Below, piece by piece: positions 1 through 64,000 of a stretch of 64,000 nt of DNA. Where the stretch lies: positions 522,880 to 586,879 of the forward strand of contig OY970382.1 in NCBI GenBank assembly GCA_963719425.1. Direction: 5' to 3'. The translations under genes and the position numbers were made by a program. Origin of the DNA: an uncultured bacterium. Its GTDB lineage: Bacteria > Patescibacteriota > Minisyncoccia > UBA6257 > 2-01-FULL-56-20. How positions within the stretch are numbered: the stretch's first letter is position 1; every line of letters begins with the position of its first letter. Below the pieces are notes generated by a model. It had not been told where the DNA came from and ran no database searches. It saw only the letters and a list, made by a program, of their open reading frames with translations.

Positions 1-448
1 CCTGGAGAAGGTTTGACGGGTTATAGGTCATCGTAAATGCGAGGCTCAATGTGTCGTACGACGGAGGGTTTGCACGCTTTATGAACGAAAGATTGGTGAC
101 CGCCACCTTGGGGGAAGTGAGCGCCTGCAACGCGCCGCTCCCCTGTTGGAGATACACCGTGCCGCTCGAGAGCGTAAAATACGTCGGGTCCGTAGAACTG
201 GCCGCCGTCCGCAATTTGAGTGTTGAGGACGACGTATCTGCCGGCATATCAATCAAACTGGACTGTTGGACAAAAAACTGGATTTTCTGCAAGAGAAATT
301 GGCTCTGCGCTTCCACCTCCGCGGCTGCGGTCTGGCTCGTCTGCACCCGCATCACGGAAACGAAGGTGCCAACCGCAACCACCACGACAGCGGCAAAAAT
401 CGCCGCGTAAAGCAAAATTTCTACTATCCCAAATGCCTTCTTGTTCAT
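1..448 (-). CDS. Type IV pilin-like (prepilin N-terminal domain) protein, 3'-partial at window edge
   Basis: Reverse complement of 409-448 reads ATG AAC AAG... = MNKKAFGIVEILLYAAIFAAVVVVAVGTF. This is a class-III (prepilin-type) signal with a G-x-x-x-x-E motif and a hydrophobic helix. The frame stays open to position 1, so it is absent from the ORF track. It replaces the weak 51..410 plus-strand ORF. Confidence 0.5.
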   Translation of the reverse strand, partial: MNKKAFGIVEILLYAAIFAAVVVVAVGTFVSVMRVQTSQTAAAEVEAQSQFLLQKIQFFVQQSSLIDMPADTSSSTLKLRTAASSTDPTYFTLSSGTVYLQQGSGALQALTSPKVAVTNLSFIKRANPPSYDTLSLAFTMTYNPSNLLQ

Positions 449-465
449 CTCTTGCTTTTATTATA

Positions 466-2004
466 TCACCTGGCGCCCTTTTTGCCTGTGGACAAGCTTC
501 TACCCTGCCCTTGCCGTCCTTTGGGGGTTACCCAGAAGCCGAGTCGCCACCGCCCGCCGAGCATGAGCCGCGTTTGCGCTTCAAGCCCGGGAAAGGCACC
601 AAAAATAATCAGCGTGAGTGGCATGAGAATCCACTGCAAAAGATAGACGAGGTAATCGTGCCATCGGAGGCCGCCGGACGGTTTCGGCGGCAGAAGGAGA
701 ATGGCGAGGATCGCGGAGCTTGCGATGCCGATCATGGAAAGCGAGATTATGAAACGCGTAATCCGCGGCAAACTATAGGAAAGCAGCGTGTAACCGAAAT
801 GCTGGCCGCCGAGGACGAGCGGCAGCCATCCCAGAGCAAAGATCATAAGCGAGTTCGTGGCCCACGAATGAAATCCTTCAATCACGTTGAACGTCCAGTA
901 GCGTTTTTTTGCGGGCGGGATCGCGGAGTCGCGGCGGAATCCCTGGAGCATGTAGGGAATATTCTCGGCGCCCCATCCCCACCGCCGCTGCTGGCGGTAG
1001 AGATTTTTCATGGTCTGCCAGAACGTCGGCGCCGCGTTCGCGTCCATAGAGATGGGGTACAAGAGCGGCTCCACGCGGAAATCGCCGTGATACTTCAGAT
1101 AGCATTGCCAGAAAATCCGCGAATCCTCGGACACGATATCTTTCTGCCAGAAACCGATGTCCGAAAGCACCCGGAACGGAATGGATTGCGAAGAAAAGGA
1201 CGTCAGGCGCTCCGGCCGCGATTGTTGCATCATCTGCCAGAAAGTCGTGGAGAACGCGACAACGCGGGCAAGCGCCGGCGCCTCGTGGATATTGTTCGTG
1301 AAAAGCGGGATCGGCTGGTAAATGGCGCGCAGGCGATTTCGAGCGTTCAAAAATACATAGGTGAGCCGGCCGAAATATTCCGGGAAGACCTGCGTGTCCA
1401 CGTCAAATACCGACACGAGGATATTTTCATACCGTAATTTCAACGGATCAATGAGCGCTTCTTTTGCGCGGAGCGCCGCCCACGTTTCATTGGAGCCCTT
1501 GCCGGGAATCTCGCCCGGAAGGTCCGCCGGATGCACCGTGAGGAGGAAACGGAAAAACCGCGCGCCGAATTCTTTTTTGATCCGCTCCCCCACCGCCCGC
1601 GCCGCCCCTCCGCCGCGCGCCTCAACCGCGAGCACGGCAAGTAATTTTTCTTTCGGATAATGCGCCTCCGCGAGCCGCGTGAAGCTTTCGCGCACCACCT
1701 CGTACGGCTCGTAGTACATCGGGAAGATCACCACATGATATACATCTTCCCATGCAGCATCCTTGTTCGTCTTGGGGTTTGTCTCGGAAAGTTTTTGAAG
1801 CCAATTGAACCCCATATTCTGCTTCATCGCGGAAAACGCCGCGCGGAGATGGAGCGACAGATACACGGTCTTCAAAAGCCAATAGATATCAAAGAGAATG
1901 ATGAAAACGGAAACCCACACGGGCAAGAACCGCGAAAGCAAAACCATGAGGACGATCGTCGCCCACGCAAGACCGCCGGGAAGGATCTCAAAAAACCGGT
2001 TCAC
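466..2004 (-). CDS. Membrane glycosyltransferase family 2 (processive, cellulose-synthase-like)
   Basis: Multiple TM helices, a DxD-like FDVDT motif, and QQRRWGWG (QxxRW motif of processive GT2 enzymes). Confidence 0.55.
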   Translation of the reverse strand: MNRFFEILPGGLAWATIVLMVLLSRFLPVWVSVFIILFDIYWLLKTVYLSLHLRAAFSAMKQNMGFNWLQKLSETNPKTNKDAAWEDVYHVVIFPMYYEPYEVVRESFTRLAEAHYPKEKLLAVLAVEARGGGAARAVGERIKKEFGARFFRFLLTVHPADLPGEIPGKGSNETWAALRAKEALIDPLKLRYENILVSVFDVDTQVFPEYFGRLTYVFLNARNRLRAIYQPIPLFTNNIHEAPALARVVAFSTTFWQMMQQSRPERLTSFSSQSIPFRVLSDIGFWQKDIVSEDSRIFWQCYLKYHGDFRVEPLLYPISMDANAAPTFWQTMKNLYRQQRRWGWGAENIPYMLQGFRRDSAIPPAKKRYWTFNVIEGFHSWATNSLMIFALGWLPLVLGGQHFGYTLLSYSLPRITRFIISLSMIGIASSAILAILLLPPKPSGGLRWHDYLVYLLQWILMPLTLIIFGAFPGLEAQTRLMLGGRWRLGFWVTPKGRQGQGRSLSTGKKGAR

Positions 2005-2408
2005 AATCCAAAGAGGAACAACCGGTCCAACGAATAGGCTCCCGCGCCGTTCAGCGCAAGCACAAGAAGGGCAGCGAGGATGAGAAGATCAAATTCCCAT
2101 CCGCTCACAAAGGGCTGCTTCTTCGCGAGCTTCCAAACGACGATCGCCACGAACTGAAGCGCAAGCAGGGCCGCGATGGTGGGGGTGAAAATTCCGAGGA
2201 GCAGTCCGATGCCGCCGCCCACAAATTCAAGGAGTGCGACGATCGTCCCCCAGAAAAATCCCGGCTTGAACCCCATCCTATCAAACGCCGTGGCCGTCTG
2301 TTTCAAATTTTTTATTTTTTGCCAACCGTGGACAAGGAAAATGAGCGCGAGCGCGATGCGCAGCGCAAGAATCCCCATGCCGCCGTAAAAGAAAAAAATG
2401 GAAAGCAT
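2001..2408 (-). CDS. DoxX family membrane protein
   Basis: 135 aa with four TM segments and a DoxX-like LVHGWQKI / LLEFVGG pattern. Confidence 0.55.
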   Translation of the reverse strand: MLSIFFFYGGMGILALRIALALIFLVHGWQKIKNLKQTATAFDRMGFKPGFFWGTIVALLEFVGGGIGLLLGIFTPTIAALLALQFVAIVVWKLAKKQPFVSGWEFDLLILAALLVLALNGAGAYSLDRLFLFGL

Positions 2409-2534
2409 AATAGCAATACAAAAATGACCCGACCTTTCAAAATATGCGACTCTATTATATTATAGCAAGCGTAGTGGCAATCAGCCCAGCACCGCTTTTG
2501 CACCCACAACCGGTACAAGTGTGGTTGCTGCGCG

Positions 2535-2608
2535 GGGCCTCATCGTCTAATGGCTAGGACGGCGCCCTTTCACGGCGTAAATCCGGGTTCGATTCCCGGT
2601 GGGGCTAC
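2535..2608 (+). tRNA. tRNA-Glu (anticodon UUC)
   Basis: Cloverleaf folded by hand. Acceptor GGCCTCA pairs with TGGGGCT (two G.U pairs). Anticodon stem GCGCC/GGCGT, loop CTTTCAC (anticodon TTC). T-arm CCGGG-TTCGATT-CCCGG. Aligns with E. coli tRNA-Glu. CC encoded without the final A. Confidence 0.7.
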
Positions 2609-2625
2609 CTGTCAAGGCTGGAAAA

Positions 2626-2641
2626 GTTGCCGCTTGCGGCA
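2626..2641. repeat. Palindrome TTGCCG-cttg-CGGCAA (copy P0 of a motif family), 18 nt after tRNA-Glu
   Basis: Perfect 6-bp inverted arms around a 4-nt spacer. The same arms recur at 4055, 4188, 4255 and 6004. Confidence 0.7.
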
Positions 2642-2837
2642 ACATTCACCCCTTCCAGAATGCCCGAGAAATCTATCTTTCGGGCCTTTTTGGCTTTCGG
2701 ATGTCTATCACCGAACGGTGGCAAGGCGAGCGGAATCGAACCTGCGTACCAGAGAGTTCGAACTTCCTTCACTAGGGACTGGTTAGGGTTTGAACACTTC
2801 AGACACTCGGCGATTGCTATAATTATGATGTACTCTC

Positions 2838-3659
2838 ATGGCGAGAAGACGCCGTTCCCGCAAGCAGGATTCCCTAGAAGATGTCGCGTTCGATATCGCG
2901 AAGGCCTTTGTTGCTATCGTGGTGGTGGTTTTGGTGGGATGGGGCTATACGCATCCTGCCGAACTCGAAATATACAGCGGAATTGCAGTAGTAATTCTCA
3001 TTGTCGGGATAGTGCTCTATTTTGTGTTCAGGGGAAAACAGAGAACTATTGGCCTTCAAACGCTAAGCGACGATGAGATCCTGGCGATGCTCAGAGGAGT
3101 ATCGCCTTCTCAGTTTGAACAGAAAATGGCAGATATGTTTGCAAAGTTAGGCTACAAAACGGAAGTGGTAGGGGGAGCGAATGACGGCGGGATAGATGTC
3201 GTTGCCTACAAAGACGGCAAGAAATATTTTATCCAATGCAAGAAATTCATGACTCGAGAGGTGACGCCGCACGATGTGCGGGATTTCCTTGGAGCCATTA
3301 CGAACGTCAACAACCCCGCTGATAAAGGATATTTCGTGACCACGAACGGCTTCACGCTGATGGCCGAGAAAGCCGCAGAAGGAAACCCGAGAATTGAGCT
3401 GATCGACGGGACGCAGCTCGTTCAATATTACAAAATGGCTTACGGAGAAGTCGCTTCAGAACAGTCATCTACACCGCCACCCCCGGTCCCTCCGCCTATT
3501 CCATCTGCCCAACCGCAGGGTCCACGAGTGTGCCCTCAATGCGGCGGAAAGCTCGAGCTGAGGGTGGCGCACCAAGGCAGCTACGCTGGCCACCAATTTT
3601 GGGGATGTTCAAATTTTCCCAGCTGCCGATATATCGAGGACATCGAAGTCGGTGAATAG
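2838..3659 (+). CDS. Mrr-cat restriction endonuclease-domain protein with N-terminal TM helices and C-terminal topoisomerase-type C4 zinc ribbon
   Basis: Mrr_cat signature GANDGGIDVVAYKDGKKYFIQCKKF. C-terminal CPQCGG...WGCSNFPSCRY zinc finger. Two N-terminal TM helices. Confidence 0.65.
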   Translation: MARRRRSRKQDSLEDVAFDIAKAFVAIVVVVLVGWGYTHPAELEIYSGIAVVILIVGIVLYFVFRGKQRTIGLQTLSDDEILAMLRGVSPSQFEQKMADMFAKLGYKTEVVGGANDGGIDVVAYKDGKKYFIQCKKFMTREVTPHDVRDFLGAITNVNNPADKGYFVTTNGFTLMAEKAAEGNPRIELIDGTQLVQYYKMAYGEVASEQSSTPPPPVPPPIPSAQPQGPRVCPQCGGKLELRVAHQGSYAGHQFWGCSNFPSCRYIEDIEVGE

Positions 3660-3895
3660 AAACATAGCGCGTTTCTCGAGGCCTCGAAGGCTCCTGGTTG
3701 AGGATTTGCACAGACCCCCAGCGAACTGATATCCTGAGGGTGGCTGAATAAGCCGCGAATTCTACGGCTTGGGGGCTTCGGAAGAAGTCCCCTTTGCATT
3801 TCTAGCCCGCGATCCCCACAGGTGTTCCCATCTCGGCAACCGTCGCGAGAAAACCCTCCGTTGCCTCCTATAGATGCTACAATCAAGGAAAGCCA

Positions 3896-4054
3896 ATGAC
3901 CTTCGCCGAACTCTACCCCACCCTCTCTTCCGCCGAGCTTCAAGAAGCCGAAGATAACTTCCGTCGGTACCTTGAGATCGCATGGGAGATCGCACACGAA
4001 CAGGAAGCAACCAACGCAAAGCACGCGATGGAGGATCGCGGACGGGAGGAATAG
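3896..4054 (+). CDS. Small conserved ORF (52 aa; MTFAELYPTLSSAELQEAEDNFRRYLEIAWEIAHEQEATNAKHAMEDRGREE), module copy A1
   Basis: Not in the ORF track (<60 aa). A paralog at 5162..5323 is about 60% identical and a degraded third copy lies near 5942..6004. It is always followed immediately by the TTGCCG palindrome. Confidence 0.35.
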   Translation: MTFAELYPTLSSAELQEAEDNFRRYLEIAWEIAHEQEATNAKHAMEDRGREE

Positions 4055-4178
4055 TTGCCGGTTGCGGCAAATTATCCCCTCTTTAATTCCTCGTCTGAGG
4101 AATTATCCTTAAAATGTTTCTGAAGTTTGTGTAACGTTTGTTCCCAGGTTCGACAAGTGCCCCGATTAGGTCTACACG
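4049..4178. repeat. ~130 bp repeat R1 (palindrome + ...cgtctgaggaa...gtgtaacgtttgttcccaggttcgacaagtgccccgattaggtctac)
   Basis: About 85-90% identical to 5996..6127 by direct comparison. Confidence 0.7.
4055..4070. repeat. Palindrome TTGCCG-gttg-CGGCAA (P1)
   Basis: Member of the TTGCCG-N4-CGGCAA family. Confidence 0.65.
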
Positions 4179-4187
4179 GATGGAAAA

Positions 4188-4203
4188 GTTGCCGAAAACG
4201 GCA
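4188..4203. promoter_or_regulatory. Palindrome TTGCCG-aaaa-CGGCAA (P2), upstream of the 4349 gene
   Basis: Perfect palindrome. P3 follows 52 bp later and an extra ACGGCAA half-site lies at 4277-4283. This looks like a clustered operator. Confidence 0.4.
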
Positions 4204-4254
4204 AGTTTCTGAAAAAACACTGATCCGATCAGTGTTTTTTCATGGCGGGAAAAC

Positions 4255-4270
4255 TTGCCGGGGGCGGCAA
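4255..4270. promoter_or_regulatory. Palindrome TTGCCG-gggg-CGGCAA (P3)
   Basis: Perfect palindrome about 80 bp upstream of the 4349 start codon. Confidence 0.4.
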
Positions 4271-4348
4271 GAAATTACGGCAACCCTCCGGGAGTCGAAC
4301 TCAAACAAGGCACTGGCGTAATTAAGCCGGTCTCAATATAGTTAATCT

Positions 4349-5140
4349 ATGCCAAAAACTAAACCACCAGAACATCGACAGGCCAATCTTTCCTATGAGC
4401 AGATGAAGGTAGCTATACCCAAGATAGAGCGTCGCATTACAGAAGTGGAAGCGTTACTCACAGAAACCATTACTGATCCAAGCGATATAAGAATAAGCGC
4501 TCTTGAAAGTAAGTTAGACACCTTTCTTGCTGATACATTCGGAGCCGATACGTTTGAATATGAAAGGTATCGAGGAGATTTGACGAGATTATCTTCTGGA
4601 TTCTGGTATGAAGGTAGGCCACCGCAAGAATTTGCCGATGACCATCATAAAAACTTAGAGACCGCAAGGGCTCAATTGATGGCAATAAAATCGGGCTTTG
4701 AAGAGACACTTGAAGATGCCGGGGAAACTTCGGCTGGCAAATCCCTTAAGGCTTATGAGGGGCTGGAACTACATCCGGCCATCGAGCGAGCGGCGGGCAA
4801 GCTCTTTAGAGACGGCCATTATGCAAATGCAGTTGAAGATGCAGCAAAAGCCCTTAATGCCCTAGTCAGGATGAATAGCGGAGAAGAAGGTAAAGATGGA
4901 TCAGCTCTTATGGAATTCGTTTTCAGCCCCAAAAACCCCATTTTGAAGTTTAACGATCTTAAAAACGATTCCGATCTCGACGAGCAGAGGGGCTTCATGC
5001 TGTTGTTTTCGGGGGCAGTCGCAGGCCTTCGTAATCCCAGAGCTCATAAAATAATAAAAGATGATCCGGAGATGGCGCTCGAATTTATTGCGTTGATTAG
5101 TCTCCTCGCCAAGCTGGCAGATAGGGCTAAGAAGATCTGA
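4349..5140 (+). CDS. TIGR02391-like (hypoth_ymh) family protein; this family is commonly linked to restriction/abortive-infection cassettes
   Basis: The C-terminal ~120 aa (LHPAIERAAGKLFRDGHYANAVEDAAKAL ... GLRNPRAHK ...) match my recollection of the TIGR02391 consensus, including the RNP-AH motif. Confidence 0.45.
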   Translation: MPKTKPPEHRQANLSYEQMKVAIPKIERRITEVEALLTETITDPSDIRISALESKLDTFLADTFGADTFEYERYRGDLTRLSSGFWYEGRPPQEFADDHHKNLETARAQLMAIKSGFEETLEDAGETSAGKSLKAYEGLELHPAIERAAGKLFRDGHYANAVEDAAKALNALVRMNSGEEGKDGSALMEFVFSPKNPILKFNDLKNDSDLDEQRGFMLLFSGAVAGLRNPRAHKIIKDDPEMALEFIALISLLAKLADRAKKI

Positions 5141-5161
5141 TTATAAAGCTGCAACACGCGC

Positions 5162-5323
5162 ATGAAGACACTTACCAAGCTCTACCCCACCCTCTCCCCC
5201 GCCGAGCTTCAAGAAGCCGAACACAACTTCCGGCGGTATCTTGAGATCGCGATAGCCGTGGCGCAAGAACAAGTCGAAGCCAACGCAAATCAGGCAATGG
5301 AAGATCACGGGCAGGACACATAA
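5162..5323 (+). CDS. Small conserved ORF copy A2 (53 aa; MKTLTKLYPTLSPAELQEAEHNFRRYLEIAIAVAQEQVEANANQAMEDHGQDT)
   Basis: Paralog of 3896..4054. A TTGCCG half-site follows at 5324-5329. Confidence 0.35.
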   Translation: MKTLTKLYPTLSPAELQEAEHNFRRYLEIAIAVAQEQVEANANQAMEDHGQDT

Positions 5324-5414
5324 TTGCCGATACTAAATCTCCATAAAATGAGGGAGCCGGTAACCTGAAAAGGTTACCGGCTTAAGAACTAATCCCCGTA
5401 CATCTTTCTCGCAC

Positions 5415-5762
5415 CTAGGCTGCCGGGATATTCCAGCGCCAGTCAGTGCTATCGTGAGGAGCCCAAGGGTTGAGGTCAATGAGGACATCAGCCCGGTAGC
5501 CAGCGGCACGACGCGCCCGACGGACAACTTTCTCGACGTGAGGGATAATCCCGTAGATCATCCTTGCCTGCCGATGGGTCTTCACGGGACCGTCGAAAAA
5601 CGAGGGGCCGTGGACACTGACGCGGATACCATCCTCTCCGAACCGCACTTGATACGTAAAGGGGGCTTTGATTTTCTCAAATCCGCGTTGCACTGCCCTC
5701 CCGATCGCCTTCGCTGCTGGGCGAAGATACTCCTCCGACTGGTAACGAGGAAAATACAACAT
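5415..5762 (-). CDS. Hypothetical protein (115 aa)
   Basis: Open frame inside the island with no recognisable motif. Confidence 0.35.
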   Translation of the reverse strand: MLYFPRYQSEEYLRPAAKAIGRAVQRGFEKIKAPFTYQVRFGEDGIRVSVHGPSFFDGPVKTHRQARMIYGIIPHVEKVVRRARRAAGYRADVLIDLNPWAPHDSTDWRWNIPAA

Positions 5763-5941
5763 GTCACACCTCCAACTCCCGCCTGTCCTTATGGATCAGG
5801 TGCCATGCGTCATGGATATGTTTTATAGAGTTAGAACAACGACGCCTGTTAACTTACTGATAGTATTATAGCATACATAGATAATACTTGTCAAGTATCC
5901 GTTTGATGCGCTGATAAACTGGGGATTTATAGAGGGGATGA

Positions 5942-6004
5942 GGCCTACTCAAGAAGCAGCCAACACAAACCACACGATTGCAAATCGCGATAGAGAGGAA
6001 TAAT
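5942..6004 (+). pseudogene. Degraded third copy of the small conserved ORF (C-terminal remnant ...QEAANTNHTIANRDREE*)
   Basis: Translation is homologous to the C-termini of A1/A2. It sits directly before palindrome P5 and repeat R3. Confidence 0.3.
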
Positions 6005-6127
6005 TGCCGGATGCGACAAATTATCCAGCCTTCCTTTCCCCGTCTGAGGAACTATTCTTAGATTGTTCTTTCAGTTCGTGTAACGTTTGTTCCCAGGTTC
6101 GACAAGTCCCCCGATTGGGTCTACGAG
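5996..6127. repeat. ~130 bp repeat R3 (copy of 4049..4178), containing palindrome TTGCCG-gatg-CGaCAA at 6004..6019
   Basis: Direct comparison with R1. One mismatch in the palindrome arm. Confidence 0.7.
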
Positions 6128-6272
6128 AAAGAATGGGGCAGTGCTTTTGAGGGACGGGATAAAATCGCCCAGCGGCGATTTTTCCCTGGCGCTCGGACAA
6201 AAACTTTCGCTTCGCAAAAGACCGTGCTTTTTGTCCTCCGCGATCCCCTCAAAAGCACTGCCCCATTCTTTC
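6125..6272. repeat. Long-arm hairpin: ~27-30 bp inverted arms (agaaagaatggggcagtgcttttgaggg / ccctcaaaagcactgccccattctttct) around an ~80 nt internally structured spacer
   Basis: Arms compared by eye. The spacer contains the nested stems AAAATCGCC/GGCGATTTT and GGACAAAAA/TTTTTGTCC. Confidence 0.6.
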
Positions 6273-6459
6273 TTTTTGTCCTCATGAGAATCGAACGAGG
6301 AAAGGGGTCGGGGAAACCTGCGGTTTCCCCGTGTCGGAGGGTCGCGTTCTGGCGCGACAGTTCGGCACCGTGGGTGCCGAAAGCGCAGGCCAATCTTATC
6401 GGCCGAGCAGTGAGATTCCCCCGTGGGGCTACAATCGGATTCTGATAGAATAAAGGCGT

Positions 6460-7716
6460 ATGGGACCAGAGGACACACCAGCAGAATTCGAAACCAAGCA
6501 CGGCAGGCTATCCCGGGACTCGGAGAGGTACACGGAAGAAAGAAGGGAACTTAAAACGTTCTCTGAGGAGGAGACGGACACGGACGTGTTTGGTCACGAG
6601 ACGTTGGAAGAAATTGACCTGCTGCGAGATCCCCTGTACAAGTCAGGTCTGAAGCAGTCAGGCAAAAAACCCTTGGACGAACAGCAGCTCGCAACTAAAA
6701 TCGAGAAAGAACTGGAGGCCTCAAAGCGAATTTTCCTGGGGCTGGTAAGTCACGAAGAGATGTTTCTGGGAGAGTGGCCAGGAGAAGAAAATGTGACGTA
6801 TTCCTTTTTCGCGGAAGCTCTGAAGAATCAGGCTTTCTGGAAACAATTGAGAGAGCGGCGGCTTCTTGAAAACATCCCCGGTTTCAAAGGCGAGGTCCAC
6901 CCGGAGATCCTCATGCGGATCGTTGAGCCAAAAACGTTTCCTCTCGACCTGTACGAACAGATGCTGAGGATCCATGCAGAGAACTTCGCCGCGAAGCAAA
7001 AAGAGTTCGAGAAGAGGTTGCCCCAATTGATGCAAGATTTTTCGCAAAGGATTCGCGGCCTTATCGCGGAGAAACAATTGCCGCTCGACGAAACTGCTCT
7101 CAAACGAATACTCGAGGAGACGACATTCCGGCTTGCCGATGCCCTCACCACCCGCCTCAAGGAACGATGGGGAGAATATGACGTGGAAAAAGGAATGGTA
7201 AGCATAGCGGGACAAATCCCCTCCGAGGAGCAAGCGCACACTCTCGGTCACGAGATGCTGCACACCCTGAGCGGAAGAACAATCGTAACTCTGGACACCG
7301 AAGGACGCCCCGAAGACTCGTTCATTCTTCATCAACGGGTCGGCACTGACTTCTTTTCGGAGTTCGGTGGAATGATATCCCGTTTCAAATGGCTTAACGA
7401 AGCAATTACCGAAAAACTCACCACGAAGCTTTACCAATCACCGAGCCAATTTTACCCCAAGGAACGCGAGCTCATGGAATTGTTGCTTTCGCATGGGAAA
7501 TATCCCATAATAGAAGAGAAATTTCTTACTGATGCATATTTTGAAAATTACGACCCGAACCATCCGGAAAAAGTCCCTGCTTGGAAAACCTTGACCTTCG
7601 TCATCAACAAATCGTACCGGCCAGGTTTTCTCGTGGATTTGGACAAAATAATCAAACGCGACGGTATCCAGCGAGCGATTAACCTTGTGCGAAATTGGAG
7701 AAGCGAGACCGCGTAA
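6460..7716 (+). CDS. Putative zinc metallopeptidase-like protein (HExxH motif HTLGHEMLH), otherwise uncharacterised
   Basis: 418 aa with no signal peptide and a single HExxH around residue 260. Lies at the end of the defence-like island. Confidence 0.45.
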   Translation: MGPEDTPAEFETKHGRLSRDSERYTEERRELKTFSEEETDTDVFGHETLEEIDLLRDPLYKSGLKQSGKKPLDEQQLATKIEKELEASKRIFLGLVSHEEMFLGEWPGEENVTYSFFAEALKNQAFWKQLRERRLLENIPGFKGEVHPEILMRIVEPKTFPLDLYEQMLRIHAENFAAKQKEFEKRLPQLMQDFSQRIRGLIAEKQLPLDETALKRILEETTFRLADALTTRLKERWGEYDVEKGMVSIAGQIPSEEQAHTLGHEMLHTLSGRTIVTLDTEGRPEDSFILHQRVGTDFFSEFGGMISRFKWLNEAITEKLTTKLYQSPSQFYPKERELMELLLSHGKYPIIEEKFLTDAYFENYDPNHPEKVPAWKTLTFVINKSYRPGFLVDLDKIIKRDGIQRAINLVRNWRSETA

Positions 7717-7937
7717 TCGTAACGTGACGCCGATTGAATGACGCCACGGCCCACCCCACGGGGAATCGAACTGAAATCGGAAACAAAAAGTGAGATTTTA
7801 TGGGGATAAATTAACGCGGCGAGATTACCTTTGCGTCTACAAAAACCTTTGAATAATCAGATCTGAGATCGCAACGAACTTGTGAACTCAGATCTATGGT
7901 GGACGGCTCTTCGGGAACCGTCCACCGGATCAAATGT

Positions 7938-8444
7938 TCACCTCCCCCTCTTTTTTATGGCCGACAAAATCAAGCCTAGCTGCTTTGTTAAAAAACTGCG
8001 CCAGATCGCTATCCGTGAACAACTCCGGCGTCCCTGACCACCCTTTTGGTACCAGACCACCTCAGCGGGTCGCGTGAAACTTTGTTGGAGTGCCCCAATC
8101 ACCTTATCGTGTCTTGCGTGAACGACAAGGATGTATTCCCCTGGAATCTCTTCGCAGGCCAGATTGGCCCGGTTAAAGATTTCTTGGGTGGCTGGGAGAT
8201 CAATAGGGTCTGAGTAGATACGACACGACCACATGTCCTCTTCTTCATAGCACTCCACCACGACGAACTCGTTCCCCGAAACCAGGCGTCCTGCTTCCTT
8301 GTCACTCAATGTTTGAACGAATGAGAGATCCGGTCCGTGTTTGCACACCAGAATGCGCATCATAGGCAACCCCCTCCTCTGGGGCATACGCTGGCCAAAG
8401 CATAGCAGACCAGCTATGAAGGGGCAAGGATTTGCCCACTGCAA
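7938..8444 (-). CDS. Hypothetical protein (likely start at internal MMRIL, about 8363)
   Basis: ORF only. The C-terminal ~25 codons may be out of frame (an alternative frame gives a different ending). Confidence 0.35.
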   Translation of the reverse strand: MQWANPCPFIAGLLCFGQRMPQRRGLPMMRILVCKHGPDLSFVQTLSDKEAGRLVSGNEFVVVECYEEEDMWSCRIYSDPIDLPATQEIFNRANLACEEIPGEYILVVHARHDKVIGALQQSFTRPAEVVWYQKGGQGRRSCSRIAIWRSFLTKQLGLILSAIKKRGR

Positions 8445-8594
8445 TGTTTTTCACTCCCCCATTTCCCTCATAATTTGGTTCCAACTATATCCCGAGGGGC
8501 TACGGAAGTTTTGAAAAAATAATGGGCGCGTAGCGAGTGATCGTTGCCGATCTCCTGCATGCGCCCATTGTGCGATGCCCTCCCGTCGTAGCAG

Positions 8595-8861
8595 TCAGGC
8601 CGCGGGAAGGTCGTTGATCAAGAGCTCGTCCGTGAGAGACGAAGCGATACCCTTTCGGGCCTTAATTTCGGCTTTGAGATAATCGATTCGCGCTGCATCC
8701 TCGGGGCAGGATTCCATTCTTTGCGCCTCGTCCTCGACTATGCGAAGGTTTTCTTGGAGATCCGTGATTTCACCTTGAACTTGCTTCAACGTCTCCGTAA
8801 CCCTCAAACGCCGTTGTGCAACTGCCCGCGCCCGAAAATATTTTCCAATATTGATTATCAT
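8595..8861 (-). CDS. Hypothetical coiled-coil protein (88 aa)
   Basis: ORF with charged heptad-like composition. Confidence 0.35.
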   Translation of the reverse strand: MIINIGKYFRARAVAQRRLRVTETLKQVQGEITDLQENLRIVEDEAQRMESCPEDAARIDYLKAEIKARKGIASSLTDELLINDLPAA

Positions 8862-8995
8862 AGCTCCTCCTTCGTCAGGTTTCTGCTGTCATTATCATAA
8901 CATATCAGCTACAATTATGTCAACCTTTCGTGGGTACATTCAACCCTGATGTACAAAGATACTCTTTTTTCTTCCAGCACCGACAAGGTCTACGA

Positions 8996-9060
8996 GCACG
9001 AAGCATCCCTTCCTGCCAAATTCGTCTTCGTAGGAGGCAAGAAGGGATGCTTCGTGCTCC
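8996..9060. terminator. Strong hairpin (24-bp stem gagcacgaagcatcccttcctgcc / ggcaagaagggatgcttcgtgctc) just downstream of the 9064 pilin gene stop
   Basis: Perfect inverted repeat read directly. No canonical U-tract. Confidence 0.4.
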
Positions 9061-9063
9061 TCC

Positions 9064-9450
9064 TTATTGGATGGTCTGCCACGAAACGACGCTTGGCTGG
9101 TCAGTAGTGGTATTTATGGAAACGATGACACTCATCTTCCTTGTATGCCCCGAAACTGTCGCCACGGATAGGATCGTTGCAAGCCCGGCTGCCTGGGTAA
9201 CACTAACCACTGCCGTTGAACTCCCCACCGCTACCTGATAACTGCTTGTGGCGAAAGCGGGATTGCGGTCAAGCCAAAGCAGCGCGTCTTCCACCCCCGA
9301 TGTCGCTACCGCCTCTGCCTGCGCCGACGCCCGATAACCATAGCCGGTATCAACAAGCGAGTTGGCAAAAAACGCAAGGGTAAGACTGACAAGGATAACT
9401 ATCACGCCGATCAAAAGCATGAATGTCAAAAACATCTGGCCACGATTCAT
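9064..9450 (-). CDS. Pilin-like protein (prepilin N-terminal helix)
   Basis: Start moved to the internal MNRGQMFLTFMLLIGVIVIL, which is prepilin-type hydrophobic. The rest is T/S-rich and beta-rich. Confidence 0.5.
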   Translation of the reverse strand: MNRGQMFLTFMLLIGVIVILVSLTLAFFANSLVDTGYGYRASAQAEAVATSGVEDALLWLDRNPAFATSSYQVAVGSSTAVVSVTQAAGLATILSVATVSGHTRKMSVIVSINTTTDQPSVVSWQTIQ

Positions 9451-9529
9451 CTCATTGATTATACCATTCGGCCGGACCAGATCGCAGGGCGCCGCAGGCC
9501 CGGGCCGCAAGGCCGCGTCGAAATCGGAC

Positions 9530-10045
9530 TCAATAACTCACGGTCCCGGACGAAGCAATGGAAATAGTGGAGGAAAGCGACGCCGTGCCCAGCGAGTAGA
9601 GCCTAACGCTCGTTGCAACCGAAGCGGCGCCGGTGATCTGTGAAAACGTGATGTCGATCGCTGCGCCGGAAGCGAGCGTCGCGGTGGCATAGGCGACGGA
9701 CGACGGCAGGCGGTAATACCCCGCAATCGCCGACGTAGCGTAGGTAGAGGAGGCAAAGAGGGCGTAGAACGGCGTGGTCGTTGTCGTATTCGCAAGATGC
9801 ACGCCCCACGAAACGCCCTGCTCCTGCGCCATTGAATCGCTTTGCGCTTCGCGGAGCAATGCCACAATATTTTCCGTGGCGCCGTTCAAATCCGCCTCGT
9901 TGCGGCCTCCAAATAAATTGGCGGTGCGGAGCAGAACAATGAAAGCGACGAGGAGCGCAACCGCGGCGATAATTTCTATGAGCGTAAATCCCGTGCGGCG
10001 GGCGTTGGCATCGGCGTCGGCGAGCACTTCGCGGAGAGTTTTCAT
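9530..10045 (-). CDS. Type IV pilin / pseudopilin
   Basis: Canonical prepilin cleavage motif RRTGFTLIEIIAAVALLV (G|FTLIE). Confidence 0.65.
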   Translation of the reverse strand: MKTLREVLADADANARRTGFTLIEIIAAVALLVAFIVLLRTANLFGGRNEADLNGATENIVALLREAQSDSMAQEQGVSWGVHLANTTTTTPFYALFASSTYATSAIAGYYRLPSSVAYATATLASGAAIDITFSQITGAASVATSVRLYSLGTASLSSTISIASSGTVSY

Positions 10046-10054
10046 TTCCTTTCG

Positions 10055-11056
10055 CTAAATGGACTTTGCCCGATACGCTTTCGGCGCTTTGCGCAAAAAT
10101 TGCATGAGCCTCGGCTTTGTAAGCAATCCCGTCTGCGCCCCAAAGAACTGCACCACGTGCATGGATTCAATTGGCGCCCAGCGCAGCGCTTCGTGCACCG
10201 GGAGGCCGTAGATGAGCGCGCAGAGGAACCCGGTGGAGAACGCGTCACCCGCGCCCGTGCGCGAAACCGGCGGCTTGGGATCCGGATACGACGGCATGAA
10301 ATACCGCGAGGTCCCATTGGAGGCGTAGGCACCTTTGGGTCCATCCGTGATCGCGACGATCGTGGGACCTAGTTTGTGGAGCGCCTCAAAGAGCGCGCGG
10401 ATGTCGGTGCCTTCCCTTTTCTTTGCCACGAGCTCCGCTTCTTCGCGATTCACGAAAAGTACGTAGGTGCGCTTGTAAACGTCTTTCAGCTTGTCCGCGC
10501 CGAAGCGAAGTTGAAACGTGCCCGGGTTGAACCCCATCCGCACCTCGGGATGCCGCTTCATATACGCCGCAATCTTGTGATGGAGCGGCAGCGTATGTTC
10601 GCCAATGGAAGAGAAATAGAGCCAATCGGTCCGCCGGTCCAGCGCGCGCGGATCCGCATATTCGTAATCCTCGTGCTTTATCAAAATCGTCCGCTCGGCT
10701 TTGAAAGTCAGCACAAAATGATAATTCGTCGGCTTTTGTGGATTTATTTTCACGAACTCCGGCGATACGCCCTCTTTCCGATATACGTCAAGGATCTCCT
10801 CACCGTAGTAATCCTTTCCAATGGCGGCGAGCATCGCCGTACGAAGCCCGAGGCGGCTCGCGCCCACCGCAACGTTTGAGGCATTCCCCACGGCGGGAGC
10901 AACGATGAGCGATTCGTACGGAATCTTGTCCGCGAACGACATGCAAAGCTGACAGCGCTCGTGGTCCAGATCGCAATGCACTGATGCCTCGTGCAGCTGA
11001 ATGAACGCGTCAATCACCACGTCACCCACGCACACCAAGTCATATTTTTGTTTCAT
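10055..11056 (-). CDS. PfkB-family carbohydrate/nucleoside kinase (ribokinase-like)
   Basis: N-terminal DLVCVGDVVID and C-terminal GAGDAF anion-hole motif. Start set at MKQKYDLV. Confidence 0.75.
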   Translation of the reverse strand: MKQKYDLVCVGDVVIDAFIQLHEASVHCDLDHERCQLCMSFADKIPYESLIVAPAVGNASNVAVGASRLGLRTAMLAAIGKDYYGEEILDVYRKEGVSPEFVKINPQKPTNYHFVLTFKAERTILIKHEDYEYADPRALDRRTDWLYFSSIGEHTLPLHHKIAAYMKRHPEVRMGFNPGTFQLRFGADKLKDVYKRTYVLFVNREEAELVAKKREGTDIRALFEALHKLGPTIVAITDGPKGAYASNGTSRYFMPSYPDPKPPVSRTGAGDAFSTGFLCALIYGLPVHEALRWAPIESMHVVQFFGAQTGLLTKPRLMQFLRKAPKAYRAKSI

Positions 11057-11156
11057 CTTGCTTTTATTATATCGCATCCCTCTATTTCGCCAAGCATATC
11101 TAAAAGTAGCTCATCCTTGAAAGACGGCCTTTAGGGTGGTAATGTGCTCATAAACC

Positions 11157-11768
11157 ATGCCGCCAGAAATTTCACCCGAGCCCGCAGTGCAAGAAGAAGA
11201 AAGCCTGGAAGTCCAGCTCCGCATATTGAAAGAGGAAGTTGCTCGGCTCAAGCAACAAAATGTTGCATTGGAAACAGAAAATGCCCGCCTCATACAAAGG
11301 AGTGCTGACTTAGAAAAAGTCGCCACAAAGGACCTGCTTACCGGCCTTGATAATCGCAGGGGGCTTATAGAAAAGATGGATTCAAATCCTCCGCTAAAAG
11401 GCGAGGAGAGGCGCGAAAAACAGAAGCCAATGGCCGTTCTTGTTCTCGACATTGATAATTTTAAAATCGTGAATGATGCGTATGGCTACGAAAAAGGCGA
11501 TGAAGTTCTTCGGAATGTTGCTCTCATACTACAAGAAATCGTCCGACACGGGGACTGCGTCGGCCGTTGGGGAGGAGAAGAATTTGTTATCGTTTTTCGC
11601 AATGCAACCGCGCAAGACGTCATTGATAAATTCCATAAAGGAAGAGAGACTGCTGGACTGAGTTTTGGTGTGACAATCGGCGAAGAAAAAATGGATATCA
11701 CGTTCAGTGGCGGGGTTGCCGAATTCAACGTTAATGGGCCGATTGAAGCAACAATCGACAGGGTATGA
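11157..11768 (+). CDS. GGDEF-domain diguanylate cyclase with N-terminal coiled coil
   Basis: GGDEF-domain sequence LTGLDNRRG ... VLDIDNFKIVNDAYG ... RWGGEEF, containing the GGEEF active-site motif. Confidence 0.7.
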   Translation: MPPEISPEPAVQEEESLEVQLRILKEEVARLKQQNVALETENARLIQRSADLEKVATKDLLTGLDNRRGLIEKMDSNPPLKGEERREKQKPMAVLVLDIDNFKIVNDAYGYEKGDEVLRNVALILQEIVRHGDCVGRWGGEEFVIVFRNATAQDVIDKFHKGRETAGLSFGVTIGEEKMDITFSGGVAEFNVNGPIEATIDRV

Positions 11769-11825
11769 AAAACACTCCGTGTCGCCAAGGAGAGCGGAAA
11801 AAATAGAATTATAAACGCTGGCACC

Positions 11826-12818
11826 CTACCGCCCCCTGCGTAACGCCCTCTTGACCGCAGACTTAATATCTTTCACGCCCATTCCGTATTTCTCAATCAG
11901 CGCGTCCGGCGGGCCGGATTCGCCGAATACATCGTGCAAACCGATGAATTCCATGGGCGTGGGGGCGTGCTTCGCAAGCGCTTCCGCAACCGCGCCGCCC
12001 AATCCCCCGCTCACCTGATGTTCTTCCACGGTCACGACTGCGCCGATCTTTTTCGCAAGCTCCACGATCTTCTTTTCGTCCAGCGGCTTTATTGTGTGGC
12101 AATTCATAACGACCGTGCCAATTTTTTCCTTCTCCAATTCCCGCGCAGCGACGAGCGCATGATAGAGAATCCCCCCGCAGCCGATAATGAGTACCTGCGG
12201 TTTTTTTGATTCCCAGAAAATCTCCGCCTTGCCGGGCACATAGGGCGTCTCCTCAGTCGTCACAACGGGGGTCTTCTCGCGCCCGAAGCGCAGATACACG
12301 GGTCCCCAGATCCGCGCCGCCGCGAGCGTCGCTTTCTTCGCTTCCACCGCATCGCATGGCACGAACACTTTCATATTCGGCATCGCCCGCATTATGGCGA
12401 TATCCTCCGTCGCCTGGTGCGTCGCGCCGTCAGCTCCCGCGGAAACACCTGTATGATGCCCCGCAATCTTCACGTTGGCGTCGTTATAGGCAATGGTGGT
12501 CCTGATCTGCTCCCAATTGCGGCCGGGAGAAAACGTGGCGAAGGACGCAATGAACGGGGTTTTGCCCGAAACGCCCAGGCCAGCGGCGATTGCCGCCATA
12601 TTCTGTTCCGCAACGCCCATTTCTATGAATCGCTCCGGGAATTTTTTCGCGAACGCCTCGGTGCGCGTGGATTCCGTAAGGTCGGCGCACAGCGCGACCA
12701 CGTTCCGGTTTCCCTCCCCCGCCGCGAGCAAACCCCCGCCGTATCCGTCGCGCGTCGGCCTCCGTTCCACGTCGGCATCAAACAATTTCGGATTCAGTTT
12801 TGCATCAGGGTTCAGCAT
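11826..12818 (-). CDS. tkt: Transketolase, C-terminal subunit (pyrimidine-binding and C-terminal domains)
   Basis: FIEMGVAEQNM, GATHQ and related Tkt C-half motifs. About 330 aa, so a split-type transketolase. Confidence 0.85.
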   Translation of the reverse strand: MLNPDAKLNPKLFDADVERRPTRDGYGGGLLAAGEGNRNVVALCADLTESTRTEAFAKKFPERFIEMGVAEQNMAAIAAGLGVSGKTPFIASFATFSPGRNWEQIRTTIAYNDANVKIAGHHTGVSAGADGATHQATEDIAIMRAMPNMKVFVPCDAVEAKKATLAAARIWGPVYLRFGREKTPVVTTEETPYVPGKAEIFWESKKPQVLIIGCGGILYHALVAARELEKEKIGTVVMNCHTIKPLDEKKIVELAKKIGAVVTVEEHQVSGGLGGAVAEALAKHAPTPMEFIGLHDVFGESGPPDALIEKYGMGVKDIKSAVKRALRRGR

Positions 12819-12827
12819 GGCGCGTTG

Positions 12828-14387
12828 TTATTGATGCTCCGAATGTATTTTCCCGCGCAGCGTCCGGAGTTCGGCGAGCGCTTTCTGCGCTTCCCCCGGC
12901 TTGAAGGGCTTCGCGTGCCAACGGTAATCGTTTTCCATAAAATCCACGCCTTTGCCGGGGATCGTGTGCGCGATGATGCAGGTCGGCATCTCGTAAACGG
13001 CCTTCGCTTCGTTCACCGCCGCGACGATCTCTTCAAAGCTGTGGCCGTCAATTTCCAAAACATGCCAGTTGAACGCTTCGTACTTCGCGCGCAAGGGCTC
13101 TAACGGCATCACGTCCTCGGTGAAGCCGTCAATTTGGATATTGTTGCGGTCCACGATAACGGTAAGATTGCTCAAGCGATGTTTCCCGGCGAACATAACC
13201 GCTTCCCACGTGTTGCCTTCCTCATGCTCTCCGTCGGAGGTCACACAATACGTCCGCCATTTTCTGCCGTCCATGCGCGCCGCAAGCGCCATACCAACCG
13301 CCTGCGAAATACCGGAGCCAAGCGGACCGGAGGTTGTCTCAATGCCGGGAAGGGCGGTGCGGTGCGGATGGCCCTGCAGCCGCGTGCCGAGGTGCCGCAG
13401 CGTCTTCAATTCCTCCACCGGGAAATACCCGGCATGCGCGAGTGCGGCGTACTGCACAGGGCAATAATGGCCGCACGAAAGCACCAGGCGATCGCGCTCC
13501 GGCCAGCCAGGCCGCTTGGGATCATATCGCAAAATATGGAAATACAGCGCGGTAAAAATTTCGGCCATGCCGAGCGGTCCCGCGATGTGGCCGGAGCCCG
13601 CATGTGAGACCATTTCAATCACGTCCTCGCGCAGGCGTGTAGCCATCAGCTCCATCTCCCGCAATTTTTTCTCAGTGAGTGGTTCCATGAGCATGTTGCG
13701 CGCATGCGCCTCAACCGTCGCGCGGTACCATTCCGAACGCGGAAGGCGCGCGTGCACAAGGTCATCATACGCCGCAGCCGGATCGTCGCTCCCAAAAATG
13801 TAGTTCCCCGACACCACGACGTCCGCGCCGGCTGCCTTCGCGCGCCGCGCAGTCAAGGGCACGATCCCGCCATCCACTTCAATTATAGCGCGGGGCATCT
13901 TTCGCCTCAAAAACCTGATCCTCGCGAGCATGAGTGGGAGAAATTTCTGTCCCGCGGGACCGGGGTAGACCGCAAGCACCTGAAACCGCGTTATTTTCCC
14001 GAAATAGGGTTCCAGTTTTTTTACGGAGGTTTCGGGATTCAGGGCGAGCATCACCTCCGCGCCGCGCGCTGCACACTTTTCACGGATCGCATTGAGTGTT
14101 TTTTCACTTACGGTTTCTACGTGCACGATGAAGCGCCTGGCGCCTGCCGCGAGCCACCGTTCAATGTACGATTCCGGCCGTTCCACCATCAGGTGCACCT
14201 CCAGATTGAACGGCGCGCGGAGATTCGCCCATTCCGTGGGATTCGCCCACGTTTTGTGGAACGTAAACGCCCCGTCGGCGACGTCAAGATGAAAAAACGT
14301 GCCGCTCTCCAAAAACGCTTTCGCAGCTTCCACCCGCGCCCGCGCACAACGGAAGTCTGGACAATTGATAATGGGAAGGATTTCCAT
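12828..14387 (-). CDS. rpe: Fusion protein: ribulose-phosphate 3-epimerase (N-term ~220 aa) + transketolase N-terminal (TPP-binding) subunit
   Basis: N-terminal HLDVADGAFTF ... VHLMV ... IEVDGGI matches Rpe. C-terminal SGHIAGPLGMAEIF ... GHY ... SDGEHEEGNTWEA matches the Tkt TPP domain. Single ORF of 519 aa. Confidence 0.8.
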   Translation of the reverse strand: MEILPIINCPDFRCARARVEAAKAFLESGTFFHLDVADGAFTFHKTWANPTEWANLRAPFNLEVHLMVERPESYIERWLAAGARRFIVHVETVSEKTLNAIREKCAARGAEVMLALNPETSVKKLEPYFGKITRFQVLAVYPGPAGQKFLPLMLARIRFLRRKMPRAIIEVDGGIVPLTARRAKAAGADVVVSGNYIFGSDDPAAAYDDLVHARLPRSEWYRATVEAHARNMLMEPLTEKKLREMELMATRLREDVIEMVSHAGSGHIAGPLGMAEIFTALYFHILRYDPKRPGWPERDRLVLSCGHYCPVQYAALAHAGYFPVEELKTLRHLGTRLQGHPHRTALPGIETTSGPLGSGISQAVGMALAARMDGRKWRTYCVTSDGEHEEGNTWEAVMFAGKHRLSNLTVIVDRNNIQIDGFTEDVMPLEPLRAKYEAFNWHVLEIDGHSFEEIVAAVNEAKAVYEMPTCIIAHTIPGKGVDFMENDYRWHAKPFKPGEAQKALAELRTLRGKIHSEHQ

Positions 14388-14397
14388 GCTAGGTGTG

Positions 14398-14850
14398 TCA
14401 GTGATTGATCTCTATAGCCCTGACCTTTTCCAACCGGCGCGCGTATTTCTCTTCTTTCGCGAACGGCGTTCCGAGGAACACTTTCACAATCTTCAAGGCG
14501 GTCGGTTCATCCAGGAAGTCCGCCGCGAGCGCAAGGACATTCGCATCGCTGTCGTGGCGCGCCTGGTACGCGTGATCCGGTGACATTGCGAGGGCGGAGC
14601 GCACGCCGTCCACCTTGTTCGCCGTAATGTCCATACCGAATCCCGACCTACAAATCAGAATGCCGCGGTTCTGCATCGGATCCGCGCTTACTTTCTTTGC
14701 TACGATAAGCGCGTAATCGGGATAGTCATCGTCCGGCACCACCATCGCGGCGCCGCAATCCACAACCGTGTATGCTTCGTTCGCGAGCGCCGCCTTCAGA
14801 TATTCTTTCAAGTTGAATCCCCCGTGATCCGCACCGATGTAGATAGTCAT
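14398..14850 (-). CDS. rpiB: Ribose-5-phosphate isomerase B
   Basis: RpiB/LacAB fold MTIYIGADHGGFNLKEYL ... ICRSGFGMDITANK; 150 aa. Confidence 0.85.
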   Translation of the reverse strand: MTIYIGADHGGFNLKEYLKAALANEAYTVVDCGAAMVVPDDDYPDYALIVAKKVSADPMQNRGILICRSGFGMDITANKVDGVRSALAMSPDHAYQARHDSDANVLALAADFLDEPTALKIVKVFLGTPFAKEEKYARRLEKVRAIEINH

Positions 14851-14859
14851 AAAAGTTCT

Positions 14860-15891
14860 TTACAATAATGCCGCAACTTTCTCCACGTGCTTCACAAGTG
14901 TGGCAACATACCCAGCCTCGTTGTCGTACCAACTCAAAACCTTCACGAGATCGCCGTCAATCACTTTGGTGAAATTGAGGTCCACGATCGCGCCGTAGGG
15001 ATCGCCCACGATGTCCGAAGAAACCACCTGGTCGCGCGTCACTTTCAATATCCCCTGCCAGCGGGGCGAGGCGGCCGCGTCGGTGAGAATTTTGTTGATC
15101 TCTTCCGCGGAAGTTTCCCGCTTCGCCACAAAGGTAATGTCCGAGACGGAACCCGTGATGGAGGGCACGCGGAAGGCCATGCCATCAAACATTCCTTTGA
15201 GCGATGGAATCGCCCGCGTCACGGCTATTGCTGCACCCGTCGTGGATGGAGAAATGTTCTGCGCGGCTGCGCGGCCGCGCCGGTAATCCTTGCCGCCGCG
15301 AACCGGCCCGTCCACAATACCCTGCGTCGCGGTGTAGGAATGCACGGTGGAAAGCACCGCTTTCGCAATACCCGGATTCTCCCCAAGCACCTCAATCACG
15401 GGCGACGCCGAGTTCGTGGTGCACGAACCGTTGGAAGTGATGGCGCAGGTTTTTATATCGTCCTCGTTCACGCCCATTAAGATCGTCTTCCCGTCCGGCC
15501 CGTCCTCGTCCTTCGCCGGCGCCGTAATCACCACGCGCTTCGCGCCTGCCGCGAGGTGCACTTTGTTCGCGGCAAACGATTCAAAAATCCCCGTGGACTC
15601 AATGACAATATCAATATTCATCGCCTTCCACGGAAGTTGGGCTGCGTCCTTGATCTGTAAAAAATTTATTCCCGTGCCGTCAATGACAAGTTTCCCGTTC
15701 GCAAGATCTGCTTTCACCTCCTTATCGTACCGGCCATACACCGTATCGTACTTCAAAAGATATGCCAAGTTCTCCACGTCGCCCAGATCGTTCACCGCAA
15801 CAATTTCCAAATCGGGCGACTCAAACGCCGCCTTAAAAAACAACCGACCGATCCGCCCAAACCCGTTTATCGCGACGCGTGCTTTTGCCAT
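14860..15891 (-). CDS. gap: Glyceraldehyde-3-phosphate dehydrogenase (type I)
   Basis: INGFGRIGR NAD-binding motif and the SCTTN catalytic-Cys region. Start set at MAKARVAING. Confidence 0.9.
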   Translation of the reverse strand: MAKARVAINGFGRIGRLFFKAAFESPDLEIVAVNDLGDVENLAYLLKYDTVYGRYDKEVKADLANGKLVIDGTGINFLQIKDAAQLPWKAMNIDIVIESTGIFESFAANKVHLAAGAKRVVITAPAKDEDGPDGKTILMGVNEDDIKTCAITSNGSCTTNSASPVIEVLGENPGIAKAVLSTVHSYTATQGIVDGPVRGGKDYRRGRAAAQNISPSTTGAAIAVTRAIPSLKGMFDGMAFRVPSITGSVSDITFVAKRETSAEEINKILTDAAASPRWQGILKVTRDQVVSSDIVGDPYGAIVDLNFTKVIDGDLVKVLSWYDNEAGYVATLVKHVEKVAALL

Positions 15892-15929
15892 TCCTCTATT
15901 ATATACCATTCACGCGGCGAGGCGACGCC

Positions 15930-16448
15930 TCACCCGCCGAGCAACCCAATCTGCACCGCGTCGCCTACCTTTATATTGTCTTTCGCGACCGTGCCCGCAT
16001 TCACTTCAAGCACTTTGTCCGTACCGTCAGGCGAATTATATATCGTGAGTCCCCACAGCGGAGCGCCCGGCTGCGGCTCCGCATTCTGGGCGAAGCCGAG
16101 CACTTCGTAGCCACCCTTGCCGTCCCCGTTCTTGCCCGCGCCGATCCAAATCATATCAATGGGAAAATTCATGTCTTTCATCCAGAAGCTTTGGATTGAG
16201 GGCGCACTAAAGAGGAAAAGCATTCCATGATCCGCTTCCAAGCCCGCGCGGAAGGAGAGACCGCGGGCTTTTTCCATCGTGGTAGAAGCGATTTCCACCG
16301 CAAAGGTCGCCCCGGCGATGCGCACCTCGTTTTTCGCAAGCGGCGGATTCGCTTTTCCGAAAACAAAAAAGTGCGAAACGACCGCCGCCGCTCCCACTAT
16401 TACAATGCCAAGCAAAACCCAGAGCATCATTGCCCACTTCAAATTCAT
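15930..16448 (-). CDS. DUF192 (COG1430) family protein with N-terminal TM anchor
   Basis: GMLFLF ... FWMKDMNFPIDMIWI matches the DUF192 core. Confidence 0.55.
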   Translation of the reverse strand: MNLKWAMMLWVLLGIVIVGAAAVVSHFFVFGKANPPLAKNEVRIAGATFAVEIASTTMEKARGLSFRAGLEADHGMLFLFSAPSIQSFWMKDMNFPIDMIWIGAGKNGDGKGGYEVLGFAQNAEPQPGAPLWGLTIYNSPDGTDKVLEVNAGTVAKDNIKVGDAVQIGLLGG

Positions 16449-16453
16449 TTTCT

Positions 16454-18154
16454 TTATGGTACCACAAAGAAGTCGTTCGCGTTGTTGTCGGTATCTATTA
16501 GCGTGCCGTCCAGCGCGGATTTTCTTTCAAGCACTTGGTTCACCTCGGGATTCGTCTGATACGCCACGCCTTCTGCATACTGCCCGGTCCCCTCGCCCCA
16601 GGCGACGGCGTCAATTATCGTCCCCTTGGCGTCAAGGAGCGCCACGCTGTTATCTGCGGCGAGCGTCGCTGTACTTGTCGCGTTCGCGGCGACTGAATCA
16701 CCAAAACCGTTTTCTGAATTCGCCCACATGAAATATCCGCGGGAGGGCACGGAACTCCCATTTGGGAAAACGCGGAGCGAATAGTCGGTGCCGCTCTTTG
16801 ATTTTTTCCTCAATTTCCACCCGCTCACGTCCACCGCACTCGCCGTCGGATTGAATATCTTCACGAAATCATTCGTACTCACCGCGCCAGCAATCTGAAC
16901 TGCCGCAATCACGAGATGGCTCGCGGCAGTCGTACTCACAACGGTCGTACTCGTGTTCACGTTTGCACTCGCGTTCGTACCCACATCTGTAGATGACGCC
17001 GCGGTTATGGTCGCAGTTGTTGTCGTTGCGCCAGCATTGGTATCGGCATTAGTACCAGTGCTGGCGTTGGTGTTGGAATTCGTACCGGCGCCAGTGGTAG
17101 TCGTAGCATCAGCAATTGTGACGGCACTTCCTGATGTTCCCGCCGCCGCAACCGTCGCAGTTGTTGCGGTTGCAGTTGTTATAGTCGCGATCTGCGCCAC
17201 CGGCACAGAATTTTCCGCCTTTGGCGTGCCGCCGGGCGCCACGCTCGTATGCCACCCTAGGCCGTCCGCGTCGCGCTCAAGTGTCTGCTTTGTTTCGTTA
17301 TTCCCCGCCGGCCAGCCGGATGATGCATCCAAAATATCCGACGCATTGCATGCAGCGTCAACGATCGCAAGCGCGGCGCCCGCGTTGGAGAGCGCACCGG
17401 AATACGTCACATCCGCCAACACCCACGGAACCGCGTCACCGTGTTCAAGAAGTACTAATCCTCCCGCGGGCACGATCGTCCCTGCGCCGAAAACGATTCT
17501 TATGTTTCCTTTCGCATCAAGAACCTGCCAGCCGGAAATATCAAGGGCGGCACCTGAAATATTTTTGAGCTCCATCCATTCGCGACCGCTTGCCGCAAGC
17601 CCACTTTCCCCTATGAGCTGCGGCGATCCCATCCATGCAATCTCGTTCCAAACAAGTTTCCGCGAGAGCGGCGCGGACAGGGCCACTGTGCACTCCGCAG
17701 GCGCGGGCGGCTCGGCAACGGCGGGTGTTCCGGTAGCAACTGGCACTCCGGTGACGGTGGGATCGGAGCCGCTCGCCGCGCCGTTTTGCACAATACCGCT
17801 CATCGCGTCACTTTGCGCACCGTTCTCTGCCGCGGAAGTTCCCGTATCAAATATGACCGTCGGGCTTGCGGGCGCTTCAGGCACGAGAGCTTCTGGCACG
17901 GGAGCGGCAAAATCGGGACTGGAAGAAGATGTGTCGTCCGATCCAAGATCAATCTCCGAAACTTGCTCGTCGGGCGGACCGCCGAAGGTATCGTTCCATG
18001 ATTGCGCGACGATCGCAGCCGTGTTCGCAAGCACGCGGGTGGGCGCGGATGGGAAAAGTATCCATGCGGCAGCCACCGCCACAATGCCCATGCCCACCGC
18101 AACGCCGACGAAAATCCTTTTTATGCTGATAGAGTTTCTCGTACACATGCGCAC
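16454..18154 (-). CDS. Cell-surface protein with two lamin-tail-like domains and T/A-rich linker
   Basis: Two copies of the NEIAWMGS ... ELKNISGAALDISGW-type LTD pattern. N-terminal TM anchor and a long TTATATTAT low-complexity region. Confidence 0.55.
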   Translation of the reverse strand: MRMCTRNSISIKRIFVGVAVGMGIVAVAAAWILFPSAPTRVLANTAAIVAQSWNDTFGGPPDEQVSEIDLGSDDTSSSSPDFAAPVPEALVPEAPASPTVIFDTGTSAAENGAQSDAMSGIVQNGAASGSDPTVTGVPVATGTPAVAEPPAPAECTVALSAPLSRKLVWNEIAWMGSPQLIGESGLAASGREWMELKNISGAALDISGWQVLDAKGNIRIVFGAGTIVPAGGLVLLEHGDAVPWVLADVTYSGALSNAGAALAIVDAACNASDILDASSGWPAGNNETKQTLERDADGLGWHTSVAPGGTPKAENSVPVAQIATITTATATTATVAAAGTSGSAVTIADATTTTGAGTNSNTNASTGTNADTNAGATTTTATITAASSTDVGTNASANVNTSTTVVSTTAASHLVIAAVQIAGAVSTNDFVKIFNPTASAVDVSGWKLRKKSKSGTDYSLRVFPNGSSVPSRGYFMWANSENGFGDSVAANATSTATLAADNSVALLDAKGTIIDAVAWGEGTGQYAEGVAYQTNPEVNQVLERKSALDGTLIDTDNNANDFFVVP

Positions 18155-18228
18155 TGCATCCTACCACGCCGCCCATTAAAACTTTCTTAAAGGAAACTTG
18201 CGCACGGGAATTTTGCTACAATGGACAT

Positions 18229-18876
18229 ATGAAAACCGACCGGCTGAAAATGACGCTTGTCGTCCTCTCCGCTGCGGCGCTTGCCTTCGCCGTCCTCGCA
18301 GGTTTTATTGTTTTCTATCCCACCGGTTCTTACCAGCCCGTTGTACTACAAAATCGCGGCGCCACTTCTTCTTCCACTTCCTCTTCCACGGTTCTCCTAC
18401 CCTCCTCAACCACCTCATCAACAAGCACAACTTCCCCAACACCGGTGCTCACGGCAACCGCCGGCGGCTTCTCAAGCGAATATTCGTCGCCCTACCCCGT
18501 CCAGTGGTCCGAGGGCAACGAATCGTTCTCCATCACTGGCGCCGCGCTCCAAAATAACCAGCTCACGCTTTCGCTCGCCATCAAAATGGGTGCCGTTTCG
18601 GAATGCGTGCCGGTTAACCTCCGCCTCGTCGCGGACGAATTCGGAACGCTCCAACCACCGAGCGCGCCACCCGCGAGCACATTCACGTTTCCCGATACCC
18701 AATCCTGCGACGGCACGCCCGGCGCGACATACAGCGAATCGGTTGTTTTCAATATTGATCCCTCAATCCCCGCCCCGTTCCTTCTCACGACCGGCGGCGC
18801 ATCAAACGTTTTCTTCAATGTCGCAACGGACACCACGGGCGGCGTGGACGTCACGCTGCCGTCTCACTCGGGGTAA
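18229..18876 (+). CDS. Membrane-anchored S/T-rich hypothetical protein
   Basis: N-terminal TM helix followed by a poly-S/T tract. No recognisable domain. Confidence 0.4.
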   Translation: MKTDRLKMTLVVLSAAALAFAVLAGFIVFYPTGSYQPVVLQNRGATSSSTSSSTVLLPSSTTSSTSTTSPTPVLTATAGGFSSEYSSPYPVQWSEGNESFSITGAALQNNQLTLSLAIKMGAVSECVPVNLRLVADEFGTLQPPSAPPASTFTFPDTQSCDGTPGATYSESVVFNIDPSIPAPFLLTTGGASNVFFNVATDTTGGVDVTLPSHSG

Positions 18877-18971
18877 TCTTCTGAACGCAATAGTGCCGTA
18901 GCGATACCGGGACGCCGCGTGCGGTGCAGCGCTTGAAACCCTGCGCGCTTCTGTTACACTACTAATCGTAT

Positions 18972-19283
18972 TCCGGCGTAGCTCAATGGTAGAGCGGCTC
19001 CCTGTCAAAGAAGGCAGCGCGCACTGGAAACGGTGCGATGAACATCTCGGGATAACGGTGAAGGCTAACCCGCAAGGCATGCGAACACCGTGGGAACCCC
19101 AGCCGTAAATGTGCGTTGCGCGCAGTTACGGCTGGGGACTCCGTAGAGACTAGATACCGAGACGCCTAATGTCCACTTTTCGGTTTTCGTGGGCGACGGC
19201 GATGATATAGTCCACGCCTTTTGGAAACATTGGGATTACGTGTAAGGAGATGGTTCCAGGTTCGAGTCCTGGCGCCGGAGCCA
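18972..19283 (+). tRNA. Intron-containing tRNA, most likely tRNA-Asn(GUU); group I intron in the anticodon loop
   Basis: 5' exon TCCGGCG-TA-GCTC-AATGGTA-GAGC-G-GCTCC-CTGT. 3' exon TAA-GGAGA-TGGTT-CCAGG-TTCGAGT-CCTGG-CGCCGGA-G-CCA. Perfect acceptor pairing. A U|...G| splice junction with an IGS GGCAG pairing to CUGU favours a loop of CUGUUAA. Splicing after U33 would instead give UGU (Thr). Confidence 0.6.
19006..19242 (+). ncRNA. Group I intron (~237 nt, no ORF) inside the tRNA anticodon loop
   Basis: Conserved core elements seen directly: R-like GUAGAGACUAGAUA (19150-19165) and S-like GAUGAUAUAGUCC (19201-19213) forming P7. Terminal G before the 3' exon. Candidate P1/IGS GGCAG near the 5' end. 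Several stable hairpins. Confidence 0.6.
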
Positions 19284-20769
19284 GTAGTTGGATTGAATGG
19301 GTTTTATTAAAATTTTCACGCGCGGAGCGAAGCTCCGCGTATGTTGTAGTGGGGATAAACTCGACACGGCGGTTTTTAAGAAAGAGGTTCGAGCCGAAAA
19401 TTTTCTGCAGGGATACCTTCTTCAAACTTAGGTCGTCATTGGTCACCGCTTCGGTGAGTAATGACGCGTCTTTTACCCATTCCCGCATAGGTTCGAGCCA
19501 AGCACAAACGTCCCGTCCCAAACGGGCAATCTGCTCCTCTAGAGTCTTCTTCTCTGACATAAGGACACAACGACGCTCAAGATAGGCGTCGCGCTCAATA
19601 TCTTGGGCGATATATATGTCGGTTAAGCGTTCCAACTGGCGGTCTATGTCCTTAACCTGCTCGCGCAGGGTTTGGATCGCGCGGGAGGCAACGCTTCCTG
19701 CTTTCTGTTCATCCTCTTTCATCCTCTGCTCATAGTATTCGACAAAAATCGGCGGCATGACGTATTGGGACAAGAGCGTGGAAAGATCGGCGGCGAGAGT
19801 TTCTTCGCGGACGTAGGGTTGTAAACATCGAACCGCCGACTTTTTGGTACAGCGATAATAGACGTAGCGGTGGACGTTTCCATTCTTTTGTTTTTTAATC
19901 CGCTCCTCGGCAGTGATCGCCATATGGCACTCGCCGCACGTGAGCAAGCCGCACAACGCTTGCGGGTCCTTCGTCGCAGTCTGCGGGTGGCCGCGCTTCA
20001 CGATAATTTTCTGCACCTTATCCCAAAGCCGCTTCTCAATGATCGGCGTATGTTTGCCTTCAAGCAGTTCTCCCTTGTAGACGAAATGGCCGTAGTAGAA
20101 CGGATTGGTGAGAATGAACTTCACGCGGTCTTCGTGCATCTCGTTGCCGTACAGACTTTTTACGCCGTTCTCGAACAGGAACTTGCCGATGTCTTGAATA
20201 CGGGAATTGCCCTTCGCATACAACTCGAAGGCCGCCCGTATGACGGGGGCCTTCTTCTTGTCCACGACAATCAACCTCGTGCGCGGATTGTTGAGATAGC
20301 CAACAGGAGCTGTACCAGGAAACTCGCCGCGCTTCGCTTTCTGCCGCAATCCCCGCGCCGTATTGGAACTCAGATCGCGGATATACTGGTTCGCCATTCC
20401 GAATTCGACGGACATCAAAAGTACGTTGTCGGCGGGATAGTAGCTTCGATCGTAGGCCTGAATGTGTGCTATCGTCCCACTTTGCAAGAGCCACTGGATT
20501 TGTGCCGCGTCCACTGGATTACGAGCTAAGCGGTCGATTTTCCAACAGATAATACCTTGGGCTTCGCCCGCGTTTATACGGGACATCATCTCATTAAATA
20601 TGGGACGGCCAGGAATTTTAGCCGTTTGTCGTTCCTCGAACTCCGCGACGATATTCAATCCTTCCTTCTTGGCAAGCTTATGCAAGACGGCAATCTGATC
20701 TTCAATCGAATGGACTTGCCTGTCCTTATCGTCGGTTGATTTGCGAGCATAGAGAAAATAGGTGGTCAT
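19150..20769 (-). CDS. Large serine recombinase (resolvase catalytic domain + recombinase domain + zinc ribbon); C-terminal ~90 codons overlap the IR and the tRNA/intron, so the true end is uncertain
   Basis: N-terminal YARKSTDDKDRQVHSIEDQ (catalytic Ser region) and the zinc ribbon CGLLTCGECH ... YYRCTKK. The reading frame continues through the tRNA 3' exon to a TAG inside intron element R. Confidence 0.75.
   Translation of the reverse strand: MTTYFLYARKSTDDKDRQVHSIEDQIAVLHKLAKKEGLNIVAEFEERQTAKIPGRPIFNEMMSRINAGEAQGIICWKIDRLARNPVDAAQIQWLLQSGTIAHIQAYDRSYYPADNVLLMSVEFGMANQYIRDLSSNTARGLRQKAKRGEFPGTAPVGYLNNPRTRLIVVDKKKAPVIRAAFELYAKGNSRIQDIGKFLFENGVKSLYGNEMHEDRVKFILTNPFYYGHFVYKGELLEGKHTPIIEKRLWDKVQKIIVKRGHPQTATKDPQALCGLLTCGECHMAITAEERIKKQKNGNVHRYVYYRCTKKSAVRCLQPYVREETLAADLSTLLSQYVMPPIFVEYYEQRMKEDEQKAGSVASRAIQTLREQVKDIDRQLERLTDIYIAQDIERDAYLERRCVLMSEKKTLEEQIARLGRDVCAWLEPMREWVKDASLLTEAVTNDDLSLKKVSLQKIFGSNLFLKNRRVEFIPTTTYAELRSARENFNKTHSIQLLAPAPGLEPGTISLHVIPMFPKGVDYIIAVAHENRKVDIRRLGI
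19280..19417. repeat. Inverted repeat IR-L (138 bp), begins at the tRNA CCA end and covers the last ~45 codons of the recombinase
   Basis: Reverse complement equals 22972..23109 with one mismatch (checked base by base). Confidence 0.85.
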
Positions 20770-21037
20770 AGGCTTTGTTCCTTTATAACAAGATAGAATA
20801 ATAAAATCAAGAGCAATACCTATTTTCAGGCTTAATTACTGGATAATTCACCCATTTCTAGGAATAAGATTATATTGGTGAAAAGGAACACGACGATTAA
20901 TAACACCTATAAATACCGTGTTTACTCATCAATCTCAATGCTAACCACTAGCATTTACTGTACGGGGCTTGCAAGTAATCGCTAACTATGCTAGGGTCAT
21001 AAGTGCCGAGAGCCATCGGCCTTAATCAATTCAAACT

Positions 21038-21454
21038 ATGCCAAAACAACACGACATACTAAAGAAACTTTTTACGGATGATTCTGAGGTCAATCCTGAA
21101 GAACTCTTTAAGCTATTATCCCCTTTTGTCAGAATAAATAAAAAGAGTAAGGAGGTGGTTTTCTTAGACGAGGCTCATAAACAATCTGTAAAAAATAAGA
21201 TCGTCCTTTTCTTATTAGCCAAGAAGGTACTCTTTTTATTAGGTGAAGCTGATACCGATCACGTTCAACCTAAGATTATTATTAAAGAATCTGGGATGCC
21301 AAGAGGGACCGTGCTACCGACATTGAAATCTCTTCGCGATAGTAAAACTGGCTCTTTCGTAAGCACTGAAGACGGTTCTTACTATATCTCCAGTTATCAG
21401 ATCGCCAAGATAAAAGAAAAAAACATTTTTAAGAACCATGAAAAAGACAAATAA
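21038..21454 (+). CDS. Hypothetical protein (AT-rich segment)
   Basis: ORF in a compositionally distinct low-GC block. Confidence 0.4.
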   Translation: MPKQHDILKKLFTDDSEVNPEELFKLLSPFVRINKKSKEVVFLDEAHKQSVKNKIVLFLLAKKVLFLLGEADTDHVQPKIIIKESGMPRGTVLPTLKSLRDSKTGSFVSTEDGSYYISSYQIAKIKEKNIFKNHEKDK

Positions 21455-21785
21455 AGAAATCATTGATCAGATAAGAGTTCTACTGAATGAGCTAGAGGGA
21501 TCGAAGCCCAGAGAACTGAACGCCCAGACTCATCATGCTAAGCAAACGATGAAGATCGGAAGGATTCCGACGGGCTGTATAGGTGCTATCCAGACATTAG
21601 TCGATGAGGGATTCTTAGATGAACTCCGAACTGTCCAGCAGGTTGTCGTAAAACTCAGGGAAGAAGGACAACCCTACAGCAGAGCATTAGTCTCTATGAA
21701 CTTATTGAATTTAGTGAAGCCTCCTCGGAAATTACTCCGACGCGTTAAAGATCAAGATCAGTGGCAATACATACTTAGAAAATAA
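21438..21785 (+). CDS. Hypothetical protein (AT-rich segment)
   Basis: ORF overlapping the previous stop by 17 nt, suggesting an operon. Confidence 0.4.
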   Translation: MKKTNKEIIDQIRVLLNELEGSKPRELNAQTHHAKQTMKIGRIPTGCIGAIQTLVDEGFLDELRTVQQVVVKLREEGQPYSRALVSMNLLNLVKPPRKLLRRVKDQDQWQYILRK

Positions 21786-21787
21786 AC

Positions 21788-22183
21788 ATGGCCAATCAAC
21801 TTAAAGACATACTAGACCGACTGACTAGATTAGAGGAGGTGGTGTTTGGTAACAAAGAGAAACCCGATAGTAAATTAAAGATACCAAATAAGAAAGGCAG
21901 ACTAGATTTCTCTCTTAACGAGAGAGCCTTTCTAAAAAAATACTTCTTTAAGTTTAATGGTCAACAAACATTCGCTTTAATTTGCGCTGCCTTATCGAAG
22001 GGAAAAACGGACACTCCAATCAATCTCTCGGGTATAAAGAAGACTTGGAAAAATTGCCAAGGAATCATTAAGTATCCATACAGTTCTATCTACTCTACCA
22101 GAGCGAAAGAGAACAATTGGGTTGTTCCAGGAAATAAGGCTACCTATTCGATTCGGCCTTCGTGGATAGAAATATTTAATTAA
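21788..22183 (+). CDS. Hypothetical protein (AT-rich segment)
   Basis: ORF tightly packed with its neighbours. Confidence 0.4.
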   Translation: MANQLKDILDRLTRLEEVVFGNKEKPDSKLKIPNKKGRLDFSLNERAFLKKYFFKFNGQQTFALICAALSKGKTDTPINLSGIKKTWKNCQGIIKYPYSSIYSTRAKENNWVVPGNKATYSIRPSWIEIFN

Positions 22184-22187
22184 TCCG

Positions 22188-22964
22188 ATGACAGAGGAAG
22201 AAGCTATCAAAAATGTATTGATCAAGGTCTTCCCTGCCAAGCACATTACCTCCGCGCTCGAACACTTCTCAGAGGCAGAGACAAAGTACCAACAGGAGGA
22301 TTGGGAAAAATCCTTATTGAGAAGTGGCAAGTTTATCGAATCAACATTAAAAGCCTTGTACGTTTATGCTGGTAAAACATTGCCGCCTAGTCGGCAATTT
22401 AAGGTCAGCACGGTCATTCAACAATTAGGACAACTTAGTAATAGCTACGACGACACTATCAGGCTAACCATCCCTCGTAGCTGCTCTTTCATTTACGATA
22501 TAGTTAGCAATCGAGGTGCGCGGCACGATTCAGACGATTTTGATCCAAATAAGATGGACGCTAGTGTTTCGATACCAACAATTTCATGGATATTGTCTGA
22601 AATGATCCGTTTCGCGAGTCAAACATCGCCGAGTAACGATGACGTTACTTCATTCACTGAGAGTCTGATGGAGAAAAAACATCCCCTATTTGAAACGATA
22701 GATGGCAGAATCTATGTTAACCACAAAGGATTGACTCCAAAGGATTTAGCCCTACTACTCTTATACGCGTACTATCCTAAAAGAATATCGCGAAAGGAAC
22801 TAACAGATTCTATAGAGAGGCATGGCAACTTTACCAGAAATGCAATTGCTATCGCGCTAACGAATATCAAAGACTTGGTTGATGATGACGGGACTGGTAA
22901 TTGGAAACTTCGTGAAATCGGCAGAGCTAAAGCCGCGCGGATATTAAATACATTACACTCATAG
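22188..22964 (+). CDS. Hypothetical protein (AT-rich segment)
   Basis: 258 aa ORF with no motif recognised. Confidence 0.4.
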   Translation: MTEEEAIKNVLIKVFPAKHITSALEHFSEAETKYQQEDWEKSLLRSGKFIESTLKALYVYAGKTLPPSRQFKVSTVIQQLGQLSNSYDDTIRLTIPRSCSFIYDIVSNRGARHDSDDFDPNKMDASVSIPTISWILSEMIRFASQTSPSNDDVTSFTESLMEKKHPLFETIDGRIYVNHKGLTPKDLALLLLYAYYPKRISRKELTDSIERHGNFTRNAIAIALTNIKDLVDDDGTGNWKLREIGRAKAARILNTLHS

Positions 22965-22971
22965 TTTATAA

Positions 22972-23109
22972 GGTATCCCTCCAGAAAATTTTCGGCTCGA
23001 ACCTCTTTCTTAAAAACCGCCGTGTCGAGTTTATCCCCACTACAACATACGCGGAGCTTCGCTCCGCGCGTGAAAATTTTAATAAAACCCATTCAATCCA
23101 ACTACTGGC
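22972..23109. repeat. Inverted repeat IR-R (partner of 19280..19417); on the + strand it encodes ...KVSLQKIFGSNLFLKNRRVEFIPTTTYAELRSARENFNKTHSIQLL then ASSYESTRTYFARNLS*
   Basis: Direct comparison. It would provide an alternative, stop-terminated 3' end for the recombinase if the segment inverted. Confidence 0.85.
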
Positions 23110-23149
23110 TAGTTCGTATGAGTCCACTCGTACCTATTTTGCCCGAAAT

Positions 23150-23520
23150 TTGAGCTGATTTACCCCATCATTCACCCCATCATTCGGGTATACTCGGAAT
23201 GATGGGGTAGGAAACCGAAATGCCCCCGTATATGCTCGCTTTTCTGTCGCACCGCCTCACAAACCTCAGACCCTACTTCACTCCGGTTTACCCCTACGTT
23301 CACCCCTACGTTCGGGATATGCCGGAACGTAGGGGTATGAAGTCTCAATCTCCTTACAAACGTTGGGATTTTTGATCCTCGCCGTTCAAAACTGGAAGTC
23401 CTACTTCACTCCGTTTCTGCCCTACCCAAGTGGTGTGCTCAGCCCCTCAGCCGCTCGCTGCTGCTCGGGCTTCGGGGCTTCGCGTATGGCGCGCCCAAAT
23501 TCCTCCCCCACAAAATAGCT
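23150..23520. repeat. Left arm of a ~400 bp imperfect inverted-repeat pair; contains two doubled-arm hairpin modules (23166-23215 and 23290-23340), three ctacttcactccg motifs and a 74-bp block (23436-23509) perfectly mirrored at 26465-26540
   Basis: Reverse-complement comparison with 26430..26800. Confidence 0.75.
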
Positions 23521-23571
23521 CACGGCCGCATGGCCGAGAAAATTAATAAAGATGTAAAATGTAGATGAATC

Positions 23572-25956
23572 ATGTCCAAACTAACAAAACAACAAAGACG
23601 TTCGAGAAGGAAGAGGCGGAAAGATAAGAAACGCAGAGAGAAACGCCTAAGCAGCAAAAAGACTAGGCAAAAAGCCGAGCCGTGGGTTCCTGTAAAAATG
23701 AAAATGTTTGAATTCCCCAATCCATTTCCCTCAAATGTCCCACAAGAGAAACGTTTGGAGATAATCAGATCGATAGGGGCAAACGCTAAAAGGGAGTTTG
23801 ATTTGAAATATCCAAAGATCGAAGAGTGGTTTAAAAAGTATGATCCCTTATATCTATTATCTTTTTGTCTTACTTATTTCGCATCAACACCAGAAGGAAT
23901 AGACCCAGAGGCTACTGGAGAAATGGACTTCTTTCCGTTCTATATAGAAATTATGCAAGCATTTGCGTTATATCAGGAGAGGAATTACTCTCCTAACCCC
24001 CTTTTCGGCGATGCTTCTGTTTTGAATAAAGAAATCAAAGAAATTGGAGAGCTTATGAGCGTAAGATTGATAGACATTCCTAAGGATCTAAAGACTGATG
24101 AAGAAATCCTTGCCTATAAATTAAGGACTGAAATGATGATGCAAACAACAGCTGTGAGGAATTGGGCATATTTTCATCAAATGAAAAGAGTCTCCTTGGC
24201 GTTGGCTAGTAAGATTGATAGTGATTTTAAAAAAAGCTTTGGCATCGGATCTTCTGATTTGATGAAGCTATTATTTAAACTTTCTGAAGAAAGAAATGAC
24301 TTATTAAACGACCATCTGGATAGAGTAAGAAGTTTTATAAATAAGCCTGATTATAAAGAAATAATGGAGGCGTACAACCAAGCATTCCCATCTAACAAAC
24401 GAATTGAGGCGAATGAAATGGAAGAACTCTGGAACAAAGCTGGCAAGAATAAGAAACATTTGACCGAGATGCTAATTTGCCACGCTGATTTAAAGTTGGA
24501 GAATATTTACTCTTTCACGGTAGACCATGCACTATCTCTCCTCGATGGAAATATAACCAAAGAAACTCTTAAAAATATCCTAAAAAAACTTTCTTACAAT
24601 TTTGGGGGGCTGAAAGATTTTAATAAAGAGCACATTATTCTTAGCAATCCAGTGCACAGTAAACCATTCATTAAGATTGATGAGGAAAAGTTCTATTCCG
24701 CAATTTGGGTGATATTGCCGCACCTTACATTAGACCTACTAGAAGATTTTGTCTGGGAAGATGAGGATCTTCGAGAAAAATATTCTGATATAAGATCGAA
24801 ATATCTGGAAGATGAAATAGTCAAGCTTTTTAAGAGTAATTTTCCGAATGGTACAGTTAGCAGGGGCAGTCTTTGGAAAAGTGGAATTCTTGGAAGGGAG
24901 TATGAAAACGATCTCACTCTTACTATTGATACATTCGCCATTGTAGTTGAAGCGAAATCTCAGAAATTAAGCGATCCGGCCAAACGGGGCGCACCCAAAA
25001 GATTGTTCGAAACCCTTAAAGAGTTAATAGAAGAACCATCTGAACAGGCTTTGAGATTTATAGATTATTTACAAAAGAATAAAAAGGTTCATGCATTTAA
25101 AAATAAACACGGAGAAACCAATACCATCGACAGCACCAAAATTAAGTATTACGTACCTCTCGGAGTAACTTTCTCTCATTTGGGTATGATTGGAAGTAAC
25201 TTAAAGAAACTGATTGAAGCCAAAGTCACAGACAAGCCTCTCGAAAAACTGGCTCCATCCATAAATTTTACCGACCTTGAAGGGGTCTTTGAGTTACTCC
25301 CGCTAGAAGCGGAGAAGATTCACTACCTAGCGAGAAGAAGAGAATTTGAAGCTCACGTTGAATACGATGGCGATGAGTTAGATCTTCTGGCCCTCTATCT
25401 CGAAAACGGATTCAATATCGGAGTTGCTGAGTACGACAAGAAGCATGTCTTCTTTCTTGGCATTAAATCAAAAGAATTAGATCCATATTTCATTGGAATA
25501 AACGAAGGAAGGAAGATCGCTAAACCAGAATTTGCTATGACTCAGTGGTGGAAAGATCTACTGACTACTATTTCTATGAGGAAATTTGATGGTTGGATAG
25601 AAACTTCCTTTGTTTTACTTAACAGCACCAAAGAAGATCAGGAGAAGTTTGAGGCGGGATTAAAAGAACTAATGGGACGCATTAAATCTGGGAAGGTTGA
25701 GAAGCCTCATAATTGGGTAGCTTTTATAACGGGGCCGGAAAGACGGCGATATGCAATTATTGGATATCCATATACCACTTCAGACAAAGAACTACGCGAT
25801 ACAATAATGTCTGAGGCAATTGACGGATCCGAAAAAGAGCACAAGGACATTCGAGGGATTGTGGTAATAGGAATAGACATGAATCATGCCAACTATCCTT
25901 ATAGTGTCTTCGCGCGAAGATTATCCACAAATCTTTTTGATACACTCACGCTTTAA
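23572..25956 (+). CDS. Large hypothetical protein (794 aa), extremely basic N-terminus (KQQRRSRRKRRKDKKRREKR...), possible PD-(D/E)xK-like motif (TIDTFAIVVEAKS)
   Basis: Single long ORF at ~35-40% GC. The nuclease-like motif is a weak visual call only. Confidence 0.45.
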   Translation: MSKLTKQQRRSRRKRRKDKKRREKRLSSKKTRQKAEPWVPVKMKMFEFPNPFPSNVPQEKRLEIIRSIGANAKREFDLKYPKIEEWFKKYDPLYLLSFCLTYFASTPEGIDPEATGEMDFFPFYIEIMQAFALYQERNYSPNPLFGDASVLNKEIKEIGELMSVRLIDIPKDLKTDEEILAYKLRTEMMMQTTAVRNWAYFHQMKRVSLALASKIDSDFKKSFGIGSSDLMKLLFKLSEERNDLLNDHLDRVRSFINKPDYKEIMEAYNQAFPSNKRIEANEMEELWNKAGKNKKHLTEMLICHADLKLENIYSFTVDHALSLLDGNITKETLKNILKKLSYNFGGLKDFNKEHIILSNPVHSKPFIKIDEEKFYSAIWVILPHLTLDLLEDFVWEDEDLREKYSDIRSKYLEDEIVKLFKSNFPNGTVSRGSLWKSGILGREYENDLTLTIDTFAIVVEAKSQKLSDPAKRGAPKRLFETLKELIEEPSEQALRFIDYLQKNKKVHAFKNKHGETNTIDSTKIKYYVPLGVTFSHLGMIGSNLKKLIEAKVTDKPLEKLAPSINFTDLEGVFELLPLEAEKIHYLARRREFEAHVEYDGDELDLLALYLENGFNIGVAEYDKKHVFFLGIKSKELDPYFIGINEGRKIAKPEFAMTQWWKDLLTTISMRKFDGWIETSFVLLNSTKEDQEKFEAGLKELMGRIKSGKVEKPHNWVAFITGPERRRYAIIGYPYTTSDKELRDTIMSEAIDGSEKEHKDIRGIVVIGIDMNHANYPYSVFARRLSTNLFDTLTL

Positions 25957-25968
25957 TAACAAGAGGGC

Positions 25969-26346
25969 TTAGTTTTTGAATTTTTCCAAAATCAGCCCAA
26001 CCAGCCAGTAGCAGAATCGGTAGAGCACGAAAGTGAGCACGTCAAAATAGGGATTGAAAATGATTCCCCATCCTGCTATCCAGATGATGATTGCCAGAAT
26101 CCCAAAAAAGAATATGTGGTAGAGCAGACTGCCGAGCATACCCGTTTCTCCTAGCAGGGCTTTTACCGAAGCGAGAACGAGAAGGAAGAAAAGGCCTCCG
26201 ACTATCCACGGCAGATAAGGCACTGAAGCACGCAGAGTTGCGGTGGCGACAGTTTGGAATATGAAGGTGCCCATTTCCGTTGAGGAGGCCAGAATCCTTT
26301 GGCCTAAATCCGGCGGTAGCTTGATAACTGGCAGGGTCGAGGTCAT
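25969..26346 (-). CDS. Small integral membrane protein (125 aa, 4 TM)
   Basis: Hydrophobic ORF convergent with the 794 aa gene. Confidence 0.4.
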   Translation of the reverse strand: MTSTLPVIKLPPDLGQRILASSTEMGTFIFQTVATATLRASVPYLPWIVGGLFFLLVLASVKALLGETGMLGSLLYHIFFFGILAIIIWIAGWGIIFNPYFDVLTFVLYRFCYWLVGLILEKFKN

Positions 26347-26429
26347 TTCAAGCCAAACATAAGCCAGTAGGACGATAAGGTCAAATCAAGCGTAGTTTCA
26401 TAGAAAACCACCTATTCAGAAAGATGTTG

Positions 26430-26800
26430 AGCTACCACCCTCGGGCGCGCCAAAAGGAGGGGTTGGGGGAGGAATTTGGGCGCGCCATACGCGAAGCCCC
26501 GAAGCCCGAGCAGCAGCGAGCGGCTGAGGGGCTGAGCACAGACCCGTTTAGGGGTATTGTCGGGGGTCAGGGTTTTCGAGAAAAGCGAGGTCTTGTAAGG
26601 GCAGAAGGCCGTCAGGGTAGTCAATCGTGATTGACGGGGTGATTGACTAGGTAAACCGGAGTGAAGTAGGACTTTGGATTTTGTCCGGCGAAACTCAAAA
26701 AGCCCAGCGTTTGCGGGGCGATCTGGACTTGCTACCCCTTCATTCCGAGCATACCCGAATGAAGGGGTGAATGAAGGGGTAAAACAATCAGGAATTTGCC
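26430..26800. repeat. Right arm of the ~400 bp imperfect inverted-repeat pair; contains one doubled-arm hairpin module (26737-26790) in inverted orientation
   Basis: See the left arm. Hairpin loop CGAGCATACCC is the reverse complement of left-arm loop GGGTATACTCG with one change. Confidence 0.75.
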
Positions 26801-27014
26801 ATAAAATACGCTTGGATCTGCTCATACAAGCGAGCAGTACTGGACTTTGAGAGTACAAATCGAATAAATCGCTAAGTTTCATGCGCTTTCTGTGGTCATG
26901 TCACTATTAGACCACACGGATCATTAAAAAATTCTAAAATCCGAGCCTTGCGAAAACCCGTTTCAGGAACATGTCAGGTAGAATAATTGACGTCTGATCC
27001 GACATAAGCGTACC

Positions 27015-27524
27015 ATGGGCTCCATGAGGATGCCCTGGCCCAAGAAAGTCCTAATAAAAAAGATCGGGGAGATCCTGAAGGACGGCGTTACTTACGTACT
27101 CATCGTCCTTGCATTCCTGCTCTGGCGCTTCGCCTTCGGAAATAAGTTCAAATGGGTAGAGATAAGCCCCCTGGCGCCACCTAGCATCTTTATCCGCTCG
27201 TTCTACAGCGCATTTACGTTCCTAACGCTAGGGGCACTCCTCTACGTGGCGAAATTTTATAAAGTTCTACACGACATCCTTGTGAAGGGCTTTGGACTCT
27301 GGGGCTTGTATAACGCCGTCAAGGCCGTCGTCTGGCTTATTTTGATGTTCATATCTTACGAATATGTCGTCCCGGCCATTTTTGCCGTTTTCAACACGAG
27401 TGCTACGATCCTCTACAACGTCATGGCGATCGTTTTGTATGTCGCCCCTCCGCTTGGCATTGCCATCATCCTGATCGCCGCCTATGGCCTCATTAAATAT
27501 AAATGGTTGAGCGCCAAAAGCTGA
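27015..27524 (+). CDS. Integral membrane protein (169 aa)
   Basis: Four to five hydrophobic helices with no motif. Confidence 0.4.
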   Translation: MGSMRMPWPKKVLIKKIGEILKDGVTYVLIVLAFLLWRFAFGNKFKWVEISPLAPPSIFIRSFYSAFTFLTLGALLYVAKFYKVLHDILVKGFGLWGLYNAVKAVVWLILMFISYEYVVPAIFAVFNTSATILYNVMAIVLYVAPPLGIAIILIAAYGLIKYKWLSAKS

Positions 27525-27533
27525 GGAAAATCG

Positions 27534-28652
27534 CTATAGACCAACCGAGTTAGCCCCATACTCTGCTTGTGCTTGCGTGAATTTGTCGTACTCCAACTGT
27601 GCAATGAGACTGCCGCGTGAAAAAGCGGAATACGACATGTACTGTTGCGCCGCTTTAGCCGCTTCGTCATTCCAGTTGGCTCCAGAATTATCTGCGCCAT
27701 AAACTGCTTGAGATTGTGTAAATTGATCGTGCACCAATTGAGCAACCAGCCCATCGTGAGAAAATGCCGTGTAGCTCAAATAAGATTGTGCCGCCTTAAT
27801 CGCCTGTGCGTTCCAGTCGGCGCCAACGTTATCCGCACCGTAAACCGCGTCAGACTGTGAGAATTGATCGTGCACCAATTGAGCAACCAACCCATCATGA
27901 GAAAATGCTGTGTAGTTTAAGTAAGACTGCGCCGCCCTAACCGCGTTCTGTTGGCTAACCGTTTCGTTTGATGCGGCTGATGTATTTTGACTGTTTGTTT
28001 GTTCAACTTGGGTCGGCGGCGGACTAGAAACGGTAATTATTCCGCTGCAAACCTGATTCATCGATTGGCTTCCCGAAACGATCTTCACGCTTGCACCCTT
28101 CGTACCCGTGGTCGAATACGTGAGCGACGTTGATTTTCCAGTACCGGATAGTCCGTCTGTTCCAGACCAAGAATACGAGTAACTACCGGTTCCTCCGGAG
28201 GCCTGAACTACCCATATCCCCGTCTGACCAGTGGTGAGGGTACTTTGTGCAGGAGAACATGTCGCGGAAATCGCCGGTGTCGGTGTCGGCTGTGGAGCAG
28301 TTGTTTGAGTCGTTTGATTTGGTGCAGCCGCATCGGTAACCGTTTTATTAGGCGTTGGCGTTTGCTGCGGAACGTTGGTGACTACAGGAGCCGAGGTGGT
28401 TGCAGTAGTTGACGCCGAAGGAACTGTTGCCGATTCGTTCGCGACTTGCTGGTTGGAATTTTCTACTGGGGAATTGCTTGTGGGGGTAGATGGGCTCGTG
28501 ACACCGATCAAAATAAAGAAAACTATTATTGCGCCGCCGAAAAGGAATCCGGCTTCCCTGCGGGATCGGAGCTTCAAAGACGAGGGCTTGCTAAGGCCCA
28601 CGATAAAACCAGCGATTGAAACGAGTAAGAGAAGGAAGAATAGACTGGTCAT
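27534..28652 (-). CDS. Membrane-anchored S/T-rich protein with three tandem Ltp-family-like repeats (host cell surface-exposed lipoprotein / superinfection-exclusion type)
   Basis: Three copies of AAQSYL-YTAFS-DGLVAQLVHDQF-QS-AVYGAD, matching the Ltp repeat pattern (SYL.YS.FSR.GL..QL.FD.F...A.YAV). N-terminal TM helix. Confidence 0.5.
   Translation of the reverse strand: MTSLFFLLLLVSIAGFIVGLSKPSSLKLRSRREAGFLFGGAIIVFFILIGVTSPSTPTSNSPVENSNQQVANESATVPSASTTATTSAPVVTNVPQQTPTPNKTVTDAAAPNQTTQTTAPQPTPTPAISATCSPAQSTLTTGQTGIWVVQASGGTGSYSYSWSGTDGLSGTGKSTSLTYSTTGTKGASVKIVSGSQSMNQVCSGIITVSSPPPTQVEQTNSQNTSAASNETVSQQNAVRAAQSYLNYTAFSHDGLVAQLVHDQFSQSDAVYGADNVGADWNAQAIKAAQSYLSYTAFSHDGLVAQLVHDQFTQSQAVYGADNSGANWNDEAAKAAQQYMSYSAFSRGSLIAQLEYDKFTQAQAEYGANSVGL
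27560..27960. repeat. Three ~123-bp tandem DNA repeats encoding the Ltp-like repeats
   Basis: Direct nucleotide-level repetition visible in the sequence. Confidence 0.7.
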
Positions 28653-28799
28653 TTCCTTATGGGTTCAGTGTACTATTCCATAATGAAGTTGCAAATCGGT
28701 TTGGTGTATTCCTAGGGGGCATATGACGTCCGCTCGCCGACGGTCTTAGCGGCAAGTTCCGCCAAATTGCGCCGTTCCATCATTCTTTCCTCAATGATG

Positions 28800-28865
28800 C
28801 AGGTTCGTACAGCCACTAAGCCGCCGGAGCACCTAGGAAAAGTATCGGGGAGACCGAGAGGTATC
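28800..28865. repeat. Junction motif copy a (..gGTTCgtacAgCCActaaGCCGCCGGAGCACCTAGGAAAAGTATCGGGGAGACCGAGAGGTATCG)
   Basis: Shares GCCGCCGGAGCACCTA..AAAAGT.TCGG..GAC..AGA.GG.TAT with copy d. Confidence 0.55.
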
Positions 28866-28932
28866 GCTTGATGTAACTAATTTTTTCCGTTACACTGTTG
28901 CTCGGAACGCAGTTATTTCAAGGAGGAGTACA

Positions 28933-29208
28933 ATGGCGAAGCCAATGAATCTAGGCAGCGGCGCTAATGCCGTGATTCTAAACGAACTCAGGAGGAAGGG
29001 AGGCACCGCCCGTTTGAATCTCAAGGTGCTTTCAGCCCAATCCAGCTTTAAACATGGGACTGTCAGCCATGCTCTCCATCGTTTGCAGAGAGAGGGGTTT
29101 GTCAAAATTGAAGAAGAGGGGGCCGGGTTGCGCTCACCCTTGGTCAGCCTCTGCTACCAGAACATTAATCTCCTGCCCTGCACAATCTCTACCCTGGGGC
29201 AGACGTAA
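28933..29208 (+). CDS. Small hypothetical protein, possibly winged-helix DNA-binding
   Basis: 91 aa with an HTH-like VSHALHRLQREGFV. Weak. Confidence 0.3.
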   Translation: MAKPMNLGSGANAVILNELRRKGGTARLNLKVLSAQSSFKHGTVSHALHRLQREGFVKIEEEGAGLRSPLVSLCYQNINLLPCTISTLGQT

Positions 29209-29282
29209 GCGTCTTTCACGCTTGACTTTTGCCCCTCCCACCTAAGATTGGCAACAAAAGTTGATAGTTTTAGGTGAGACAG

Positions 29283-29326
29283 GAGGTTCTCACGTCGTCC
29301 AGTCGCCGGAGCGGAGAATATCGCGG
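29283..29326. repeat. Junction motif copy b (GAGGTTCTCACGTCGTCCAGTCGCCGGAGCGGAGAATATCGCGG)
   Basis: Core GGTTCTC.C.TCGTCCAG.CGCCGGAGCGGA shared with copies d, e and f. Confidence 0.55.
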
Positions 29327-29330
29327 TAAT

Positions 29331-29702
29331 CTATTTGTCTTTATCGTCTCTGCGCACTTCGTTGGCGCCCACCTGGTTCCAATCGTGACGCCAGCGGCGC
29401 TTTTCCTCCAGGAGTTCGGCGGTGGGATTTTGAGCCCACCAACCGCCATCGGATCCCTTAAAGACAATGACATCCTTTTCCAAAACATCCGCAGGGAGGC
29501 CGTGGATATTTCTCTCTTCATCGATGATTATCGGCCAGAAAAGATGTCCTTTCAGGCTATCAACTTCTTTTGGTGTTAGCCTTCGCTTCGCCAGAACATC
29601 AAATACCTCGGAGACCTCGCCAGCATACACTTCTTTATCGGTTTCCCTGGCGTCGCCCTCGTTTGGGAGGGATTCGCTTGGCACCTCGGCGACGTTTTTC
29701 AC
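29331..29702 (-). CDS. Hypothetical protein (123 aa)
   Basis: ORF only. Confidence 0.35.
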   Translation of the reverse strand: MKNVAEVPSESLPNEGDARETDKEVYAGEVSEVFDVLAKRRLTPKEVDSLKGHLFWPIIIDEERNIHGLPADVLEKDVIVFKGSDGGWWAQNPTAELLEEKRRWRHDWNQVGANEVRRDDKDK

Positions 29703-29751
29703 ATTATCATTATAGCCTTAGTTCAATTAATTGTGCATTAGAGAGGTTCTA

Positions 29752-29784
29752 ACGAAGCGGAGAGATGAAATAATCAATAAACAG
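29752..29784. repeat. Junction motif copy c (degenerate: GAGGTTCTAACGAAGCGGAGAGATGAAATAATC)
   Basis: Matches the 5' and 3' ends of copy f. Confidence 0.4.
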
Positions 29785-29922
29785 GCGCTATTCCATACTT
29801 ACAGTAGGTTCGAACAGTTTCTACGATTCGGAGCGGATTTGACTTATCTATGATACATGTGATATAACATGCTCGGATGTTTTGAATTGGCGGCTATGCC
29901 TTAAAACAGCAGGAGGTGATAC

Positions 29923-30501
29923 TTGAGACCCTTCTTTTCCTATCTTGGCGGTGCCGTTGTTTTCCTCGTTTCGCTCTGGTACGCCTGGCGAATCTGGAGA
30001 AAGCGCGTCGAGCCTCAAAACTCGGCAAGTTGGCTGATGTGGGCCGTTATAGATGCCACCGTTCTGGCGTGTACAATCGCTGCGTACAAACCAATGTGGT
30101 TGCCTCTTGGCTACATGGTTGGTGCCTCGACTATCACTCTAGCCCTCTTTATTCGAGGCACATGGCAATGGTCCGAGAAAGAAACATTCTGTGCAGTTGG
30201 CGCAGCGGTCGCCGTAGCAATTTGGCTGACGTGGAGTGCTGCGTATGGCATCCTCGCAGGAGTCGTCGCAATGACACTTGCAGGAACACCGCTTTACGTC
30301 GATCTCATCCGGAATCCAATCCGCAAGACCTGGCCAGTGTGGTTTTTCACGGCAGTGGCCTGTGTATGTACCCTTCTTGGTTCCGATTGGAGCTTCGCAG
30401 GGACGACGCTTGCCTGGGGCGGTCTCGCTTTCAACGGGAGCCTTACGCTGGTCGTGCTGCGACCCAACCGAAGAGGTCAACAGTGTCACAAAATAAATTA
30501 A
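29923..30501 (+). CDS. Integral membrane protein (192 aa, ~6 TM)
   Basis: Hydrophobic ORF. Confidence 0.45.
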   Translation: MRPFFSYLGGAVVFLVSLWYAWRIWRKRVEPQNSASWLMWAVIDATVLACTIAAYKPMWLPLGYMVGASTITLALFIRGTWQWSEKETFCAVGAAVAVAIWLTWSAAYGILAGVVAMTLAGTPLYVDLIRNPIRKTWPVWFFTAVACVCTLLGSDWSFAGTTLAWGGLAFNGSLTLVVLRPNRRGQQCHKIN

Positions 30502-30580
30502 CCTAGCCCGATCCACAAAAGGAGGTTTGATCGGGCCCAGTCCTAAGGTTGTAATTGAATTATAATTTCAGGACTGCAGA

Positions 30581-30646
30581 TGGGTTCTCCCATCGTCCAG
30601 CCGCCGGAGCACCTAACAAAAGTTTCGGACGGACCAAGATGGGTAT
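30581..30646. repeat. Junction motif copy d (GGGTTCTCCCATCGTCCAGCCGCCGGAGCACCTAACAAAAGTTTCGGACGGACCAAGATGGGTATA)
   Basis: Best-preserved copy. Lies 65 bp upstream of the 30711 start. Confidence 0.6.
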
Positions 30647-30710
30647 AGTTCCAATGGTCGAATTAGTTCAAATCCAAGCCGTGAGTCAAAGTGTTTGATA
30701 TAATTCAATT

Positions 30711-31487
30711 ATGGAGTCCTCGCCCAGCCCGGAACCAAAAGCGGCAATCCCCAAACCAGAACATTTCCCAAACCACCTCAAAGAAGGTGTTCCCGCAATC
30801 ATGGCTTGCATCGGAACCCCCGATGATTTCAGAGAAAGTCCCGGCCTTGAGAAATTCGTCTTTCGAAAAACCTCGTTTATGGATATTCCGGGGGCTTACA
30901 ATGTAGACTATTCCGGGCCTCACCGCCTCTTGGTAGAACAAAATTTCAAAAATCCCGAAACCGGATCCTATGTCATATCTCCGATTGACGATTTTAATAA
31001 GTTTTCTCAAACATTCCATGATTGCACGGGGTTGGTGGTCGCCGGTTATGACAAAAAGACTGGTCAAAACATATCCTTTTTGAGCCATCAAGATCCAAAA
31101 TATTTTTCGGAAACTAAAGCCAATCGGGACACTCTCATATCCGACCTGAGGGAACGCCTACTGGAGCTAAAGGAAAGGTGCCGCGAGGGAACTATTGATG
31201 CGGCAATCTTCGGAGGGAAGTATCTGAAACCGGTCAATTCGGAAAATTCTCGATTATACCAGAAAAACTATCTTGACTCCATCAAACTTTTAGCGGATGA
31301 GACGAAAAAAGTCCTCGGCTTCGAACCGATTGTAATGACCGGTCCGAAGAAAGCAAGGTATGGAGCAGATGATGTTTTTTATGACAATGAACACAGAAGG
31401 CTTTATATCGCGAGACCTGAGGTTGGCGACAGTTCAACGCAAAGTTTTACTCCGAGTGCCATAGAAGACCAAGAGAAAAAGTGGTAG
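30711..31487 (+). CDS. Hypothetical protein (258 aa)
   Basis: ORF only. Confidence 0.45.
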   Translation: MESSPSPEPKAAIPKPEHFPNHLKEGVPAIMACIGTPDDFRESPGLEKFVFRKTSFMDIPGAYNVDYSGPHRLLVEQNFKNPETGSYVISPIDDFNKFSQTFHDCTGLVVAGYDKKTGQNISFLSHQDPKYFSETKANRDTLISDLRERLLELKERCREGTIDAAIFGGKYLKPVNSENSRLYQKNYLDSIKLLADETKKVLGFEPIVMTGPKKARYGADDVFYDNEHRRLYIARPEVGDSSTQSFTPSAIEDQEKKW

Positions 31488-31524
31488 TTAACCACCGAGA
31501 AGCGTCCCAGTTCTACCCTGACCC

Positions 31525-31568
31525 CAGCACAATTGAGGTTCTCCCATCCTCCAGCCGCCGGAGCGGAT
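31525..31568. repeat. Junction motif copy e (GAGGTTCTCCCATCCTCCAGCCGCCGGAGCGGATTATGG)
   Basis: Lies 20 bp upstream of the 31586 start. Confidence 0.6.
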
Positions 31569-31585
31569 TATGGTAAACTGATGCC

Positions 31586-32029
31586 ATGATTTTTGCCCAT
31601 CTTATTGTAGGGGCAATGCCGGTTGATGAGGCTCAGTTTTCCTGGTTTTGGTTTGTAGGCTCAATTATTCCCGACATCGATCACGTGTTGGTCCTCGCGC
31701 ATCGTAGAATTTTCGCATGGGATAAGATTGTTGATAGTTTGCGGCACGAGGAACAATACGGCATCCGGTTCAAAACAAAATACTTCCATTCACTGTTTGG
31801 AGCTCTTATCGTTTCTGCCCTAGTAACTTTTTTCAACCTTACGGGAGGCATATACTTCTTTTTGGCGTATCTGTTCCATCTTCTTCTTGATTGGCCAGAT
31901 AGAGATGTAAAACAATACCTGTATCCCTTCAAGAAAGAATTTCGAGGATTCTTGCCTATCTTTTCCAAAACAGAGCAAGCACTTACGGGCATTCTGTTCC
32001 TTTTAATGCTCCTGTTATACAGGTTCTAA
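31586..32029 (+). CDS. Membrane-bound metal-dependent hydrolase-like protein (YdjM/DUF457-like)
   Basis: IIPDIDHV ... HLLLDWPD histidine/aspartate motifs in a multi-TM protein. Moderate to weak. Confidence 0.4.
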   Translation: MIFAHLIVGAMPVDEAQFSWFWFVGSIIPDIDHVLVLAHRRIFAWDKIVDSLRHEEQYGIRFKTKYFHSLFGALIVSALVTFFNLTGGIYFFLAYLFHLLLDWPDRDVKQYLYPFKKEFRGFLPIFSKTEQALTGILFLLMLLLYRF

Positions 32030-32067
32030 CGTCGTCCACGCTTCGGAGCGGAGATGAGATAATCAGG
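32022..32067. repeat. Junction motif copy f (CAGGTTCTAACGTCGTCCACGCTTCGGAGCGGAGATGAGATAATC), overlapping the stop codon of the 31586 gene
   Basis: The motif begins within the final codons ...YRF* (tac agg ttc taa). Confidence 0.55.
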
Positions 32068-32143
32068 GATTTTAGCTTCTTGCGGTAGCAAAGCGTGGCA
32101 ACTCGCCGTTTTCTTTTTACTGATTCCGCGATACTATGAGCAT

Positions 32144-33445
32144 ATGAAGCCGCCCTACATTATGCGGGACATTGTGCGTCCCAAGCCCGTCGTGAGATCC
32201 AACGGCAGGAAGTTCGTTCAAGCGGTTTTTAAATTATTCGGCGCAAAGATCCCCTTTTTTATTTGGCTCGTCATCATCTTTGCCGAAACGGTTGGCGCGG
32301 TGAGAATCGCGAAGGTGTCTCAACCCGACGTGGTGACGAACGTTCCCCAAGCGGCGATTATGGTGCAAAACGTCGTCGCGCCTCCCACTTCTATCTCTAC
32401 TTCCTCTACTTCTACCGCTATTTCTACTTCTACTGTTTCCACTTCTACCGCGGCCACCATAAGGTTTGGATCATTGCCCGTAGTCAAGGTGCCTCCCTTC
32501 AAAGCAACAAGTACGGCAGTATCCAGTAGAAAAACCGCCACCCAACCGAGCCAGCCAAAGTCAGCACCAATGCCAACAGTAGTTACTGCGAGGTCGCTCT
32601 TGGACGCCACCACGCTTTCCGTGAGCGAGGAGCGTGACGATCCCTATAAAGCTACATTCGTAACAGACGCAGGCACCTACGGCAAGATAACATGGAGTCT
32701 GGACGATGCCACGCTCACCGCGAGTGATTCCATGCCGAGTTTCTCCATTTCTTTCTCTTGCAATCCGTCACCCAACATACCGGATCCCAGCGCACTTGAC
32801 CAGAATCCGACGTTCAACGTAAGGACTTCCTATACCTGCACTATAGATTTCGCTCCTGCTTCCGGGAGTGACCAGCGAACACAATCCAAGCAATTCTCTT
32901 TCACGACCGGCGCCGGGCAACTCATTATTACACCGCCGTCGTCCATGAATACTTTGCTTAATAACAACACAAACTTTGGAGGATTTACTTTCAGGAATGA
33001 CGATACCCAACCGATCACTATTACCGGCTTGGATATTGATGTTTCGTATAAGGGCTTAAATATCGCAAATACCCCTTTGGTTTTGAGGGTTGAAAATCCC
33101 GTGAGCGGAGCCTCGCTCGCCGATTACCATCTGGAAAATCTGGCGGCAGATCCGTCCTCTTCTTATGCGTATGCCGGAACGGACATTCACATCCCGCTTT
33201 CCTTCACGCTCGGCGCCGCAAGCCAGAAGATGCTTCCCGTTGATATTTTGGGGGTGCAGAGATTGAACATCTACGGGGTTAATCCAACTATCGCCGTCAC
33301 GTTGCGTGGGGTAACGACAAATCAAAGCGCGAACAAAATAGTGCTCAGCTCCCCTACCATTTCGTGGTCATGCGTCGTTCCCCTTGGCGCGTACGATCCC
33401 AATGCGACCAGCGGCCCCTATGCAACCGGTCAGGCGTGTCAGTAG
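32144..33445 (+). CDS. Secreted/membrane-anchored S/T-rich hypothetical protein (433 aa)
   Basis: N-terminal TM helix and an STSTAISTSTVSTSTAAT linker. Confidence 0.45.
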   Translation: MKPPYIMRDIVRPKPVVRSNGRKFVQAVFKLFGAKIPFFIWLVIIFAETVGAVRIAKVSQPDVVTNVPQAAIMVQNVVAPPTSISTSSTSTAISTSTVSTSTAATIRFGSLPVVKVPPFKATSTAVSSRKTATQPSQPKSAPMPTVVTARSLLDATTLSVSEERDDPYKATFVTDAGTYGKITWSLDDATLTASDSMPSFSISFSCNPSPNIPDPSALDQNPTFNVRTSYTCTIDFAPASGSDQRTQSKQFSFTTGAGQLIITPPSSMNTLLNNNTNFGGFTFRNDDTQPITITGLDIDVSYKGLNIANTPLVLRVENPVSGASLADYHLENLAADPSSSYAYAGTDIHIPLSFTLGAASQKMLPVDILGVQRLNIYGVNPTIAVTLRGVTTNQSANKIVLSSPTISWSCVVPLGAYDPNATSGPYATGQACQ

Positions 33446-33466
33446 CAACCCCGGATGGAGAACCCA

Positions 33467-33862
33467 TTAGTCCGCGTTCAACCTCTCATACACTTCACCG
33501 GCCAATTTTCTGAACAACGCCCGCTTTCTCCAGAAAAAATTGCTCTCGGAAAACTCCTGATTCCGGATCCGACCTAGGTCCCGGACGTTCATGTAGCGCG
33601 CATGTCCAAGATCCTTATTGGTTTTCACACCGGCATCCTCCAGCCCCTGATAAATTTGCCGCAGATAACCGTATTTGGTCGGGATATTGAGCTCGCGGCT
33701 GATCTTTGTGCGGTACGTAAGGCCGTCGGAAAAGGCCGGATTCAATTCAATATATTTAATGAAACCGTGGATGGCCTCAAAGAGGCCGAATCCCTCGGGC
33801 GCTTGTAAAACCTTTTGAAATTTCTTATCCAGATCAAGTTTTGTCTTTTTAAGGAGTTTCAT
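33467..33862 (-). CDS. Hypothetical protein (131 aa)
   Basis: ORF only. Confidence 0.4.
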   Translation of the reverse strand: MKLLKKTKLDLDKKFQKVLQAPEGFGLFEAIHGFIKYIELNPAFSDGLTYRTKISRELNIPTKYGYLRQIYQGLEDAGVKTNKDLGHARYMNVRDLGRIRNQEFSESNFFWRKRALFRKLAGEVYERLNAD

Positions 33863-33969
33863 ACTGGTATATAAAGACTAACACGTTCCAGATCAAAAAG
33901 CCACCGAGTCCCCTCCATGGTGGCTTTCCAGAAGAAGGCCGCAGATAGTACGCCCGGGCTGGCGCACGC

Positions 33970-34386
33970 TTACATAAATCCCAAGTACAGCAAAACCAAG
34001 CCCAGAATAAAGGCAACAATCCCCCCGAACACGAGCACGACGTCTGTATTGCACTTTCGGTACAGCGAGATGGCGGGGCCGGGAAGCAGGAGGAGGTAAG
34101 CCCCCTTTATGAGCGTGAGCCATCCGAGGATCGTGACGAGCAAGGGCAGTCCTGAGGTCCAGACATTATTCATCACAATGAGCACGGCGCCCATGGTCAA
34201 AATGAGAAAGCCCCACAACCACAAGAATCCTCGGTCCTGCGTTACCTTTTCAAGAGCAGCAGCCACATTCCTTCTATCGAAGACCACCGATATGCCCATT
34301 ACCGCGATAACAATCCCCAGTACTTGAGTAATAGCGACGGAAACGTTCATATATTTATGTTGGTGATATAAAACCGACCTTTCCAT
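33970..34386 (-). CDS. Integral membrane protein (138 aa)
   Basis: Four hydrophobic helices. Confidence 0.4.
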   Translation of the reverse strand: MERSVLYHQHKYMNVSVAITQVLGIVIAVMGISVVFDRRNVAAALEKVTQDRGFLWLWGFLILTMGAVLIVMNNVWTSGLPLLVTILGWLTLIKGAYLLLLPGPAISLYRKCNTDVVLVFGGIVAFILGLVLLYLGFM

Positions 34387-34542
34387 TATTATAACGCTAT
34401 TGAGGGCGAGAATATCGGCATTCAGGAATTTTGCGGCTTCCAGCGGTTCTGGTTCCTGCCGCCGGTACGGGTTTGTGATCTCGGCTTGGGCAAAAGAAAA
34501 AAGCGCCCTGAGAAGGCACTTTCTTCTTTTGGAACAAGACTC

Positions 34543-34854
34543 TTACATCTTTCCTTCGTGCTTTGCCCAACAACCGCAGGATCTCTTGCCCAGCTTCACG
34601 CATCCCACGATGATAACGAGGATCGGCCAGATGACGTTGACAAACCCCCACGTGAGGATGCCGAGCGCCCCGAGCAGGAAATCCAACCCGAAAAGGATGA
34701 CGAGAATCGGCATAGCCTTATGGCACCCGCACCCGCACGTCTTCCCGCCCATTTTTACACCGTTATTTTCCATGATACGTAGTTTGGAGTATACCGACCT
34801 TTCGCTGACTATGTGTTCCATTTCATTATACCTCGTCCAGCTGTCGGTAATCAA
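34543..34854 (-). CDS. Small Cys-rich membrane protein (CGCGCH ... CGCW motifs)
   Basis: Short ORF. The start is uncertain. Confidence 0.3.
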   Translation of the reverse strand: MITDSWTRYNEMEHIVSERSVYSKLRIMENNGVKMGGKTCGCGCHKAMPILVILFGLDFLLGALGILTWGFVNVIWPILVIIVGCVKLGKRSCGCWAKHEGKM

Positions 34855-34872
34855 TCTCTCACGCGTTACCTA

Positions 34873-35331
34873 TCAGCCCTGCTGTTCCGCCATTGACATA
34901 AGCTGCTTCACCAAGTCCTCTTTGGAAAATCGCTCGTAGTTTACGGCAATGCTGCCGTCACTCACGTAGGTGATTCTATCTCCGAAGACAATCAGGGTGA
35001 TCCGTAACTTTTCGAAATTGCTGCGCCCAATCCGCTTGGCCGTTTCCTCGAATGCATCAATAAGTTTCCACAACTGATACTGCTCCTTATCTTTGCCTCG
35101 GGAGATGAACCCAGCGAAATCCACATTGGGATAGCGGATTACCAATTGCTCAAGGCTTGAGATAGTCGAGACTGCGCTGTGAGGATCTTGCCCCGTGGCC
35201 GACGCGTCACGAGCCAACATCTTCTTAAGGTACTCCATGACAAGCTCTTGCTGGGCACGGGGAAGAGAAGAGAGTTTTGTCATAACCTCTTCGAAAACGA
35301 TTCCCCTATCTTCATGGTATGGAGAACTCAC
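34873..35331 (-). CDS. Hypothetical protein (152 aa)
   Basis: ORF only. Confidence 0.4.
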   Translation of the reverse strand: MSSPYHEDRGIVFEEVMTKLSSLPRAQQELVMEYLKKMLARDASATGQDPHSAVSTISSLEQLVIRYPNVDFAGFISRGKDKEQYQLWKLIDAFEETAKRIGRSNFEKLRITLIVFGDRITYVSDGSIAVNYERFSKEDLVKQLMSMAEQQG

Positions 35332-35406
35332 CTTTGCAGTATACTCCAGGCTCTCACATCGTCCAACGCCGGATCCCTCTCGAATTCGAAATGATATTGG
35401 AGCTTT

Positions 35407-36018
35407 TTATAGCGCCGCCAATATTTCTTTTGTTTTCCGCACAAGGCCAATGCGTGGAAATGTTTTGGTGATAGTGAACGTATGCTCTTCAGCCGACATG
35501 GCGGACATGGCATCTTCCGCAAAGATCTGCTGATACCCGTATTCATACGCGAACCGCGCGGTGCTCTCAACACCGATGTTTGTTGATATGCCGCACAGCA
35601 CCACGGTGGTTATGCCGCGCCGTCTGAATTCCAAATCAAGCCCCGTGCCGTAGAAAGCGCCCCATTGATGCTTCGTGATCACGAAATCACCCTGCTTCGG
35701 TCCCATCTGGGGAACGATTTCCGCCCAATCCGGCGGAAAAGGTTGCGCGGGCACTGGCCTCGCCACATCAGCGATGGGATGCAACGCGTCTTTTCCATCC
35801 GGAGACGGGGTGACCCGCACCAGAAATACCGGCATGCCGTTCTTTCTGAAGGCCTCGGCAAGCGCAGCCGCATTTTTTACGACGGTTGCGGACGCATATG
35901 GCACGGTTTGCCGCCCCGCGATACCTTTTTGGAGATCAATGACGACCAACGCCGTCTTTGATCTATCAATGGATAGGTTGCTCATCTCTGTTATATTACC
36001 ACTTTCGGGTAGAACCAC
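35407..36018 (-). CDS. Isochorismatase-family cysteine hydrolase
   Basis: ALVVIDLQKG, FLVRV, TTVVLCGISTNIGVEST (catalytic Cys region). Confidence 0.7.
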   Translation of the reverse strand: MVLPESGNITEMSNLSIDRSKTALVVIDLQKGIAGRQTVPYASATVVKNAAALAEAFRKNGMPVFLVRVTPSPDGKDALHPIADVARPVPAQPFPPDWAEIVPQMGPKQGDFVITKHQWGAFYGTGLDLEFRRRGITTVVLCGISTNIGVESTARFAYEYGYQQIFAEDAMSAMSAEEHTFTITKTFPRIGLVRKTKEILAAL

Positions 36019-36114
36019 GCACTAAGCATGGATATAAGCAGCGTGACAACGGCAAGCATGCCGACATCATAACCACCGACAGGGGCCACGATGAGAACGT
36101 GTCTTATTGTTGTT

Positions 36115-37839
36115 TTATTCCCCCGCGTTCAGCGCCGCGCGCGTGCTTGGGCCGACATAACCAGCCGGATCAATGCCGTGCGCGGCCTGATATTGTCCAA
36201 CGGCGGTTTCAGTGAGCGCCCCGTAAAACCCAGTGATCGGGCCGGAATAGAACCCTTTTTGCGTGAGATACTCTTGGAGTGCCGTGACCTCCGCACCTTG
36301 CGATCCTGCACTCAAAAATTGGGTGAAGGTGTACGCATTTGTGGTGGCGGCGGTGGGGGTGGCGGATGTGCCGCTTGTCGTTGCTCTGCCGCTCGCACTT
36401 CCGGCGAGCTCTGTGAGTGTGGTTGCCATGGTTTGGATCTGCGTCACAATCTGCGCGAGCTCACTTTGCATGGACTGAATCGCGGCGAGAAGCGTGCTCG
36501 CCGACGTACTTTGCGTTGCCGCCGTTGTCGCTTGGCCCGTCACCGTAACGTAGAGCGTGTTGCAGCTGCCGCCTGAGGCGCATACCGTAATTGAGTCCGA
36601 ACCGATGTTCGTGCCGTAGAGCGTAAGCGTGCTGCCGTTCACACTCGCCTGTGCGACATTAGAATTCGCATTTGACGAAACATAATAGCTCGCGCTCCCC
36701 GAAAGCGAGATGTTCATGCTTCCCCCGACGGCGAGCGTCGGGTTCGTAACGCCGAACGTCACCTGGCCGGTGTTCGTCGCACCGACGGTAACATAAAGCG
36801 TCCCACAACCGTTGGAAGTGGAACACACTGTGACCGTCGTCGCGCCGTTCGTGAGTCCGGAGATTGTGAGCGTATTGCCATTCAGGGATTCCGACGCCAC
36901 GCTGGGATTTGAATTCCCGGTCATGTAGTAGCCAGACCCGCCGGAAATGGTAACGGGAACGATCTGACCGACTATGATAGATGGATTGGAACTGCTGAAG
37001 TACAACGATCCGTTCGTGGTGGTGCTGCCGACGGTAATGTACAGCGTGCCGCAGTTCCCGGACGTATCGCACACCGTAACGTTCGTATTGCCGAGGGCCG
37101 AAGCGGTTACCGTTATAGTATTCCCGCTTAAGACGGCGGAAGCAATGCTCGGACTGGAATTGCCCGTGACGGAATAGCTGCCGCTGCCTCCGGTCACGAC
37201 GACCGTCGTGCCCTGCCCGACGGCGAGCGTGAAATTATTCTGACTGAAGGAAAGCACGCTTCCGGCCTGAACGATGATGTTTAAGTTTGCACAGTTGGAA
37301 GCCGTGCCTGAGTAGCAGATTGTGGCGTTCGTCCCGCCGATCTGGTTGGCAACGACGGTGATCTGCGTTCCGTTCGTCTGAATGGAGGCGACGGATGGAT
37401 TGGAATTCGTCGCCATGTATACCGGCGCGGAACTGCCCTGCGAATATACGGTGGCAGACTGCCCGAGGCCGAGCGTGACGCTTGTCTGATTGAGCGACGG
37501 CGTTCCCGTGGGGGCGGGCCATGTTTGCATTGCGGACTGTTGGCTGTTCACGATGACGTACACGGATCGGCCTGCGTTGATGCCGTAGGAAGACGCGCTC
37601 ACGGTTGTTGAAAAATATCCGCTTGCATTCGTCGTGCCAAGCGTCATCGTCTGCATCCCCGAGGCGCTCGCAACGTTGTAGTAGAACATTACGCTCGCGT
37701 TCGAATCTCCCGACACGCCCACCTGAACGGAATTGCCCCCCACGCTTGAAAGCGAAAGCGTCGGCGTCGCCGCATAGGCGCTCGTCGCCGCGAGGAGCGA
37801 GAGAACTACCCCGACAATTGCGATTTTGATAAATTTCAT
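36115..37839 (-). CDS. Secreted cell-surface protein with repeated beta-rich (Ig-like) segments and C-terminal peptidoglycan-binding domain
   Basis: Signal peptide. The C-terminus FLSAGSQGAEVTALQEYLTQKGFYSGPITGFYGALTETAVGQYQAAHGI matches the PG_binding_1 pattern. Confidence 0.6.
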   Translation of the reverse strand: MKFIKIAIVGVVLSLLAATSAYAATPTLSLSSVGGNSVQVGVSGDSNASVMFYYNVASASGMQTMTLGTTNASGYFSTTVSASSYGINAGRSVYVIVNSQQSAMQTWPAPTGTPSLNQTSVTLGLGQSATVYSQGSSAPVYMATNSNPSVASIQTNGTQITVVANQIGGTNATICYSGTASNCANLNIIVQAGSVLSFSQNNFTLAVGQGTTVVVTGGSGSYSVTGNSSPSIASAVLSGNTITVTASALGNTNVTVCDTSGNCGTLYITVGSTTTNGSLYFSSSNPSIIVGQIVPVTISGGSGYYMTGNSNPSVASESLNGNTLTISGLTNGATTVTVCSTSNGCGTLYVTVGATNTGQVTFGVTNPTLAVGGSMNISLSGSASYYVSSNANSNVAQASVNGSTLTLYGTNIGSDSITVCASGGSCNTLYVTVTGQATTAATQSTSASTLLAAIQSMQSELAQIVTQIQTMATTLTELAGSASGRATTSGTSATPTAATTNAYTFTQFLSAGSQGAEVTALQEYLTQKGFYSGPITGFYGALTETAVGQYQAAHGIDPAGYVGPSTRAALNAGE

Positions 37840-38075
37840 GGCTGCATATTTATGGTACCTCTGATGCGAACGGTCTGCCAGTCGCGGAGCCCCGCCTCGC
37901 GATTTCTTCGTCGGTATGTTCCAATATCCTATTTACGATTCAGAAAGCAATAAGGTTGCGCGCCTGCCATGCCTGCATCGCAGCAGGGCCGGGCGCGAAA
38001 CCTCGCTTGGCGAAAGCGGACAGACCGACAAAGGGAGCCACAGTAAAACTCGAAGCTGTATTGCTTTTAAAGCAT

Positions 38076-39389
38076 TTAGGGATTGACCACTCTACCCATA
38101 AACAGGATGTCGCCGGTCTGATTTTCCTGAATGAAGAAAGTAAATGGATGGTTTGCATTAAAGACAATCGGCTTTGGTGGTTCGGGCATGGCAATTGCTG
38201 CCTGGAACATCAGAACCGCCGTCGCAGCGGCCGCCTCGGTCCCGTTTTCATCCGTGTCGATGAACGCCTTATGAATGACATCGCCGATGTAAAGATTTTG
38301 TGAAGGATCTTTTATCGGGGCAATTCCTGAAAAGTCAGCAGCGGTGGGCGAAAAAGCGGTCGGCATCCCCATCGCTTCTAAATCCGATGGCATATGTTCT
38401 TCCGTTTCAATCTTGAACTTGGGCAGAGAAACGTCAACGAATTGATTCTGTATTTCTTTTTCCCAACCACTGATTTTTTGACAATCCAAAGCCTCTTCAA
38501 AAGCAGATAAATCGTTCCCTTTTGGCAGAAGTACAAACATGGAAACGTCATCGCCCCGATACGGGAGTCGTAGCAGTTGCGCATTGCCCACGTCCGCATA
38601 CGCGAAATTAGACGTTTGTTCCATCATCGACACTTGAGAATGACTGCCGCTGCCCGTCGTGAAATCCTTTTCTTGCGTCGCCGATTTATCGAATGTGCTA
38701 CTCCACGCGGCCTTGAAATAGATGGCGTTTGTAAGAATAAGGCGCGTGTATTGGTTGATGTCGCTCATTGATAAAATATTTTGAATCTTGTTTGCGGTCT
38801 TATCGGCGACCCACTGATTGATTGTGCTGACGGCAACCGATGGATTGTCGATGAAGTCCAGACCGGTAATATTTCCACCATAATAAGTTTTTATTGCACT
38901 CGCGTAACTGTCTAAAAGCTGATAATTGTTTTGAACCCATAATGCATTGGCGGTATTGAGGGTATAAGAACCTGAACTGTTATTGATGTCGGCGAAGGCA
39001 TTTTGGTAAGCGTCTCTCACTTGTGTAATATCTGCGGGGAAGTGAAAGACGCTTCCTATCTCTTGTGCTGTTTGTCCTTTGGCCCCCTCGTAGACCATAG
39101 CCATTGCCGAGGAAATGCTGAATGGGGAAAAGAAAAGATTCGCGTCAGAATTTTTCTCGATCGCGTATCTCGAATAAAGGTCGATGGCGAATTGATTGTT
39201 TGCGTCAGAAACGTTGCTTAATTGGAATAAATGGGGTGGGGTTGGCGGAGTCGGCGCGGTTTGCGGGGTCTTGATACCTGCTGAACCTTGAGAGATATAT
39301 TTGGCGTAGTAATACCATGCTCCGCCCACAACAAGCGCAGCAAGCACAATCGCAAGCACCCCAATCAGTGCGAAACCCCTTTCATCCAT
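38076..39389 (-). CDS. Serpin (serine protease inhibitor) family protein with N-terminal membrane anchor
   Basis: NAIYFKAAW, the reactive-centre-loop region and C-terminal NHPFTFFIQENQTGDILFMGRVVNP, which is the classic serpin signature. Confidence 0.75.
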   Translation of the reverse strand: MDERGFALIGVLAIVLAALVVGGAWYYYAKYISQGSAGIKTPQTAPTPPTPPHLFQLSNVSDANNQFAIDLYSRYAIEKNSDANLFFSPFSISSAMAMVYEGAKGQTAQEIGSVFHFPADITQVRDAYQNAFADINNSSGSYTLNTANALWVQNNYQLLDSYASAIKTYYGGNITGLDFIDNPSVAVSTINQWVADKTANKIQNILSMSDINQYTRLILTNAIYFKAAWSSTFDKSATQEKDFTTGSGSHSQVSMMEQTSNFAYADVGNAQLLRLPYRGDDVSMFVLLPKGNDLSAFEEALDCQKISGWEKEIQNQFVDVSLPKFKIETEEHMPSDLEAMGMPTAFSPTAADFSGIAPIKDPSQNLYIGDVIHKAFIDTDENGTEAAAATAVLMFQAAIAMPEPPKPIVFNANHPFTFFIQENQTGDILFMGRVVNP

Positions 39390-39458
39390 TTGTTTATTTT
39401 AGCATACCGTGACCCACGCTGCCTCTGCTCCTGTCACAAGGAGTGATATAATGATGGG

Positions 39459-40463
39459 ATGAAAAAACGTAAATTAGGCAGCAGTGATTTGTTGGTTTCG
39501 GAAATCGCGCTGGGCTCATGGCTCACCTATTCGGGGGGTGTTTCGCGGGACCAAACGGAGGCCTGCACAAGAGCGGCCTATGAATCGGGTATTAACTTCT
39601 TTGACACTGCAAATGTTTACGGGAGAGGCGTTTCTGAAACGGCATGGGGTGAGATTCTCTCGGACTATCCCCGCGACTCCTACGTCCTCGCGACGAAGGT
39701 CTTTTTTCCCATGTCGGATACCGACCGGGGCCTCTCGGCAGCGCAAATCAACAAACAAATTGACGCCTCGCTCGCGCGGCTCAAGACCGATTACGTAGAC
39801 CTCTACTATTGCCACCGCTTTGATGTCACCGTGCCGATTGAAGAAACGATGGAGGCCTTGAGCGCGCTCGTCACGGCGGGCAAGGTCCGCTACCTTGGGT
39901 TCAGCGAATGGACTCCCGAGCAAATCAAGGCAGGGCTCGCAGTCGCGGGCACCGAAAAGTTTGTCGCCTCGCAGCCCCAGTACAATATGCTCTGGCGAAG
40001 CCCCGAAGGCGAGGTTTTCCCGCTGTGCGAAAAGAACGGCATATCGCAGGTAGTATGGTCGCCGCTTGCGCAAGGAGTACTCACAGGCAAGTACAAGCCG
40101 GGCGAGCCGCCGCCGAGCGACTCTCGCGCCGCGAGCAGCGCAATGAATGAGTGGCTGACAAAACAACAACAATACATGAACGATGCTACGCTTTCCACGG
40201 TGCAACGGCTAAGGCCGATCGCCGACAAGTTGGGCATCAGCATGGCGCAGCTCGCACTCGCGTGGGTGCTACGGCGCAAGGAAGTGGCCGCGGCCATCAT
40301 CGGCGCTTCAAGACCAGAGCAAGTGCGGGAGAACATTGCCGCGCTAGACGTGCAGCTCTCCGATGAAACTTTACAAGCAATTGACGAGGCGCTTCGCGAT
40401 GTCGTCACGCGCCGCTTTACGCTCTCGGGCGGCGCGCAAGAAGGCGTCAAACACCGGACATGA
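39459..40463 (+). CDS. Aldo/keto reductase (Kv-beta-like oxidoreductase)
   Basis: LGSSDLLVSEIALGSW ... GINFFDTANVYG AKR N-terminal motifs; 334 aa. Confidence 0.8.
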   Translation: MKKRKLGSSDLLVSEIALGSWLTYSGGVSRDQTEACTRAAYESGINFFDTANVYGRGVSETAWGEILSDYPRDSYVLATKVFFPMSDTDRGLSAAQINKQIDASLARLKTDYVDLYYCHRFDVTVPIEETMEALSALVTAGKVRYLGFSEWTPEQIKAGLAVAGTEKFVASQPQYNMLWRSPEGEVFPLCEKNGISQVVWSPLAQGVLTGKYKPGEPPPSDSRAASSAMNEWLTKQQQYMNDATLSTVQRLRPIADKLGISMAQLALAWVLRRKEVAAAIIGASRPEQVRENIAALDVQLSDETLQAIDEALRDVVTRRFTLSGGAQEGVKHRT

Positions 40464-40759
40464 CCCTCCGCGTCAACAATCTACAATATAATCTCCCCGA
40501 TCTCGCCCGTACGTTGAGCTATCGGCCTCTCGGCTATACCGAGAAGGGCGAACTGAATTGCGTCCGTCCGCTGGGCGCGGCCTATCCCCGCTTTCACGTT
40601 TATATGAAAGCTACCCCCGACATCCTTACGCTGAACATCCATCTTGATCAAAAAAAGGTTTCGTACGAAGGTGCTACGGCACACAGTGGCGACTACGATA
40701 GCGATACGGTGAAGGAAGAGGTGGCGCGGATTAAGGAGATCATCTTCCGGATGCACTAA
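40460..40759 (+). CDS. Hypothetical protein (99 aa)
   Basis: ORF overlapping the AKR stop (ATGA). Confidence 0.35.
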   Translation: MTLRVNNLQYNLPDLARTLSYRPLGYTEKGELNCVRPLGAAYPRFHVYMKATPDILTLNIHLDQKKVSYEGATAHSGDYDSDTVKEEVARIKEIIFRMH

Positions 40760-40764
40760 ACTCC

Positions 40765-41628
40765 ATGAGCGCTTCCCTCAAAAAACTATTTGCGGAACTC
40801 TACCCGAAGCGAAAACCGTGGGCACATAAGGGCGAGCATGGTTCCGTTTTGATCATTGGCGGCAGCGGGCGGTATTCCGGCTCCCCCGCCCTGAACGCGC
40901 TCGCCGCCCTGCGGAGCGGCGCGGACCTTGTGACAATATTCGGCGCGGAACGGGCTATGAACATTGCGGCAACCTTCGCGCCGGACCTCATTACTTGCTC
41001 GCTGGGCAACGGGCTTGCGCCCCTGCACATTCCCCTTCTTCTCAAAGAATCAAAGAAATTTGATTCGCTCGTCGTCGGCTGTGGACTTGATCGGAATGAA
41101 AAGACGCACCAGGCCATCGCTGACCTCATCACAAAAATAAACCTACCGATGGTAGTAGATGCAGAAGGCATCCGTGCAGTAGCAAAACACCCCCGCGCCC
41201 TTCGCGCCCTTTCCAGAAGGAGAGCTATTCTTACGCCGCACGCGGAGGAATTCCGCGTGTTGACCGGAGAGGTCGTGAAGCCGAATGTTGCCGATAGAAT
41301 ACTGAAAGTAAAACGATGGGCGAAACGACTGGGGGTCGTCATTCTCTTGAAGGGCCACGCGGACGTGATCTCCGACGGGCGGCGCGTGGAAACGAATGCG
41401 ACAGGAACGCCTTTCATGACCAAGGGCGGTTTTGGGGACACTTTGAGCGGGATATGCGGCGCACTGCTTGCGCGTGGCGCCGATCCGTTCCGAGCCGCAG
41501 CGCTTGCCCCCTACATTAACGGACAGGCCGGAGCGCTGGCATCAAAAAAATATGGCGAAGGAACTTTGGCGAGTGATCTCATCACGTTCATCCCGCTCGT
41601 TCTGACTCGCTTCTCTCACGCCCGATAA
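40765..41628 (+). CDS. nnrD: ADP-dependent NAD(P)H-hydrate dehydratase (YjeF C-terminal / Nnr-like carbohydrate-kinase fold)
   Basis: HKGEHGSVLIIGGSGRYSGSPALNALAALRSGADLV ... GFGDTLSG. Confidence 0.7.
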   Translation: MSASLKKLFAELYPKRKPWAHKGEHGSVLIIGGSGRYSGSPALNALAALRSGADLVTIFGAERAMNIAATFAPDLITCSLGNGLAPLHIPLLLKESKKFDSLVVGCGLDRNEKTHQAIADLITKINLPMVVDAEGIRAVAKHPRALRALSRRRAILTPHAEEFRVLTGEVVKPNVADRILKVKRWAKRLGVVILLKGHADVISDGRRVETNATGTPFMTKGGFGDTLSGICGALLARGADPFRAAALAPYINGQAGALASKKYGEGTLASDLITFIPLVLTRFSHAR

Positions 41629-41631
41629 CGC

Positions 41632-42177
41632 TTACGGAACGAGGACGGCGGCTGCGAAGACGGTGGTCCAGAGGCCATCCTTGTTGCCGATCGCCGATTG
41701 CGTGATATTTGTCGTCGTGACGATCTTGCCGCTCATTTTATAAATCTGCTCGCGTTCGTCCCACGCCTTATCAGGATCAAATTCAATGCCGAGCGTTGTG
41801 GCGAGCATTGACGCGGCGAGATCCTCCGCGTAATCCCCTGCTTTGTCGGCGGTCTCGCCAAATGAATGATGCTCGGAAAGATAACCATACTGGGCGGTGG
41901 CATCGGCAGGAATAGCCACGCCGACGGATGCCGCAAGAAGGCGATTCGGCTCGTTGGTATTGTTTCTCGCATACACTACGAAAACCACTTCTCCAGGCGA
42001 GAGTAGCTTGATCCCCTCTTCTTTTGAAATCCGCTTGCAGCCGGGAGGGAAAATACTTGAAACAAGGACAAGATTGTATGGCGCGATGCCCGCCTCGCGG
42101 AGCGCCAGCTCAAACGAGCTCAGGCGATCCTTGTGCACACCGACTCCCTTGGTAAAAAATATTTTGGACGGGACCAT
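41632..42177 (-). CDS. pdaD: Pyruvoyl-dependent arginine decarboxylase
   Basis: [28 protein letters not shown] ... [12 protein letters not shown], including the self-cleavage SS site region. Confidence 0.7.
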
Positions 42178-42179
42178 GA

Positions 42180-43247
42180 TTAATCGGACTCAATACCCCG
42201 AAGCACTTTGACGAGCGTTTCTGCGATGGCCGGCGCCATATTGACCTCTTCCACGCGCCCGCCCGTGGAACCCTCATATTCGGTTTCATAGAGCCCCCGC
42301 GGCCTCGTGTTGCCGAGCCAAATGGCGTCAAACGGCTGCGGTTCGTTATAGGGAAATAGTTTCATTTTCCAACCCGGAGAGCACACGGGGTGCGTCGCCG
42401 CGAGCCGGACGCTTTTTGCTCCTATTTCGCGCAATTTGTACGCCGTCATAACAGCAGTTCCGCCGGTATCCACCTCGTCTTCCCGCATTATGACATTCAT
42501 GCCGCGGAGGTCGTTCACCTCGCAGGTCAGAGGAGCATCGGCGCCGTATCTCTTGCGGATGGCATCCAAAAAATCCCTGCTTTCCATCGGGGTAATACGG
42601 CCATTGATGCGCTTCTTCGGCGTCGCGACTACCGCGATGCCGAGTTCCTTCGCGAGCGCGATCGCCCGGCCCACCGAACCGAAATCCGGCGAATAGATCC
42701 GCACCGTGTCAGCTCCCCCCAATGTCTCTACGACGCCGCGCAATTTCTCCGCAAAAAGTTTTGTAGGATCGCTTATGTAAAGCTCCAATCCGAACTCTTT
42801 GCAATATGCTTCGGTGTTATCTACCGAGTGCGGCTCGCAGACAATGAGCTTCGTCGCACCCCAGTGCTTGAGGTTGCTTATAAACCAGCGAAGCCGCGTT
42901 ACTTCGTAGCTGTTCTCCGACCGATCCTGCCGGCGGTAGCGGAGGAACGGCAGCACCACCGTGACGGAGCGTGCCCCGTACTGCTTCTTCGCGCTCGTCA
43001 CGAGGTCCATAAGCTCGCTCTCCAGTTTGACCGTGACGGGAGAAGAAAAAATAATCACGTGCCGGCCTTTTATCCGTTCCGGATCCTCGGGCCGGAACCC
43101 CGGCTCCCCGTCCGGCCAGACATGGTACCACAAATGGCTGAACCGGATGCCGAGGCCGGTCGCAGCATTCACGAGCTTCAATATTTCGTCGTCAAGCTTA
43201 TGGTGACCTGTACCCCCATACACGATAAATTTTTCTCTCGGCGGCAT
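42180..43247 (-). CDS. prs: Ribose-phosphate pyrophosphokinase (PRPP synthetase), divergent
   Basis: PRPP-binding loop [13 protein letters not shown] with N- and C-terminal PRTase-type halves. Confidence 0.75.
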
Positions 43248-43573
43248 AGAAGATATGATAACAAATTATTTATTTTTCCCCAAACGCCCCCCGCATTTGA
43301 TATTGACAAATATAGAGCAAATAGAGTATAATGTTAATCGGAAGCTAATACACGATGGAGGCCTAGCAATATGTTGCAGAAAATGATGTATGTGGCGTTG
43401 TTGCTTTTTTGTCTTGTATGGGTAAGTGCAACCCCGTCATGTTTCCCGCCGCCACGGCAAGTTCCGATCCCGCTGCCACACCTGCCGCCCCATTAACCGA
43501 CCCGCCCGACCGGAGGTGAAATCAATTTACTACCGGTCGGGCGCACTCCTGAATTCGTAACTTTGTTACAACT

Positions 43574-43803
43574 TCAGGAGTGTCTTTCGTTCATCGTTTC
43601 CCAATCCCATGCGCGGTCTTCGTTGTGGCCGATTTTCTTTAAAATTTCATTCTGAATATCAATATCAAATATTCCGCAGAGATGCAGAATCCGTTGCACG
43701 ACATCGCCCAACTCTTCTTTGAACCCATCCTTGCCATCCATATTTTTATGGCGATAGGCTTCAGAATAAGCTCGGTGAGCTCACGCACAGTGAGGTCCTT
43801 CAT
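43574..43803 (-). pseudogene. MazG-like nucleotide pyrophosphohydrolase remnant (frameshifted/truncated)
   Basis: Frame 1 gives MKDLTVRELTELILK..., then a frame switch to ...KNMDGKDGFKEELGDVVQRILHLCGIFDIDIQNEILKKIGHNEDRAW. The MazG EExxD helix is present but the middle of the protein is missing. Confidence 0.3.
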
Positions 43804-43807
43804 GGCG

Positions 43808-45457
43808 CTAGTGCTGGTAAAACCCGCGGGCGACGGCGTCGGGAATCATAATGAGCGGGACGCCGTACTTTGCGCACATGGCTTTTACGTCGCCGTCTTT
43901 CACCGAGCCGCTTGTGGCAAGAATGGCTTTGATGCCCGCCTTCGCAAGCACTTCGGGACCGTCGGGGAACGGGAAGAAGCTGTCGCTGTAGGCAGCCGCG
44001 CCCGCAACCTCGTGGCCGGCGTCCTTCGCGCGCTTGATCGCGAGCTCACAGCAGCTTACCCTGTCCTGCTGGCCCACGCCGTTGCCGATGAGCTGGTTCC
44101 CCATGACGAGCGTGACGGTGTTGCTGTTGCTCGTTGAGCCGATCGCCCACGCGAGGAGAAGATCATTTTCTTGTTCCGGCGTGCAATTGCCATTCCGCTC
44201 CACACGGGGATCTTTGAGGTCCAGGACAAACGCGTAATTCGGCTGGGTGAGAAATCCGCCGCGCACGGCGCGAAATCTTGTTTCATAGTTCAGGCTGCCT
44301 GCGGTGAGCGAGCCGAGTGCCGCGTTTTCCAAGAGGCGGCACTTCCCGCCTTTCCGCGCAAGGAGTTCCACTGCCTCAGGCGCAAAGCTCGGCGCGACGA
44401 CGCCGTCCAAGAGCCGCCTTGCACCCGCGGGCATTTGCGCGTGGATAAGCGTTTCGGCGACCGCTCCGTCAACGGGAAACATTAGCATCACAAGTCCGCC
44501 AAAAATGGCGCGAAGGTCGCCCGAAAGCATATTTTTTATAACTTCGGTCGGATCGTTTCCCACTGCCGCGCCGCAGGGATTGCCGTGCTTTACGCCGACC
44601 GCGATGTGCGGGACCTTTTTGCGGTTCACGTCAAATACGGCGGCAATATGCGTCGCGGTCTGAAGCATACGATCCACATCACAAAGATTGTTATAGCTCA
44701 GCGCGTCACCGGCGACGGTGCGGAACCGGAAAAGCGCGAGTGGATCGCCGCCCGCATCTTGTGCCGTGCCAGTCGTGCCCACCGTGCCCGTTGAATCCGC
44801 TGTAATTTCCGTCGCATAGAGCGCCGCCGGCGTCTGCCAGGCATTCTCCCCATATTTGCACGTGAGAACGCGCGACCCGATAAAGCCGTCAAACTGCCCG
44901 CCGCTCCGATAACGGCTTGCGGTCAAACAATATTCGGCGACAATCGCGTCGGCTTTCGCATTAAGTTGATCAATGAATTTTTCCCTGTCGGGATATCCTT
45001 TATCAATCCACTCTATGACCTTCGCGCGGTCGGCGGGATCGGAGATGACGATGCGCTCCCCTTTTGCAGCGGAGTGCAGCATGGTCGGGCCGCCCACGTC
45101 CGTCATCTCTATGACTGAAGCGCGCGTGCTGCCTTCTTTTGCGATCGCATCATGCAAGGGATAAAGATCAACGCAAACAAGGTCAATGCGCGGGAGCCCG
45201 AGCCGTTTCAGTTCCTCTTCGTCTTCGGGAATATTCCGCGCGAGAAGCCCCGCATGGATCTGTCGCGACAACGTGACTACGCGATGCCCCAGGATCGGCT
45301 CGCCCACGATATCACCCACGTCCCGCACCGCAACGCCCGCTTCGCGGAGCGCCTTCGCCGTGCCGCCCGAGGCGAGGATCTGCCACCCGCGCGAAACCAA
45401 ATCGCGCGCGAATTCAACGACTCCCTCCTTGTGATACACAGACAGCAACGCGGTCAT
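43808..45457 (-). CDS. purH: Bifunctional AICAR transformylase / IMP cyclohydrolase
   Basis: N-terminal MGS-like ALLSVYHKEGVVEFARDL ... ASGGTAKAL and the C-terminal AICARFT domain. Confidence 0.85.
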   Translation of the reverse strand: MTALLSVYHKEGVVEFARDLVSRGWQILASGGTAKALREAGVAVRDVGDIVGEPILGHRVVTLSRQIHAGLLARNIPEDEEELKRLGLPRIDLVCVDLYPLHDAIAKEGSTRASVIEMTDVGGPTMLHSAAKGERIVISDPADRAKVIEWIDKGYPDREKFIDQLNAKADAIVAEYCLTASRYRSGGQFDGFIGSRVLTCKYGENAWQTPAALYATEITADSTGTVGTTGTAQDAGGDPLALFRFRTVAGDALSYNNLCDVDRMLQTATHIAAVFDVNRKKVPHIAVGVKHGNPCGAAVGNDPTEVIKNMLSGDLRAIFGGLVMLMFPVDGAVAETLIHAQMPAGARRLLDGVVAPSFAPEAVELLARKGGKCRLLENAALGSLTAGSLNYETRFRAVRGGFLTQPNYAFVLDLKDPRVERNGNCTPEQENDLLLAWAIGSTSNSNTVTLVMGNQLIGNGVGQQDRVSCCELAIKRAKDAGHEVAGAAAYSDSFFPFPDGPEVLAKAGIKAILATSGSVKDGDVKAMCAKYGVPLIMIPDAVARGFYQH

Positions 45458-45491
45458 TTTTTCATAAGGAGGTTTTTGTAGGTAAGTTTTT

Positions 45492-48128
45492 TCATAATGA
45501 TATATTTAATATCTTCTCTGGCTCTTTTTCTATTTTACTCAATGCTTTCGTCTCTGTTCTACGAGCCTCTTCTGCTATCTCAATATTATTGTCAATCATT
45601 CTCTCCAATCTCACAGTATTCCTTGGAATAGGTATGATGAAATATTCTTTCAGGTATTCATCGTTCAGCTCCCTTTGTGTGTAACCGCTTGCAAGGTGGC
45701 GGAATTGCTTTTGAACCAACTCCGATCTAAAGAGTGCCCAAAGGAGAAATGCCTCTTTCGGGTTCTTCGGTCTTATCCCGTAGAACCCGCTACTTCCTAG
45801 TTCTCCGTCGAGATGTTTCGGTATAACCACAACTTTTTTAAGCGATCTATATGGTTTAGAAAACAATAAATCGTTTTCCTTAAGAAGCAATTTTGCTCTA
45901 TCGGGGAGGAATTCCCTCATTCCTTCTTGTAATTCGTCTTGATCAACAACACCCCTCTCCTTGTTTAAGTTCCCGATTTCAATATATTTATATACTTTGT
46001 CCTCATCTTTCTCCTCTTTGCTTATATTTTTTATCTTCTCAAAATCTTCGAGTTTTTTAATGGTGCATTTTCCTTGTTTCTCTCGCTCCCTTAATGCGAC
46101 TAAAAGTTGCCGATAGCTCGGTTGATGGAAAAAAACATCGAATCTATCGGAAATGGAATCGGGGCTCATCAAGAAAAGATCATCGTCTTCATAATCCCCA
46201 ATCCGAACACTTCCGTTTTTATAGAGTTTTCCGGTTTCTTCATATTTTCTATACTCTTTTAAGACACTTTCAAAGTCATCATGTTTTTCTTCTTTGCCGG
46301 ACTTCGTATGGCCGATATTTTCTACGTATCTTGCGAACACATGGGGTTGTTGTTGCTCACCTCCCTTTCTTTTTTCAAGATAGAGAATTGAAGTGATGCC
46401 TCCTGCTTCCTGATTTACAAATGCATGAGTTGGAAGTTGGAAAACCGCTTTCACCAAAAACTTCTCCCTTATAAAATCTCTGTATTCTCTGTTAGAGTCG
46501 CTGTTCAAGACAGAGTTATCTAAGATAATAAACATTCTTCCCCCCTCTTTAAGAAAATCCACATAGCGAGCCACAAATAAGACATTCGACTGGACTGAAG
46601 GTTTTAATTCATTTGTTCCCTTTTTATATGCTATCTCTCCATATTCTTCCAAGACGGTTTTTTCGTCTTTGTCTTTTGTTTGATAGTGCATACTGAAAGG
46701 AGGATTAGTAAGCACTACGTCGAAGCGTAATTTCCCTTCATCCAGTTTCTGTTTCAACTCTTCAAGTTCTCTTTTGGTTTCTTGATGCGTCCCTTTTGAG
46801 ATAAGCAGATTTTTGTCGAGTGAATCCGCACAGTATATTCTGCTCCCTCCATCTCCGTGAACATACATGTTCATTCGAGCAATCCGAGAGATTTTCGGAT
46901 TTGCTTCTATGCCAAATAAACTTTCCATCTTGATGTTGTTGATTATCTCTTCCTTCCTGTCTCGAAGCGATTTATTATCTTTGATTTTTTCTACCAAATC
47001 TGCCATGGCATCAATTAAGAATCCTCCGCTTCCACAACACGCATCCAATACCAGTTCGCTTCGCATCATATTTCCATCCTTGATTATTTTCAAGTCCGCC
47101 AATTTAGTCATGAACTTTACAATTTTTCTCGGAGTGAAATATTGACCGAGTTCTCTCCCTCTTATAGTCGCGTTAAGGAACGTCTCAAACATTCTGCCAT
47201 TCAAATCCTCGTCAATCATGTAAAGATCATAATTCTGTAAAACCCTTACTACTTCCCTAATGGTAGGGGACTTAAGGTCAATTTCTTCGTCTTTCTGGAA
47301 GATTGATTTCTTCTTATTTTTCTCAACTTGCTCTTGGAGGTCTTTTCTAAGTTCTGAAAAAAGAATTGAACTTACGGGATTCTCTGTCTCGGTCTCTCTT
47401 TCATCTATCCAATCAATTGAAAATTTGAAATCTGATCTCTTTGGGGTCTGTTTCTTATCTATAATATTCCTGATTCTCTTATCCTCGTTTAACTTCACAA
47501 AAATTATTTTTGAGAACTCATAAAAAGCATCCGTAGGGCTGATTTTCTCTTTCTTCCAAATGATATTATGACACTTGTTAAACGAGGCCTTGACTTCTTC
47601 AACTGATGGCCTGCTTAAAAATATCTCTATGGAAAGTTCGTTTTTTCCCGATCGCTTTTCAATGTTTTCCGCAGAAAGTAAATCTATCAACCGTTTAAAC
47701 TCTTCGTTCCCGCGAGAGAAATCTTCAAATGAGAGCTTGACTATTGCCTCCTCTTCGTCCCAATTGTAAACCTTTAGAGATTTCCCGTTTGTCAATACGG
47801 CAAAACGTACAGGATTTTCACCCTTGAACCTTTTATTTAGTTCGAGGGCATATCCCGAAACTTGGTACGTATAATCATCTATAATTTCCGTTGGGGATTT
47901 TGCATCAATAACAATTTTTGGTTTGCCATCACTAAAAAGAACGTAGTCTGGCTTATATTTTTCTTTCTTCGATCCCTTACTGATTACAAGTTCATCTAGG
48001 GATGTTTTTGTTTTTATAAATTTCTCGTCATAGCCTAAATGCTTTATGAGTTTTATTGCAAAGAACTGCTCAACATCACTCTCGTTTTTTAAGGTGTCGA
48101 GGTTACAAAACAAGTTCTTCTTTTCCAT
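45492..48128 (-). CDS. Type IIG-like single-chain restriction-modification enzyme (N-terminal PD-(D/E)xK endonuclease + N6-adenine methyltransferase), AT-rich
   Basis: N-terminal KPDYVLF ... IVIDAKS (HsdR_N/Mrr-like). MTase motif I LDACCGSGGFL and motif IV NPPFS. 878 aa at markedly lower GC than the flanking pur genes. Confidence 0.7.
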   Translation of the reverse strand: MEKKNLFCNLDTLKNESDVEQFFAIKLIKHLGYDEKFIKTKTSLDELVISKGSKKEKYKPDYVLFSDGKPKIVIDAKSPTEIIDDYTYQVSGYALELNKRFKGENPVRFAVLTNGKSLKVYNWDEEEAIVKLSFEDFSRGNEEFKRLIDLLSAENIEKRSGKNELSIEIFLSRPSVEEVKASFNKCHNIIWKKEKISPTDAFYEFSKIIFVKLNEDKRIRNIIDKKQTPKRSDFKFSIDWIDERETETENPVSSILFSELRKDLQEQVEKNKKKSIFQKDEEIDLKSPTIREVVRVLQNYDLYMIDEDLNGRMFETFLNATIRGRELGQYFTPRKIVKFMTKLADLKIIKDGNMMRSELVLDACCGSGGFLIDAMADLVEKIKDNKSLRDRKEEIINNIKMESLFGIEANPKISRIARMNMYVHGDGGSRIYCADSLDKNLLISKGTHQETKRELEELKQKLDEGKLRFDVVLTNPPFSMHYQTKDKDEKTVLEEYGEIAYKKGTNELKPSVQSNVLFVARYVDFLKEGGRMFIILDNSVLNSDSNREYRDFIREKFLVKAVFQLPTHAFVNQEAGGITSILYLEKRKGGEQQQPHVFARYVENIGHTKSGKEEKHDDFESVLKEYRKYEETGKLYKNGSVRIGDYEDDDLFLMSPDSISDRFDVFFHQPSYRQLLVALREREKQGKCTIKKLEDFEKIKNISKEEKDEDKVYKYIEIGNLNKERGVVDQDELQEGMREFLPDRAKLLLKENDLLFSKPYRSLKKVVVIPKHLDGELGSSGFYGIRPKNPKEAFLLWALFRSELVQKQFRHLASGYTQRELNDEYLKEYFIIPIPRNTVRLERMIDNNIEIAEEARRTETKALSKIEKEPEKILNISL

Positions 48129-48321
48129 AATTAAATTGGAACATTTTTTGTGTCAAAACACGAATTGTGCAAAACACAAGGGCAATACGCGGAAAGCATT
48201 GAAAAATCACGACTTATGGCGACCATAAAAAAGTTATCCACACCCCATCTATTCAAAACAATGAATAAAACCTCAAAAATAGTCCGACTCCCTATGCCTG
48301 CCCCTAAGGGATATTCGCCTT

Positions 48322-49809
48322 TCACTTTATGTAAATCGTTTCTTTGCGGTCGGGGCCGACGGAAAGGATTGAAACGCTCACCCCCACCCGTTTTTCCAAA
48401 ACAGAAATTGCTTCGCGAAGCTCCTTGGGAAGTTTCGCGTAGGTCCGTATGGAACCAATGGGGCCTTTCCAACCGCGAAGTTTTATATACCGCGGTTTGC
48501 AATACTTCATAATCTCAAGGTCGGGTATCGCCACGCGGATCCGATCGCCTTTTTTATACACCTTTCCGCCGTGCACATAATTAGGTCCCGTATATTCATA
48601 TTCATCGCATACCTTGAATGACTCAATGCCGTCCAAAACGTCCAGCTTCGTGAGAATCACGTTCGGCCCGGTGAGCTTCACCGCCGAATAGCGGACAAGC
48701 GGAAGATCCAGCCAGCCGGTCCGGCGCGCGCGGCCGGTCGTCGCCCCATATTCATTCCCCTTTTGCCGGATCGCGATCCCCTGCACAAATTCGTCGCGGT
48801 CGTTTATGGATGCCGCGGGATATTCCTCCGCCTCCGTCCTGCGGCTCGCGCGCCGCACGTGCTCGGCGGATTTCTCACCTCCGAGCTCCGTTGGGAACGG
48901 CCCTTCGCCGACGCGCGTCATATAGAAAGCTTTTACGATGCCGAAAGTAAGATCAACATTCTGCTCGCGGAGCCCGACGCCCTTCGCAAGCCCCTGGATG
49001 GAGCAATCCGACGAGGTGACGTACGGATATGTCCCGTAATCAACGGAGAGCATGTTGCCCTGCGCGCCTTCAAGAAGAATGTTCTTTTTGCCGAGGAGAC
49101 CGCGCAGCATCGCGTCGGTATCCGCAATGAACGGACGCAGCGCTTTCCCGTACTGCAGATAGCGCTTCGTGATGCGTCCGGCGTCAAAAATATTTCTCGG
49201 ATGATAGAACTCGCCGCGATGCAGAATCTCCTGGTGCATGATCTCGCGAACAACGCGCGGATCGTAGGTTTTGATCAATCGGATCTTCTCTTCCAGATTC
49301 CTGCGCAATTTTTCCCTGAACACTTTCGGGTTCAGAAGATCGTTCACTATGAGCCCCAGGCGCGCGACGTGGTCGGTGTACGCCGGGCCCATGCCCCGCC
49401 CCGTCGTGCCTATCTTTCCGGTTCTTCCCGCTGCTTCTCGGACGCGGTCCAAAACGACGTGCTGCGGCAGCACGAGCCGCGCGTTCAGGGCAATCCGCAA
49501 CTTTTCCAGCGAAACGCCCGCTTTTTTAAGTGTGGTGATTTCATCCAAAATCGTCCCCGGCTCCACCGCGACCCCCGAGCCAATCACGTTGAGCTTCTTA
49601 TGCAGCATCCCCGACGGCAGAAGGTGGAATACGAATTCCTTTTTGCCCAGTTTGACGGTGTGGCCCGCATTCGCGCCGCCCGTGCCGCGCGCGATGACAT
49701 CCGCCCAGTGTTCGGCGAAATAATCAACGAATTTTCCCTTCCCCGTGTCTCCCCACTGCGTGCAAACGATTCCCAGCGTCCGAACGCCTTTCAAAATGTT
49801 AGAACTCAT
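48322..49809 (-). CDS. purA: Adenylosuccinate synthetase
   Basis: GDTGKGK P-loop and GANAGHTV. Start set at MSSNILKG; the longer track ORF is an upstream in-frame extension into guaB. Confidence 0.85.
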   Translation of the reverse strand: MSSNILKGVRTLGIVCTQWGDTGKGKFVDYFAEHWADVIARGTGGANAGHTVKLGKKEFVFHLLPSGMLHKKLNVIGSGVAVEPGTILDEITTLKKAGVSLEKLRIALNARLVLPQHVVLDRVREAAGRTGKIGTTGRGMGPAYTDHVARLGLIVNDLLNPKVFREKLRRNLEEKIRLIKTYDPRVVREIMHQEILHRGEFYHPRNIFDAGRITKRYLQYGKALRPFIADTDAMLRGLLGKKNILLEGAQGNMLSVDYGTYPYVTSSDCSIQGLAKGVGLREQNVDLTFGIVKAFYMTRVGEGPFPTELGGEKSAEHVRRASRRTEAEEYPAASINDRDEFVQGIAIRQKGNEYGATTGRARRTGWLDLPLVRYSAVKLTGPNVILTKLDVLDGIESFKVCDEYEYTGPNYVHGGKVYKKGDRIRVAIPDLEIMKYCKPRYIKLRGWKGPIGSIRTYAKLPKELREAISVLEKRVGVSVSILSVGPDRKETIYIK

Positions 49810-51301
49810 GGTCTCTCCGGTAGTTTGGCGCATCGCGCACGATGCGTACCCCGTGCGGATGGGATTCCTTGATGCCAGCGGCGCTGATGCGGATGAACTC
49901 CGCCTTGTTCCGCAATTCTTCAATCGTCCGCGCGCCGACGTATCCCATCCCCTTTTGCAAACCGCCGACGTACTGATGCATCACGGTTTCCAGTTCGCCC
50001 ACGTACGGCACCAATCCTTCCACCCCTTCTGGCACAAGTCGATCCTTCGCGGTATTCGCCTCGCGATACCGCTCGCGCGAACCGCGGCTCTCTTCCATTG
50101 CGGAAAGCGATCCCATACCGCGGTATCGCTTCATCGGCGTTTCAAAACGGAAGTCAACTTCGCCCGGAGCTTCTTTGGTACCCGCAAGCAATTTGCCGAG
50201 CATCACTGAATGGGCTCCCGCACCGATCGCGATTGGGATATCGCCCGAATTCTCAATGCCGCCGTCCGCGCAGATCGGCACATCGGTCTTTTCAAGCGCT
50301 TTCGCCACTTCGTAAGTCGCCGTCACTTGCGGACAGCCGATGCCGGCGACGATCCGCGTCGTGCAGATGGAACCCGGGCCCTGCCCCACCTTCACGCCAT
50401 CGGCCCCCGCCTGTACGAGCCGCTTTGCCGATTCTCCGCGTGAAATATTGCCCGCCACGACGTCAACGTCGTACTTCTTCTTGAGCGCCTTAATCGTCTG
50501 GATAACGTCTTTTGAATCGCCGTGCGCGGTGTCAATGACCAGAACATCCACAAATCCTTTGAGTGCTTCCGCCCGCTCCATCGCATCGTCCTGGACGCCC
50601 ACCGCCGCGGCCACGCGGAGGCGCCCGTGGCTGTCCACGTTATACCGTCCCGACCGGCCGGACTTGATCCGCTTGAGGTCAGAAAAGAGATACATGCCGA
50701 CAAGATTGCTCCTATCCACAAGCGGAAGCACTTTTTTCTTCGCCTTGAGCATGATCTCGTACGCCTTATCAATTGAGGTACCCTTCGGCGCCGTCACAAG
50801 GTCGCGCGTCATGACGTTTTTCACCTTCTGTGAGCCGTCGCCCGAAAAATCAAAATCATTCTCTGTGATAAGCCCCGCGAGCTTGCCGCGCGCGTCCACG
50901 ACCGGAAAGCTGTGGAAAGAAAATCCCTTCTCCCTACGCATCGCTTCCACTTCCTGGAACGTCATGTCGTCACGGATCGTGATCGGCGTCGCTATGAGAC
51001 CCGAGAGATGGAACTTCACGCGGCGGACCTCGTCGCTCTGCTCCTTGGGCGTAAACCCCCTGTGGATCACGCCTAAACCGCCGAGCTTCGCCATCGCGAT
51101 CGCCATCCGACTCTCCGTCACCGTATCCATCGCCGCGCTCGTGATCGGGATCTTGAGCGGCACGTGGCGCGAGAACCGGCTCGTGAGCACGGTGGCGCTC
51201 GGCATCACATCTGAATAATCCGTCTTCAGCCGCACCTCGTCGTAGGTGACCGCAAGGCCCAGTTCGGCGAGCTGCTTAAAAAATGTATCGCACTTCCGCA
51301 T
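49799..51301 (-). CDS. guaB: IMP dehydrogenase (with CBS pair)
   Basis: GLGVIHR, the catalytic Cys loop GIGCPQ, and CBS domains. Confidence 0.85.
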
Positions 51302-51404
51302 AGGTTATGGAATTCATTATATGAGATTTCCTAAGTTTTGCAAAAGCAGGCCTCCCCGCTAATAGTGAAGGGCGGGCTGCAACATTACAACCCGCCCAAC
51401 TCCC

Positions 51405-51647
51405 CTACGCTCGCCCGGCGGAATCGACCCTCACGGGAGACCCCTCCGCCACGACGGTCAGCTTGAGCACGACTTGCTGCCCGTCCCTCAGCAAACCGCG
51501 CTGCCCGGCGAGTATTGTTGCTTGCTGCTGGAGCAGCTCCTCTAGCTGATCCAGCCCTTCCCTCCTGATCCTTCTTTCAATTCTTTCCAACTTGTTCCGT
51601 GACATATTCGGCCACCTCCGAGGCCAGCTACCCACCTTATACACCAT
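51405..51647 (-). CDS. Small hypothetical coiled-coil protein
   Basis: ORF between purM and guaB. Weak. Confidence 0.3.
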   Translation of the reverse strand: MVYKVGSWPRRWPNMSRNKLERIERRIRREGLDQLEELLQQQATILAGQRGLLRDGQQVVLKLTVVAEGSPVRVDSAGRA

Positions 51648-51675
51648 TATCCATCTCTTTCAAAGGAGCTAAGGA

Positions 51676-52800
51676 TCAACCCGCGCCGGGCGGCGGGAGA
51701 ACAATACTTTCGGGCTCAAAGACGACTTCGCGCCTCCCTTCTTTCACAACGCCGAGGTCAAAAAGCTCGTAACCAGCTTTTTTGCCAAGAGAGACGGTCC
51801 GGTCAACTTCTTCCTTGGGCACAAAAAGGTAATAGCCGACACCCCAGTTGAAGGTCTTGAGACAATCGCGAAGGGAAACGCCGAGTCCGCGCATGAATTG
51901 AAAAAGCGGCGGCACGACTGGCCAATTTTGGATACGGTAGGTGAATGGTCTTTTATCAAATGCGAGCTTGCCGATGCCGTCACCCGTGCCGGGCAGGATC
52001 GCCGCGATTCGCACGTGGGCATCCTGGAGTGCCTCTACAAGCGCGACGTACGAGCGCGTGGGAATCAGCGCCTCCTCGCCGAGCGAGGTACCGTTCGGAA
52101 GCTTCGTGAGGAATCTGTCGGGAAGCGCCATCGCCCGCTTGATGACAAGCGATATGCCGTTCGCGTGGAGGCCGGAGGATGCAGCGCCGACGATATGGCA
52201 TCCCGGCTTCAACTCTTTTCCAGTGATAAGATTTGTATTCGGCGCGATAATGCCCGTCGCACAGCCCGAAAGCGAAGGCGCGGCGAGGACCGGCGGCTCC
52301 GGCTTCAGAAGATACTTGAGCGCGGGCGATTCCCCCGCTGGGAGGGCCATCCCAACCTCTTTGCAAATTTCGAAAAAACCCTCTGCCAAATCATGGCTGC
52401 GCTTCTCATCCGAGAACCACGCAGCGTCACCCACCGCAACCTCGTCGGTAAAAATGACGGGCATTGCCCCTTGCGCGATAAGATCGTTCACCGCCATGAG
52501 CGCGGTATCAACGCCGATCGTTTCGTAGTACGTCCTGCCGGTGCCGGCGTTCTCGTACATCCATTCCGCGATCCAGTTCTTGTTGCCGAGCCCTTCCTGC
52601 GTCTTGCACCAGAGGTGCGGCAGGCCGCCGCGATATTCAAACACCGCGCCGTGCGCGTGGAGCACGTCCTCGTTCAAATAAACCCCGCGGCGGTTCGGGA
52701 AGGAAAGCGTCCGTTTCCCCATCGCGATCATCGCCTGCTTGAACGGCTCTAATTGCGTGTAATCCACTCCCGCCTTTGCGTATTCGCTCTTGGCCATCAC
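51676..52800 (-). CDS. purM: AIR synthase-related protein (PurM-like phosphoribosylformylglycinamidine cyclo-ligase), divergent
   Basis: AIRS N/C two-domain organisation with a Gly-rich segment. Its position in the pur operon supports the call. Confidence 0.6.
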   Translation of the reverse strand: MMAKSEYAKAGVDYTQLEPFKQAMIAMGKRTLSFPNRRGVYLNEDVLHAHGAVFEYRGGLPHLWCKTQEGLGNKNWIAEWMYENAGTGRTYYETIGVDTALMAVNDLIAQGAMPVIFTDEVAVGDAAWFSDEKRSHDLAEGFFEICKEVGMALPAGESPALKYLLKPEPPVLAAPSLSGCATGIIAPNTNLITGKELKPGCHIVGAASSGLHANGISLVIKRAMALPDRFLTKLPNGTSLGEEALIPTRSYVALVEALQDAHVRIAAILPGTGDGIGKLAFDKRPFTYRIQNWPVVPPLFQFMRGLGVSLRDCLKTFNWGVGYYLFVPKEEVDRTVSLGKKAGYELFDLGVVKEGRREVVFEPESIVLPPPGAG

Positions 52801-54212
52801 TTCCGTGCAAGCTTCTTCGCAATGCCGAGATAATTTTGGGGGGTGAAACTTTTAAGCTCTTTTTTTAATTTGTCCGGTACATGGAGGGAATCCACGAACG
52901 CGCGAATATCTTCCAGGGTCACTTGCCGCCCGCGCGTGAGTTCCTTCAATTTCTCGTACGGCATGGGAACGCCCTCCCGACGCAGAACGGTCTGGATAGC
53001 TTCGGAAACGATCTCGGAATGTTCTGCGAGCGCTTCCACAACCCTCGCTTCGTGCACCGAGATCCGCCCAAGGCCGTTCAGAAGATATGAGTAACCGATC
53101 GCGCAATGCGCGAGCGCAACGCCGAAGTTCCGCTCCACGGTGGAATCGGAAAGGTCGCGCTGCAGGCGCGACACGGGGAGCTTCGTCACAAAATGCGTAA
53201 AGAGCGCGTTCGCAATCCCCAAATTGCCCTCGCTGTTCTCAAATTTTATTGGGTTCACCTTGTGCGGCATCGTGGAGGAACCAACCTCGCCCTCTTTTGT
53301 TTTCTGCACGATCCATCCATCGCTTATGTAGCGCCACACATCCTGGTCAAAATTGATGAGGATCGTGTTTGCGCGGTGGAGGATGTCAAAAAGTTCTGCA
53401 TACGTATCGTGCGGCTCTATCTGCGTCGTAAGGAAGTTCGGCGTGAGTATTGCGGCGCTTCCGCGGCCAGAATGCAGCCGGTTCAGGCGGGCGATGAATC
53501 GCTCTGTAAACGCCATCCAGTCAACTTTCGGAAAGGCGGCCACGTGCGCATTATAATTCCCGCTTGCGCCGTTCAATTTCGCCGAAATGCGGAATTCGCC
53601 GAGCTGCGCGATTTGCCGTGCAAGCCGCGCACGGAACACATTCATTTCTTTCCCGAAAGTGGTCGGCGTCGCTGGCTGGCCGTGCGTCCGCGCGAGCATC
53701 GGCAATGCCGCGTTCCGCTTCGCGAGCCGTTCCAGTACGGAAGCGATATTTTTGAGCAACGGCAGGAGCACCTCGCGGACCGCGCCGCCGAGCATCAGGC
53801 CATAAGCAAGATTGTTGGTGTCCTCGGAAGTCAGCGCAAAATGCAGCCAGCCGAGAGAATCCTTGAGCGAGGTCCTTTTCAATTTCTCGCGCATGAAATA
53901 CTCCACCGCCTTCACGTCATGGTCGGTCGCCTTGATGCCGCGATATCCCACACGCTCAATGTCGCTGATTATTTTTGCATCTTTGAGCGGCAGTTTGTAA
54001 AGGTTGCGGATGAGCGCTTTCTCATGCTTGGAAAATTTGCGGAGGCCAACGCCGCGCGTCTCCGAAAGCGCGATAAGATATTCTCCTTCCACGACGAGCC
54101 GGTAGCGCATGAGCGCCGCTTCGCTGAAGATCTTTGCGAGGCCCTCCCCGTAGCTCCGATACCGCCCATCAACAGGGCTTATCGCTTCAAGCTGGTCTAT
54201 GAGCTGGTCCAT
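52797..54212 (-). CDS. purB: Adenylosuccinate lyase
   Basis: Fumarate-lyase signature GSSTMPHKVNP. Start set at MDQLIDQLEA. Confidence 0.85.
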   Translation of the reverse strand: MDQLIDQLEAISPVDGRYRSYGEGLAKIFSEAALMRYRLVVEGEYLIALSETRGVGLRKFSKHEKALIRNLYKLPLKDAKIISDIERVGYRGIKATDHDVKAVEYFMREKLKRTSLKDSLGWLHFALTSEDTNNLAYGLMLGGAVREVLLPLLKNIASVLERLAKRNAALPMLARTHGQPATPTTFGKEMNVFRARLARQIAQLGEFRISAKLNGASGNYNAHVAAFPKVDWMAFTERFIARLNRLHSGRGSAAILTPNFLTTQIEPHDTYAELFDILHRANTILINFDQDVWRYISDGWIVQKTKEGEVGSSTMPHKVNPIKFENSEGNLGIANALFTHFVTKLPVSRLQRDLSDSTVERNFGVALAHCAIGYSYLLNGLGRISVHEARVVEALAEHSEIVSEAIQTVLRREGVPMPYEKLKELTRGRQVTLEDIRAFVDSLHVPDKLKKELKSFTPQNYLGIAKKLARK

Positions 54213-54216
54213 AGTA

Positions 54217-55494
54217 TTACAAAGCTTTTGTGCCGATGTCCTTTCTATAATACATCCCCTCAAATTTTATTTTCTCCACCCCGGCGTACGCCTTGCGGAG
54301 CGCCTCCGCGAGCGTGGACCCCGTCGCGCTCACGCCGAGCACTCTTCCACCTGACGTGACGAGTCCGCCATCCGCGAGTTTGGTTCCGGCGTGGAACACT
54401 ATGACGTCTTCCCTTTTCTCTGCCTCGGAAATGCCCGCAATCGGAAGCCCCCTTTTGTAAACGCCGGGATACCCTCCCGATGCCATAACTATACACACCG
54501 CATAGCCCGAATTCCACTCTATTGAAACTTCGTTCAATTTCCCGGAAGCGCACGCGTGAAGAATATCCAAAAGGTCCGTTCTTAAAAGTCGCATGAGTGA
54601 TTGCGTTTCGGGATCGCCGAAGCGTGCATTGAACTCAAGCACCTTGGGCCCTTCTGGCGTGATCTTCAGCCCGGGATAAAGACACCCTGAAAAGGTGCAC
54701 CCTTTTTTCTTCATGGCGCGGAGCGTGGGATCAAGGATCGTCCGTGCGATCTGGTTTTGAAGCTCGTCAGTCACCCATGGCACGGGAGCGATCGTCCCCA
54801 TGCCGCCGGTATTCGGTCCCATGTCGCCCTCGCCCACCGGCTTGTGGTCCTGCGCGGTTGGCATCACTGCGCGCGAGATCCCGTCGGAGAATGCGTGAAT
54901 GGAAATCTCTTGTCCTTCCAAAAATTCCTCTATCACCACTTCATTGCCCGCGTTTCCGAACGTGCGATCAATCATGATGCTCTTGAGTGCTGCCCTCCCT
55001 TCTTCCATCGTCTTACACACTATCGCCCCTTTGCCAAGCGCAAGCCCGCTTGCTTTAACAACGATCGGCACGGGTTGCGATGCAAGGTATCGCGACGCCT
55101 CATTGTAATCCGTGAATACTTGGAATGCCGCCGTAGGAATATATTCCTCCTGCATGAGCTGCTTTGCGAACACTTTTGACGCCTCTATCTGCGCCGCGGC
55201 CTTCGTCGGGCCAAAGACCAAGAACTTTTCTTTTTGAAATTGATCCACAATGCCAAATGCTAAAGGATCGTCAGGGCCCACAACCACAAGATCAATGGAC
55301 GATCTTTTCGCAAAAGCGATGAGCGCTGGAATGTCGTCCCCTTTTATAGGAACATTTTCGCCGAGCCGTGCGGTACCACCGTTGCCCGGTGCGATAAAAA
55401 GCTTCCCGAGCCGCGGCGACTGCGCAAGTTTCCATGCAAGCGCATGCTCGCGCCCGCCGCTCCCTATCAAAAGCACAGTTTTCGGCGTTGGCAT
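54217..55494 (-). CDS. purD: Phosphoribosylamine--glycine ligase
   Basis: MPTPKTVLLIGSGGREHALAWKL plus the ATP-grasp domain. Confidence 0.85.
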   Translation of the reverse strand: MPTPKTVLLIGSGGREHALAWKLAQSPRLGKLFIAPGNGGTARLGENVPIKGDDIPALIAFAKRSSIDLVVVGPDDPLAFGIVDQFQKEKFLVFGPTKAAAQIEASKVFAKQLMQEEYIPTAAFQVFTDYNEASRYLASQPVPIVVKASGLALGKGAIVCKTMEEGRAALKSIMIDRTFGNAGNEVVIEEFLEGQEISIHAFSDGISRAVMPTAQDHKPVGEGDMGPNTGGMGTIAPVPWVTDELQNQIARTILDPTLRAMKKKGCTFSGCLYPGLKITPEGPKVLEFNARFGDPETQSLMRLLRTDLLDILHACASGKLNEVSIEWNSGYAVCIVMASGGYPGVYKRGLPIAGISEAEKREDVIVFHAGTKLADGGLVTSGGRVLGVSATGSTLAEALRKAYAGVEKIKFEGMYYRKDIGTKAL

Positions 55495-55507
55495 CCTGTC
55501 GCGAAAA

Positions 55508-56248
55508 TTATCCCTGCGGAAAAAGAAGCATGGCGGCCTTTTTTGATTCCTCAAGAATTGCTTCTTCCCCTTTGCGGACAAGCGGCATTTCGCGCACGAA
55601 CTCCCGCACGCGGCCGTTCATAAAGTCCTCCAGAGTTGCAATCTGCGTTTCGTGCTCCAAGGGGAGCAGCCGCGCCGCAAGCGACCGCGGATCATCGGCC
55701 GGCAAAATTGCGAGCCGCGTGCACGCGAGAACCGCGCCTTCGTCAAACTGCTCCGCCACTCGCTGCGCCGTCGCCTCGGTCCAAAAGTCGCGACCCACGC
55801 TCCGCACGAAAAGAAGCCGCGCCGCGTGGACGCGCACGCCGAACATCCCCTTCCCGCCGAAATCGGGACGGCCCGGGTCAAGCGGCCCCGGGTGCTGGTT
55901 GATCATAAAATTTTGGTATGCGGCGATCACGTTGCCGGGCGTTTTTATCATCCATCCGTACTGGCCGACGAGATCAACATTCTGTTCCTTAAGAACTCTC
56001 AGGATCGCATTCCCGAACTCCTCTTCGTTGGAAAATTTCTTCGGCTCAATAACAAAAATATTTTCGCGCGGCATTCCCAACTGCTGCATTTTTTTGATCG
56101 CCCCGGCATCGGGCCTGCTTGCGACAAGGCACGCAGGATTGATCCCCGAGAGCCGTCCGGACTGACATGCTTTCATGATCGCCTCGGCGGTCGTGCCGCC
56201 CCCCGAAGCAAGTATGGCCAAACGAAACGTTTTCATACCTTTCATGCC
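55508..56248 (-). CDS. purN: Phosphoribosylglycinamide formyltransferase
   Basis: MKTFRLAILASGGGT ... formyl-transferase fold. Start set at the internal Met; the longer ORF overlaps purF. Confidence 0.75.
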   Translation of the reverse strand, partial: GMKGMKTFRLAILASGGGTTAEAIMKACQSGRLSGINPACLVASRPDAGAIKKMQQLGMPRENIFVIEPKKFSNEEEFGNAILRVLKEQNVDLVGQYGWMIKTPGNVIAAYQNFMINQHPGPLDPGRPDFGGKGMFGVRVHAARLLFVRSVGRDFWTEATAQRVAEQFDEGAVLACTRLAILPADDPRSLAARLLPLEHETQIATLEDFMNGRVREFVREMPLVRKGEEAILEESKKAAMLLFPQG

Positions 56249-57648
56249 CAAGTTTCCTGCAGGGCTGGTATGCCGACCTCCGCCTTCCGCTCGCGGATGT
56301 CTAAGGGATATCTCCCGGTGAAACAAGACGTACACAGTTTGTCTTCGGGAACGCCAATTCCTCGGAGGATCCCCTGATACGAAAGATAGTGGAGCGATGT
56401 CGCGCCTAGAAATTCCCTGATCTCGGGAATTGTCTTTTGGAAGGCAAGGAGGCACGCTTGCCTGGGTGTGTCAATGCCGTAAAAATCGGGAAAGCGCACG
56501 GGCGGAGAGTTCACTAAGAAATGCACTTCTTTCGCACCCGCTTCAAAAAGGATCTTCACGATCTGCGGACTCGTGTTACCGCGCACGATGGAATCATCTA
56601 TTACGATGACGCGCTTGCCTCCTACAATGTCGGGAATGGCCGCAAGCTTCGTTTTCACCCCCTGCTTGCGCATCCGGTCGTCCGGATCAATGAATGTCCG
56701 ATACACGTAGCGGTTTTTAACGAGCGCGAGTTCCAAAGGAATCCCCGCCTCCCCCGAGTAGCCGACCGCGGCAGGAATGCCGGTTTCGGGGATGGGGATC
56801 ACCATGTCGGCGTCAATTTTGCGTTCCCGGGCAAGTTCAATGCCGCACCGTTTGCGGGCGGCATACACCGAGGTCCCCAAGAGCACGCTGCTTGAACGCG
56901 CAAAATACACGAATTCAAAGATGTCCATCTTTTGATCGGGGGGCACAAGTTGAATTGACCGCATGCCTTTCTCGTCCACCACAATCATCTCGCCGGGAAG
57001 GACGTCGCGCATGAAGGTCGCTCCGACCGAGGGAAAGCTGCACGTCTCGGAAGAGAATGTAAACCCACCGTTCAACTGCCCCATGGAGAACGGTTTGAGG
57101 CCATAGGGATCGCGCACGGCGACGAGCGTCGTCTTGTCCATAATGAGAAGCGAGAACGAGCCGGTGAAAAGCGGGTAGGCCTTCCGCACTGCGTCCTCAA
57201 GCAGAAGGCCCTGCTTCGTGAAATGTTCGATGGCGAGCGTCATCATGTAAGAATCCGAGCGGCCTGTCACGTCCACCCCTTCTTTTTTCAAAAATTCCGC
57301 GAGCACCTTCACGCTCGGCAAATTGCCGTTGTGCGCAAGCGCGACGTACCCATTCCCCGTCATGATCGGCTGTGCGTGCCGAATGCCAGTTCCCGATGAA
57401 GTGGAATACCGGTTTTGCCCGATCGCAATGTGGCCTTTCAAACTATCAATTTTTGCTTCGTTAAAAACCTGCGTGATAAGACCGTTGTCTTTGTGACAAT
57501 CAATGTGCGAGCCGTCGGCAACCGCCATTCCCGCGCTTTCCTGCCCGCGATGCTGGATGGCGAGAACGCCGAAGAATGTGATCCGCGCCACGTCCAGGCC
57601 CTTCCCGTAAATGCCAAAGACGCCGCACTTTTCGTTGAGTTCGTGCAT
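56242..57648 (-). CDS. purF: Amidophosphoribosyltransferase
   Basis: N-terminal nucleophile MHELNEKCGVFGIYG plus the PRTase domain. Confidence 0.85.
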   Translation of the reverse strand: MHELNEKCGVFGIYGKGLDVARITFFGVLAIQHRGQESAGMAVADGSHIDCHKDNGLITQVFNEAKIDSLKGHIAIGQNRYSTSSGTGIRHAQPIMTGNGYVALAHNGNLPSVKVLAEFLKKEGVDVTGRSDSYMMTLAIEHFTKQGLLLEDAVRKAYPLFTGSFSLLIMDKTTLVAVRDPYGLKPFSMGQLNGGFTFSSETCSFPSVGATFMRDVLPGEMIVVDEKGMRSIQLVPPDQKMDIFEFVYFARSSSVLLGTSVYAARKRCGIELARERKIDADMVIPIPETGIPAAVGYSGEAGIPLELALVKNRYVYRTFIDPDDRMRKQGVKTKLAAIPDIVGGKRVIVIDDSIVRGNTSPQIVKILFEAGAKEVHFLVNSPPVRFPDFYGIDTPRQACLLAFQKTIPEIREFLGATSLHYLSYQGILRGIGVPEDKLCTSCFTGRYPLDIRERKAEVGIPALQETWA

Positions 57649-57660
57649 ATTGTTCGTGTG

Positions 57661-58635
57661 CTATGGTTCGTGCAGGGCGAACGCCTGGAGATTCTTCTGT
57701 ATGCGATCCAACGCCGGCATCGTGAAGTCCGGCGCAAACGTTCGTCCGGTGATCTGTTCAAAAATTTTTACGTACCGGCTCGCGAGCTCCACCACCATCT
57801 CGCGGGGAGCTTCGGGCAGCGTGGCATCCTTATAGGGATCGCAGTGCTCTTTGAACCAAAGCCGTAGAAATTCCTTATCAAAATTTTCCGGCTCTTCGCC
57901 CTTTGCGATGCGCGCCTCGTAACTTGCTGCCTGCCAGTAACGGGAAGAATCGGGAGTATGTATCTCATCAACGAGCATCACTTCTCCTTTCGGCGAAATG
58001 CCGAATTCGTATTTCGTATCCACAAGGATCAGACCGCGCTGTTTCGCCAGTTCCTGCCCACGCGCAAAAAGCCGGAGCGCGGCGTTTTCAATCTGTTCCC
58101 ATATTTCCTTTTTTACGAGGCCTTCGTTTATAATCTCGTCCCGCGTGACCGGCCGATCGTGCGCTTCCGATTTTGTGGTAGGCGTGAGGATGGCATGCGG
58201 AAGTTTCTGGTTCTTTTTCATCCCGTCTGGCAGCGTAAGGTCACCGAACCGCCGCTCGCCTTTTTGGTACAGCGTCCAGATGGCGGTCCCCGTAACCCCA
58301 GTAATATAGCCCCTTACGACGACCTCTATGGGAACCACTTCACATTTTTCGACCACCATCACGTTCGGATCCGGGACCGCGATCACGTGGTTTTTCACGA
58401 TATCCGTGGTCTTTTCAAACCAAAACGCGCTTACTTGCGTAAGCACGTTTCCCTTGAATGGGATGAGGCACAGGTTCCTGTCAAACGCGGAATAGCGGTC
58501 GGTTGCGACGAGGATCAGCCGATCCGGCTGCACGTACACATCTCGCACTTTCCCCGAGCGGCGCTCGCCGAGTCCGCGGAAACCCGTCTTATCAATAACA
58601 TCCCCGATGTGCGCTTCTATGGTTGCCTTATCCAT
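57661..58635 (-). CDS. purC: SAICAR synthetase (long form)
   Basis: GKVRDVY ... LILVATDRYSAFD. Confidence 0.85.
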   Translation of the reverse strand: MDKATIEAHIGDVIDKTGFRGLGERRSGKVRDVYVQPDRLILVATDRYSAFDRNLCLIPFKGNVLTQVSAFWFEKTTDIVKNHVIAVPDPNVMVVEKCEVVPIEVVVRGYITGVTGTAIWTLYQKGERRFGDLTLPDGMKKNQKLPHAILTPTTKSEAHDRPVTRDEIINEGLVKKEIWEQIENAALRLFARGQELAKQRGLILVDTKYEFGISPKGEVMLVDEIHTPDSSRYWQAASYEARIAKGEEPENFDKEFLRLWFKEHCDPYKDATLPEAPREMVVELASRYVKIFEQITGRTFAPDFTMPALDRIQKNLQAFALHEP

Positions 58636-58643
58636 TGGTCGTC

Positions 58644-59138
58644 TTATCCATTCGTTTCCACTTTTTTCGCTTTTTCCATCACTGCGTCGCGAAGTTTCTC
58701 TTTGTAGCCCACGATCTTTTTCTGGAGCGCCGCATCTCCCACCCCCAAGATCTGCACGGCGAGAATCGCGGCGTTTTTCGCGCCGTTGATTGCCACGGTC
58801 GCGACGGGAACTCCGGGCGGCATCTGAACGGTGGAAAATAACGAATCAAGACCGCTCAGGGTCTTGGATTGCATGGGAACTCCAATCACGGGCAGCGGCG
58901 TCATGGCGGCGATCACTCCCGCAAGGTGCGCGGCGCCACCGGCTCCCGCAATGATCACCTTCAATCCGTGATCAGCCGCACTCTTCGCATACTCGTGCGC
59001 GCGGTCCGGCGTGCGGTGCGCGGAGATGACCATCATCTCGTACGGCACGCCGAATTCCTTGAGCGCGTCCGCCGCCTCCTGCATCACAGGCAGGTCGGAA
59101 TCGGAACCCATAATAATACCTACAAGCGGTTTAGGCAT
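58644..59138 (-). CDS. purE: N5-CAIR mutase / AIR carboxylase catalytic subunit
   Basis: [14 protein letters not shown] ... [10 protein letters not shown]. Confidence 0.85.
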
Positions 59139-59260
59139 TGTTCTCGGTCAGTTTATGTTTCCATTTTAGCATACCCCGGGACCCCGTCAAAACAAAAATG
59201 GCCATCCTCGGTGCCTTCTCGCGCTTGTCGAGAAAACACCGAGAATGGCGATGGGGGAGG

Positions 59261-59461
59261 TTACTCCCTCAGGCGCAACACCTTCCGAGGAACACCTCCC
59301 AGTTCCCCGGCTCTTTCATATAAAAACAAAGCGCTTGATCCAAAAAGCGCCAGGGTGATAGCGCCAGCCACTGCGATGGTCGTGCTCACTACGGCCATCG
59401 CGAACATCACCAATCCTATCATCCGCAACCACCACGGTCGCGGATTTATCGCTTCCTCCAT
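59261..59461 (-). CDS. Small hydrophobic ORF (66 aa), doubtful
   Basis: ORF only, in the purE-HD spacer. Confidence 0.2.
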   Translation of the reverse strand: MEEAINPRPWWLRMIGLVMFAMAVVSTTIAVAGAITLALFGSSALFLYERAGELGGVPRKVLRLRE

Positions 59462-59559
59462 AAGCCCTCCTCGCGTTGAGTTTCTTGCCTTACTGTTTCT
59501 TACCTTACTAAAGAATAAAGAAAATAGTTGTGCGCGTCAAGAAATTTTTCTTGCTATTC

Positions 59560-60138
59560 CTAAATCATCCTTTTCCTCCGCGCCGAGGCGAGCAGCCGCT
59601 CGTAGATCGTGAGAATTTTTTTGTCGTGCAGCATGTAATCGCGTTTGTATTTTTGGAGCTCGGCCTCGGTGATCCCGTGTTCTTTCCACGGAGGCGTGCC
59701 GGAAGCGAGGCCCTGGAGCATGGGCTGCAAGCGGTCTATGGAAATCGCCACTTTTGCCTCCTTGGTGCGCCCGGCTTCAAACTCCGCCCAGAGCCGGTGA
59801 AATTTCTTTTTAAGGTCAGGCGGCAAACGCCCGAAGAGCTTCTTCACGGCTGCGTCCTCGCGCGCCTTTTTTGACCTGCGCGCCGCATGATCAAAAAGAA
59901 AGGTGTCTCCCGCATAAATTTCCACAAGATCATGCGCGAGAATCAATTCCAACGTCCGCAGAAGATCAAGGTCGCGCGGCAAGTCCCGCGAAAGAACCAC
60001 GGCCCACAGCGCGAGATCGTAAGAATGCTCCGCGCTGCTCTCCGGACGCTTTCCGCCCGCAATCCTCGTTCGGCGCTCAACCAACTTCAACTTTGTGGCC
60101 TCCGCAAGAAACGAGAGTAGGGACTCAATCCTGTTCAT
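59560..60138 (-). CDS. HD-domain phosphohydrolase (YfbR-like 5'-deoxynucleotidase type)
   Basis: H ... HD ... D motif: EHSYDLALWAVVL ... LAHDLVEIYAGD. Start set at MNRIESLL. Confidence 0.65.
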   Translation of the reverse strand: MNRIESLLSFLAEATKLKLVERRTRIAGGKRPESSAEHSYDLALWAVVLSRDLPRDLDLLRTLELILAHDLVEIYAGDTFLFDHAARRSKKAREDAAVKKLFGRLPPDLKKKFHRLWAEFEAGRTKEAKVAISIDRLQPMLQGLASGTPPWKEHGITEAELQKYKRDYMLHDKKILTIYERLLASARRKRMI

Positions 60139-60295
60139 TTTCCCACCTTCCCGGCTGTTCACCGTTCCGTGCCATCTCAATATTCCCTTTCTCGACTATC
60201 AACCTTTCTTTAAAGGCCGAGAGAGGGCTGCTGCTCCAAAGATTGTTAAAATCACCGCCATAGATCTGTTTGGCAATCTCTTCTTTAATGGTCAT
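60125..60295 (-). CDS. Small ORF (56 aa), translationally coupled between the 60285 ORF and the HD gene
   Basis: The ATG overlaps the upstream stop (ATGACCATTAA). No motif recognised. Confidence 0.25.
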   Translation of the reverse strand: MTIKEEIAKQIYGGDFNNLWSSSPLSAFKERLIVEKGNIEMARNGEQPGRWENEQD

Positions 60296-60572
60296 TACAA
60301 CTTCCTGTACATGCGTGGAATCCTTCCTGGATTGGTTGAGCTTTGTCGATGATCGCCTTAAGCCGTTCAATGACGCTGCCCAGCGGCAAGTCATCAGAAA
60401 TGCCGAAATTGCCATGATCGGCGCAGCGTCCGAGCTCGTCAAGGACAGATTCAATGAGCCGCAAGCGGACCTCCATTTTCGTCGCCTTCCGCCTTTCCTC
60501 CCTATTCAATCTCTTGAGTTCTTCAAATCCCGGATCTACCTCCCGCTCGGGGTATGGCGCTCTTTCATTCAT
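60285..60572 (-). CDS. Hypothetical protein (95 aa), coupled to the purQ stop (ATGA overlap); its position suggests it may be a divergent PurS, but no PurS motifs were recognised
   Basis: Operon context only. Confidence 0.3.
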   Translation of the reverse strand: MNERAPYPEREVDPGFEELKRLNREERRKATKMEVRLRLIESVLDELGRCADHGNFGISDDLPLGSVIERLKAIIDKAQPIQEGFHACTGSCNDH

Positions 60573-61339
60573 TTAAAATACCCTACCGCGTTCCTGAAAA
60601 CTTGCAAGCCGGGGCCGTGGACGGGAAGCTTTTTCCCTTGGCGTTCCAGCTTCTCTTTAAGGTATGGCCAGTGCGGAAGCTGCGTGAAGAACATCGCGCG
60701 CTCGGGATGCGGCATTGTCCCCAAAATCCTGCCCTCGCGAGCGGTAATGGAGGCAATATCCTTCACCGCGCCGTTCGGATTCGCGGCGAGATCCTGATAC
60801 TTGCAAATCTCTCCCTTTGTGTATTTCGCAGCGATGGCGTTGGTTTTTTGCAGTGCGGCGAGCGTCCGCGGGTCTGCAAAGTATCTCCCCTCGCCGTGGG
60901 CGATCGGAACCATAAGCGTTTTTATCCCGCGCAGCCACGGCGTCTCGCCCGTAATCTTTAAATCAACCCAACGGTCGGTATATCGCGCGGAGGTGTTCGG
61001 CAGGAGTGCGCCGGGCAGAAGGCCGAGGTTCGTGAGGATCTGGAAACCGTTGCAGATGCCGATCACGAGCCGGTCGCCGCTCACGAACTTTTCCAACTCC
61101 TCGCGGAGATGGTTCTTAAGCTTGTTGGCATACGCCTTGCCGGAGCCGGTGTCGTCGCCGTAGGAAAATCCACCGGGAATTGCAAGGATCTGATAATTTT
61201 TTAATTTCCCTTTTTCCGCAACGAGGTCGTTCACATGGACGATGTCCGCCCGCGCGTCCGCAAGATCAAACGCGAATTTCGTCTCATCCTCGCAATTGAG
61301 GCCGTATCCCGAAAGAACAATGGCGCGCGGCGGTTTCAT
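60569..61339 (-). CDS. purQ: FGAM synthase, glutamine amidotransferase subunit
   Basis: Class I GATase triad GICNGFQ ... HPER. Confidence 0.85.
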   Translation of the reverse strand: MKPPRAIVLSGYGLNCEDETKFAFDLADARADIVHVNDLVAEKGKLKNYQILAIPGGFSYGDDTGSGKAYANKLKNHLREELEKFVSGDRLVIGICNGFQILTNLGLLPGALLPNTSARYTDRWVDLKITGETPWLRGIKTLMVPIAHGEGRYFADPRTLAALQKTNAIAAKYTKGEICKYQDLAANPNGAVKDIASITAREGRILGTMPHPERAMFFTQLPHWPYLKEKLERQGKKLPVHGPGLQVFRNAVGYFK

Positions 61340-61352
61340 GGTTAATGTTTTT

Positions 61353-64000
61353 TTAATATCCCTTGAACGTGGATTTATACGCCCGCAACATTTCGCCGAG
61401 CGGCATCTTCGCCACTTTCCTGCGGCGGATTACGACGTGCTCTTTATTCGTCACACGGCCGATGCATGCGAACGGATTGCCGCGTATCTTTTTTTCAAAC
61501 TCGCGGTGGCGGCGCGGAGCGACGGTCGCGACGATCCTCCCCTGGCTTTCGGAGAACAACGCCGCCTCGTCGCTTGAGACCGTTCCAGGCAGTTTCGCAA
61601 GCGAAATATCCAATCCGAGCTTCCCTGCCATCGCCATCTTCGCAAGCGCGACCGCAAGACCGCCTCGGGCCACGCTTATGGCCGACGCCACCGTGTCCGC
61701 GCGCACACAGGAGTAGAACGCATCATACAACCGCTTGTTTTTCTTTGCGTCCACATGCGGCACCCTTCCGGTGGAAAAATATTCACTGCCGCCGAGTTCG
61801 TCAAAGGTCTCGCCCAAAACATACACAAGGTCGCCCGCCAACTTTGCGTCAAGCGACACCGACTTCGCGGCATCGGGAACGACGCCGATCGCGGAGATCA
61901 AAAGCGTCGGCGGAATGGAAATTTTCAATGGATTCCCCTTCTCGTCGTACCCTTTAAAATCATTGAACATACTGTCCTTCCCCGAAATGAACGGCGTCCC
62001 ATATGCAACTGCGTAGTCGTAACACGCCTGCACGGCGCGCTTCAGTTGGAACAGCCGCTCCGGCTCGTTTGAACTGCACCAGCAGAAATTATCAAGCAGT
62101 GCGAGATAGTCGGGGTCAGCGCCCGCAGCCACGGCGGACCGGATCGCGGTGTCAATTGCACACGCTGCCATCGCATAGGGATCGCGCTCCGAGTACGTTG
62201 GGACAATGCCGGACGAAAGCACGACTCCTTTCGGAGAATCAAGAACCGGTCGGAAAACCGACGCGTCCGCATTCACCCTTCCCTTTCCTACGAGCGGCTT
62301 CAGCACGGAACTCGCCTGCACTTCGTGGTCGTATTGCATGGAAATAAATTCGTAGCTTGCGATGCTTGGCCGCGCGAGCATGCGAAGGACCGCGGCGCCG
62401 AGATCACGCTCATTGGGAAGCGGAGAGTCAATTTTAAGTGCGAGCGAGATTGGTTCACGGGTCGTGAGGTACTTCGTAGGCAGGCCTTCATGCAAAAACT
62501 CCAGATCGATATCCATTGCGGTCTTCCCTTTAAATTTCACAACGCACTTTCCAGAGTTTGTAAATCGCCCGATCACGGTCGCCTCCACGCCGCGCGCCCG
62601 CAAAAGTTTTGAGAGTTCCGGCCACTTTGCTTTCGGCACGGCGAGCGTCATGCGCTCCTGCGATTCCGAAACCCAAATCTTCCACGGCTCAAGGCCGGGA
62701 TATTTAAGCGGCACCTTATCCAGATCAACCAGACAGCCGTTGCACTCCTTTGCCATCTCGGCGACCGAGCACGAAAGTCCGCCGGCGCCGTTGTCCGTAA
62801 TGCTGTGATAGAGGCCACGGTCGCGCGCTTCTTTTATCAAGGCGTCGCTCATTTTTTTCTGCGTGATCGGATCGCCAATCTGCACCGCAGTTGCAGGGCT
62901 TCCCGAATCCATCGCCTCCGAAGAGAACGTCGCGCCGTGGATGCCGTCCTGCCCGACGCGCCCGCCCGTCATCACGATATAGTCCCCCGGCTGCGCCCGC
63001 TTTTTGTACAAAGGTTTGCCTCCGTGCACCCGCGGAATGAGCCCTACCGTCCCCACGAACACAAGCGGCTTCCCGCGATAACGCTTGTCAAAAAGGACAA
63101 ATCCCTGCGGCGTGGGGATGCCGGAGCAATTTCCGCCGACGTTCACGCCCTTCACCACGCCGTCCATGATCCGCCGCGCAGAAAGCATTTTCTGCTTTTT
63201 CTCCGCGTCGCGGTAGAGCACGCTCGTATCGCGCGGATCGGCGAAGCAAAAACCGTAAAGGTTCGCAACCGGCTTCGCGCCGAGCCCGAACCCCATCGTA
63301 TCGCGATTCACGCCCACAATGCCCGTGACGGAACCGCCGAACGGATCAAGCGCGGAAGGGCTGTTGTGCGTTTCCACTTTGTGCGTGATCAAATACTTGT
63401 CATCAAACGCGATTGCGCCGGAGTTGTCGGTGAAAACCGAAACGCAAAAATCTTCTTTGTCTTTCTTCTCACGGATGTCGTTCGTCGCCTGCTTGATGTA
63501 CGAACGAAAGAGGCCTCCCCGTACCTCGTCAATCGGATCCGCGAAGATCGTGTGCTTGCAGTGCTCCGACCACGTCTGCGCGAGCGATTCAAGCTCCACG
63601 TCGGTCGGATGGCGCTTTTTCTTCATGAAATAATCGCGGATCATTTTCATGCTCGGGAGATCAAGCGCGAGCGGCCCGTTCCTTGTCCCATCTTTGTTCC
63701 GGATCCCCTCTTTCCCAACGCGGGAAAGCTCCTCGTCACTTACCTCCAAATTCACGTTTTCCACGGACGGCCTCGTGTGAAGTTTCACTCTCGGAACCAC
63801 GGCTCCCATTCCCTTGTCACGCCTGAATTCACCCGCGCTTTTTATCCGCACCCGCTGGATGAGTGGGTTATAAAGGCCTTCCGCGATGGCCGTGGCATCC
63901 ACTTTTCGCAATCTTCCCGAGAGAAAGAAAACCTGCGAGGAGTACACGCCCTGGCCATTTTTGAATTTTCTTCCCAGGAAATCTTCTATCGTCTCCCTTG
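61353..64000 (-). CDS. purL: FGAM synthase large subunit (5'-partial; the reading frame stays open to the window edge, and >100 aa precede the WSEHCKH motif)
   Basis: QTWSEHCKHTIF and AIRS-like repeats. The listed start is a GTG, and the frame continues upstream without a stop. Confidence 0.85.
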   Translation of the reverse strand, partial: RETIEDFLGRKFKNGQGVYSSQVFFLSGRLRKVDATAIAEGLYNPLIQRVRIKSAGEFRRDKGMGAVVPRVKLHTRPSVENVNLEVSDEELSRVGKEGIRNKDGTRNGPLALDLPSMKMIRDYFMKKKRHPTDVELESLAQTWSEHCKHTIFADPIDEVRGGLFRSYIKQATNDIREKKDKEDFCVSVFTDNSGAIAFDDKYLITHKVETHNSPSALDPFGGSVTGIVGVNRDTMGFGLGAKPVANLYGFCFADPRDTSVLYRDAEKKQKMLSARRIMDGVVKGVNVGGNCSGIPTPQGFVLFDKRYRGKPLVFVGTVGLIPRVHGGKPLYKKRAQPGDYIVMTGGRVGQDGIHGATFSSEAMDSGSPATAVQIGDPITQKKMSDALIKEARDRGLYHSITDNGAGGLSCSVAEMAKECNGCLVDLDKVPLKYPGLEPWKIWVSESQERMTLAVPKAKWPELSKLLRARGVEATVIGRFTNSGKCVVKFKGKTAMDIDLEFLHEGLPTKYLTTREPISLALKIDSPLPNERDLGAAVLRMLARPSIASYEFISMQYDHEVQASSVLKPLVGKGRVNADASVFRPVLDSPKGVVLSSGIVPTYSERDPYAMAACAIDTAIRSAVAAGADPDYLALLDNFCWCSSNEPERLFQLKRAVQACYDYAVAYGTPFISGKDSMFNDFKGYDEKGNPLKISIPPTLLISAIGVVPDAAKSVSLDAKLAGDLVYVLGETFDELGGSEYFSTGRVPHVDAKKNKRLYDAFYSCVRADTVASAISVARGGLAVALAKMAMAGKLGLDISLAKLPGTVSSDEAALFSESQGRIVATVAPRRHREFEKKIRGNPFACIGRVTNKEHVVIRRRKVAKMPLGEMLRAYKSTFKGY

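Follow-up and report, generated by a model that had tools for sequence, protein, structure and literature searches.

The flagged region of the 64-kb stretch of DNA analysed here (the window) is, in the reading that we favour with moderate confidence, a cargo slot. It would lie outermost in a ~7.6-kb large serine recombinase (LSR) island (~19279-26839) that has the 3' end of an intron-containing tRNA-Asn gene as its insertion site, in a small-genome bacterium that probably belongs to the Patescibacteria (Table 1). The initial annotation had described a basic protein and a small membrane protein between imperfect inverted repeats, and had offered two kinds of interpretation: a transposon or a recombination-site-flanked cassette. 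The latter comes close to the truth, in that each arm is joined to a copy of the att core of the recombinase. The former is not supported: the protein adopts a restriction-endonuclease fold, the arms follow the recombinase, and comparable repeats are absent from the 31 other homologue loci scanned.

Table 1. Features of the island and its surroundings (coordinates are those of the window).
Feature	Position	Strand	Remarks
tRNA-Asn(GTT)-like gene	18973..19282	+	~230-nt group I intron-like insert; halves read from the sequence
Integration target			tRNA 3' end (…GGCGCCGGAGCCA)
Recombinase, large serine type, 539-aa ORF	19150..20769	-	Resolvase + Recombinase + Zn_ribbon_recom (Pfam)
att core AGCCAGTAG at tRNA/island junction (attL)	19279..19287	+	
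IR1a, last ~47 recombinase codons up to the core	19279..19419	-	141 nt, 99% complementary to 22970-23110
Four short ORFs of low GC (138, 115, 131, 258 aa)	21038..22964	+	"cargo1" or element genes; GC 0.40
IR1b, recombinase 3' end duplicated in inverted orientation	22970..23110	+	ends in core CTACTGGCT, 23102-23110
Recombinase tail codons (SSYESTRTYFARNLS, then stop), read as the authentic ones	23111..23158	+	overlap a terminator-like hairpin, 23116-23133
Left (proximal) arm	23156..23545	+	L1 23156-23284, L2 23285-23412, perfect block 23434-23510
Inner GGCC hairpin, left arm	23523-23536		
794-aa predicted nuclease, PD-(D/E)xK / restriction-endonuclease fold	23572..25956	+	K/R-rich N-terminal tail; GC 0.38
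125-aa protein	25969..26346	-	3 predicted transmembrane segments; narrow distribution
Promoter-like site	26384-26356	-	
156-aa ORF through the right arm, probably no gene	26412..26882	-	frame broken in the left arm
Right (distal) arm	26430..26790	-	block 26464-26540, degenerate R2 26541-26657, R1 + module 26658-26790
Diverged link and recombinase-tail remnant (…LYEQIQAYFMANS, then stop)	26791..26839	-	ends at core AGCAGTA, 26833-26839

The window has a single pair of arms in its 64 kb, which align colinearly over ~390 nt. The arms had been correctly recognised, but their limits were drawn too tightly, as the homology reaches ~23111 and ~26839; likewise, the perfect block exists, with a length of 77 rather than 74 nt. 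Outside this block, 23287-23416 matches 26654-26783 over 130 nt at 75% identity, and a second outer match pairs 23156-23246 with 26696-26786 over 91 nt at 79%. The motif held in common by the arms is the 20-mer CTACTTCACTCCGGTTTACC, which is found exactly once in each, at 23273(+) and 26650(-), against an expectation of 0.00 in 64 kb; there is a third, diverged copy at 23401. The arms are built of ~128-nt units, two full ones standing in tandem in the left arm, whose inner end (23493-23542) is 92% identical to the arm of a related metagenomic element, L044. Identity along the window's repeat is patchy, at 99% in the recombinase 3' end, ~56% in the tail and link, 75% in the units and 100% in the 77-nt block, a pattern that an island with two att copies does not predict.

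The hairpin modules, previously described as arm-arm-loop-arm', are present: the form X-X-spacer-X', looked for throughout the window, occurs only three times, always inside the arms, at 23161-23209(+), 23289-23337(+) and 26733-26781(-), while a degenerate fourth lies at ~26606-26660. Neither these three modules nor the 77-nt block, the outer units and the 20-mer are attributable to chance. Their variable 4-nt cores differ inside one genome (ATCA, TACG and TTCA), which makes a single binding protein for the modules awkward. In every fetched locus they adjoin a recombinase element. REP/REPIN elements, which are defined by many dispersed copies and a RAYT transposase, are not matched within the 64 kb surveyed of the 888-kb genome, where the modules occur in the two arms only.

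The recombinase domains (PF00239, PF07508 and PF13408) all score over threshold. Past residue ~497 the reading frame continues into the reverse complement of the tRNA, such that its C-terminus (…IQLLA/PAPGLEPGT…) is translated from it; we term this configuration state A. The 3' half of the tRNA matches the corresponding ends in three related loci (L047, L048 and L049) at 90-98% identity, and the tRNA's insert matches Rfam RF00028 at 18991-19234 with 22.5 bits (E 0.023), below the gathering threshold; ARAGORN called tRNA-Asn in L048 and L045 and did not call the window's gene. At the junction with the tRNA the identity between IR1a and IR1b stops and the tRNA sequence starts, with attL reading …CCGG/AGCCAGTAG/TTGG at 19279. 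The internal attP is identical on the reverse complement at 23102, and attR reads …AAGCG/AGCAGTA/CTGG at 26833; thus, as in LSR integrative elements, the site-specific junctions and the target have a short core in common. Ahead of the left arm stands an inverted duplicate of the final ~47 codons of the recombinase gene; this would make IR1b, together with the tail that follows it, an intact internal attP-like site. In the same vein, the core at 26833-26839 appears to be the outer junction of the island with host DNA (attR). None of the fetched loci has an empty tRNA target site (attB); the site in the syntenic relative L047 is occupied too. As for the small ORFs next to the recombinase, the 115-aa one has a homologue in the related element L040, and the 258-aa one shows a weak match to HEPN and nothing else.

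The same scaffold is shared by at least seven related metagenomic elements, with seven genuine loci coming from a metagenome scan by module pattern. The recombinases of L040, L042, L044 and L045 share 52-75% identity with that of the window; L038 comes from the L040 element, whose other end it represents, the two being consistent with one fixed structure; L041 has arms and neighbouring genes in common with L045; and L046, L047 and L049, fetched via recombinase homologues, bear the same arms. In the window, L040, L044, L045, L046 and L047, one order is conserved: the tRNA, the core and the recombinase 3' end, then, further on, the inverted copy of that 3' end, the core again, the tail, the link and the arm. 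Within one genome the inverted repeats are 85-100% identical, as against recombinases that differ by up to 48% between elements. The opposite isomer, state B, is seen in L049/L050, where the tRNA-Asn is followed by an orphan 3' end (an inverted repeat of 115 nt at 100% identity) and, further on, by a recombinase with an intact tail, an arm and cargo. Thus, the LSR segment is found in both orientations, while the cargo segment has a single orientation in L038, L040, L041 and L045.

The two configurations also bear on the recombinase tail. In six lineages we found pairs of recombinases, 90-93% identical, of which one has the tail and the other runs into the tRNA reverse complement, with all six alignments ending at the same residue. 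Further, the tail peptide Y…R.YF..N is kept in L040, L041, L044, L045, L046, L047, L049 and eight database recombinases. The conserved peptide and the paired alignments show the tail to be real coding sequence. In the window, as in L038 and L041, tail homology goes no further than the core. The outer junction of L038 reads …AAGCCC/AGCCAGTA/TAAAAC, with an equivalent one in L041, and equivalent junctions lie at tRNA-Asn in L045, tRNA-Gln in L046 and tRNA-Leu in L044.

In contrast to this constant scaffold, the cargo varies: L041 has an N6_N4 methyltransferase and DpnII within a 313-nt perfect inverted repeat; L040/L038 combine the same methyltransferase with a MutH/Sau3AI-like nuclease; and L049 encodes GmrSD, MvaI/BcnI and a methyltransferase. 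A search for the same arms around different cargo in other genomes, as had been suggested, was thus successful (L041 and L040/L038), and a set of repeats restricted to this locus around a housekeeping protein, which would have refuted the initial reading, is not what we observe. In these comparisons, the arms travel with the large serine recombinase and not with the 794-aa protein.

Taken together, the comparisons show the following anatomy. In this element family the att core lies inside the recombinase reading frame, ~16 codons ahead of the natural stop. Past the core come the tail codons with the terminator and, after a short link, one or two ~128-nt hairpin units (each an X-X-loop-X' module plus the CCTACTTCACTCCG motif) and the inner block. 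The island has two inverted copies of this whole post-core stretch: a distal one (the right arm) that ends at the outer host junction, and a proximal one (the left arm) that is preceded by the inverted duplicate of the recombinase 3' end. The resulting long inverted repeat separates two unique segments, namely the recombinase with the small ORFs and the cargo slot. We infer a circular intermediate carrying two att copies; integration through either of them, or a later inversion of the segment between the copies, might then generate the two isomers, one with the recombinase fused to the tRNA reverse complement, as in the window, and one in which it keeps its own tail, as in L049. The slot takes different defence genes from element to element; in the window it has the 794-aa nuclease and the small membrane protein. 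The arms most likely act as homology handles for cargo exchange among related elements, and most likely also as hairpin-rich insulators/terminators or as sites bound by element proteins. It is, on the other hand, conceivable that the long internal duplicate is a functionless relic maintained by gene conversion; to our knowledge, neither duplicated inverted attP sites nor attP x attL recombination have been recorded for canonical LSRs.

A bolder version of this proposal, which we regard as unlikely, posits a serine-recombinase system of Patescibacteria with three att sites, i.e., the tRNA junction, the internal intact site and the outer junction. The recombinase itself, and not RecA alone, would invert or exchange two modules bounded by inverted like half-sites and thereby toggle its own C-terminal tail, with the X-X-loop-X' modules as putative accessory binding sites for it or a partner, and the 794-aa family would be a new defence system. 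If true, tail toggling would lock and unlock the island, defence cassettes delimited by the hairpin-unit arms would be swappable between elements, and the 794-aa family would represent a widespread single-gene restriction-like defence system.

Alternatively, the cassette might be an invertible switch, in which the segment is flipped, by the serine recombinase or by RecA working on the perfect 77-nt block, so as to alter expression of the nuclease or the membrane protein gene. Inverted repeats with a perfect core indeed adjoin a serine recombinase, the adjacent recombinase segment is seen in both orientations (the window versus L049), and the arms within a genome remain highly identical in several lineages (in L041, 313 nt at 100%), as repeated recombination would give. 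However, the arms are symmetric, such that each gene would have the same upstream arm after a flip, with no outside promoter or ORF fusion being switched; the cargo keeps one orientation across the four loci named above; and over their outer 300 nt the window's arms retain 75-79% identity. We accordingly rate a switch as quite improbable.

We would give similarly little credence to the arms being primarily functional RNA or regulatory DNA (duplicated structured leaders, terminator/insulator modules or an sRNA gene) 5' of each of two convergent genes, with their inverted layout as a by-product. In its favour, each arm lies upstream of its neighbouring gene, and the module hairpins are strong (DNA dG -13.6 to -15.8, z -4.2 to -4.9). 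Moreover, compensatory changes preserve their pairing at three pairs in 13 units, a score matched by none of 500 shuffles, and the inner block of L044 retains a hairpin despite a different sequence. Yet folding of the whole arms exceeds that of shuffled sequences only modestly (z ~-2.1 and -2.2), and an Rfam search with the arms gave no match. In L041 and L040 it is a gene's 3' end that the distal arm faces, and this arm is hence not always a leader; an RNA hairpin would not require the third copy, X1, to change in concert; and neither the recombinase 3' end nor the att core attached to the arms is explained. As an account of what the arms do, it is compatible with the island model.

Turning to the cargo, the 794-aa protein belongs to a large, unannotated family with 3,291 cluster representatives and cross-phylum identities of 45-70%. 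The D…ExK motif tentatively read from its sequence is real, E445, D447, E460 and K462 being invariant in 27 sequences from several phyla. Structure prediction, recommended by the initial annotation, produced an AlphaFold2 model (pLDDT 86) with a restriction-endonuclease fold, in which an alpha-beta-beta-beta-alpha-beta core bears D…(D/E)xK on strands 2 and 3, as befits the PD-(D/E)xK superfamily. Foldseek returned nothing significant for the large helical N- and C-terminal regions; PADLOC (PADLOC-DB 2.0), Pfam, NCBIfam and PHROGs gave no match, and a PDB sequence search was empty. The K/R-rich N-terminus is equally genuine, with 20 K/R among the first 40 residues (pI 8.6 overall, 5.9 for the remainder); this tail is absent from about a quarter of the homologues. 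Homologues are found within a type I R-M/toxin island, beside another LSR, and elsewhere as a single-gene insertion. With a GC of 0.38 as against 0.56 for the host, the gene is horizontally acquired defence-type cargo. Its fold and genomic contexts point most likely to a candidate DNA-targeting standalone defence enzyme, with putative metal-dependent nuclease activity.

The small membrane protein, too, is encoded by a real conserved gene, with ten homologues (51-77% identity) and three hydrophobic segments; two additional copies of the core 9-mer bracket it, for which the island model does not account. The ORF at 26412-26882(-) is, as had been suspected, probably spurious: it spans the non-coding arm, its frame is not kept in the left arm, and it has no family matches. 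The resemblance of L039 and L044 to it tracks the nucleotide conservation of the arm.

The 794-aa protein is also central to the transposon interpretation, whereby the arms would be terminal inverted repeats, of an autonomous element or a composite MITE pair, and the D…ExK protein a transposase/nuclease. The long inverted repeats directly flank its gene, the cross-phylum identity of this unannotated nuclease family suggests mobility, and certain homologues are single-gene insertions. Nevertheless, the 31 other homologue loci scanned offer only 17-23-nt inverted matches, in two cases, and none has any similarity to the arms. Conversely, the arms flank unrelated cargo elsewhere, always with a serine recombinase, and each is found once in 64 kb. 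The target-site duplications that the initial annotation proposed to look for outside them are absent, because the sequence outside each arm continues as homologous link, recombinase tail and att, diverging at the core. Finally, the fold is that of restriction enzymes and not of TnsA-type or DDE transposases. A transposon is thus highly improbable, and we reject a transposase identity for the protein given its fold, its defence-island relatives and the lack of repeats at the other loci. Least credible of all is an assembly artefact (a chimeric inverted duplication) or chance similarity: inverted chimeras can arise in metagenome assemblies, and a Logan contig with the same sequence is broken within each of the two perfect blocks, but such breaks are expected at a true inverted repeat, the architecture was assembled independently in several samples and lineages, and the window's arms are diverged, non-identical copies with an effectively zero chance expectation.

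When set against known systems, the nuclease lacks sequence-level membership of the families of known restriction and PD-(D/E)xK defence nucleases (N.BspD6I, FokI, HindIII, McrC, Shedu SduA and Can2). It differs from Type II, IIS and IV enzymes and from PD-(D/E)xK defence nucleases as a ~790-aa protein without a partner methyltransferase, ATPase or sensor domain. The island itself has the same Resolvase, Recombinase and Zn-ribbon recombinase domains as LSR islands and prophages (phiC31, Bxb1, A118-type integrases and SCCmec ccr). It also has in common with these, and with tRNA-targeting islands such as tycheposons (bioRxiv 10.1101/2020.12.28.424599), insertion at a tRNA 3' end, a short core at both junctions and variable accessory or defence cargo. 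It departs from LSR islands in three respects: (i) the att core lies within the recombinase ORF, and integration therefore swaps the C-terminus of the recombinase; (ii) the recombinase 3' end, the att site and the ~400-nt downstream arm are present a second time, in inverted orientation; (iii) the cargo slot is bracketed by the inverted copies. A literature search for an LSR layout with an inverted duplicate bracketing a cargo slot found no description of it, and we know of none.

Serine invertases (Hin, Gin, Cin and Pin) and shufflons likewise place a serine recombinase beside segments bounded by inverted repeats, and the occurrence of the recombinase-containing segment in both orientations among related elements recalls them. 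However, the invertases are small enzymes that act on ~26-bp sites with an enhancer to switch gene fusions or promoters, whereas here the repeats measure 0.1-0.6 kb, the recombinase is a large one, and no flipped cargo slot was seen. Integron cassettes resemble the slot in that variable cargo is bounded by imperfect palindromes whose structure is conserved above sequence. In contrast to attC sites, the modules are of the X-X-loop-X' form and come in inverted pairs instead of one direct-order site per cassette, and there is no tyrosine IntI; an integron cassette is ruled out, the sole recombinase being of the serine type and the arms inverted pairs. CTX-phi reportedly carries dual inverted attP sites, its single-stranded DNA folding into one XerCD substrate. 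The likeness, two inverted attachment sites on one element, is purely formal, as serine recombinases make double-strand breaks and a hairpin of this type would be no productive substrate for them. In the integration-dependent immunity of mycobacteriophages, attP is said to lie inside the repressor gene. As in the island, the attachment site is near the 3' end of a coding sequence, and the integrated and free forms differ in the C-terminus of its product; but there tyrosine integrases split a repressor, whereas here a serine recombinase would split its own gene.

The inverted repeats placed around the 794-aa gene by the initial annotation, together with their nested modules, are borne out: a repeat search of the window recovers a 77-nt perfect inverted block flanked by two imperfect stretches, one of 130 nt (75% identity) and one of 91 nt (79%), pairwise alignment renders the two arms colinear across ~390 nt, the 20-mer CTACTTCACTCCGGTTTACC has exactly two copies in the 64 kb (0.00 expected), and a script run on both strands finds only three X-X-spacer-X' modules in the window, all inside the arms. 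The arms are not, however, the whole unit; they are the arm portion of a longer inverted duplication that comprises the 3' end of an adjacent large serine recombinase (LSR) gene, a core, a tail, a link and the arm. The building block of the arm is a ~128-nt unit, with two full copies in the left arm and one full plus one degenerate copy in the right. Thirteen such units from the window and related loci align well, with the conserved anchors GGTTTACCCC…TTCACCCC…TTCGGG and AAGTCCTACTTCACTCCG. Their X2/X' palindrome is maintained through compensatory changes at three pairs, with none of 500 shuffles matching the observed score and slid controls collapsing, and X' is able to pair with either X1 or X2 (DNA dG -13.6 to -15.8, z -4.2 to -4.9). 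The GC content of the arms is 0.54-0.57 and that of the host flank 0.56. An Rfam search found nothing in the arms; its only matches were a tRNA-Glu and, below threshold, a group I intron. The notion that the module motif is an LSR half-site was dropped: ACCCATTCAATCC in the att region of the window resembles X but is not conserved in L044-L047, the related loci described below. Unrelated to the arms are another intergenic repeat family of GGAAAAGTTGCCG-loop-CGGCAAC hairpins adjoining tRNA-Glu, a 33-nt repeat family and direct repeats of 155-175 nt.

Coordinates of the features discussed (in the window unless a related locus is named)
Feature	Sequence	Position	Strand
tRNA-Asn(GTT)-like gene	window	18973-19282	+
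LSR gene (539 aa)	window	19150-20769	-
LSR 3'-end inverted repeat	window	19279-19419 / 22970-23110	
Palindrome in LSR 3' coding end and its inverted copy	window	23061-23080 / ~19310-19330	
att core 9-mer AGCCAGTAG	window	19279-19287	+
att core 9-mer	window	23102-23110	-
att core 9-mer (extra copy)	window	26003-26011	+
att core 9-mer (extra copy)	window	26362-26370	+
Perfect inverted block of the arms	window	23434-23510 / 26464-26540	
Right-arm core AGCAGTA	window	26833-26839	-
Island (approximate extent)	window	~19279-26839	
Ltp-type lipoprotein-repeat protein	window	27534-28652	-
purH	window	43808-45457	
Type IIG restriction-modification gene	window	45492-48128	-
purA	window	48322-49923	
Hairpin family adjoining tRNA-Glu	window	2613, 4041, 4175, 4241	
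33-nt repeat family	window	29283, 30581, 31535, 32020	
Direct repeats of 155-175 nt	window	3906-6124	
Direct repeats around 794-aa homologue	L004	3286-3767 / 9097-9777	
Direct repeats around 794-aa homologue	L008	5732-5829 / 8990-9087	
Direct repeats around 794-aa homologue	L022	5591-5629 / 8532-8571	

A metagenome scan with the degenerate module pattern TACCCCNNNNTTCACCCCNNNNTTCGGG returned eight loci, seven of them genuine. Four of the seven (L040, L042, L044 and L045) encode homologues of the LSR of the window at 52-75% identity; L038 and L040, 100% identical where they overlap, represent the two ends of one element; L041 shares arms and neighbouring genes with L045; and L039 has a single unit adjoining a tRNA, beside which we read a remnant of an LSR 3' end. 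The same units are present in loci fetched independently via LSR homologues (L046, 81%; L047, 72%; L049, 86%), and we conclude that the arms belong to the adjacent serine recombinase. Viral contigs gave no match to either the module pattern or the LSR.

A second inverted repeat in the window (141 nt, 99% identity) consists of the last ~47 codons of the LSR and their inverted duplicate. At the true gene, a tRNA 3' end directly adjoins this repeat, and the LSR ORF continues into the tRNA's reverse complement (…IQLLA/PAPGLEPGT…, the slash marking the junction). We reconstruct the target as a tRNA-Asn(GTT) split by a group-I-intron-like insert, an interrupted gene that appears to recur in the syntenic relative L047. 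The insert, of ~230 nt, lies in the anticodon loop and has a sub-threshold match to the Rfam group I intron family (RF00028, 22.5 bits, E 0.023); ARAGORN, run on the window, missed this tRNA-like gene. At the duplicate, the repeat instead runs on into 16 codons, SSYESTRTYFARNLS and a stop, overlapping a terminator-like hairpin, and then directly into the left arm.

The conserved tail peptide Y-x-x-x-R-x-Y-F-x-x-N follows the intact gene in L049 and the duplicate in L040, L041, L044, L045, L046 and L047. Among 119 database LSR homologues, most end in a tRNA-derived G[LFVI]EP read-through and eight end in the tail; six of these eight have a 90-93% identical partner, the alignment stopping at the same residue, beyond which the partner reads into a tRNA. 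These comparisons show the tail to be genuine coding sequence, which places the att core inside the LSR ORF and means that integration replaces the tail. We rejected the alternative that tail, link and arm are host DNA 3' of the tRNA, with the island confined to the LSR-end repeat, since the three follow the elements at tRNA-Asn, tRNA-Gln and tRNA-Leu, and since the tail peptide is itself conserved and is the true C-terminus of database LSRs. About 60 nt before the core, the LSR 3' coding end also contains a palindrome encoding YA-x-LR-x-AR. It is kept by compensatory changes, reading GCGGAGC-TTC-GCTCCGC in the window, CGCTTCGC-TCC-GCGAAGCG in L044, GCCGAGC-TCC-GCTCGGC in L047 and GCGGC-GTTA-GCCGC in L045 (the alignment also took in L046), and has the look of an element working at the level of DNA or RNA inside a coding region.

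Elements at three tRNAs share one order of parts, in which tRNA, core and LSR are succeeded by an inverted copy of the 3' end, a core, the tail, the link and the arm; the tRNAs are tRNA-Asn (window, L045 and L047), tRNA-Gln (L046) and tRNA-Leu (L044). Within single genomes, the LSR 3'-end inverted repeats measure 95-174 nt at 85-100% identity. The opposite isomer of the LSR segment is found in L049 and L050, where tRNA-Asn is followed by an orphan inverted 3' end (115 nt, 100%), ATPase and HTH genes and an LSR with its tail intact, which continues into link, unit and block and thence into GmrSD, MvaI/BcnI and methyltransferase genes. At the other border, the minus strand reads from the core AGCAGTA through a diverged tail (LYEQIQAYFMANS and a stop) and a link into the right arm. 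Upstream of this core, similarity to the LSR is confined to ~20 nt; hence, we abandoned a decayed LSR gene as an explanation of the sequence beyond the right arm and now read it as a host half-site. At the distal junctions of L038 (…GGCATACAAGCCC/AGCCAGTA/TAAAAC…) and L041 (…AAGCCCAGC/ATCAG…), tail homology likewise ends at the core, with unrelated DNA after it. The right-arm core and these equivalent junctions together set the approximate extent of the island, which is laid out as attL, LSR segment, internal intact att copy with left arm, cargo slot, right arm and attR. L047 is syntenic on the tRNA side only and lends no synteny support to the right-hand border. The cargo of L038 and L040 is reverse-complemented exactly as one fixed structure read from both ends predicts, and cargo inversion was rejected on that ground. 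Just beyond the outer junction lies a gene for a 372-aa protein with three Ltp-type lipoprotein repeats (PF07553), a family known from prophage superinfection exclusion; the region at 27-35 kb has a GC of 0.50, below the core genome, and may be older island material.

We looked for, and found, the arms around different cargo in other genomes. The cargo between or next to the arms is, in the window, the 794-aa nuclease and a membrane protein; in L041, an N6_N4 methyltransferase, DpnII and a 180-aa ORF within a 313-nt perfect inverted repeat; in L040/L038, the same methyltransferase with a MutH/Sau3AI-like nuclease and two ORFs; and in L049, the GmrSD, MvaI/BcnI and methyltransferase genes. Cargo has thus been replaced between homologous arms. 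Between L040 and L041, the methyltransferase is ~89% identical at the nucleotide level while the partner nuclease differs, which suggests that the methylase stayed in place and its endonuclease was exchanged; the DpnII and MutH/Sau3AI families are classically GATC-specific. Defence genes are found in the LSR segment of some relatives too, among them a type I R-M in L047, Mrr in L048 and an AAA_15 ATPase in L049. Elsewhere in the window, a second low-GC (0.37-0.38) single-gene insertion between purH and purA encodes an 878-aa type IIG restriction-modification enzyme with N6_Mtase, Eco57I and HSDR_N domains.

The 794-aa, 125-aa and overlapping 156-aa ORFs are present as annotated. We agree that the last, on the right arm, is probably spurious; the 125-aa ORF, with 10 homologues and three hydrophobic segments, is a real gene. 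The att core 9-mer has four copies in the window (0.11 expected), and the two extra ones form direct repeats bracketing nearly the whole of this membrane gene. On the minus strand their similarity extends to ~18/21 (CTACTGGCT[TAT]GTTTGGCTTGA vs CTACTGGCTGGTTGGGCTGA), and they could be pseudo-att scars or marks of a mini-cassette. Sequence searches of Pfam, NCBIfam, PADLOC, PHROGs and PDB returned nothing for either the 794-aa protein or the small ORFs, and exact-protein contig look-ups with the 125-aa and 169-aa ORFs gave no match.

A word-index search with the 794-aa protein gave 258 full-length hits at 45-70% identity in Patescibacteria, Bacteroidota, Omnitrophota, Variovorax and others, and a profile search gave 3,291 representatives of 50% identity clusters at E<=1e-3 (866 at E<=1e-30). 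The protein has no phage hits. The nuclease-like D...ExK motif tentatively noted earlier corresponds to E445, D447, E460 and K462, invariant across the homologue alignment in YENDL…FAIVVEAKS. The AlphaFold2 model (pLDDT 86, pTM 0.86) places these residues on consecutive strands, which points to a nuclease with a restriction-endonuclease core; Foldseek found no significant whole-chain match in the PDB. No Pfam model covers the family, which we place, as yet unannotated, within the restriction-endonuclease-fold superfamily. The K/R-rich N-terminus of the 794-aa protein, as first described, has 20 K/R in 40 residues; this tail alone makes the protein basic and is absent from about a quarter of the homologues. 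Among distant relatives on plasmids, some bear the label 'SEC-C domain protein' and others are wrongly named SecA; those on Streptomyces plasmids (H5-H9), annotated 'preprotein translocase subunit SecA', are probably misannotated, likely on account of an N-terminal SEC-C zinc motif, and PF02810, the model of that motif, is found in two close homologues (P0031 and P0113).

The protein is cargo and not the mobilising enzyme. Its gene has a GC of 0.38 against 0.56 in the host flank. Relatives were encountered within a type I R-M/toxin-antitoxin island, after smpB with another large serine recombinase as neighbour, between yidC and nusA as the lone inserted gene, and on a Salimicrobium plasmid amid methylases and an endonuclease. 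Comparing upstream with downstream flanks by BLAST at 31 other homologue loci (29 from a genome scan, plus L002 and L003) revealed no inverted repeat of this kind; all that turned up in inverted orientation were 17-23-nt matches in two of the 31, and the arms of the window matched none of the other homologue loci. Direct repeats of 40-98 nt (92-98% identity) flank three homologues and may be att-type repeats of other islands with the same cargo.

Briefly, we envisage the following mechanism. The excised circle would consist of two unique segments parted by a long inverted repeat, that is, two att copies. The isomers could arise from integration via either copy or from later inversion, with one isomer taking from the LSR its own tail. 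The arms would serve as handles of homology through which cargo is exchanged, and as putative hairpin-rich insulators or binding sites, and the 794-aa protein would restrict foreign DNA. The model predicts an unoccupied tRNA-Asn site reading …GGCGCCGGAGC(CA)GTACTGGACTTTGAG…; it leaves unexplained the patchy identity along the arms of the window (99%, ~56%, 75%, 100%) and the extra core copies, and gives no account of the differing 4-nt cores among the modules of one genome.

Little is known of the workings of mobile elements in Patescibacteria (CPR), or of how such small-genome bacteria acquire and exchange defence genes. The locus and its relatives represent a recurrent compact platform, with a serine recombinase at a tRNA gene and a slot for varied restriction-type systems. 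Further, the 794-aa family, found in defence islands of many phyla, stands as a concrete candidate for a new defence system made up of one gene. If the LSR acts on these sites, they would offer: (i) a new coupling of integration state to recombinase structure; (ii) a new cassette-exchange mechanism; (iii) att sites of natural origin for a large family of recombinases, of possible use in genome engineering. A literature search found no description of a comparable architecture. Three of its features appear to be undescribed: an att core that falls within the LSR ORF, an att region with a conserved inverted duplicate, and a cargo slot with such duplicates on either side. In its general type, the island belongs with the known LSR-type tRNA islands that carry defence cargo.

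Follow-up and report, generated by a model that had tools for sequence, protein, structure and literature searches.

Doubled-arm hairpin modules are part of the attachment-site arms of a tRNA-targeting serine recombinase element in Patescibacteria

What is the role of three hairpins, each with one arm written twice, that lie within a few kilobases of each other in a Patescibacteria (CPR) genome? The preliminary description of the window, by which we mean the whole 64-kb stretch of DNA that was analysed, reported three such modules with a conserved loop and covarying stems, and suggested that they were selected for structure rather than sequence, as in a hairpin that is bound by a protein or used in recombination. 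All three quoted strings are present in the window, and a mechanical scan for the pattern X-(0-3 nt)-X-(3-20 nt loop)-revcomp(X) recovered the duplicated stem arm in all three copies. With an arm length of 12 the scan returned exactly modules 1, 2 and 3, each consisting of a 12-nt arm present twice, a loop of 11-13 nt and the inverted arm (3/3 modules), and with an arm length of 10 it gave 15 overlapping matches, every one from the three modules, compared to 0 in 10/10 first-order Markov simulations. In the rest of the 64-kb window the same scan found nothing beyond chance-grade 8-mers. When folded as single strands the modules reach -14 to -16 kcal/mol (z-scores -4.1 to -5.4), and they have two alternative folds with nearly equal energies. 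The conserved loop proved to be true of the three local copies only: a search with GGGWATRCYCG matched copies 1 and 3 but the loop of copy 2 is out of register, and family-wide the loop is the least conserved and most variable part of the module, with part of it tracking the arm type.

The suspected association with a recombinase was borne out, with the modules located inside the attachment-site arms of a 7.6 kb element (approximately 19279-26835) that a large serine recombinase (LSR) has integrated beside a tRNA gene (Table 1). The order is tRNA, attL, LSR segment, intact inverted attP, arm b, cargo, arm b' and attR. Arm b contains modules 1 and 2 as part of the internal attP, and arm b' contains module 3 as part of attR. 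Arms b and b' form an imperfect inverted repeat of ~390 nt (23111-23510 vs 26464-26832), of which the inner 77 nt are 100% identical; this repeat and the ~128-nt units described below went unnoticed in the preliminary description. The mirror-image orientation of copy 3, which that description saw correctly, follows from the inverted relationship between the two arms. The layout tRNA / a - LSR - a' / b - cargo - b' is shared by the window and two long-read MAG contigs, where the inverted repeats are 100% identical over 124-159 nt (a/a') and 386-397 nt (b/b'); we found no published description of this layout.

Table 1. Features of the serine recombinase element and its surroundings in the window
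Feature	Position	Strand	Details
tRNA gene	18972-19283	+	anticodon loop interrupted by ~240-nt insertion; 3' end provides the B half-site for integration
LSR ORF	19150-20769	-	native part 19279-20769; last 42 codons (19153-19278) antisense of tRNA gene
attL core AGCCA	19279-19283		from comparison of junctions X, rc(Y) and Z; AGC common to attP and attR
Arm a (P' arm)	19284-19419		last 136 nt of native LSR coding sequence; inverted repeat with 22970-23105, 99.3%
GC palindrome in arm a			CGCGGAGCTTCGCTCCGCG; 37-55 nt from core
Four small low-GC ORFs inside LSR segment	21038-22964	+	last one: weak HEPN match
Arm a'	22970-23105		inverted copy of LSR 3' end
Core TGGCT of intact internal attP, inverted	23106-23110		rc(Y) is P arm + core + P' arm
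P half-site	23111-23158	+	encodes native LSR C-terminal tail SSYESTRTYFARNLS and stop TGA (23156-23158)
Module 1	23161-23209	+	arms TACCCCATCATT / CACCCCATCATT, loop CGGGTATACTCGG, inverted arm AATGATGGGGTA; heads unit 1 (23158-23291)
Module 2	23289-23337	+	arms CCCCTACGTT; heads unit 2 (23286-23419)
Inner core of arm b	23434-23510		77-nt perfect inverted repeat with 26464-26540
ext1, conserved extension with small hairpin	23511-23536	+	CGGCCGCATGGCCG; 5' side of cargo operon; common to locus B (right) and L067 (left)
Cargo	23572-26346		794-aa ORF (+, 23572-25956), 125-aa ORF (-, 25969-26346); 34-40% GC
ext2, conserved extension	26431-26463	-	CCCCTCCTTTTGGCGCGCCC; 3' side of cargo; common to B (left), L002, L067 (right), A (left)
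Arm b' (P arm of attR)	26464-26832	-	77-nt core, degenerate module, unit 3, P half-site
Degenerate fourth module	26618-26649	-	arms GTCAATC; missed in the preliminary description
Module 3	26733-26781	-	arms CCCCTTCATT; in unit 3 (26651-26784)
attR core AGC, right element end	26833-26835		from junction comparison

The crossover was located by comparison of the three junctions X, rc(Y) and Z. In five elements these share a 3-nt core (ACA or AGC) and have the hybrid arms of attL, attP and attR, with the same right arm in X and rc(Y) and the same left arm in Z and rc(Y). The distance between the core and the TYCGA motif of the tRNA T-loop is 18-20 nt in the tRNA half-site and 22-24 nt in the P arm (5/5 elements). 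An outward motif shift of 4-5 nt distinguishes attP from attB half-sites of serine integrases, and each of the five elements displays it. The core lies ~50 nt away from the hairpin; the hairpin is not the site of crossover. With regard to the target, the insertion in the anticodon loop (18991-19234) gives a weak full-length match to group I introns (22.5 bits, E 0.023), and after its removal ARAGORN calls a tRNA with an assigned identity that varies with the cut position; in our reading of the sequence it is probably Asp GUC-like. The a/a' repeat abuts a tRNA 3' end in 46/83 LSR loci, representing at least 12 kinds of tRNA. Searches with flanking proteins and contig look-ups for an empty attB brought up the same insertion (L107) and, apart from that, just distant relatives without synteny.

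The LSR contains the Pfam domains Resolvase (PF00239), Recombinase (PF07508) and Zn_ribbon_recom (PF13408), its nearest named families in NCBIfam are CcrB, CcrC and XisF (all below their cut-offs), and its PDB relatives are SprA/YokA and the A118 integrase. Homology to relatives ends at the core, and the native LSR frame runs on across the attP core, so that integration replaces the C-terminal tail of the recombinase. In 27 loci the P half-site shows codon-periodic conservation, encoding L-Y-x-x-A-R-T-Y/F-F with a stop at +40 to +48. The 45 nt ahead of the modules are thus codon-periodic, unlike the units that follow, and module 1 begins 3 nt past the native LSR stop codon, while in other arm types a GC hairpin comes right after the stop, at +46 to +51.

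Each module is the first part of a unit of ~128 nt, in which the doubled-arm palindrome is followed by a C-rich spacer with a T-run (34% C and 15.5% G on the LSR-sense strand) and a near-invariant tail, CCKACTTCACTCCG. Further copies, as anticipated in the preliminary description, were found in many genomes: 33 distinct units were gathered from ~25 Patescibacteria loci, with the spacing of tandem units fixed at 128 nt. In a search of 185,579 species genomes there were one or two strict matches per genome, every one of these in LSR-element context, and 13/13 true genome matches were in Patescibacteria, from several CPR classes. The tail motif has 32 matches in 915 kb vs ~3.5 expected, none of which is outside the units. 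A dispersed selfish repeat (REP/MITE-like), or DNA-uptake words sitting here by chance, would account for a short palindromic sequence with a 12-nt word present three times, but the copy number, the absence of further copies in the window and the confinement of the tail to the units largely refute this already and make it extremely improbable; on the same grounds REP/BIME and MITE-like repeats were ruled out as candidates. A protein-coding repeat was rejected as well, since the 128-nt period is not a multiple of 3 and the frame which is open in b' (window, A and B) stops in module 2. The module starts 47-98 nt (mostly 50-60 nt) from the end of the a' repeat in 14/42 loci with a readable arm, and approximately two thirds of the family members are without a doubled-arm module at that position. 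Within the arms, TCAYKC is conserved in every loop-proximal half and the distal part varies freely, arm 1 and arm 2 show systematic differences kept across loci (e.g. TCACGC vs TCACTC), and the sequences make up two arm types plus hybrids. It is well supported that each module opens a ~128-nt unit and that these units build the long P arm of the sites of a tRNA-targeting LSR element, and equally that this element is common in Patescibacteria.

The proposed covariation of the stems was upheld in the 33 distinct units, with both sides changed in 9/12 pairs and 0/500 shuffles reaching the observed score; arm 1 and arm 3 are paired in 89.6%, and arm 2 and arm 3 in 90.9% of cells (33 units, 12 pairs, 396 cells). 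The idea that structure is selected and not sequence proved oversimplified, with TCAYKC and the unit tail being kept in sequence. The covariation proceeds by Watson-Crick changes, strictly by identity of the repeats, with G·U in 4-6/396 cells only and A·C as the commoner mismatch (14-19 cells). With its strict Watson-Crick pairing and G·U nearly absent, the module covariation looks DNA-like, as if a single DNA word were present in triplicate, and unlike that of an RNA stem. A structured RNA family was rejected as a candidate on the basis of these few G·U cells, the absence of Rfam matches in the module region at the gathering threshold or E<=1, and the single helix, with RNAalifold finding no structure in the units besides the one hairpin.

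An RNA 3'-end or insulator role nevertheless remains the main rival, although we consider it rather unlikely. The native LSR transcript would then end in the module hairpin, with this serving as terminator, stabiliser or Rho-loading region, and the inverted duplication of the arm would in addition make it an insulator facing inward, which shields the cargo against outside transcription on either side. This agrees with the module start next to the native LSR stop codon and the GC hairpins right after the stop in other arm types, with the C-rich, G-poor spacers and their T-run, and with both arm copies facing inward, so that entering transcripts meet the same sense; insulation would also be useful for cargo that across the family is often restriction-modification, toxin-like or otherwise defence-like. 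Conversely, neither orientation has a U-tract behind the stem, G·U is nearly absent, the more frequent A·C pairs would be wobbles on the opposite strand only (with few independent events), RNAalifold and Rfam give the results described above, and the duplicated arm, the invariant tail, the 128-nt period and the matching palindrome in the ORF of the other arm are left unexplained. An intrinsic terminator was specifically rejected: the consensus scan does not call the modules, and arm 3 is followed by TAGC/TAGG. The terminator scan did call the P half-site hairpin with its T-run at 23116-23143, and a site at 26656-26677.

Palindromes are not restricted to the modules, as both arms have one at ~45-60 nt from the crossover throughout the family. 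On the a (P') side it consists of a 7-8-bp GC stem within the LSR coding sequence, which is found 34-63 nt from the core in 29/34 loci and has compensatory non-synonymous changes inside the LSR ORF. The b side averages a palindrome score of 7.7 vs 5.4 in shuffles. About a third of the elements carry the doubled-arm module on the P arm and the others a GC palindrome like that of the P' side, and some hairpin is present at the same P-side position in nearly all arm types. The a-side and b-side palindromes of one element differ in sequence.

The modules could also have no function of their own, and have arisen by slippage as a tandem and palindromic repeat of a non-coding arm, with gene conversion among neighbouring arms and across the two inverted copies keeping them alike. 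The 100% identity of b and b' across ~390 nt in two genomes indicates that conversion does operate, most family members do without modules, and the covariation strictly follows repeat identity. We still think this quite improbable, given that the unit length, the tail and the module position are kept across ~40%-identical LSRs and several CPR classes, that nearly all arm types have some hairpin at the same position, and that the systematic differences between arm 1 and arm 2 persist across loci.

The cargo of the family includes restriction-modification, toxin-antitoxin and unknown genes; the cargo ORFs of the window had no Pfam, NCBIfam, PADLOC or PDB match, and the four small ORFs had no PADLOC or NCBIfam match. 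This variable cargo lies between conserved frames (arm + core + ext1/ext2) common to elements with unrelated LSRs, and its boundaries are at ext1 and ext2, ~300 nt from the modules. Variable cargo between such frames would agree with the hairpin itself being a recombination or nicking substrate, a folded single-stranded site either for attC-like exchange of cargo cassettes or for a hairpin-binding nuclease, Rep or relaxase in replication or transfer of the excised circle. The b' arm of the window is 94% identical to the arm of locus B, with the similarity beginning exactly at arm 1; the stem is conserved in its loop-proximal part and free in its distal part, as in sites read as hairpins; the two alternative folds are nearly equal in energy; and there is a Replic_Relax domain in one cargo and one LSR fusion, all of which can be seen as favouring such a substrate. 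We regard it as very doubtful, as no gene for a HUH protein, Rep, relaxase or tyrosine recombinase is shared by the elements, locus A as the smallest of them has just the LSR and three cargo genes, the cargo boundaries are off the modules, the LSR crossover maps elsewhere, and integron-type R/L boxes are not visible by inspection.

As a whole the best explanation, which we hold tentatively and rate a little short of probable, is that the modules, being P-arm units of the LSR element, act as DNA-level accessory palindromes, a function that is putative. Whether as duplex DNA with a protein bound to it or in the form of extruded hairpins, the palindromes would mark and shape the P-type arms, with the crossover itself outside the hairpin; in this way they could affect synapsis or directionality, or else shield the core. 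The words of the arm, arrayed as tail, arm 1, arm 2 and inverted arm 3, might operate in the manner of the multi-site arms of other recombination sites. LSRs carrying nearly the same arrays are only 40-46% identical to each other, and the half-sites next to the 94%-identical arms of the window and locus B are unrelated, which argues against co-evolved contacts with the LSR. Several points count against the DNA-level reading: canonical serine integrases are not known to require accessory sites or more than ~50 bp of attP, the a and b palindromes are unlike, about two thirds of the family lack the module, and the LSR is the one gene that all elements have in common. A signal of the Rho type or for an RNA 3' end would be equally compatible with a module right after the stop and a C-rich, G-poor spacer. 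Judged from its long conserved arms, the family may depart from the canonical serine integrases, for which minimal sites of about 40-50 bp without accessory DNA suffice. A much bolder proposal, and in its entirety an unlikely one, is that Patescibacteria carry an undescribed serine-recombinase cassette platform, the serine counterpart of the integron or FRT, in which the recombinase gene is complete only across attP, a second inverted attP has a spare recombinase 3' end, cargo lies between long inverted arms, and palindromes including the doubled-arm modules are obligatory structural cofactors licensing recombination, inversion or cassette exchange.

Serine integrases are prized in genome engineering for needing, as is generally assumed, only short sites and no cofactors. 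If functional, the long arms, the palindromes at about equal distances from the crossover on both arms, the frame across attP and the internal attP would represent another control of directionality or cargo exchange, in a family that would be among the first defined mobile-element types in CPR bacteria and that uses the universal T-loop to target tRNA genes. Should the palindromes be ordinary transcript ends, the interest lies in the element architecture alone. The combination of resolvase, recombinase and zinc-ribbon domains is shared with A118/LI, Bxb1, phiC31, SprA and CcrAB, and the sites resemble those of serine integrases in their 2-3-nt common core, quasi-symmetric half-sites and attP motif 4-5 nt further out than in attB. 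They differ from these in arms of 160-400 nt with palindromes and tandem units, in the intact second attP kept inverted inside the integrated element, in an LSR frame that crosses attP and has its C-terminal tail replaced on integration, and in a target at the 3' end of many different tRNA genes. Sites II and III of res (Tn3/gamma-delta) and site II of Sin also have 12-bp words beside the crossover in inverted or direct orientation with variable spacing, but are accessory sites of resolvases with a C-terminal helix-turn-helix that resolve direct repeats; the module arms have no convincing similarity by eye to the P, P' and B half-sites.

Among tyrosine recombinase systems, the FRT site of the yeast 2-micron plasmid (Flp) is similar in having three words of 12-13 bp, two direct at ~1 nt apart and one inverted across a spacer, the words lying in long inverted repeats to either side of an invertible segment. 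Here, however, the spacer is 11-13 nt instead of 8, the recombinase is of the serine type, the crossover is ~50 nt away and not in the spacer, and the words differ between modules of one element. An FRT-like tyrosine-recombinase site was rejected on spacer length (6-8 bp being expected) and crossover position, and no tyrosine recombinase was present among the element ORFs scanned. The attC sites of integrons are likewise imperfect palindromes flanking variable cargo by a recombinase, with pairing better kept than sequence; the family described here has no tyrosine IntI and no R''/L''-L'/R' boxes, its cargo boundaries are off the hairpin and its arrays have a fixed 128-nt period. An integron attC was therefore rejected, with RYYYAAC/GTTRRRY boxes absent by inspection, boundaries at ext1/ext2 and only a serine-type recombinase. 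In SCCmec-type composite cassette arrays, whose Ccr recombinases include the nearest named families to the LSR (CcrB and CcrC), LSR-driven modules, some without a recombinase, are likewise chained at a conserved gene 3' end, although here the internal junction is inverted, the ends are long inverted repeats and the target is a tRNA gene. Finally, in the integration-dependent immunity of mycobacteriophages attP is also inside an ORF and integration alters the C-terminus of the protein, but there this concerns a repressor gene and a tyrosine integrase, whereas here it is the serine recombinase itself that is altered, with a spare 3' end kept at the internal attP.

The three doubled-arm hairpin modules, in each of which an arm word occurs twice directly and once inverted (arm 3), are well supported as repeat units in the P arm of the attachment sites of a large serine recombinase (LSR). 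All three module strings quoted in the preliminary description are present in the window exactly as written, and a mechanical scan of the 64-kb window at word length 12 returned exactly these three sites, with only chance-grade 8-mers in the rest of the window. At word length 10 there were 15 overlapping matches, every one from modules 1-3, and ten sequences simulated from the window with a first-order Markov model gave none. The count of three copies was confirmed at word length 12, to which a degenerate fourth module has to be added (see the table below). A dispersed selfish repeat is essentially excluded, and uptake-sequence or REP readings were ruled out by the copy number. Each module forms the head of a unit of ~128 nt, consisting of the hairpin, a spacer bearing a T-run, and the tail CCKACTTCACTCCG; a protein-coding repeat was ruled out by the 128-nt period and the in-frame stop codons. 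The units and a perfectly complementary stretch of 77 nt together make up the ~390-nt imperfect inverted repeat b/b', which encloses a low-GC segment with ORFs of 794 and 125 aa. As arms b and b' are inverted, module 3 lies in the inverted arm copy and is indeed the mirror image that had been described. An independent assembly of public run ERR10755942 (L107) is 100% identical to the window across 4.6 kb, right junction included, and its contig begins exactly at an arm of module 3; the module therefore breaks short-k-mer assembly.

Coordinates of the features in the window and in related loci
Feature	Position	Strand or orientation	Remark
Target tRNA gene	18972-19283		Asp GUC-like by our reading
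LSR frame within tRNA gene	19150-19278 region	antisense to tRNA gene	42 codons
Element	about 19279-26835
Repeats a and a'	19284-19419 and 22970-23105	inverted	99.3% identical
Four small ORFs	21038-22964
Stop codon of LSR frame at Y	23156-23158		TGA
Units 1 and 2	23158-23419	tandem
Module 1	23161-23209	+
Module 2	23289-23337	+
77-nt stretch (inner arm end)	23434-23510 and 26464-26540	inverted	perfect complementarity
ext1	23511-23536	+	cargo-flanking extension
794-aa ORF	23572-25956		34-40% GC island
ext2	26431-26463	-	cargo-flanking extension
Degenerate fourth module	26618-26649
Unit 3	26651-26784	opposite to units 1 and 2
Module 3	26733-26781	-
Start of L107 contig	26757-26780		L107 1-24
Lipoprotein-repeat gene	27534-28652		flanking
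Direct repeat in this gene	27553-27803 and 27694-27944	direct	251 nt, 74% identity
5.8-kb cargo	L102 8682-14481; L103 7712-13511	opposite
Perfect palindrome in L018	8932-8973		42 nt; between a' (8585-8752) and DUF3800 gene (9157-9966)

A possible association with a recombinase had been raised earlier, and the modules do sit in the arms of the LSR attachment sites. Two long-read MAG contigs, A (L001+L011) and B (L013+L009), share the layout of the window (tRNA, a, LSR, a', b, cargo, b'); in both, the inverted repeats match at 100% identity, while tRNAs and cargo differ. Junctions were compared in the window, A, B and the related loci L018 and L039, namely X (tRNA to a), rc(Y) (where Y joins the start of b to a) and Z (b' to flank). 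In these five elements the three junctions have a common 3-nt core, ACA or AGC, on the right side of which X equals rc(Y), and on the left side of which rc(Y) equals Z. In the tRNA the TYCGA motif, which is the T-loop there, has a distance of 18-20 nt to the core, compared with 22-24 nt in the b arm, and attP and attB half-sites of serine integrases are told apart by a 4-5-nt outward shift of such a motif. Because of the junction identities and this shift, X is read as attL, Z as attR and Y as an intact inverted attP inside the element; a is then the P' arm and b the P arm. A search for an unoccupied tRNA site fixing the right end returned only the same insertion (L107) or distant relatives. 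A tRNA mimic was rejected, as likeness to the tRNA 3' half is limited to the first ~45 nt of the arm, i.e. the half-site plus coding tail. The anticodon loop of the target tRNA gene is split by a ~240-nt insert with a weak full-length group I intron match (22.5 bits, E 0.023), and ARAGORN misses the gene unless this insert is taken out. The gene flanking the element encodes a protein with three Ltp-type lipoprotein repeats, and contains an internal direct repeat.

The LSR frame has no stop codon ahead of the core: in the integrated state it reads into the tRNA gene, whereas at Y it goes on for 15 codons (SSYESTRTYFARNLS) to a stop codon, 3 nt past which module 1 begins. Conservation is codon-periodic over the initial ~45 nt of the b arm in 27 loci, with free third positions, a conserved tail peptide (L-Y-x-x-A-R-T-Y/F-F) and a stop codon at +40 to +48; hence the P arm encodes the native LSR C-terminus, which is replaced upon integration. 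Junction Y retains a spare copy of the last ~45 LSR codons plus the tail. The second inverted repeat, a/a', encloses the LSR gene and four small ORFs, and nearly all family members have an inverted copy of the LSR 3' end, of ~160 nt, upstream of the LSR gene. The core-proximal part of a/a' is nearly identical in every element, while distal a' often has an insertion of 8-10 nt at ~115 nt from the core, fixed in many loci; frequent core-proximal exchange between a and a' would be expected to leave such a pattern. By inversion, the LSR segment could regain a full-length gene and swap the 3' ends of that gene. The four small ORFs, an operon situated between the LSR gene and the internal attP, may have a toxin or defence function; the last of them has a sub-threshold HEPN match (E 0.006). 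Fusions to additional domains occur in some recombinases of the family (Replic_Relax in P0087, ParB-like and others in the 894-aa P0107), and L018 contains a perfect palindrome upstream of its recombinase.

Among 185,579 species genomes, the degenerate module pattern gave 13 true matches, all in Patescibacteria (Saccharibacteria, Paceibacterota and Parcubacteria), and two Chloroflexota matches were rejected as GC-rich chance matches. The hairpin and tail patterns had no match in viral contigs, and the arm sequence none in phage or plasmid collections. There are thousands of LSR homologues, the named ones among the closest matches being all CPR. Of 83 loci fetched via the LSR, 46 have an a/a' repeat of which one arm, located at the 3' end of the LSR gene, adjoins a tRNA gene, the targets comprising a dozen or more different kinds of tRNA gene; many short contigs end inside a, or ~120 nt past a', as repeats would lead one to expect. 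A subset of loci shows the b/b' pair (the window, A, B, L018, L039, L053, L054, L059, L067, L075 and L082), and no second b copy is present in at least 14 loci for which 4.5-8.5 kb of flank is available. Doubled-arm modules are present in 14/42 loci with a readable arm, where they begin 47-98 nt from the point at which the a' repeat ends, and the remaining readable loci have different GC-rich hairpins at that position. There was no simple link between arm type and LSR clade as co-evolution would give, since hairpin-type arms are found in at least six separate clades. We found no published description of the family in the literature searched.

The arms and cargo are modular. From module arm 1 inward, b' of the window is 94% identical to the arm of B, whereas LSR identity between the two elements is only about 40%, and the half-sites next to these arms are unrelated. 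Hairpin-type arms all end in ...GGCGCGCCCAAATTCCTCCCC, followed by ext1 on one side and ext2 on the other with the cargo in between, and this inner arm end is conserved in the window, A, B, L002 and L067. The extensions give the cargo slot a polarity, with ext1 in every case on the 5' side of the cargo operon. The cargo frame is opposite in the window and B because ext1 lies beside the LSR in the former and away from it in the latter. The 794-aa cargo protein had no match in Pfam, NCBIfam, PADLOC or PDB sequences; cargo in other loci includes type II and type I restriction-modification, a kinase with PP2C phosphatase, a Panacea-domain antitoxin, GIY-YIG, DUF2130 and transport genes. A 5.8-kb restriction-modification cargo (HaeII-type endonuclease, two C5 methylases, Vsr and a HATPase protein), flanked by perfect inverted repeats of at least 120 nt, has opposite orientations in L102 and L103, which are assemblies of different samples. 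L102 differs from L103 and L104 by this inversion, with a 100% identical recombinase protein (P0116), and in L102 and L103 the recombinase 3' end is joined directly to a P arm, with no tRNA. The inversion is only suggestive, as short reads do not allow an assembler to decide the orientation of a segment enclosed by perfect inverted repeats.

In an alignment of 33 distinct units, the covarying stems of the preliminary description were borne out, with 9/12 pairs altered on both sides and the observed covariation score matched by 0/500 shuffles. Its conserved loop was not: the loop is the least conserved module segment across the units, and already in the window the loop of copy 2 does not match the proposed consensus in register. 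Both direct arms are equally complementary to arm 3 (89.6% of cells for arm 1, 90.9% for arm 2; 33-49% in slid controls), and the opening bases of the loop show a tendency to pair with the beginning of arm 2. Two arm words predominate, ACCCC(W)(W)CRTTC and GGGTAGTCATTC, which can coexist 128 nt apart within one element, and one hybrid word was found; the loop-proximal half (TCAYKC) is conserved, and the distal half varies in concert between arms. The unit tail is almost invariant and confined to units. The modules fold as single strands at -14 to -16 kcal/mol (z-scores -4 to -5). A functionless slippage repeat kept uniform through gene conversion is improbable, and a folded-strand recombination or nicking site slightly more so. 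The main rival is an RNA 3'-end or insulator element, which would fit the position right after the LSR stop codon and the C-rich spacers (rich in C and poor in G on the LSR-sense strand), but it lacks a U-tract and G·U pairs and leaves the arm doubling unexplained, and we consider it possible but rather unlikely. G·U pairs are near-absent (4-6/396 cells) and A·C mismatches commoner (14-19 cells); the latter would be wobbles if the other strand is read, a lean to the strand antisense to the LSR that rests on two or three independent events. RNAalifold on the unit alignment gave no further helix beyond the hairpin, and there was no Rfam match in the region at gathering threshold or E<=1. Promoter-like and terminator-like counts in the region did not exceed those of shuffled sequence, and the modules were not called as either.

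Comparable palindromes occur on both arms. On the a arm, 29/34 loci have one 34-63 nt from the core, mostly with a 7-8-bp GC stem and 3-nt loop; this palindrome is internal to the LSR ORF, and its compensatory changes also change the encoded protein (e.g. GAG/CTC to GCG/CGC). On the b arm there is either a GC palindrome (about +46 to +67) or the doubled-arm module (about +50 to +97), and the module is thus one variant of a family-wide palindrome, of which presence and position, but not sequence, are conserved. We favour a role of the modules as DNA-level accessory elements in the recombination-site arms, because the palindromes are at similar distances from the crossover on both arms, one of them is inside coding sequence where a terminator is impossible, covariation is strictly Watson-Crick across the three copies, linear motifs are conserved with a fixed unit length, and copy number is low. 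Taken together, identity as P-arm repeat units and such an accessory function is a tentative reading, to which we give slightly less than an even chance.

Long structured arms, an internal inverted attP, a recombinase frame spanning attP and doubled-arm modules are, to our knowledge, unfamiliar from described serine integrases, and no description of these four features was found in the literature searched. In enzyme class and att-site logic the family is of a known type, and that it constitutes a distinct, structure-dependent cassette platform is unlikely.

Follow-up and report, generated by a model that had tools for sequence, protein, structure and literature searches.

In the SCC and SCC-like composite islands of staphylococci, which the CcrAB and CcrC large serine recombinases (LSRs) build at rlmH/orfX, a single conserved gene serves as the target: cassettes line up in tandem behind its 3' end, and between them lie repeated att sequences derived from that end. 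Many SCC cassettes lack a recombinase and are mobilized in trans, and their cargo is rich in defense and accessory genes (PMC11470126). The tycheposon islands of Prochlorococcus grow by serial integration at one tRNA, with older elements pushed inward; partial tRNA copies lie between the elements, decayed remnants that carry more partial tRNAs are spread through the island, and tyrosine recombinases are found in 910 of 937 elements (bioRxiv 10.1101/2020.12.28.424599). Integron arrays are long and co-oriented; their cassettes are functionally unrelated, usually hold a single gene, and mostly look promoter-less, with one conserved site per cassette and a content that varies between strains. A canonical LSR attP consists of two related inverted half-sites around a 2-bp crossover. 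Serine-integrase att sites, such as those of the Listeria phage A118/LI integrase, Bxb1, and phiC31, have a short shared core, adjoin the recombinase gene, and show a 5-bp shift of the distal motif; Rutherford et al. 2013 (PMC3783163) place the zinc-ribbon-domain motif of attB 5 bp nearer the center than that of attP.

The locus described here, in a 64,000-nt window (the whole stretch of DNA that was analyzed; all coordinates are positions within it), shares the tandem layout of these islands and arrays and, with serine-integrase sites, the short core, the displaced distal motif, and the neighboring recombinase gene; it probably works like an SCC island or an integron array with a different enzyme and site. 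The SCC target is protein coding and the islands span 20-70 kb, whereas here the target is a tRNA gene and the modules are single-gene units of ~0.7 kb; Ccr and the LSRs discussed below appear unrelated at the family level, and what repeats here is an arm of attP type that exceeds its target by 5 bp, in modules that are only putatively mobile. The tycheposon repeats are true partial tRNAs, whereas here an LSR-linked pseudo-tRNA end with a 5-nt insertion separates far smaller and more numerous modules. The initial annotation likened the layout to an integron; the cassette array stands, but the likely enzyme is an LSR, not an integron integrase. In contrast to integrons, there is no IntI/attI/attC set and no imperfect palindrome (R''-L''...L'-R'), the anchor is a tRNA gene, and the ORF orientation bias is only ~2:1; no IntI-type tyrosine recombinase was found among the 30 window ORFs scanned, which included most ORFs of at least 180 aa. 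The annotators' view that the motif does not resemble attC holds as well: the consensus forms only a 3-bp stem, has no GTTRRRY partner, and is conserved in sequence, whereas attC is conserved in folded structure. Unlike canonical serine-integrase att sites, those seen here use the universal tRNA T-loop plus acceptor end as target half-site, have one conserved arm only, and lie in long arrays. An Islander-type tyrosine-integrase island was also considered and rejected, because its displaced fragment should be an exact copy of the tRNA 3' end and the repeat is 5 nt longer.

The region had been delimited as 28800-32070; the island actually runs from 19284 to ~35400 and is anchored on a tRNA-Asn gene located 9.5 kb upstream of the junction array. 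Its proximal part comprises the following features.

18972-19283, + strand: tRNA-Asn(GTT) gene, intron-containing, read directly; island anchor (attB side)
18972-19005, ~19006-19242, and 19243-19283: exon 1, group-I-like intron, and exon 2 of this gene
19150-20769, - strand: LSR-A, large serine recombinase gene (Pfam Resolvase, Recombinase, and Zn_ribbon_recom)
19284-23140: LSR-A module, 3.9 kb, with inverted repeats 19283-19428 and 22968-23111 (143/145 identical)
23108-23140, - strand: far end of the LSR-A module, an inverted P* arm, AAAATAGGTACGAGTGGACTCATACGAACTAGC
23141-28800: cargo (794-aa protein, membrane proteins, Ltp lipoprotein)

The tRNA gene ends in CCAGGTTCGAGTCCTGGCGCCGGAGCCA and, except for the insert, is identical to the intact tRNA-Asn genes of two other loci, L030 and L009. 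It was not called by ARAGORN, nor by Rfam at the gathering threshold, and the intron matches Rfam Intron_gpI with an E value of 0.037, below gathering. The 3' end of the LSR-A gene runs into the tRNA 3' end. Of 8000 candidates that were scored, 4347 are homologues of this enzyme at E<=1e-20, and the architecture of its module is repeated in at least 40 metagenome loci. The P* arm (AAAATAGGTTCGAGC...TATAGAG, +4), found as perfect (36/36) far-end copies in five loci, is a P-type arm different from that of the junctions, and LSR-A is therefore probably not the enzyme that made them. The cargo has a GC content of 0.36-0.39 at 24 to 26 kb and ~0.5 from 26 kb on, and shows no homologues in any locus fetched; in L030 and L028, the interval from the tRNA to the ACCTAG flank lacks it.

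Further downstream, seven co-oriented motif copies occupy 28801-32051 on the + strand, and decayed copies continue as far as 35372.

28801-28831, + strand: copy a, AGGTTCGTACAGCCACTAAGCCGCCGGAGC, span 29 nt
28832-32018, + strand: junction-bounded modules, five carrying a gene and one empty
28933-29208, + strand: MarR-like wHTH ORF (domain scan)
29284-29314, + strand: copy b, AGGTTCTCACGTCGTCCAGTCGCCGGAGCGG, nhmmer E=2e-8
29331-29702, - strand: ORF without Pfam match
29743-29775, + strand: copy c, with an internal deletion between GAGGTTCTAACG and AAGCGGAGAGATG (halves also written GGTTCTAACG and AAGCGGAG)
29806-29836, + strand: copy g, full copy, AGGTTCGAACAGTTTCTACGATTCGGAGCGG
29923-30501, + strand: membrane protein ORF, no Pfam match
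30582-30611, + strand: copy d, GGGTTCTCCCATCGTCCAGCCGCCGGAGC, with the extension ACCTAACAAAAGTTTCGGACGGACC next to it
30711-31487, + strand: ORF without Pfam match
31535-31566, + strand: copy e, GAGGTTCTCCCATCCTCCAGCCGCCGGAGCGG
31586-32029, + strand: YdjM-like ORF (domain scan)
32019-32051, + strand: copy f, ACAGGTTCTAACGTCGTCCACGCTTCGGAGCGG, where homology to L028 starts
32052-33453, + strand: cassette with a 433-aa ORF (32144-33445); L028 5896-7313, 87% identity
33454-34444, - strand: inverted cassette with two minus-strand ORFs, missing at that point in L028
33454-33465, - strand: decayed junction, left half of the motif inverted, GATGGAGAACCC (reverse complement of GGGTTCTCCATC)
34445-34468, + strand: decayed junction, GGTTCTGGTTCCTGCCGCCGGTAC
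34469-34847: cassette; L016 5810-6172 (89%) and L028 7381-7705 (83%)
34831-34847: partial junction, CCTCGTCCAGCTGTCGG, closing the preceding cassette
35349-35372, + strand: last junction, decayed, GGCTCTCACATCGTCCAACGCCGG; distal island edge

The isochorismatase gene 35407-36018 (- strand) lies just beyond the last junction. All six copies reported in the initial annotation are present at or near the positions given there and on the + strand, but copy c is internally deleted, and copy g and the decayed remnants had been missed. The copies lie between ORFs, as had been described, with copy f overlapping the TAA stop codon of the YdjM-like ORF, and the earlier descriptions of the wHTH, YdjM-like, and otherwise unassigned genes agree with the domain scan. 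The proposed division into two 3' subtypes is likewise borne out: copies a and d, 83% identical over 41 nt, continue into ACCTAnnAAAAGTnTCGG, and copies b, c, e, and f, now joined by g, continue into GGAGA or GGATT. The c-g module measures only 63 nt. Chance recurrence of the motif is excluded: the 20-mer core has 3 matches at <=3 mismatches versus 0.00 expected, CGGAGCGGAKW has 4 versus 0.20, and AGGTTCKNAC has 5 versus 0.67.

The motif has a 28-nt core, GGTTCTAACATCGTCCAGCCGCCGGAGC, that is a mimic of the tRNA-Asn(GTT) 3' end, in which GGTTC corresponds to the T-loop and TCC...GGAGC to the T-stem, acceptor strand, and discriminator. From the tRNA end it keeps GGTTC on the distal side and TCCnnnnnnnGGAGC on the proximal side, with exactly 5 extra bases between them, and the GGTTC...GGAGC span is 28 nt in 60 of the 61 motif copies (from ~25 genomes) versus 23 nt in tRNA-Asn. 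TCC(A/T) and GGAGC align in register between the motif copies and tRNA-Asn (T14-C15-C16-A17 and C23-G-G-A-G-C28 in the logo), whereas GGTTC is shifted by 5. This relationship follows the attP/attB 5-bp spacing rule of LSRs, with the proximal part in register (PMC3783163). The T-stem is broken in the motif (CAGG...CCAG instead of CCAGG...CCTGG). Sequence conservation drops sharply at both edges of the 28-mer, a drop that is informative only outside the six positions C23-C28, which copy selection demanded. To the right of the junctions there is no shared sequence, as expected if the crossover falls at the core and the junctions are hybrids; strand exchange would take place within GGAGC(C), the interval to which these junctions bound the crossover. 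The unconserved right arm nevertheless departs from the canonical LSR attP. Between unrelated cassettes, and even between distant lineages (Paceibacterota and Saccharibacteria), the 28-mer hardly varies, which argues for a constraint on the site itself.

Co-oriented motif arrays of 10-24 kb lie directly downstream of tRNA-Asn in many metagenome-assembled genomes (MAGs) of the ultra-small Patescibacteria (CPR), and in three genomes arrays of this size were traced behind the tRNA through adjoining 8-kb blocks. All copies within any one array are on one strand, a co-oriented tRNA-Asn precedes them in L003, L009, L020, L025, L030, L031, and L033, and the median module spacing is 712 bp (60 intervals), with two modules shorter than 150 nt and "empty" modules of 63 to 97 nt. 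The motif is absent from the viral contigs searched. The cassettes found at this place differ between related genomes, with homology breaking at the motif edges, in agreement with the initial proposal of a cassette-like array with recombination junctions. Thus, homology between the window and L028 ends at the tRNA end (19281) and restarts at copy f; the cassette 32052-33453 and its L028 counterpart have different neighbors on both sides; the cassette 34469-34847 is found in three different array contexts; and the L008 cassette 4345-5086 matches L028 5180-5924 (88%) amid unrelated neighbors on both sides. The 3' flank of copy a (28832-28865, ACCTAGGAAAAGTATCGGGGAGACCGAGAGGTAT) directly follows the intact tRNA-Asn in L030 and L009. 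L030 shows the order tRNA, ACCTAG flank, cassette, and in L028 an additional 2.2 kb, with its own ACCTAG-type left end, is inserted between the tRNA core and the L030-type flank and cassette. Such loci show the pattern of tandem accretion, with an intact tRNA at one end and co-oriented att repeats at the element boundaries downstream.

We consider it probable that the motif copies are site-specific junctions, each consisting of a P arm and a crossover core, left behind as elements integrated one after another into the tRNA-Asn(GTT) 3' end. The tRNA mimicry, the fixed +5 spacing, the anchoring on tRNA-Asn, the breakpoints at the motif, and the ends of the LSR-B elements are all observed. Incoming elements would carry an attP-type left half-site (the P arm) plus the core and target the tRNA-Asn(GTT) 3' end; each integration would restore the tRNA end and displace the newcomer's P arm and core, joined to the former tRNA-downstream sequence, further downstream. 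Repeated rounds would yield the order tRNA, newest element, P-core, older element, P-core, oldest element. The stretch 28801-32051, with its single-gene modules, would then be the older part of the island, and the 3.9-kb LSR-A module with the cargo would be the latest arrival beside the tRNA.

The recombinases behind this stacking of cassettes are most likely LSRs. Three independent LSR-B elements of 7-11 kb (L034, L119, and L121/L122), each located in a tRNA 3' end, carry the junction-type 28-nt motif at the far end; the target is tRNA-Asn in two of them and, according to ARAGORN, tRNA-Gln in L034. An LSR gene at one end and the motif at the other thus characterize these relatives but not the LSR-A module of the window. 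In each of the new loci that include downstream sequence (L119, L121/L122, L123/L124, and L126), an LSR-B gene adjoins tRNA-Asn, and no far end of the element was seen within 10 kb in L123 and L126. In L121, the flank beyond the motif resembles the P' arm of an older LSR-B element, which is direct evidence of tandem accretion. No LSR-B gene is found in the window or any array locus, so the enzyme would act in trans, or else the arrays are fossils; we infer that LSR-B-type enzymes made the small cassettes and may still move them in trans.

If the arrays were fossils, the copies would be inert scars of integrative elements, once 7-11 kb long, of which decay left only single genes, and the cassettes would not be, and never have been, individually mobile. 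Accretion in L121 did occur at full element size, there is no cognate recombinase in or near the arrays, and several copies are decayed, split, or internally deleted (c, 34445, and 35349 in the window; others in L013, L027, and L004). Nevertheless, we regard this origin as unlikely, given the median module of ~710 bp, the existence of the empty modules, the recurrence of one cassette in separate arrays, where homology stops at the motif, and the lack of LSR gene fragments within the small-cassette arrays; the few short LSR-like matches are at tRNA genes or inside LSR-A elements. Nor would scars under no selection be likely to keep a near-invariant 28-mer in genomes so strongly biased toward deletion. 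It is less probable still that a non-LSR recombinase encoded elsewhere, such as a tyrosine integrase or an Xer-type enzyme, made the junctions and that LSRs are associated with them only by chance, through shared tRNA targets. Integration at tRNA genes is usually the work of tyrosine integrases (Islander, PMC4383910), and the arrays themselves are devoid of recombinases; yet such integrases leave a true tRNA fragment, whereas this repeat is 5 nt longer and its T-stem is disrupted. Moreover, the motif shows no dif/Xer-type dyad symmetry, no tyrosine-recombinase domain was detected in the same 30 scanned ORFs (most of those of at least 180 aa), no recombinase family recurs across the 8-kb array loci, and three LSR-B elements terminate in the motif.

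The initial annotation had raised a promoter or ribosome-binding leader as the alternative to a recombination site, with occurrence upstream of unrelated housekeeping genes across the genome as its sign; no such occurrence was seen, and the motif occurs only in arrays behind tRNA-Asn. A function as promoter or leader, or as an RNA signal (structured or tRNA-like, processing or terminator associated) that punctuates transcripts, would account for the intergenic copies being mostly co-oriented with the downstream ORF (35 same versus 16 opposite) and for the extended -10-like TGnTATAAT boxes or terminators often found 3' of the motif in other genomes. However, no fixed distance separates the motif from the next promoter, terminator, or ORF on either strand, and neither promoter-like sites of the sigma-70 type (7 found versus 6.0 expected, none within the motif) nor terminator-like sites (none mapping consistently to it) are enriched. 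With a consensus fold limited to that 3-bp stem (-1.2 kcal/mol, no covariation), no matching Rfam family, and no 5' acceptor strand for a tRNA-like minihelix, a role of this kind appears highly improbable.

Serial integration by LSRs at tRNA-Asn would provide a natural, phylogenetically replicated case of the rule that attP and attB differ by a 5-bp shift. The distal recognition motif appears to be the universal tRNA T-loop, which would explain how one LSR family can retarget to at least 10 different tRNAs. Genome engineering may gain many new att-site/integrase pairs from such loci, with sites that are short and well defined; in MAGs of CPR, the 28-mer offers a simple means of locating the flexible gene pool, and its repeats account for assembly breaks at array loci. 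CPR/Patescibacteria have genomes of ~1 Mb with few recognized mobile elements, and their acquisition and exchange of accessory genes are therefore poorly understood. The arrays point to a specific, widely conserved route of gene acquisition, in which one tRNA is the landing pad for dozens of small accessory genes that differ between close relatives. More tentatively, they may represent a phylum-wide, previously undescribed cassette-capture system of Patescibacteria, equivalent to integrons in function and built from different parts, in which LSRs acting in trans from rare 7-11 kb defense-carrying elements insert single-gene mini-cassettes at the tRNA-Asn 3' end and excise them there, the 28-nt attP-type half-site plus core being all that is conserved among these cassettes. 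If so, the 10-24 kb chromosomal arrays would hold much of the strain-specific gene pool of the reduced Patescibacteria genomes.

Direct reading of positions 28500-32400 and alignment of the copies reveal seven co-oriented copies of the 28-nt junction motif in the window, with the core AGGTTC-N18-GGAGC. Approximately no matches to this core or its sub-patterns are expected by shuffling. The initial annotation had listed six copies, all of which are present, but it overlooked copy g; in addition, a profile search added an inverted left half and decayed copies that run to position 35372.

Junction motif copies and derivatives in the window
28801-28831, + strand, copy a
29284-29314, + strand, copy b
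29743-29775, + strand, copy c, with an internal deletion
29806-29836, + strand, copy g
30582-30611, + strand, copy d
31535-31566, + strand, copy e
32019-32051, + strand, copy f
33454-33465, inverted, left half of the motif
34445-34468, decayed copy
34831-34847, decayed copy
35349-35372, decayed copy

The motif is confined to the array, with no copies elsewhere in the 64-kb window. As originally described, the ORFs between the copies are small and unrelated: they encode a MarR-like wHTH protein, a YdjM-like protein, and three proteins without a Pfam hit. An exact-sequence lookup found no exact-protein record for the 258-aa cassette protein. Deleted copies (window copy c and one in L004; L numbers denote loci, typically 8-kb blocks, from other genomes) and split copies (in L013 and L027) break at approximately motif positions 10 to 17. 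The split motifs, at L013 1273-1331 and L027 2052-2100, are interrupted by a 24-nt insert that forms a small hairpin inside the site; the one in L013 reads ...CATCCTCCA + TCCCCCTCAGAGCCCTGAGGGGGA + TCCACGATTCGGAGC, with TCCA duplicated.

In the array loci, the motif stands at each seam of co-oriented arrays beginning at a tRNA-Asn gene. ARAGORN places a co-oriented tRNA-Asn(GTT) just upstream of motif copies in seven loci. In the window, the tRNA-Asn(GTT) gene occupies 18972-19283 and carries an intron of 237 nt (~19006-19242) after the anticodon; because this intron interrupts the gene, it is overlooked by ARAGORN and by Rfam at the gathering threshold. The intron is group-I-like (Rfam Intron_gpI, E=0.037), and a reading of the gene as tRNA-Asp was rejected. 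The copies in L036 and L028 appear to have the same intron, which L030 and L009 lack. The 3' end of the tRNA and the motif align as follows.

tRNA-Asn end: CCAGGTTCGAG-----TCCTGGCGCCGGAGC(CA)
junction motif: ACAGGTTCTAACATCGTCCAGCCGCCGGAGC

From GGTTC to GGAGC, the tRNA measures 23 nt, whereas 60 of 61 motif copies measure 28 nt; the motif mimics the tRNA-Asn 3' end with a fixed insertion of 5 nt. In the sequence logo, GGTTC, TCCA, and CGGAGC are near-invariant and conservation falls sharply at both motif edges; since copy selection required the core positions, only the drop outside the core is informative. The attB and attP half-sites of serine integrases share the register of the proximal motif but differ in the distal one, bound by the zinc ribbon domain, which sits 5 bp nearer the crossover in attB (Rutherford et al. 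2013, PMC3783163). By this rule, with their spans of 23 and 28 nt, the tRNA end and the motif stand to each other exactly as the B and P half-sites (attB and attP types, respectively) of one large serine recombinase (LSR), and the motif has the geometry of an LSR attP-type half-site. The array junctions show no common consensus for the right (P') arm, only several recurrent right-flank classes.

Other readings of the motif were set aside. It is unlike attC, as had been noted from the outset, with no RYYYAAC...GTTRRRY pairing and no palindrome, and no IntI was found among the 30 window ORFs scanned; a dif/Xer or pdif-type 28-bp site is disfavored by the absence of dyad symmetry. A CRISPR repeat does not fit the spacing of 0.06 to 3.4 kb or the genes within the intervals, and a true tRNA fragment or tRNA-like minihelix does not fit the broken T-stem and the missing 5' acceptor strand. 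A structured RNA finds neither an Rfam hit, at gathering threshold or at E<=1, nor alifold support, and the fold predicted for the consensus of 64 distinct copies amounts to a stem of 3 bp (-1.2 kcal/mol). The initial annotation had left two options, a promoter- or RBS-containing leader and a recombination site with variable cassette content. Promoter- and terminator-like sites are not enriched in 28600-35500 and none coincides with the motif, which in other genomes is followed, at variable distance, by a -10-like box, a terminator, or an ORF on either strand. These observations count against the former option; the latter is supported by the comparison with L028, where the modules differ from those of the window and the breakpoints fall at the motif.

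L028 is ~87% identical to the window, and the two have their genes in common up to the tRNA. Homology ends at 19281, the end of the tRNA, restarts at 32021, in copy f, and reaches 33453, the exact left edge of the next motif of L028; between the 19281 and 32021 breakpoints, the window has 12.7 kb of DNA that differs from the 4.7 kb found in L028. The two 3' subtypes of the motif reported initially are real: the extension that defines subtype a/d, ACCTAGTAAAAGTATCCGGGAGACCGAGAGG, lies directly 3' of the intact tRNA-Asn in L030 and L009. In the window, a ACCTAGTAAAAGTATCCGGGAGACCGAGAGG-type flank stands after copy a instead of after the tRNA, which means that 19284-28831 came in between the tRNA core and the flank it had before. 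L028 has, between the tRNA core and the L030-type flank with its cassette, a module of 2.2 kb whose own left end is of the ACCTAG type and whose right end bears an arm plus GGAGC. One cassette occurs twice in a single genome next to unrelated neighbors (L008 4345-5086 and L028 5180-5924, 88%), and another is found in three contexts (window 34480-34847, L016, and L028). Related genomes thus differ at the seams by module insertion or replacement.

Two further features of these seams deserve mention. The ACCTAGnAAAAGTATCGGGGAGACCGAGAGG extension (window 28832-28865 and 30612-30645, L030 3951-3985, L009, and L028 1207-1240) holds a small conserved hairpin (TCGG-GGAGA-CCGA, with TTGG/CCGG variants) and occurs 3' of intact tRNA-Asn as well as of several junctions. 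Possible identities are a left-end (P') class from one cassette family and a processing or terminator element of the tRNA 3' end. At window 33454-34444, an inverted two-gene cassette, absent from L028, opens with the reverse complement of the motif left half (GATGGAGAACCC) and adjoins the decayed junction at 34445-34468; its origin may lie in an inversion, or in an insertion into a junction in the reverse orientation.

When one genome per species was scanned with a degenerate form of the 28-mer, 34 loci were obtained, 5 of which are coding-sequence coincidences (in Chloroflexota, Bacteroidales, and Actinobacteria). The remaining loci are mostly labeled as Patescibacteria MAGs (Minisyncoccia, Paceibacterota, and Saccharibacteria), and a few bear other labels. 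A profile search of the loci found co-oriented arrays with 7 or 8 copies per 8 kb in L004, L007, L011, L012, and L016, and adjoining 8-kb blocks extend the arrays to at least 24 kb in OY970175.1 (L028, L032, and L008), at least 15 kb in JBEKML01 (L009 and L012), and at least 10 kb in JBEKRC01 (L030 and L016). The median motif spacing is 712 bp over 60 intervals, with two modules shorter than 150 nt; the longest ORF of an interval is on the same strand as the motif in 35 cases and on the opposite strand in 16. The junction motif is a widespread array element of Patescibacteria.

The sole recombinase encoded in the window is an LSR at 19150-20769 (- strand), here LSR-A, whose 3' end runs into the tRNA. 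No tyrosine recombinase was found among the 30 window ORFs scanned, which included most of those of at least 180 aa, and no recombinase recurs inside the 8-kb array loci. LSR-A belongs to a very large CPR family, and its gene adjoins a tRNA 3' end in ~40 of 80 metagenome loci and in three others, the neighboring tRNAs being Asn, Gln, Glu, Thr, Tyr, Val, Arg, Gly, Ser, or Leu. In the metagenome loci (L039-L118), the 3' ends of at least 10 tRNA species are adjoined by members of a single LSR family that have at least 51% identity to the window protein; about one-quarter of the contigs stop no more than 60 nt from the LSR 3' end, a sign that this repeat may break assemblies.

LSR-A elements carry an inverted copy of the LSR 3' end 2 to 10 kb away (window 19283-19428 and 22968-23111, 143/145 identical). 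Past it lies, as the reverse complement, a different arm, P*, with the consensus AAAATAGGTTCGAGC-N8-GTATAGAG plus the final 4-5 nt of the target tRNA; its spacing is +4. The layout is tRNA / core / TIR-[LSR + 1-4 genes]-TIR / core / inverted P* - cargo - direct P* / core / flank, with a TIR that includes the last ~50 codons of the LSR gene; it is seen in the window (19283-19428 and 22968-23140), L037, L043, L048, L054, L063, L095, L100, and ~35 more loci. A search for LSR-A far ends by identity to the tRNA end found none, and a perfect 36/36 direct P* copy stands at the far end in five loci (L037, L054, L063, L095, and L100). P*, rather than the junction motif, is therefore the arm that LSR-A uses, and the motif was rejected as its far end; in L037, the junction motif is the next seam of an array already present. 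The window holds P* in inverted form only, so the far end of its LSR-A element appears to have been lost or replaced. The P* arm keeps a T-loop-like AGGTTCGAGC and matches the particular tRNA in the last 4-5 nt only; in retargeting, LSR-A may recognize the universal T-loop as its distal motif. A circular LSR-A form would bear two identical, inverted attP-like sites, so that an invertible LSR segment, or two ways of integration, would be possible. We know of no serine-integrase element described with this architecture. A phage attP was also rejected as the source of the motif, which is absent from IMG/VR, where LSR-A has one homologue only, at 32% identity, and none close.

A second family, LSR-B, shows 24% identity to LSR-A and counts 1718 homologues (E<=1e-20). 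Its gene adjoins tRNA-Asn in all the new loci with downstream sequence (L119, L121/L122, L123/L124, and L126), and three independent LSR-B elements of 7 to 11 kb, integrated in tRNA 3' ends, finish with junction-type motifs of 28-nt span.

Far ends of LSR-B elements
L034: TGGTTCTAACAGCGTCCACGATCCGGAGCCA + terminator; target tRNA called Gln by ARAGORN
L119: AGTTCTAAATGTGTCCAATAACGGGAGCCA + terminator; integrated in tRNA-Asn
L121/L122: GGTTCTAAACCTATCCAACCACGGGAGC; integrated in tRNA-Asn

In L121/L122, the sequence after the motif looks like a P' arm from an earlier LSR-B element and points to tandem accretion. The elements share a module of unknown proteins of ~410, ~50, and ~380 aa and an HTH_17 protein, a candidate excisionase/RDF. 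With cargo of type I or type III-like restriction-modification systems or Mrr-type nucleases (L119, L121-L126), they are defense islands of CPR bacteria. No LSR-B gene was found in the window or the array loci. Judging from the three elements, LSR-B is a better candidate than LSR-A for the enzyme that acts at the junctions.

In the proposed mechanism, an element with an attP of the form P arm-core-P' would recombine with the tRNA end (B arm-core-flank). Integration would regenerate the tRNA as B-core-P' and push P-core, joined to the former flank, downstream; repeated rounds would build an array in which P(k)-core is joined, at every junction, to the left end of module k-1. The exchange of strands would fall within GGAGC(C), because this is the sole identity common to all partner sites and conservation ends there. 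The modules are small, and the 28-mer is strongly conserved between unrelated cassettes and between distant lineages; together, these points suggest that the modules are, or were, individually mobilizable mini-elements served in trans; the alternative is that they are decayed remnants. The likely history of the window is that an old array filled 28832-35400, that an element ending in copy a then integrated, and that the LSR-A element integrated last, followed by deletion of its distal end.

Island 1 (2536-9065), a second variable hotspot, follows tRNA-Glu(TTC) (2536-2609), and its contents differ between conserved flanks (window 2519-9064 versus L018 3423-7548). In the window, it encodes an Mrr-type nuclease (2838-3659) and a Hypoth_Ymh protein (4349-5140) and carries four copies of the hairpin repeat GGAAAAGTTGCCG-N4-CGGCAA (at 2613, 4041, 4175, and 4241) and two families of direct repeats (D1 and D2; 155-175 nt, 78-81% identity; 3906-4175, 5175-5329, and 5950-6124). 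In L018, the same hotspot has tRNA-Asn-type junction motifs at ~3833 and ~4903, although the neighboring tRNA is Glu. A purine-biosynthesis gene cluster of the window seems to have received another recent insertion: at 45492-48128, where GC drops sharply to 0.37-0.38 from ~0.56 in the flanks, a fused restriction-modification protein of 878 aa (HSDR_N + N6_Mtase + Eco57I-type) is encoded.

Among known systems, the closest in working are the SCC and SCC-like composite islands, which are LSR-driven, are stacked behind the 3' end of one gene, and include cassettes without a recombinase that are moved in trans (PMC11470126); however, the target and enzyme families here differ from rlmH and Ccr. Tycheposon-type tandem islands, anchored at tRNAs, likewise grow by serial integration and have partial tRNA copies between elements (bioRxiv 10.1101/2020.12.28.424599), whereas the repeat here is not a true tRNA fragment. 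The likeness to integrons is in layout only, there being neither IntI nor attC here. The array system therefore belongs to none of these three groups, and our literature search found nothing on such tRNA-Asn-anchored single-gene cassette arrays in CPR bacteria. The feature is real, its proposed mechanism is coherent, and the general kind of that mechanism, site-specific accretion at a tRNA, is known. To our knowledge, single-gene cassette arrays of CPR bacteria that are bounded by a conserved LSR P arm mimicking tRNA-Asn with a 5-bp stretch are an apparently undescribed variant.
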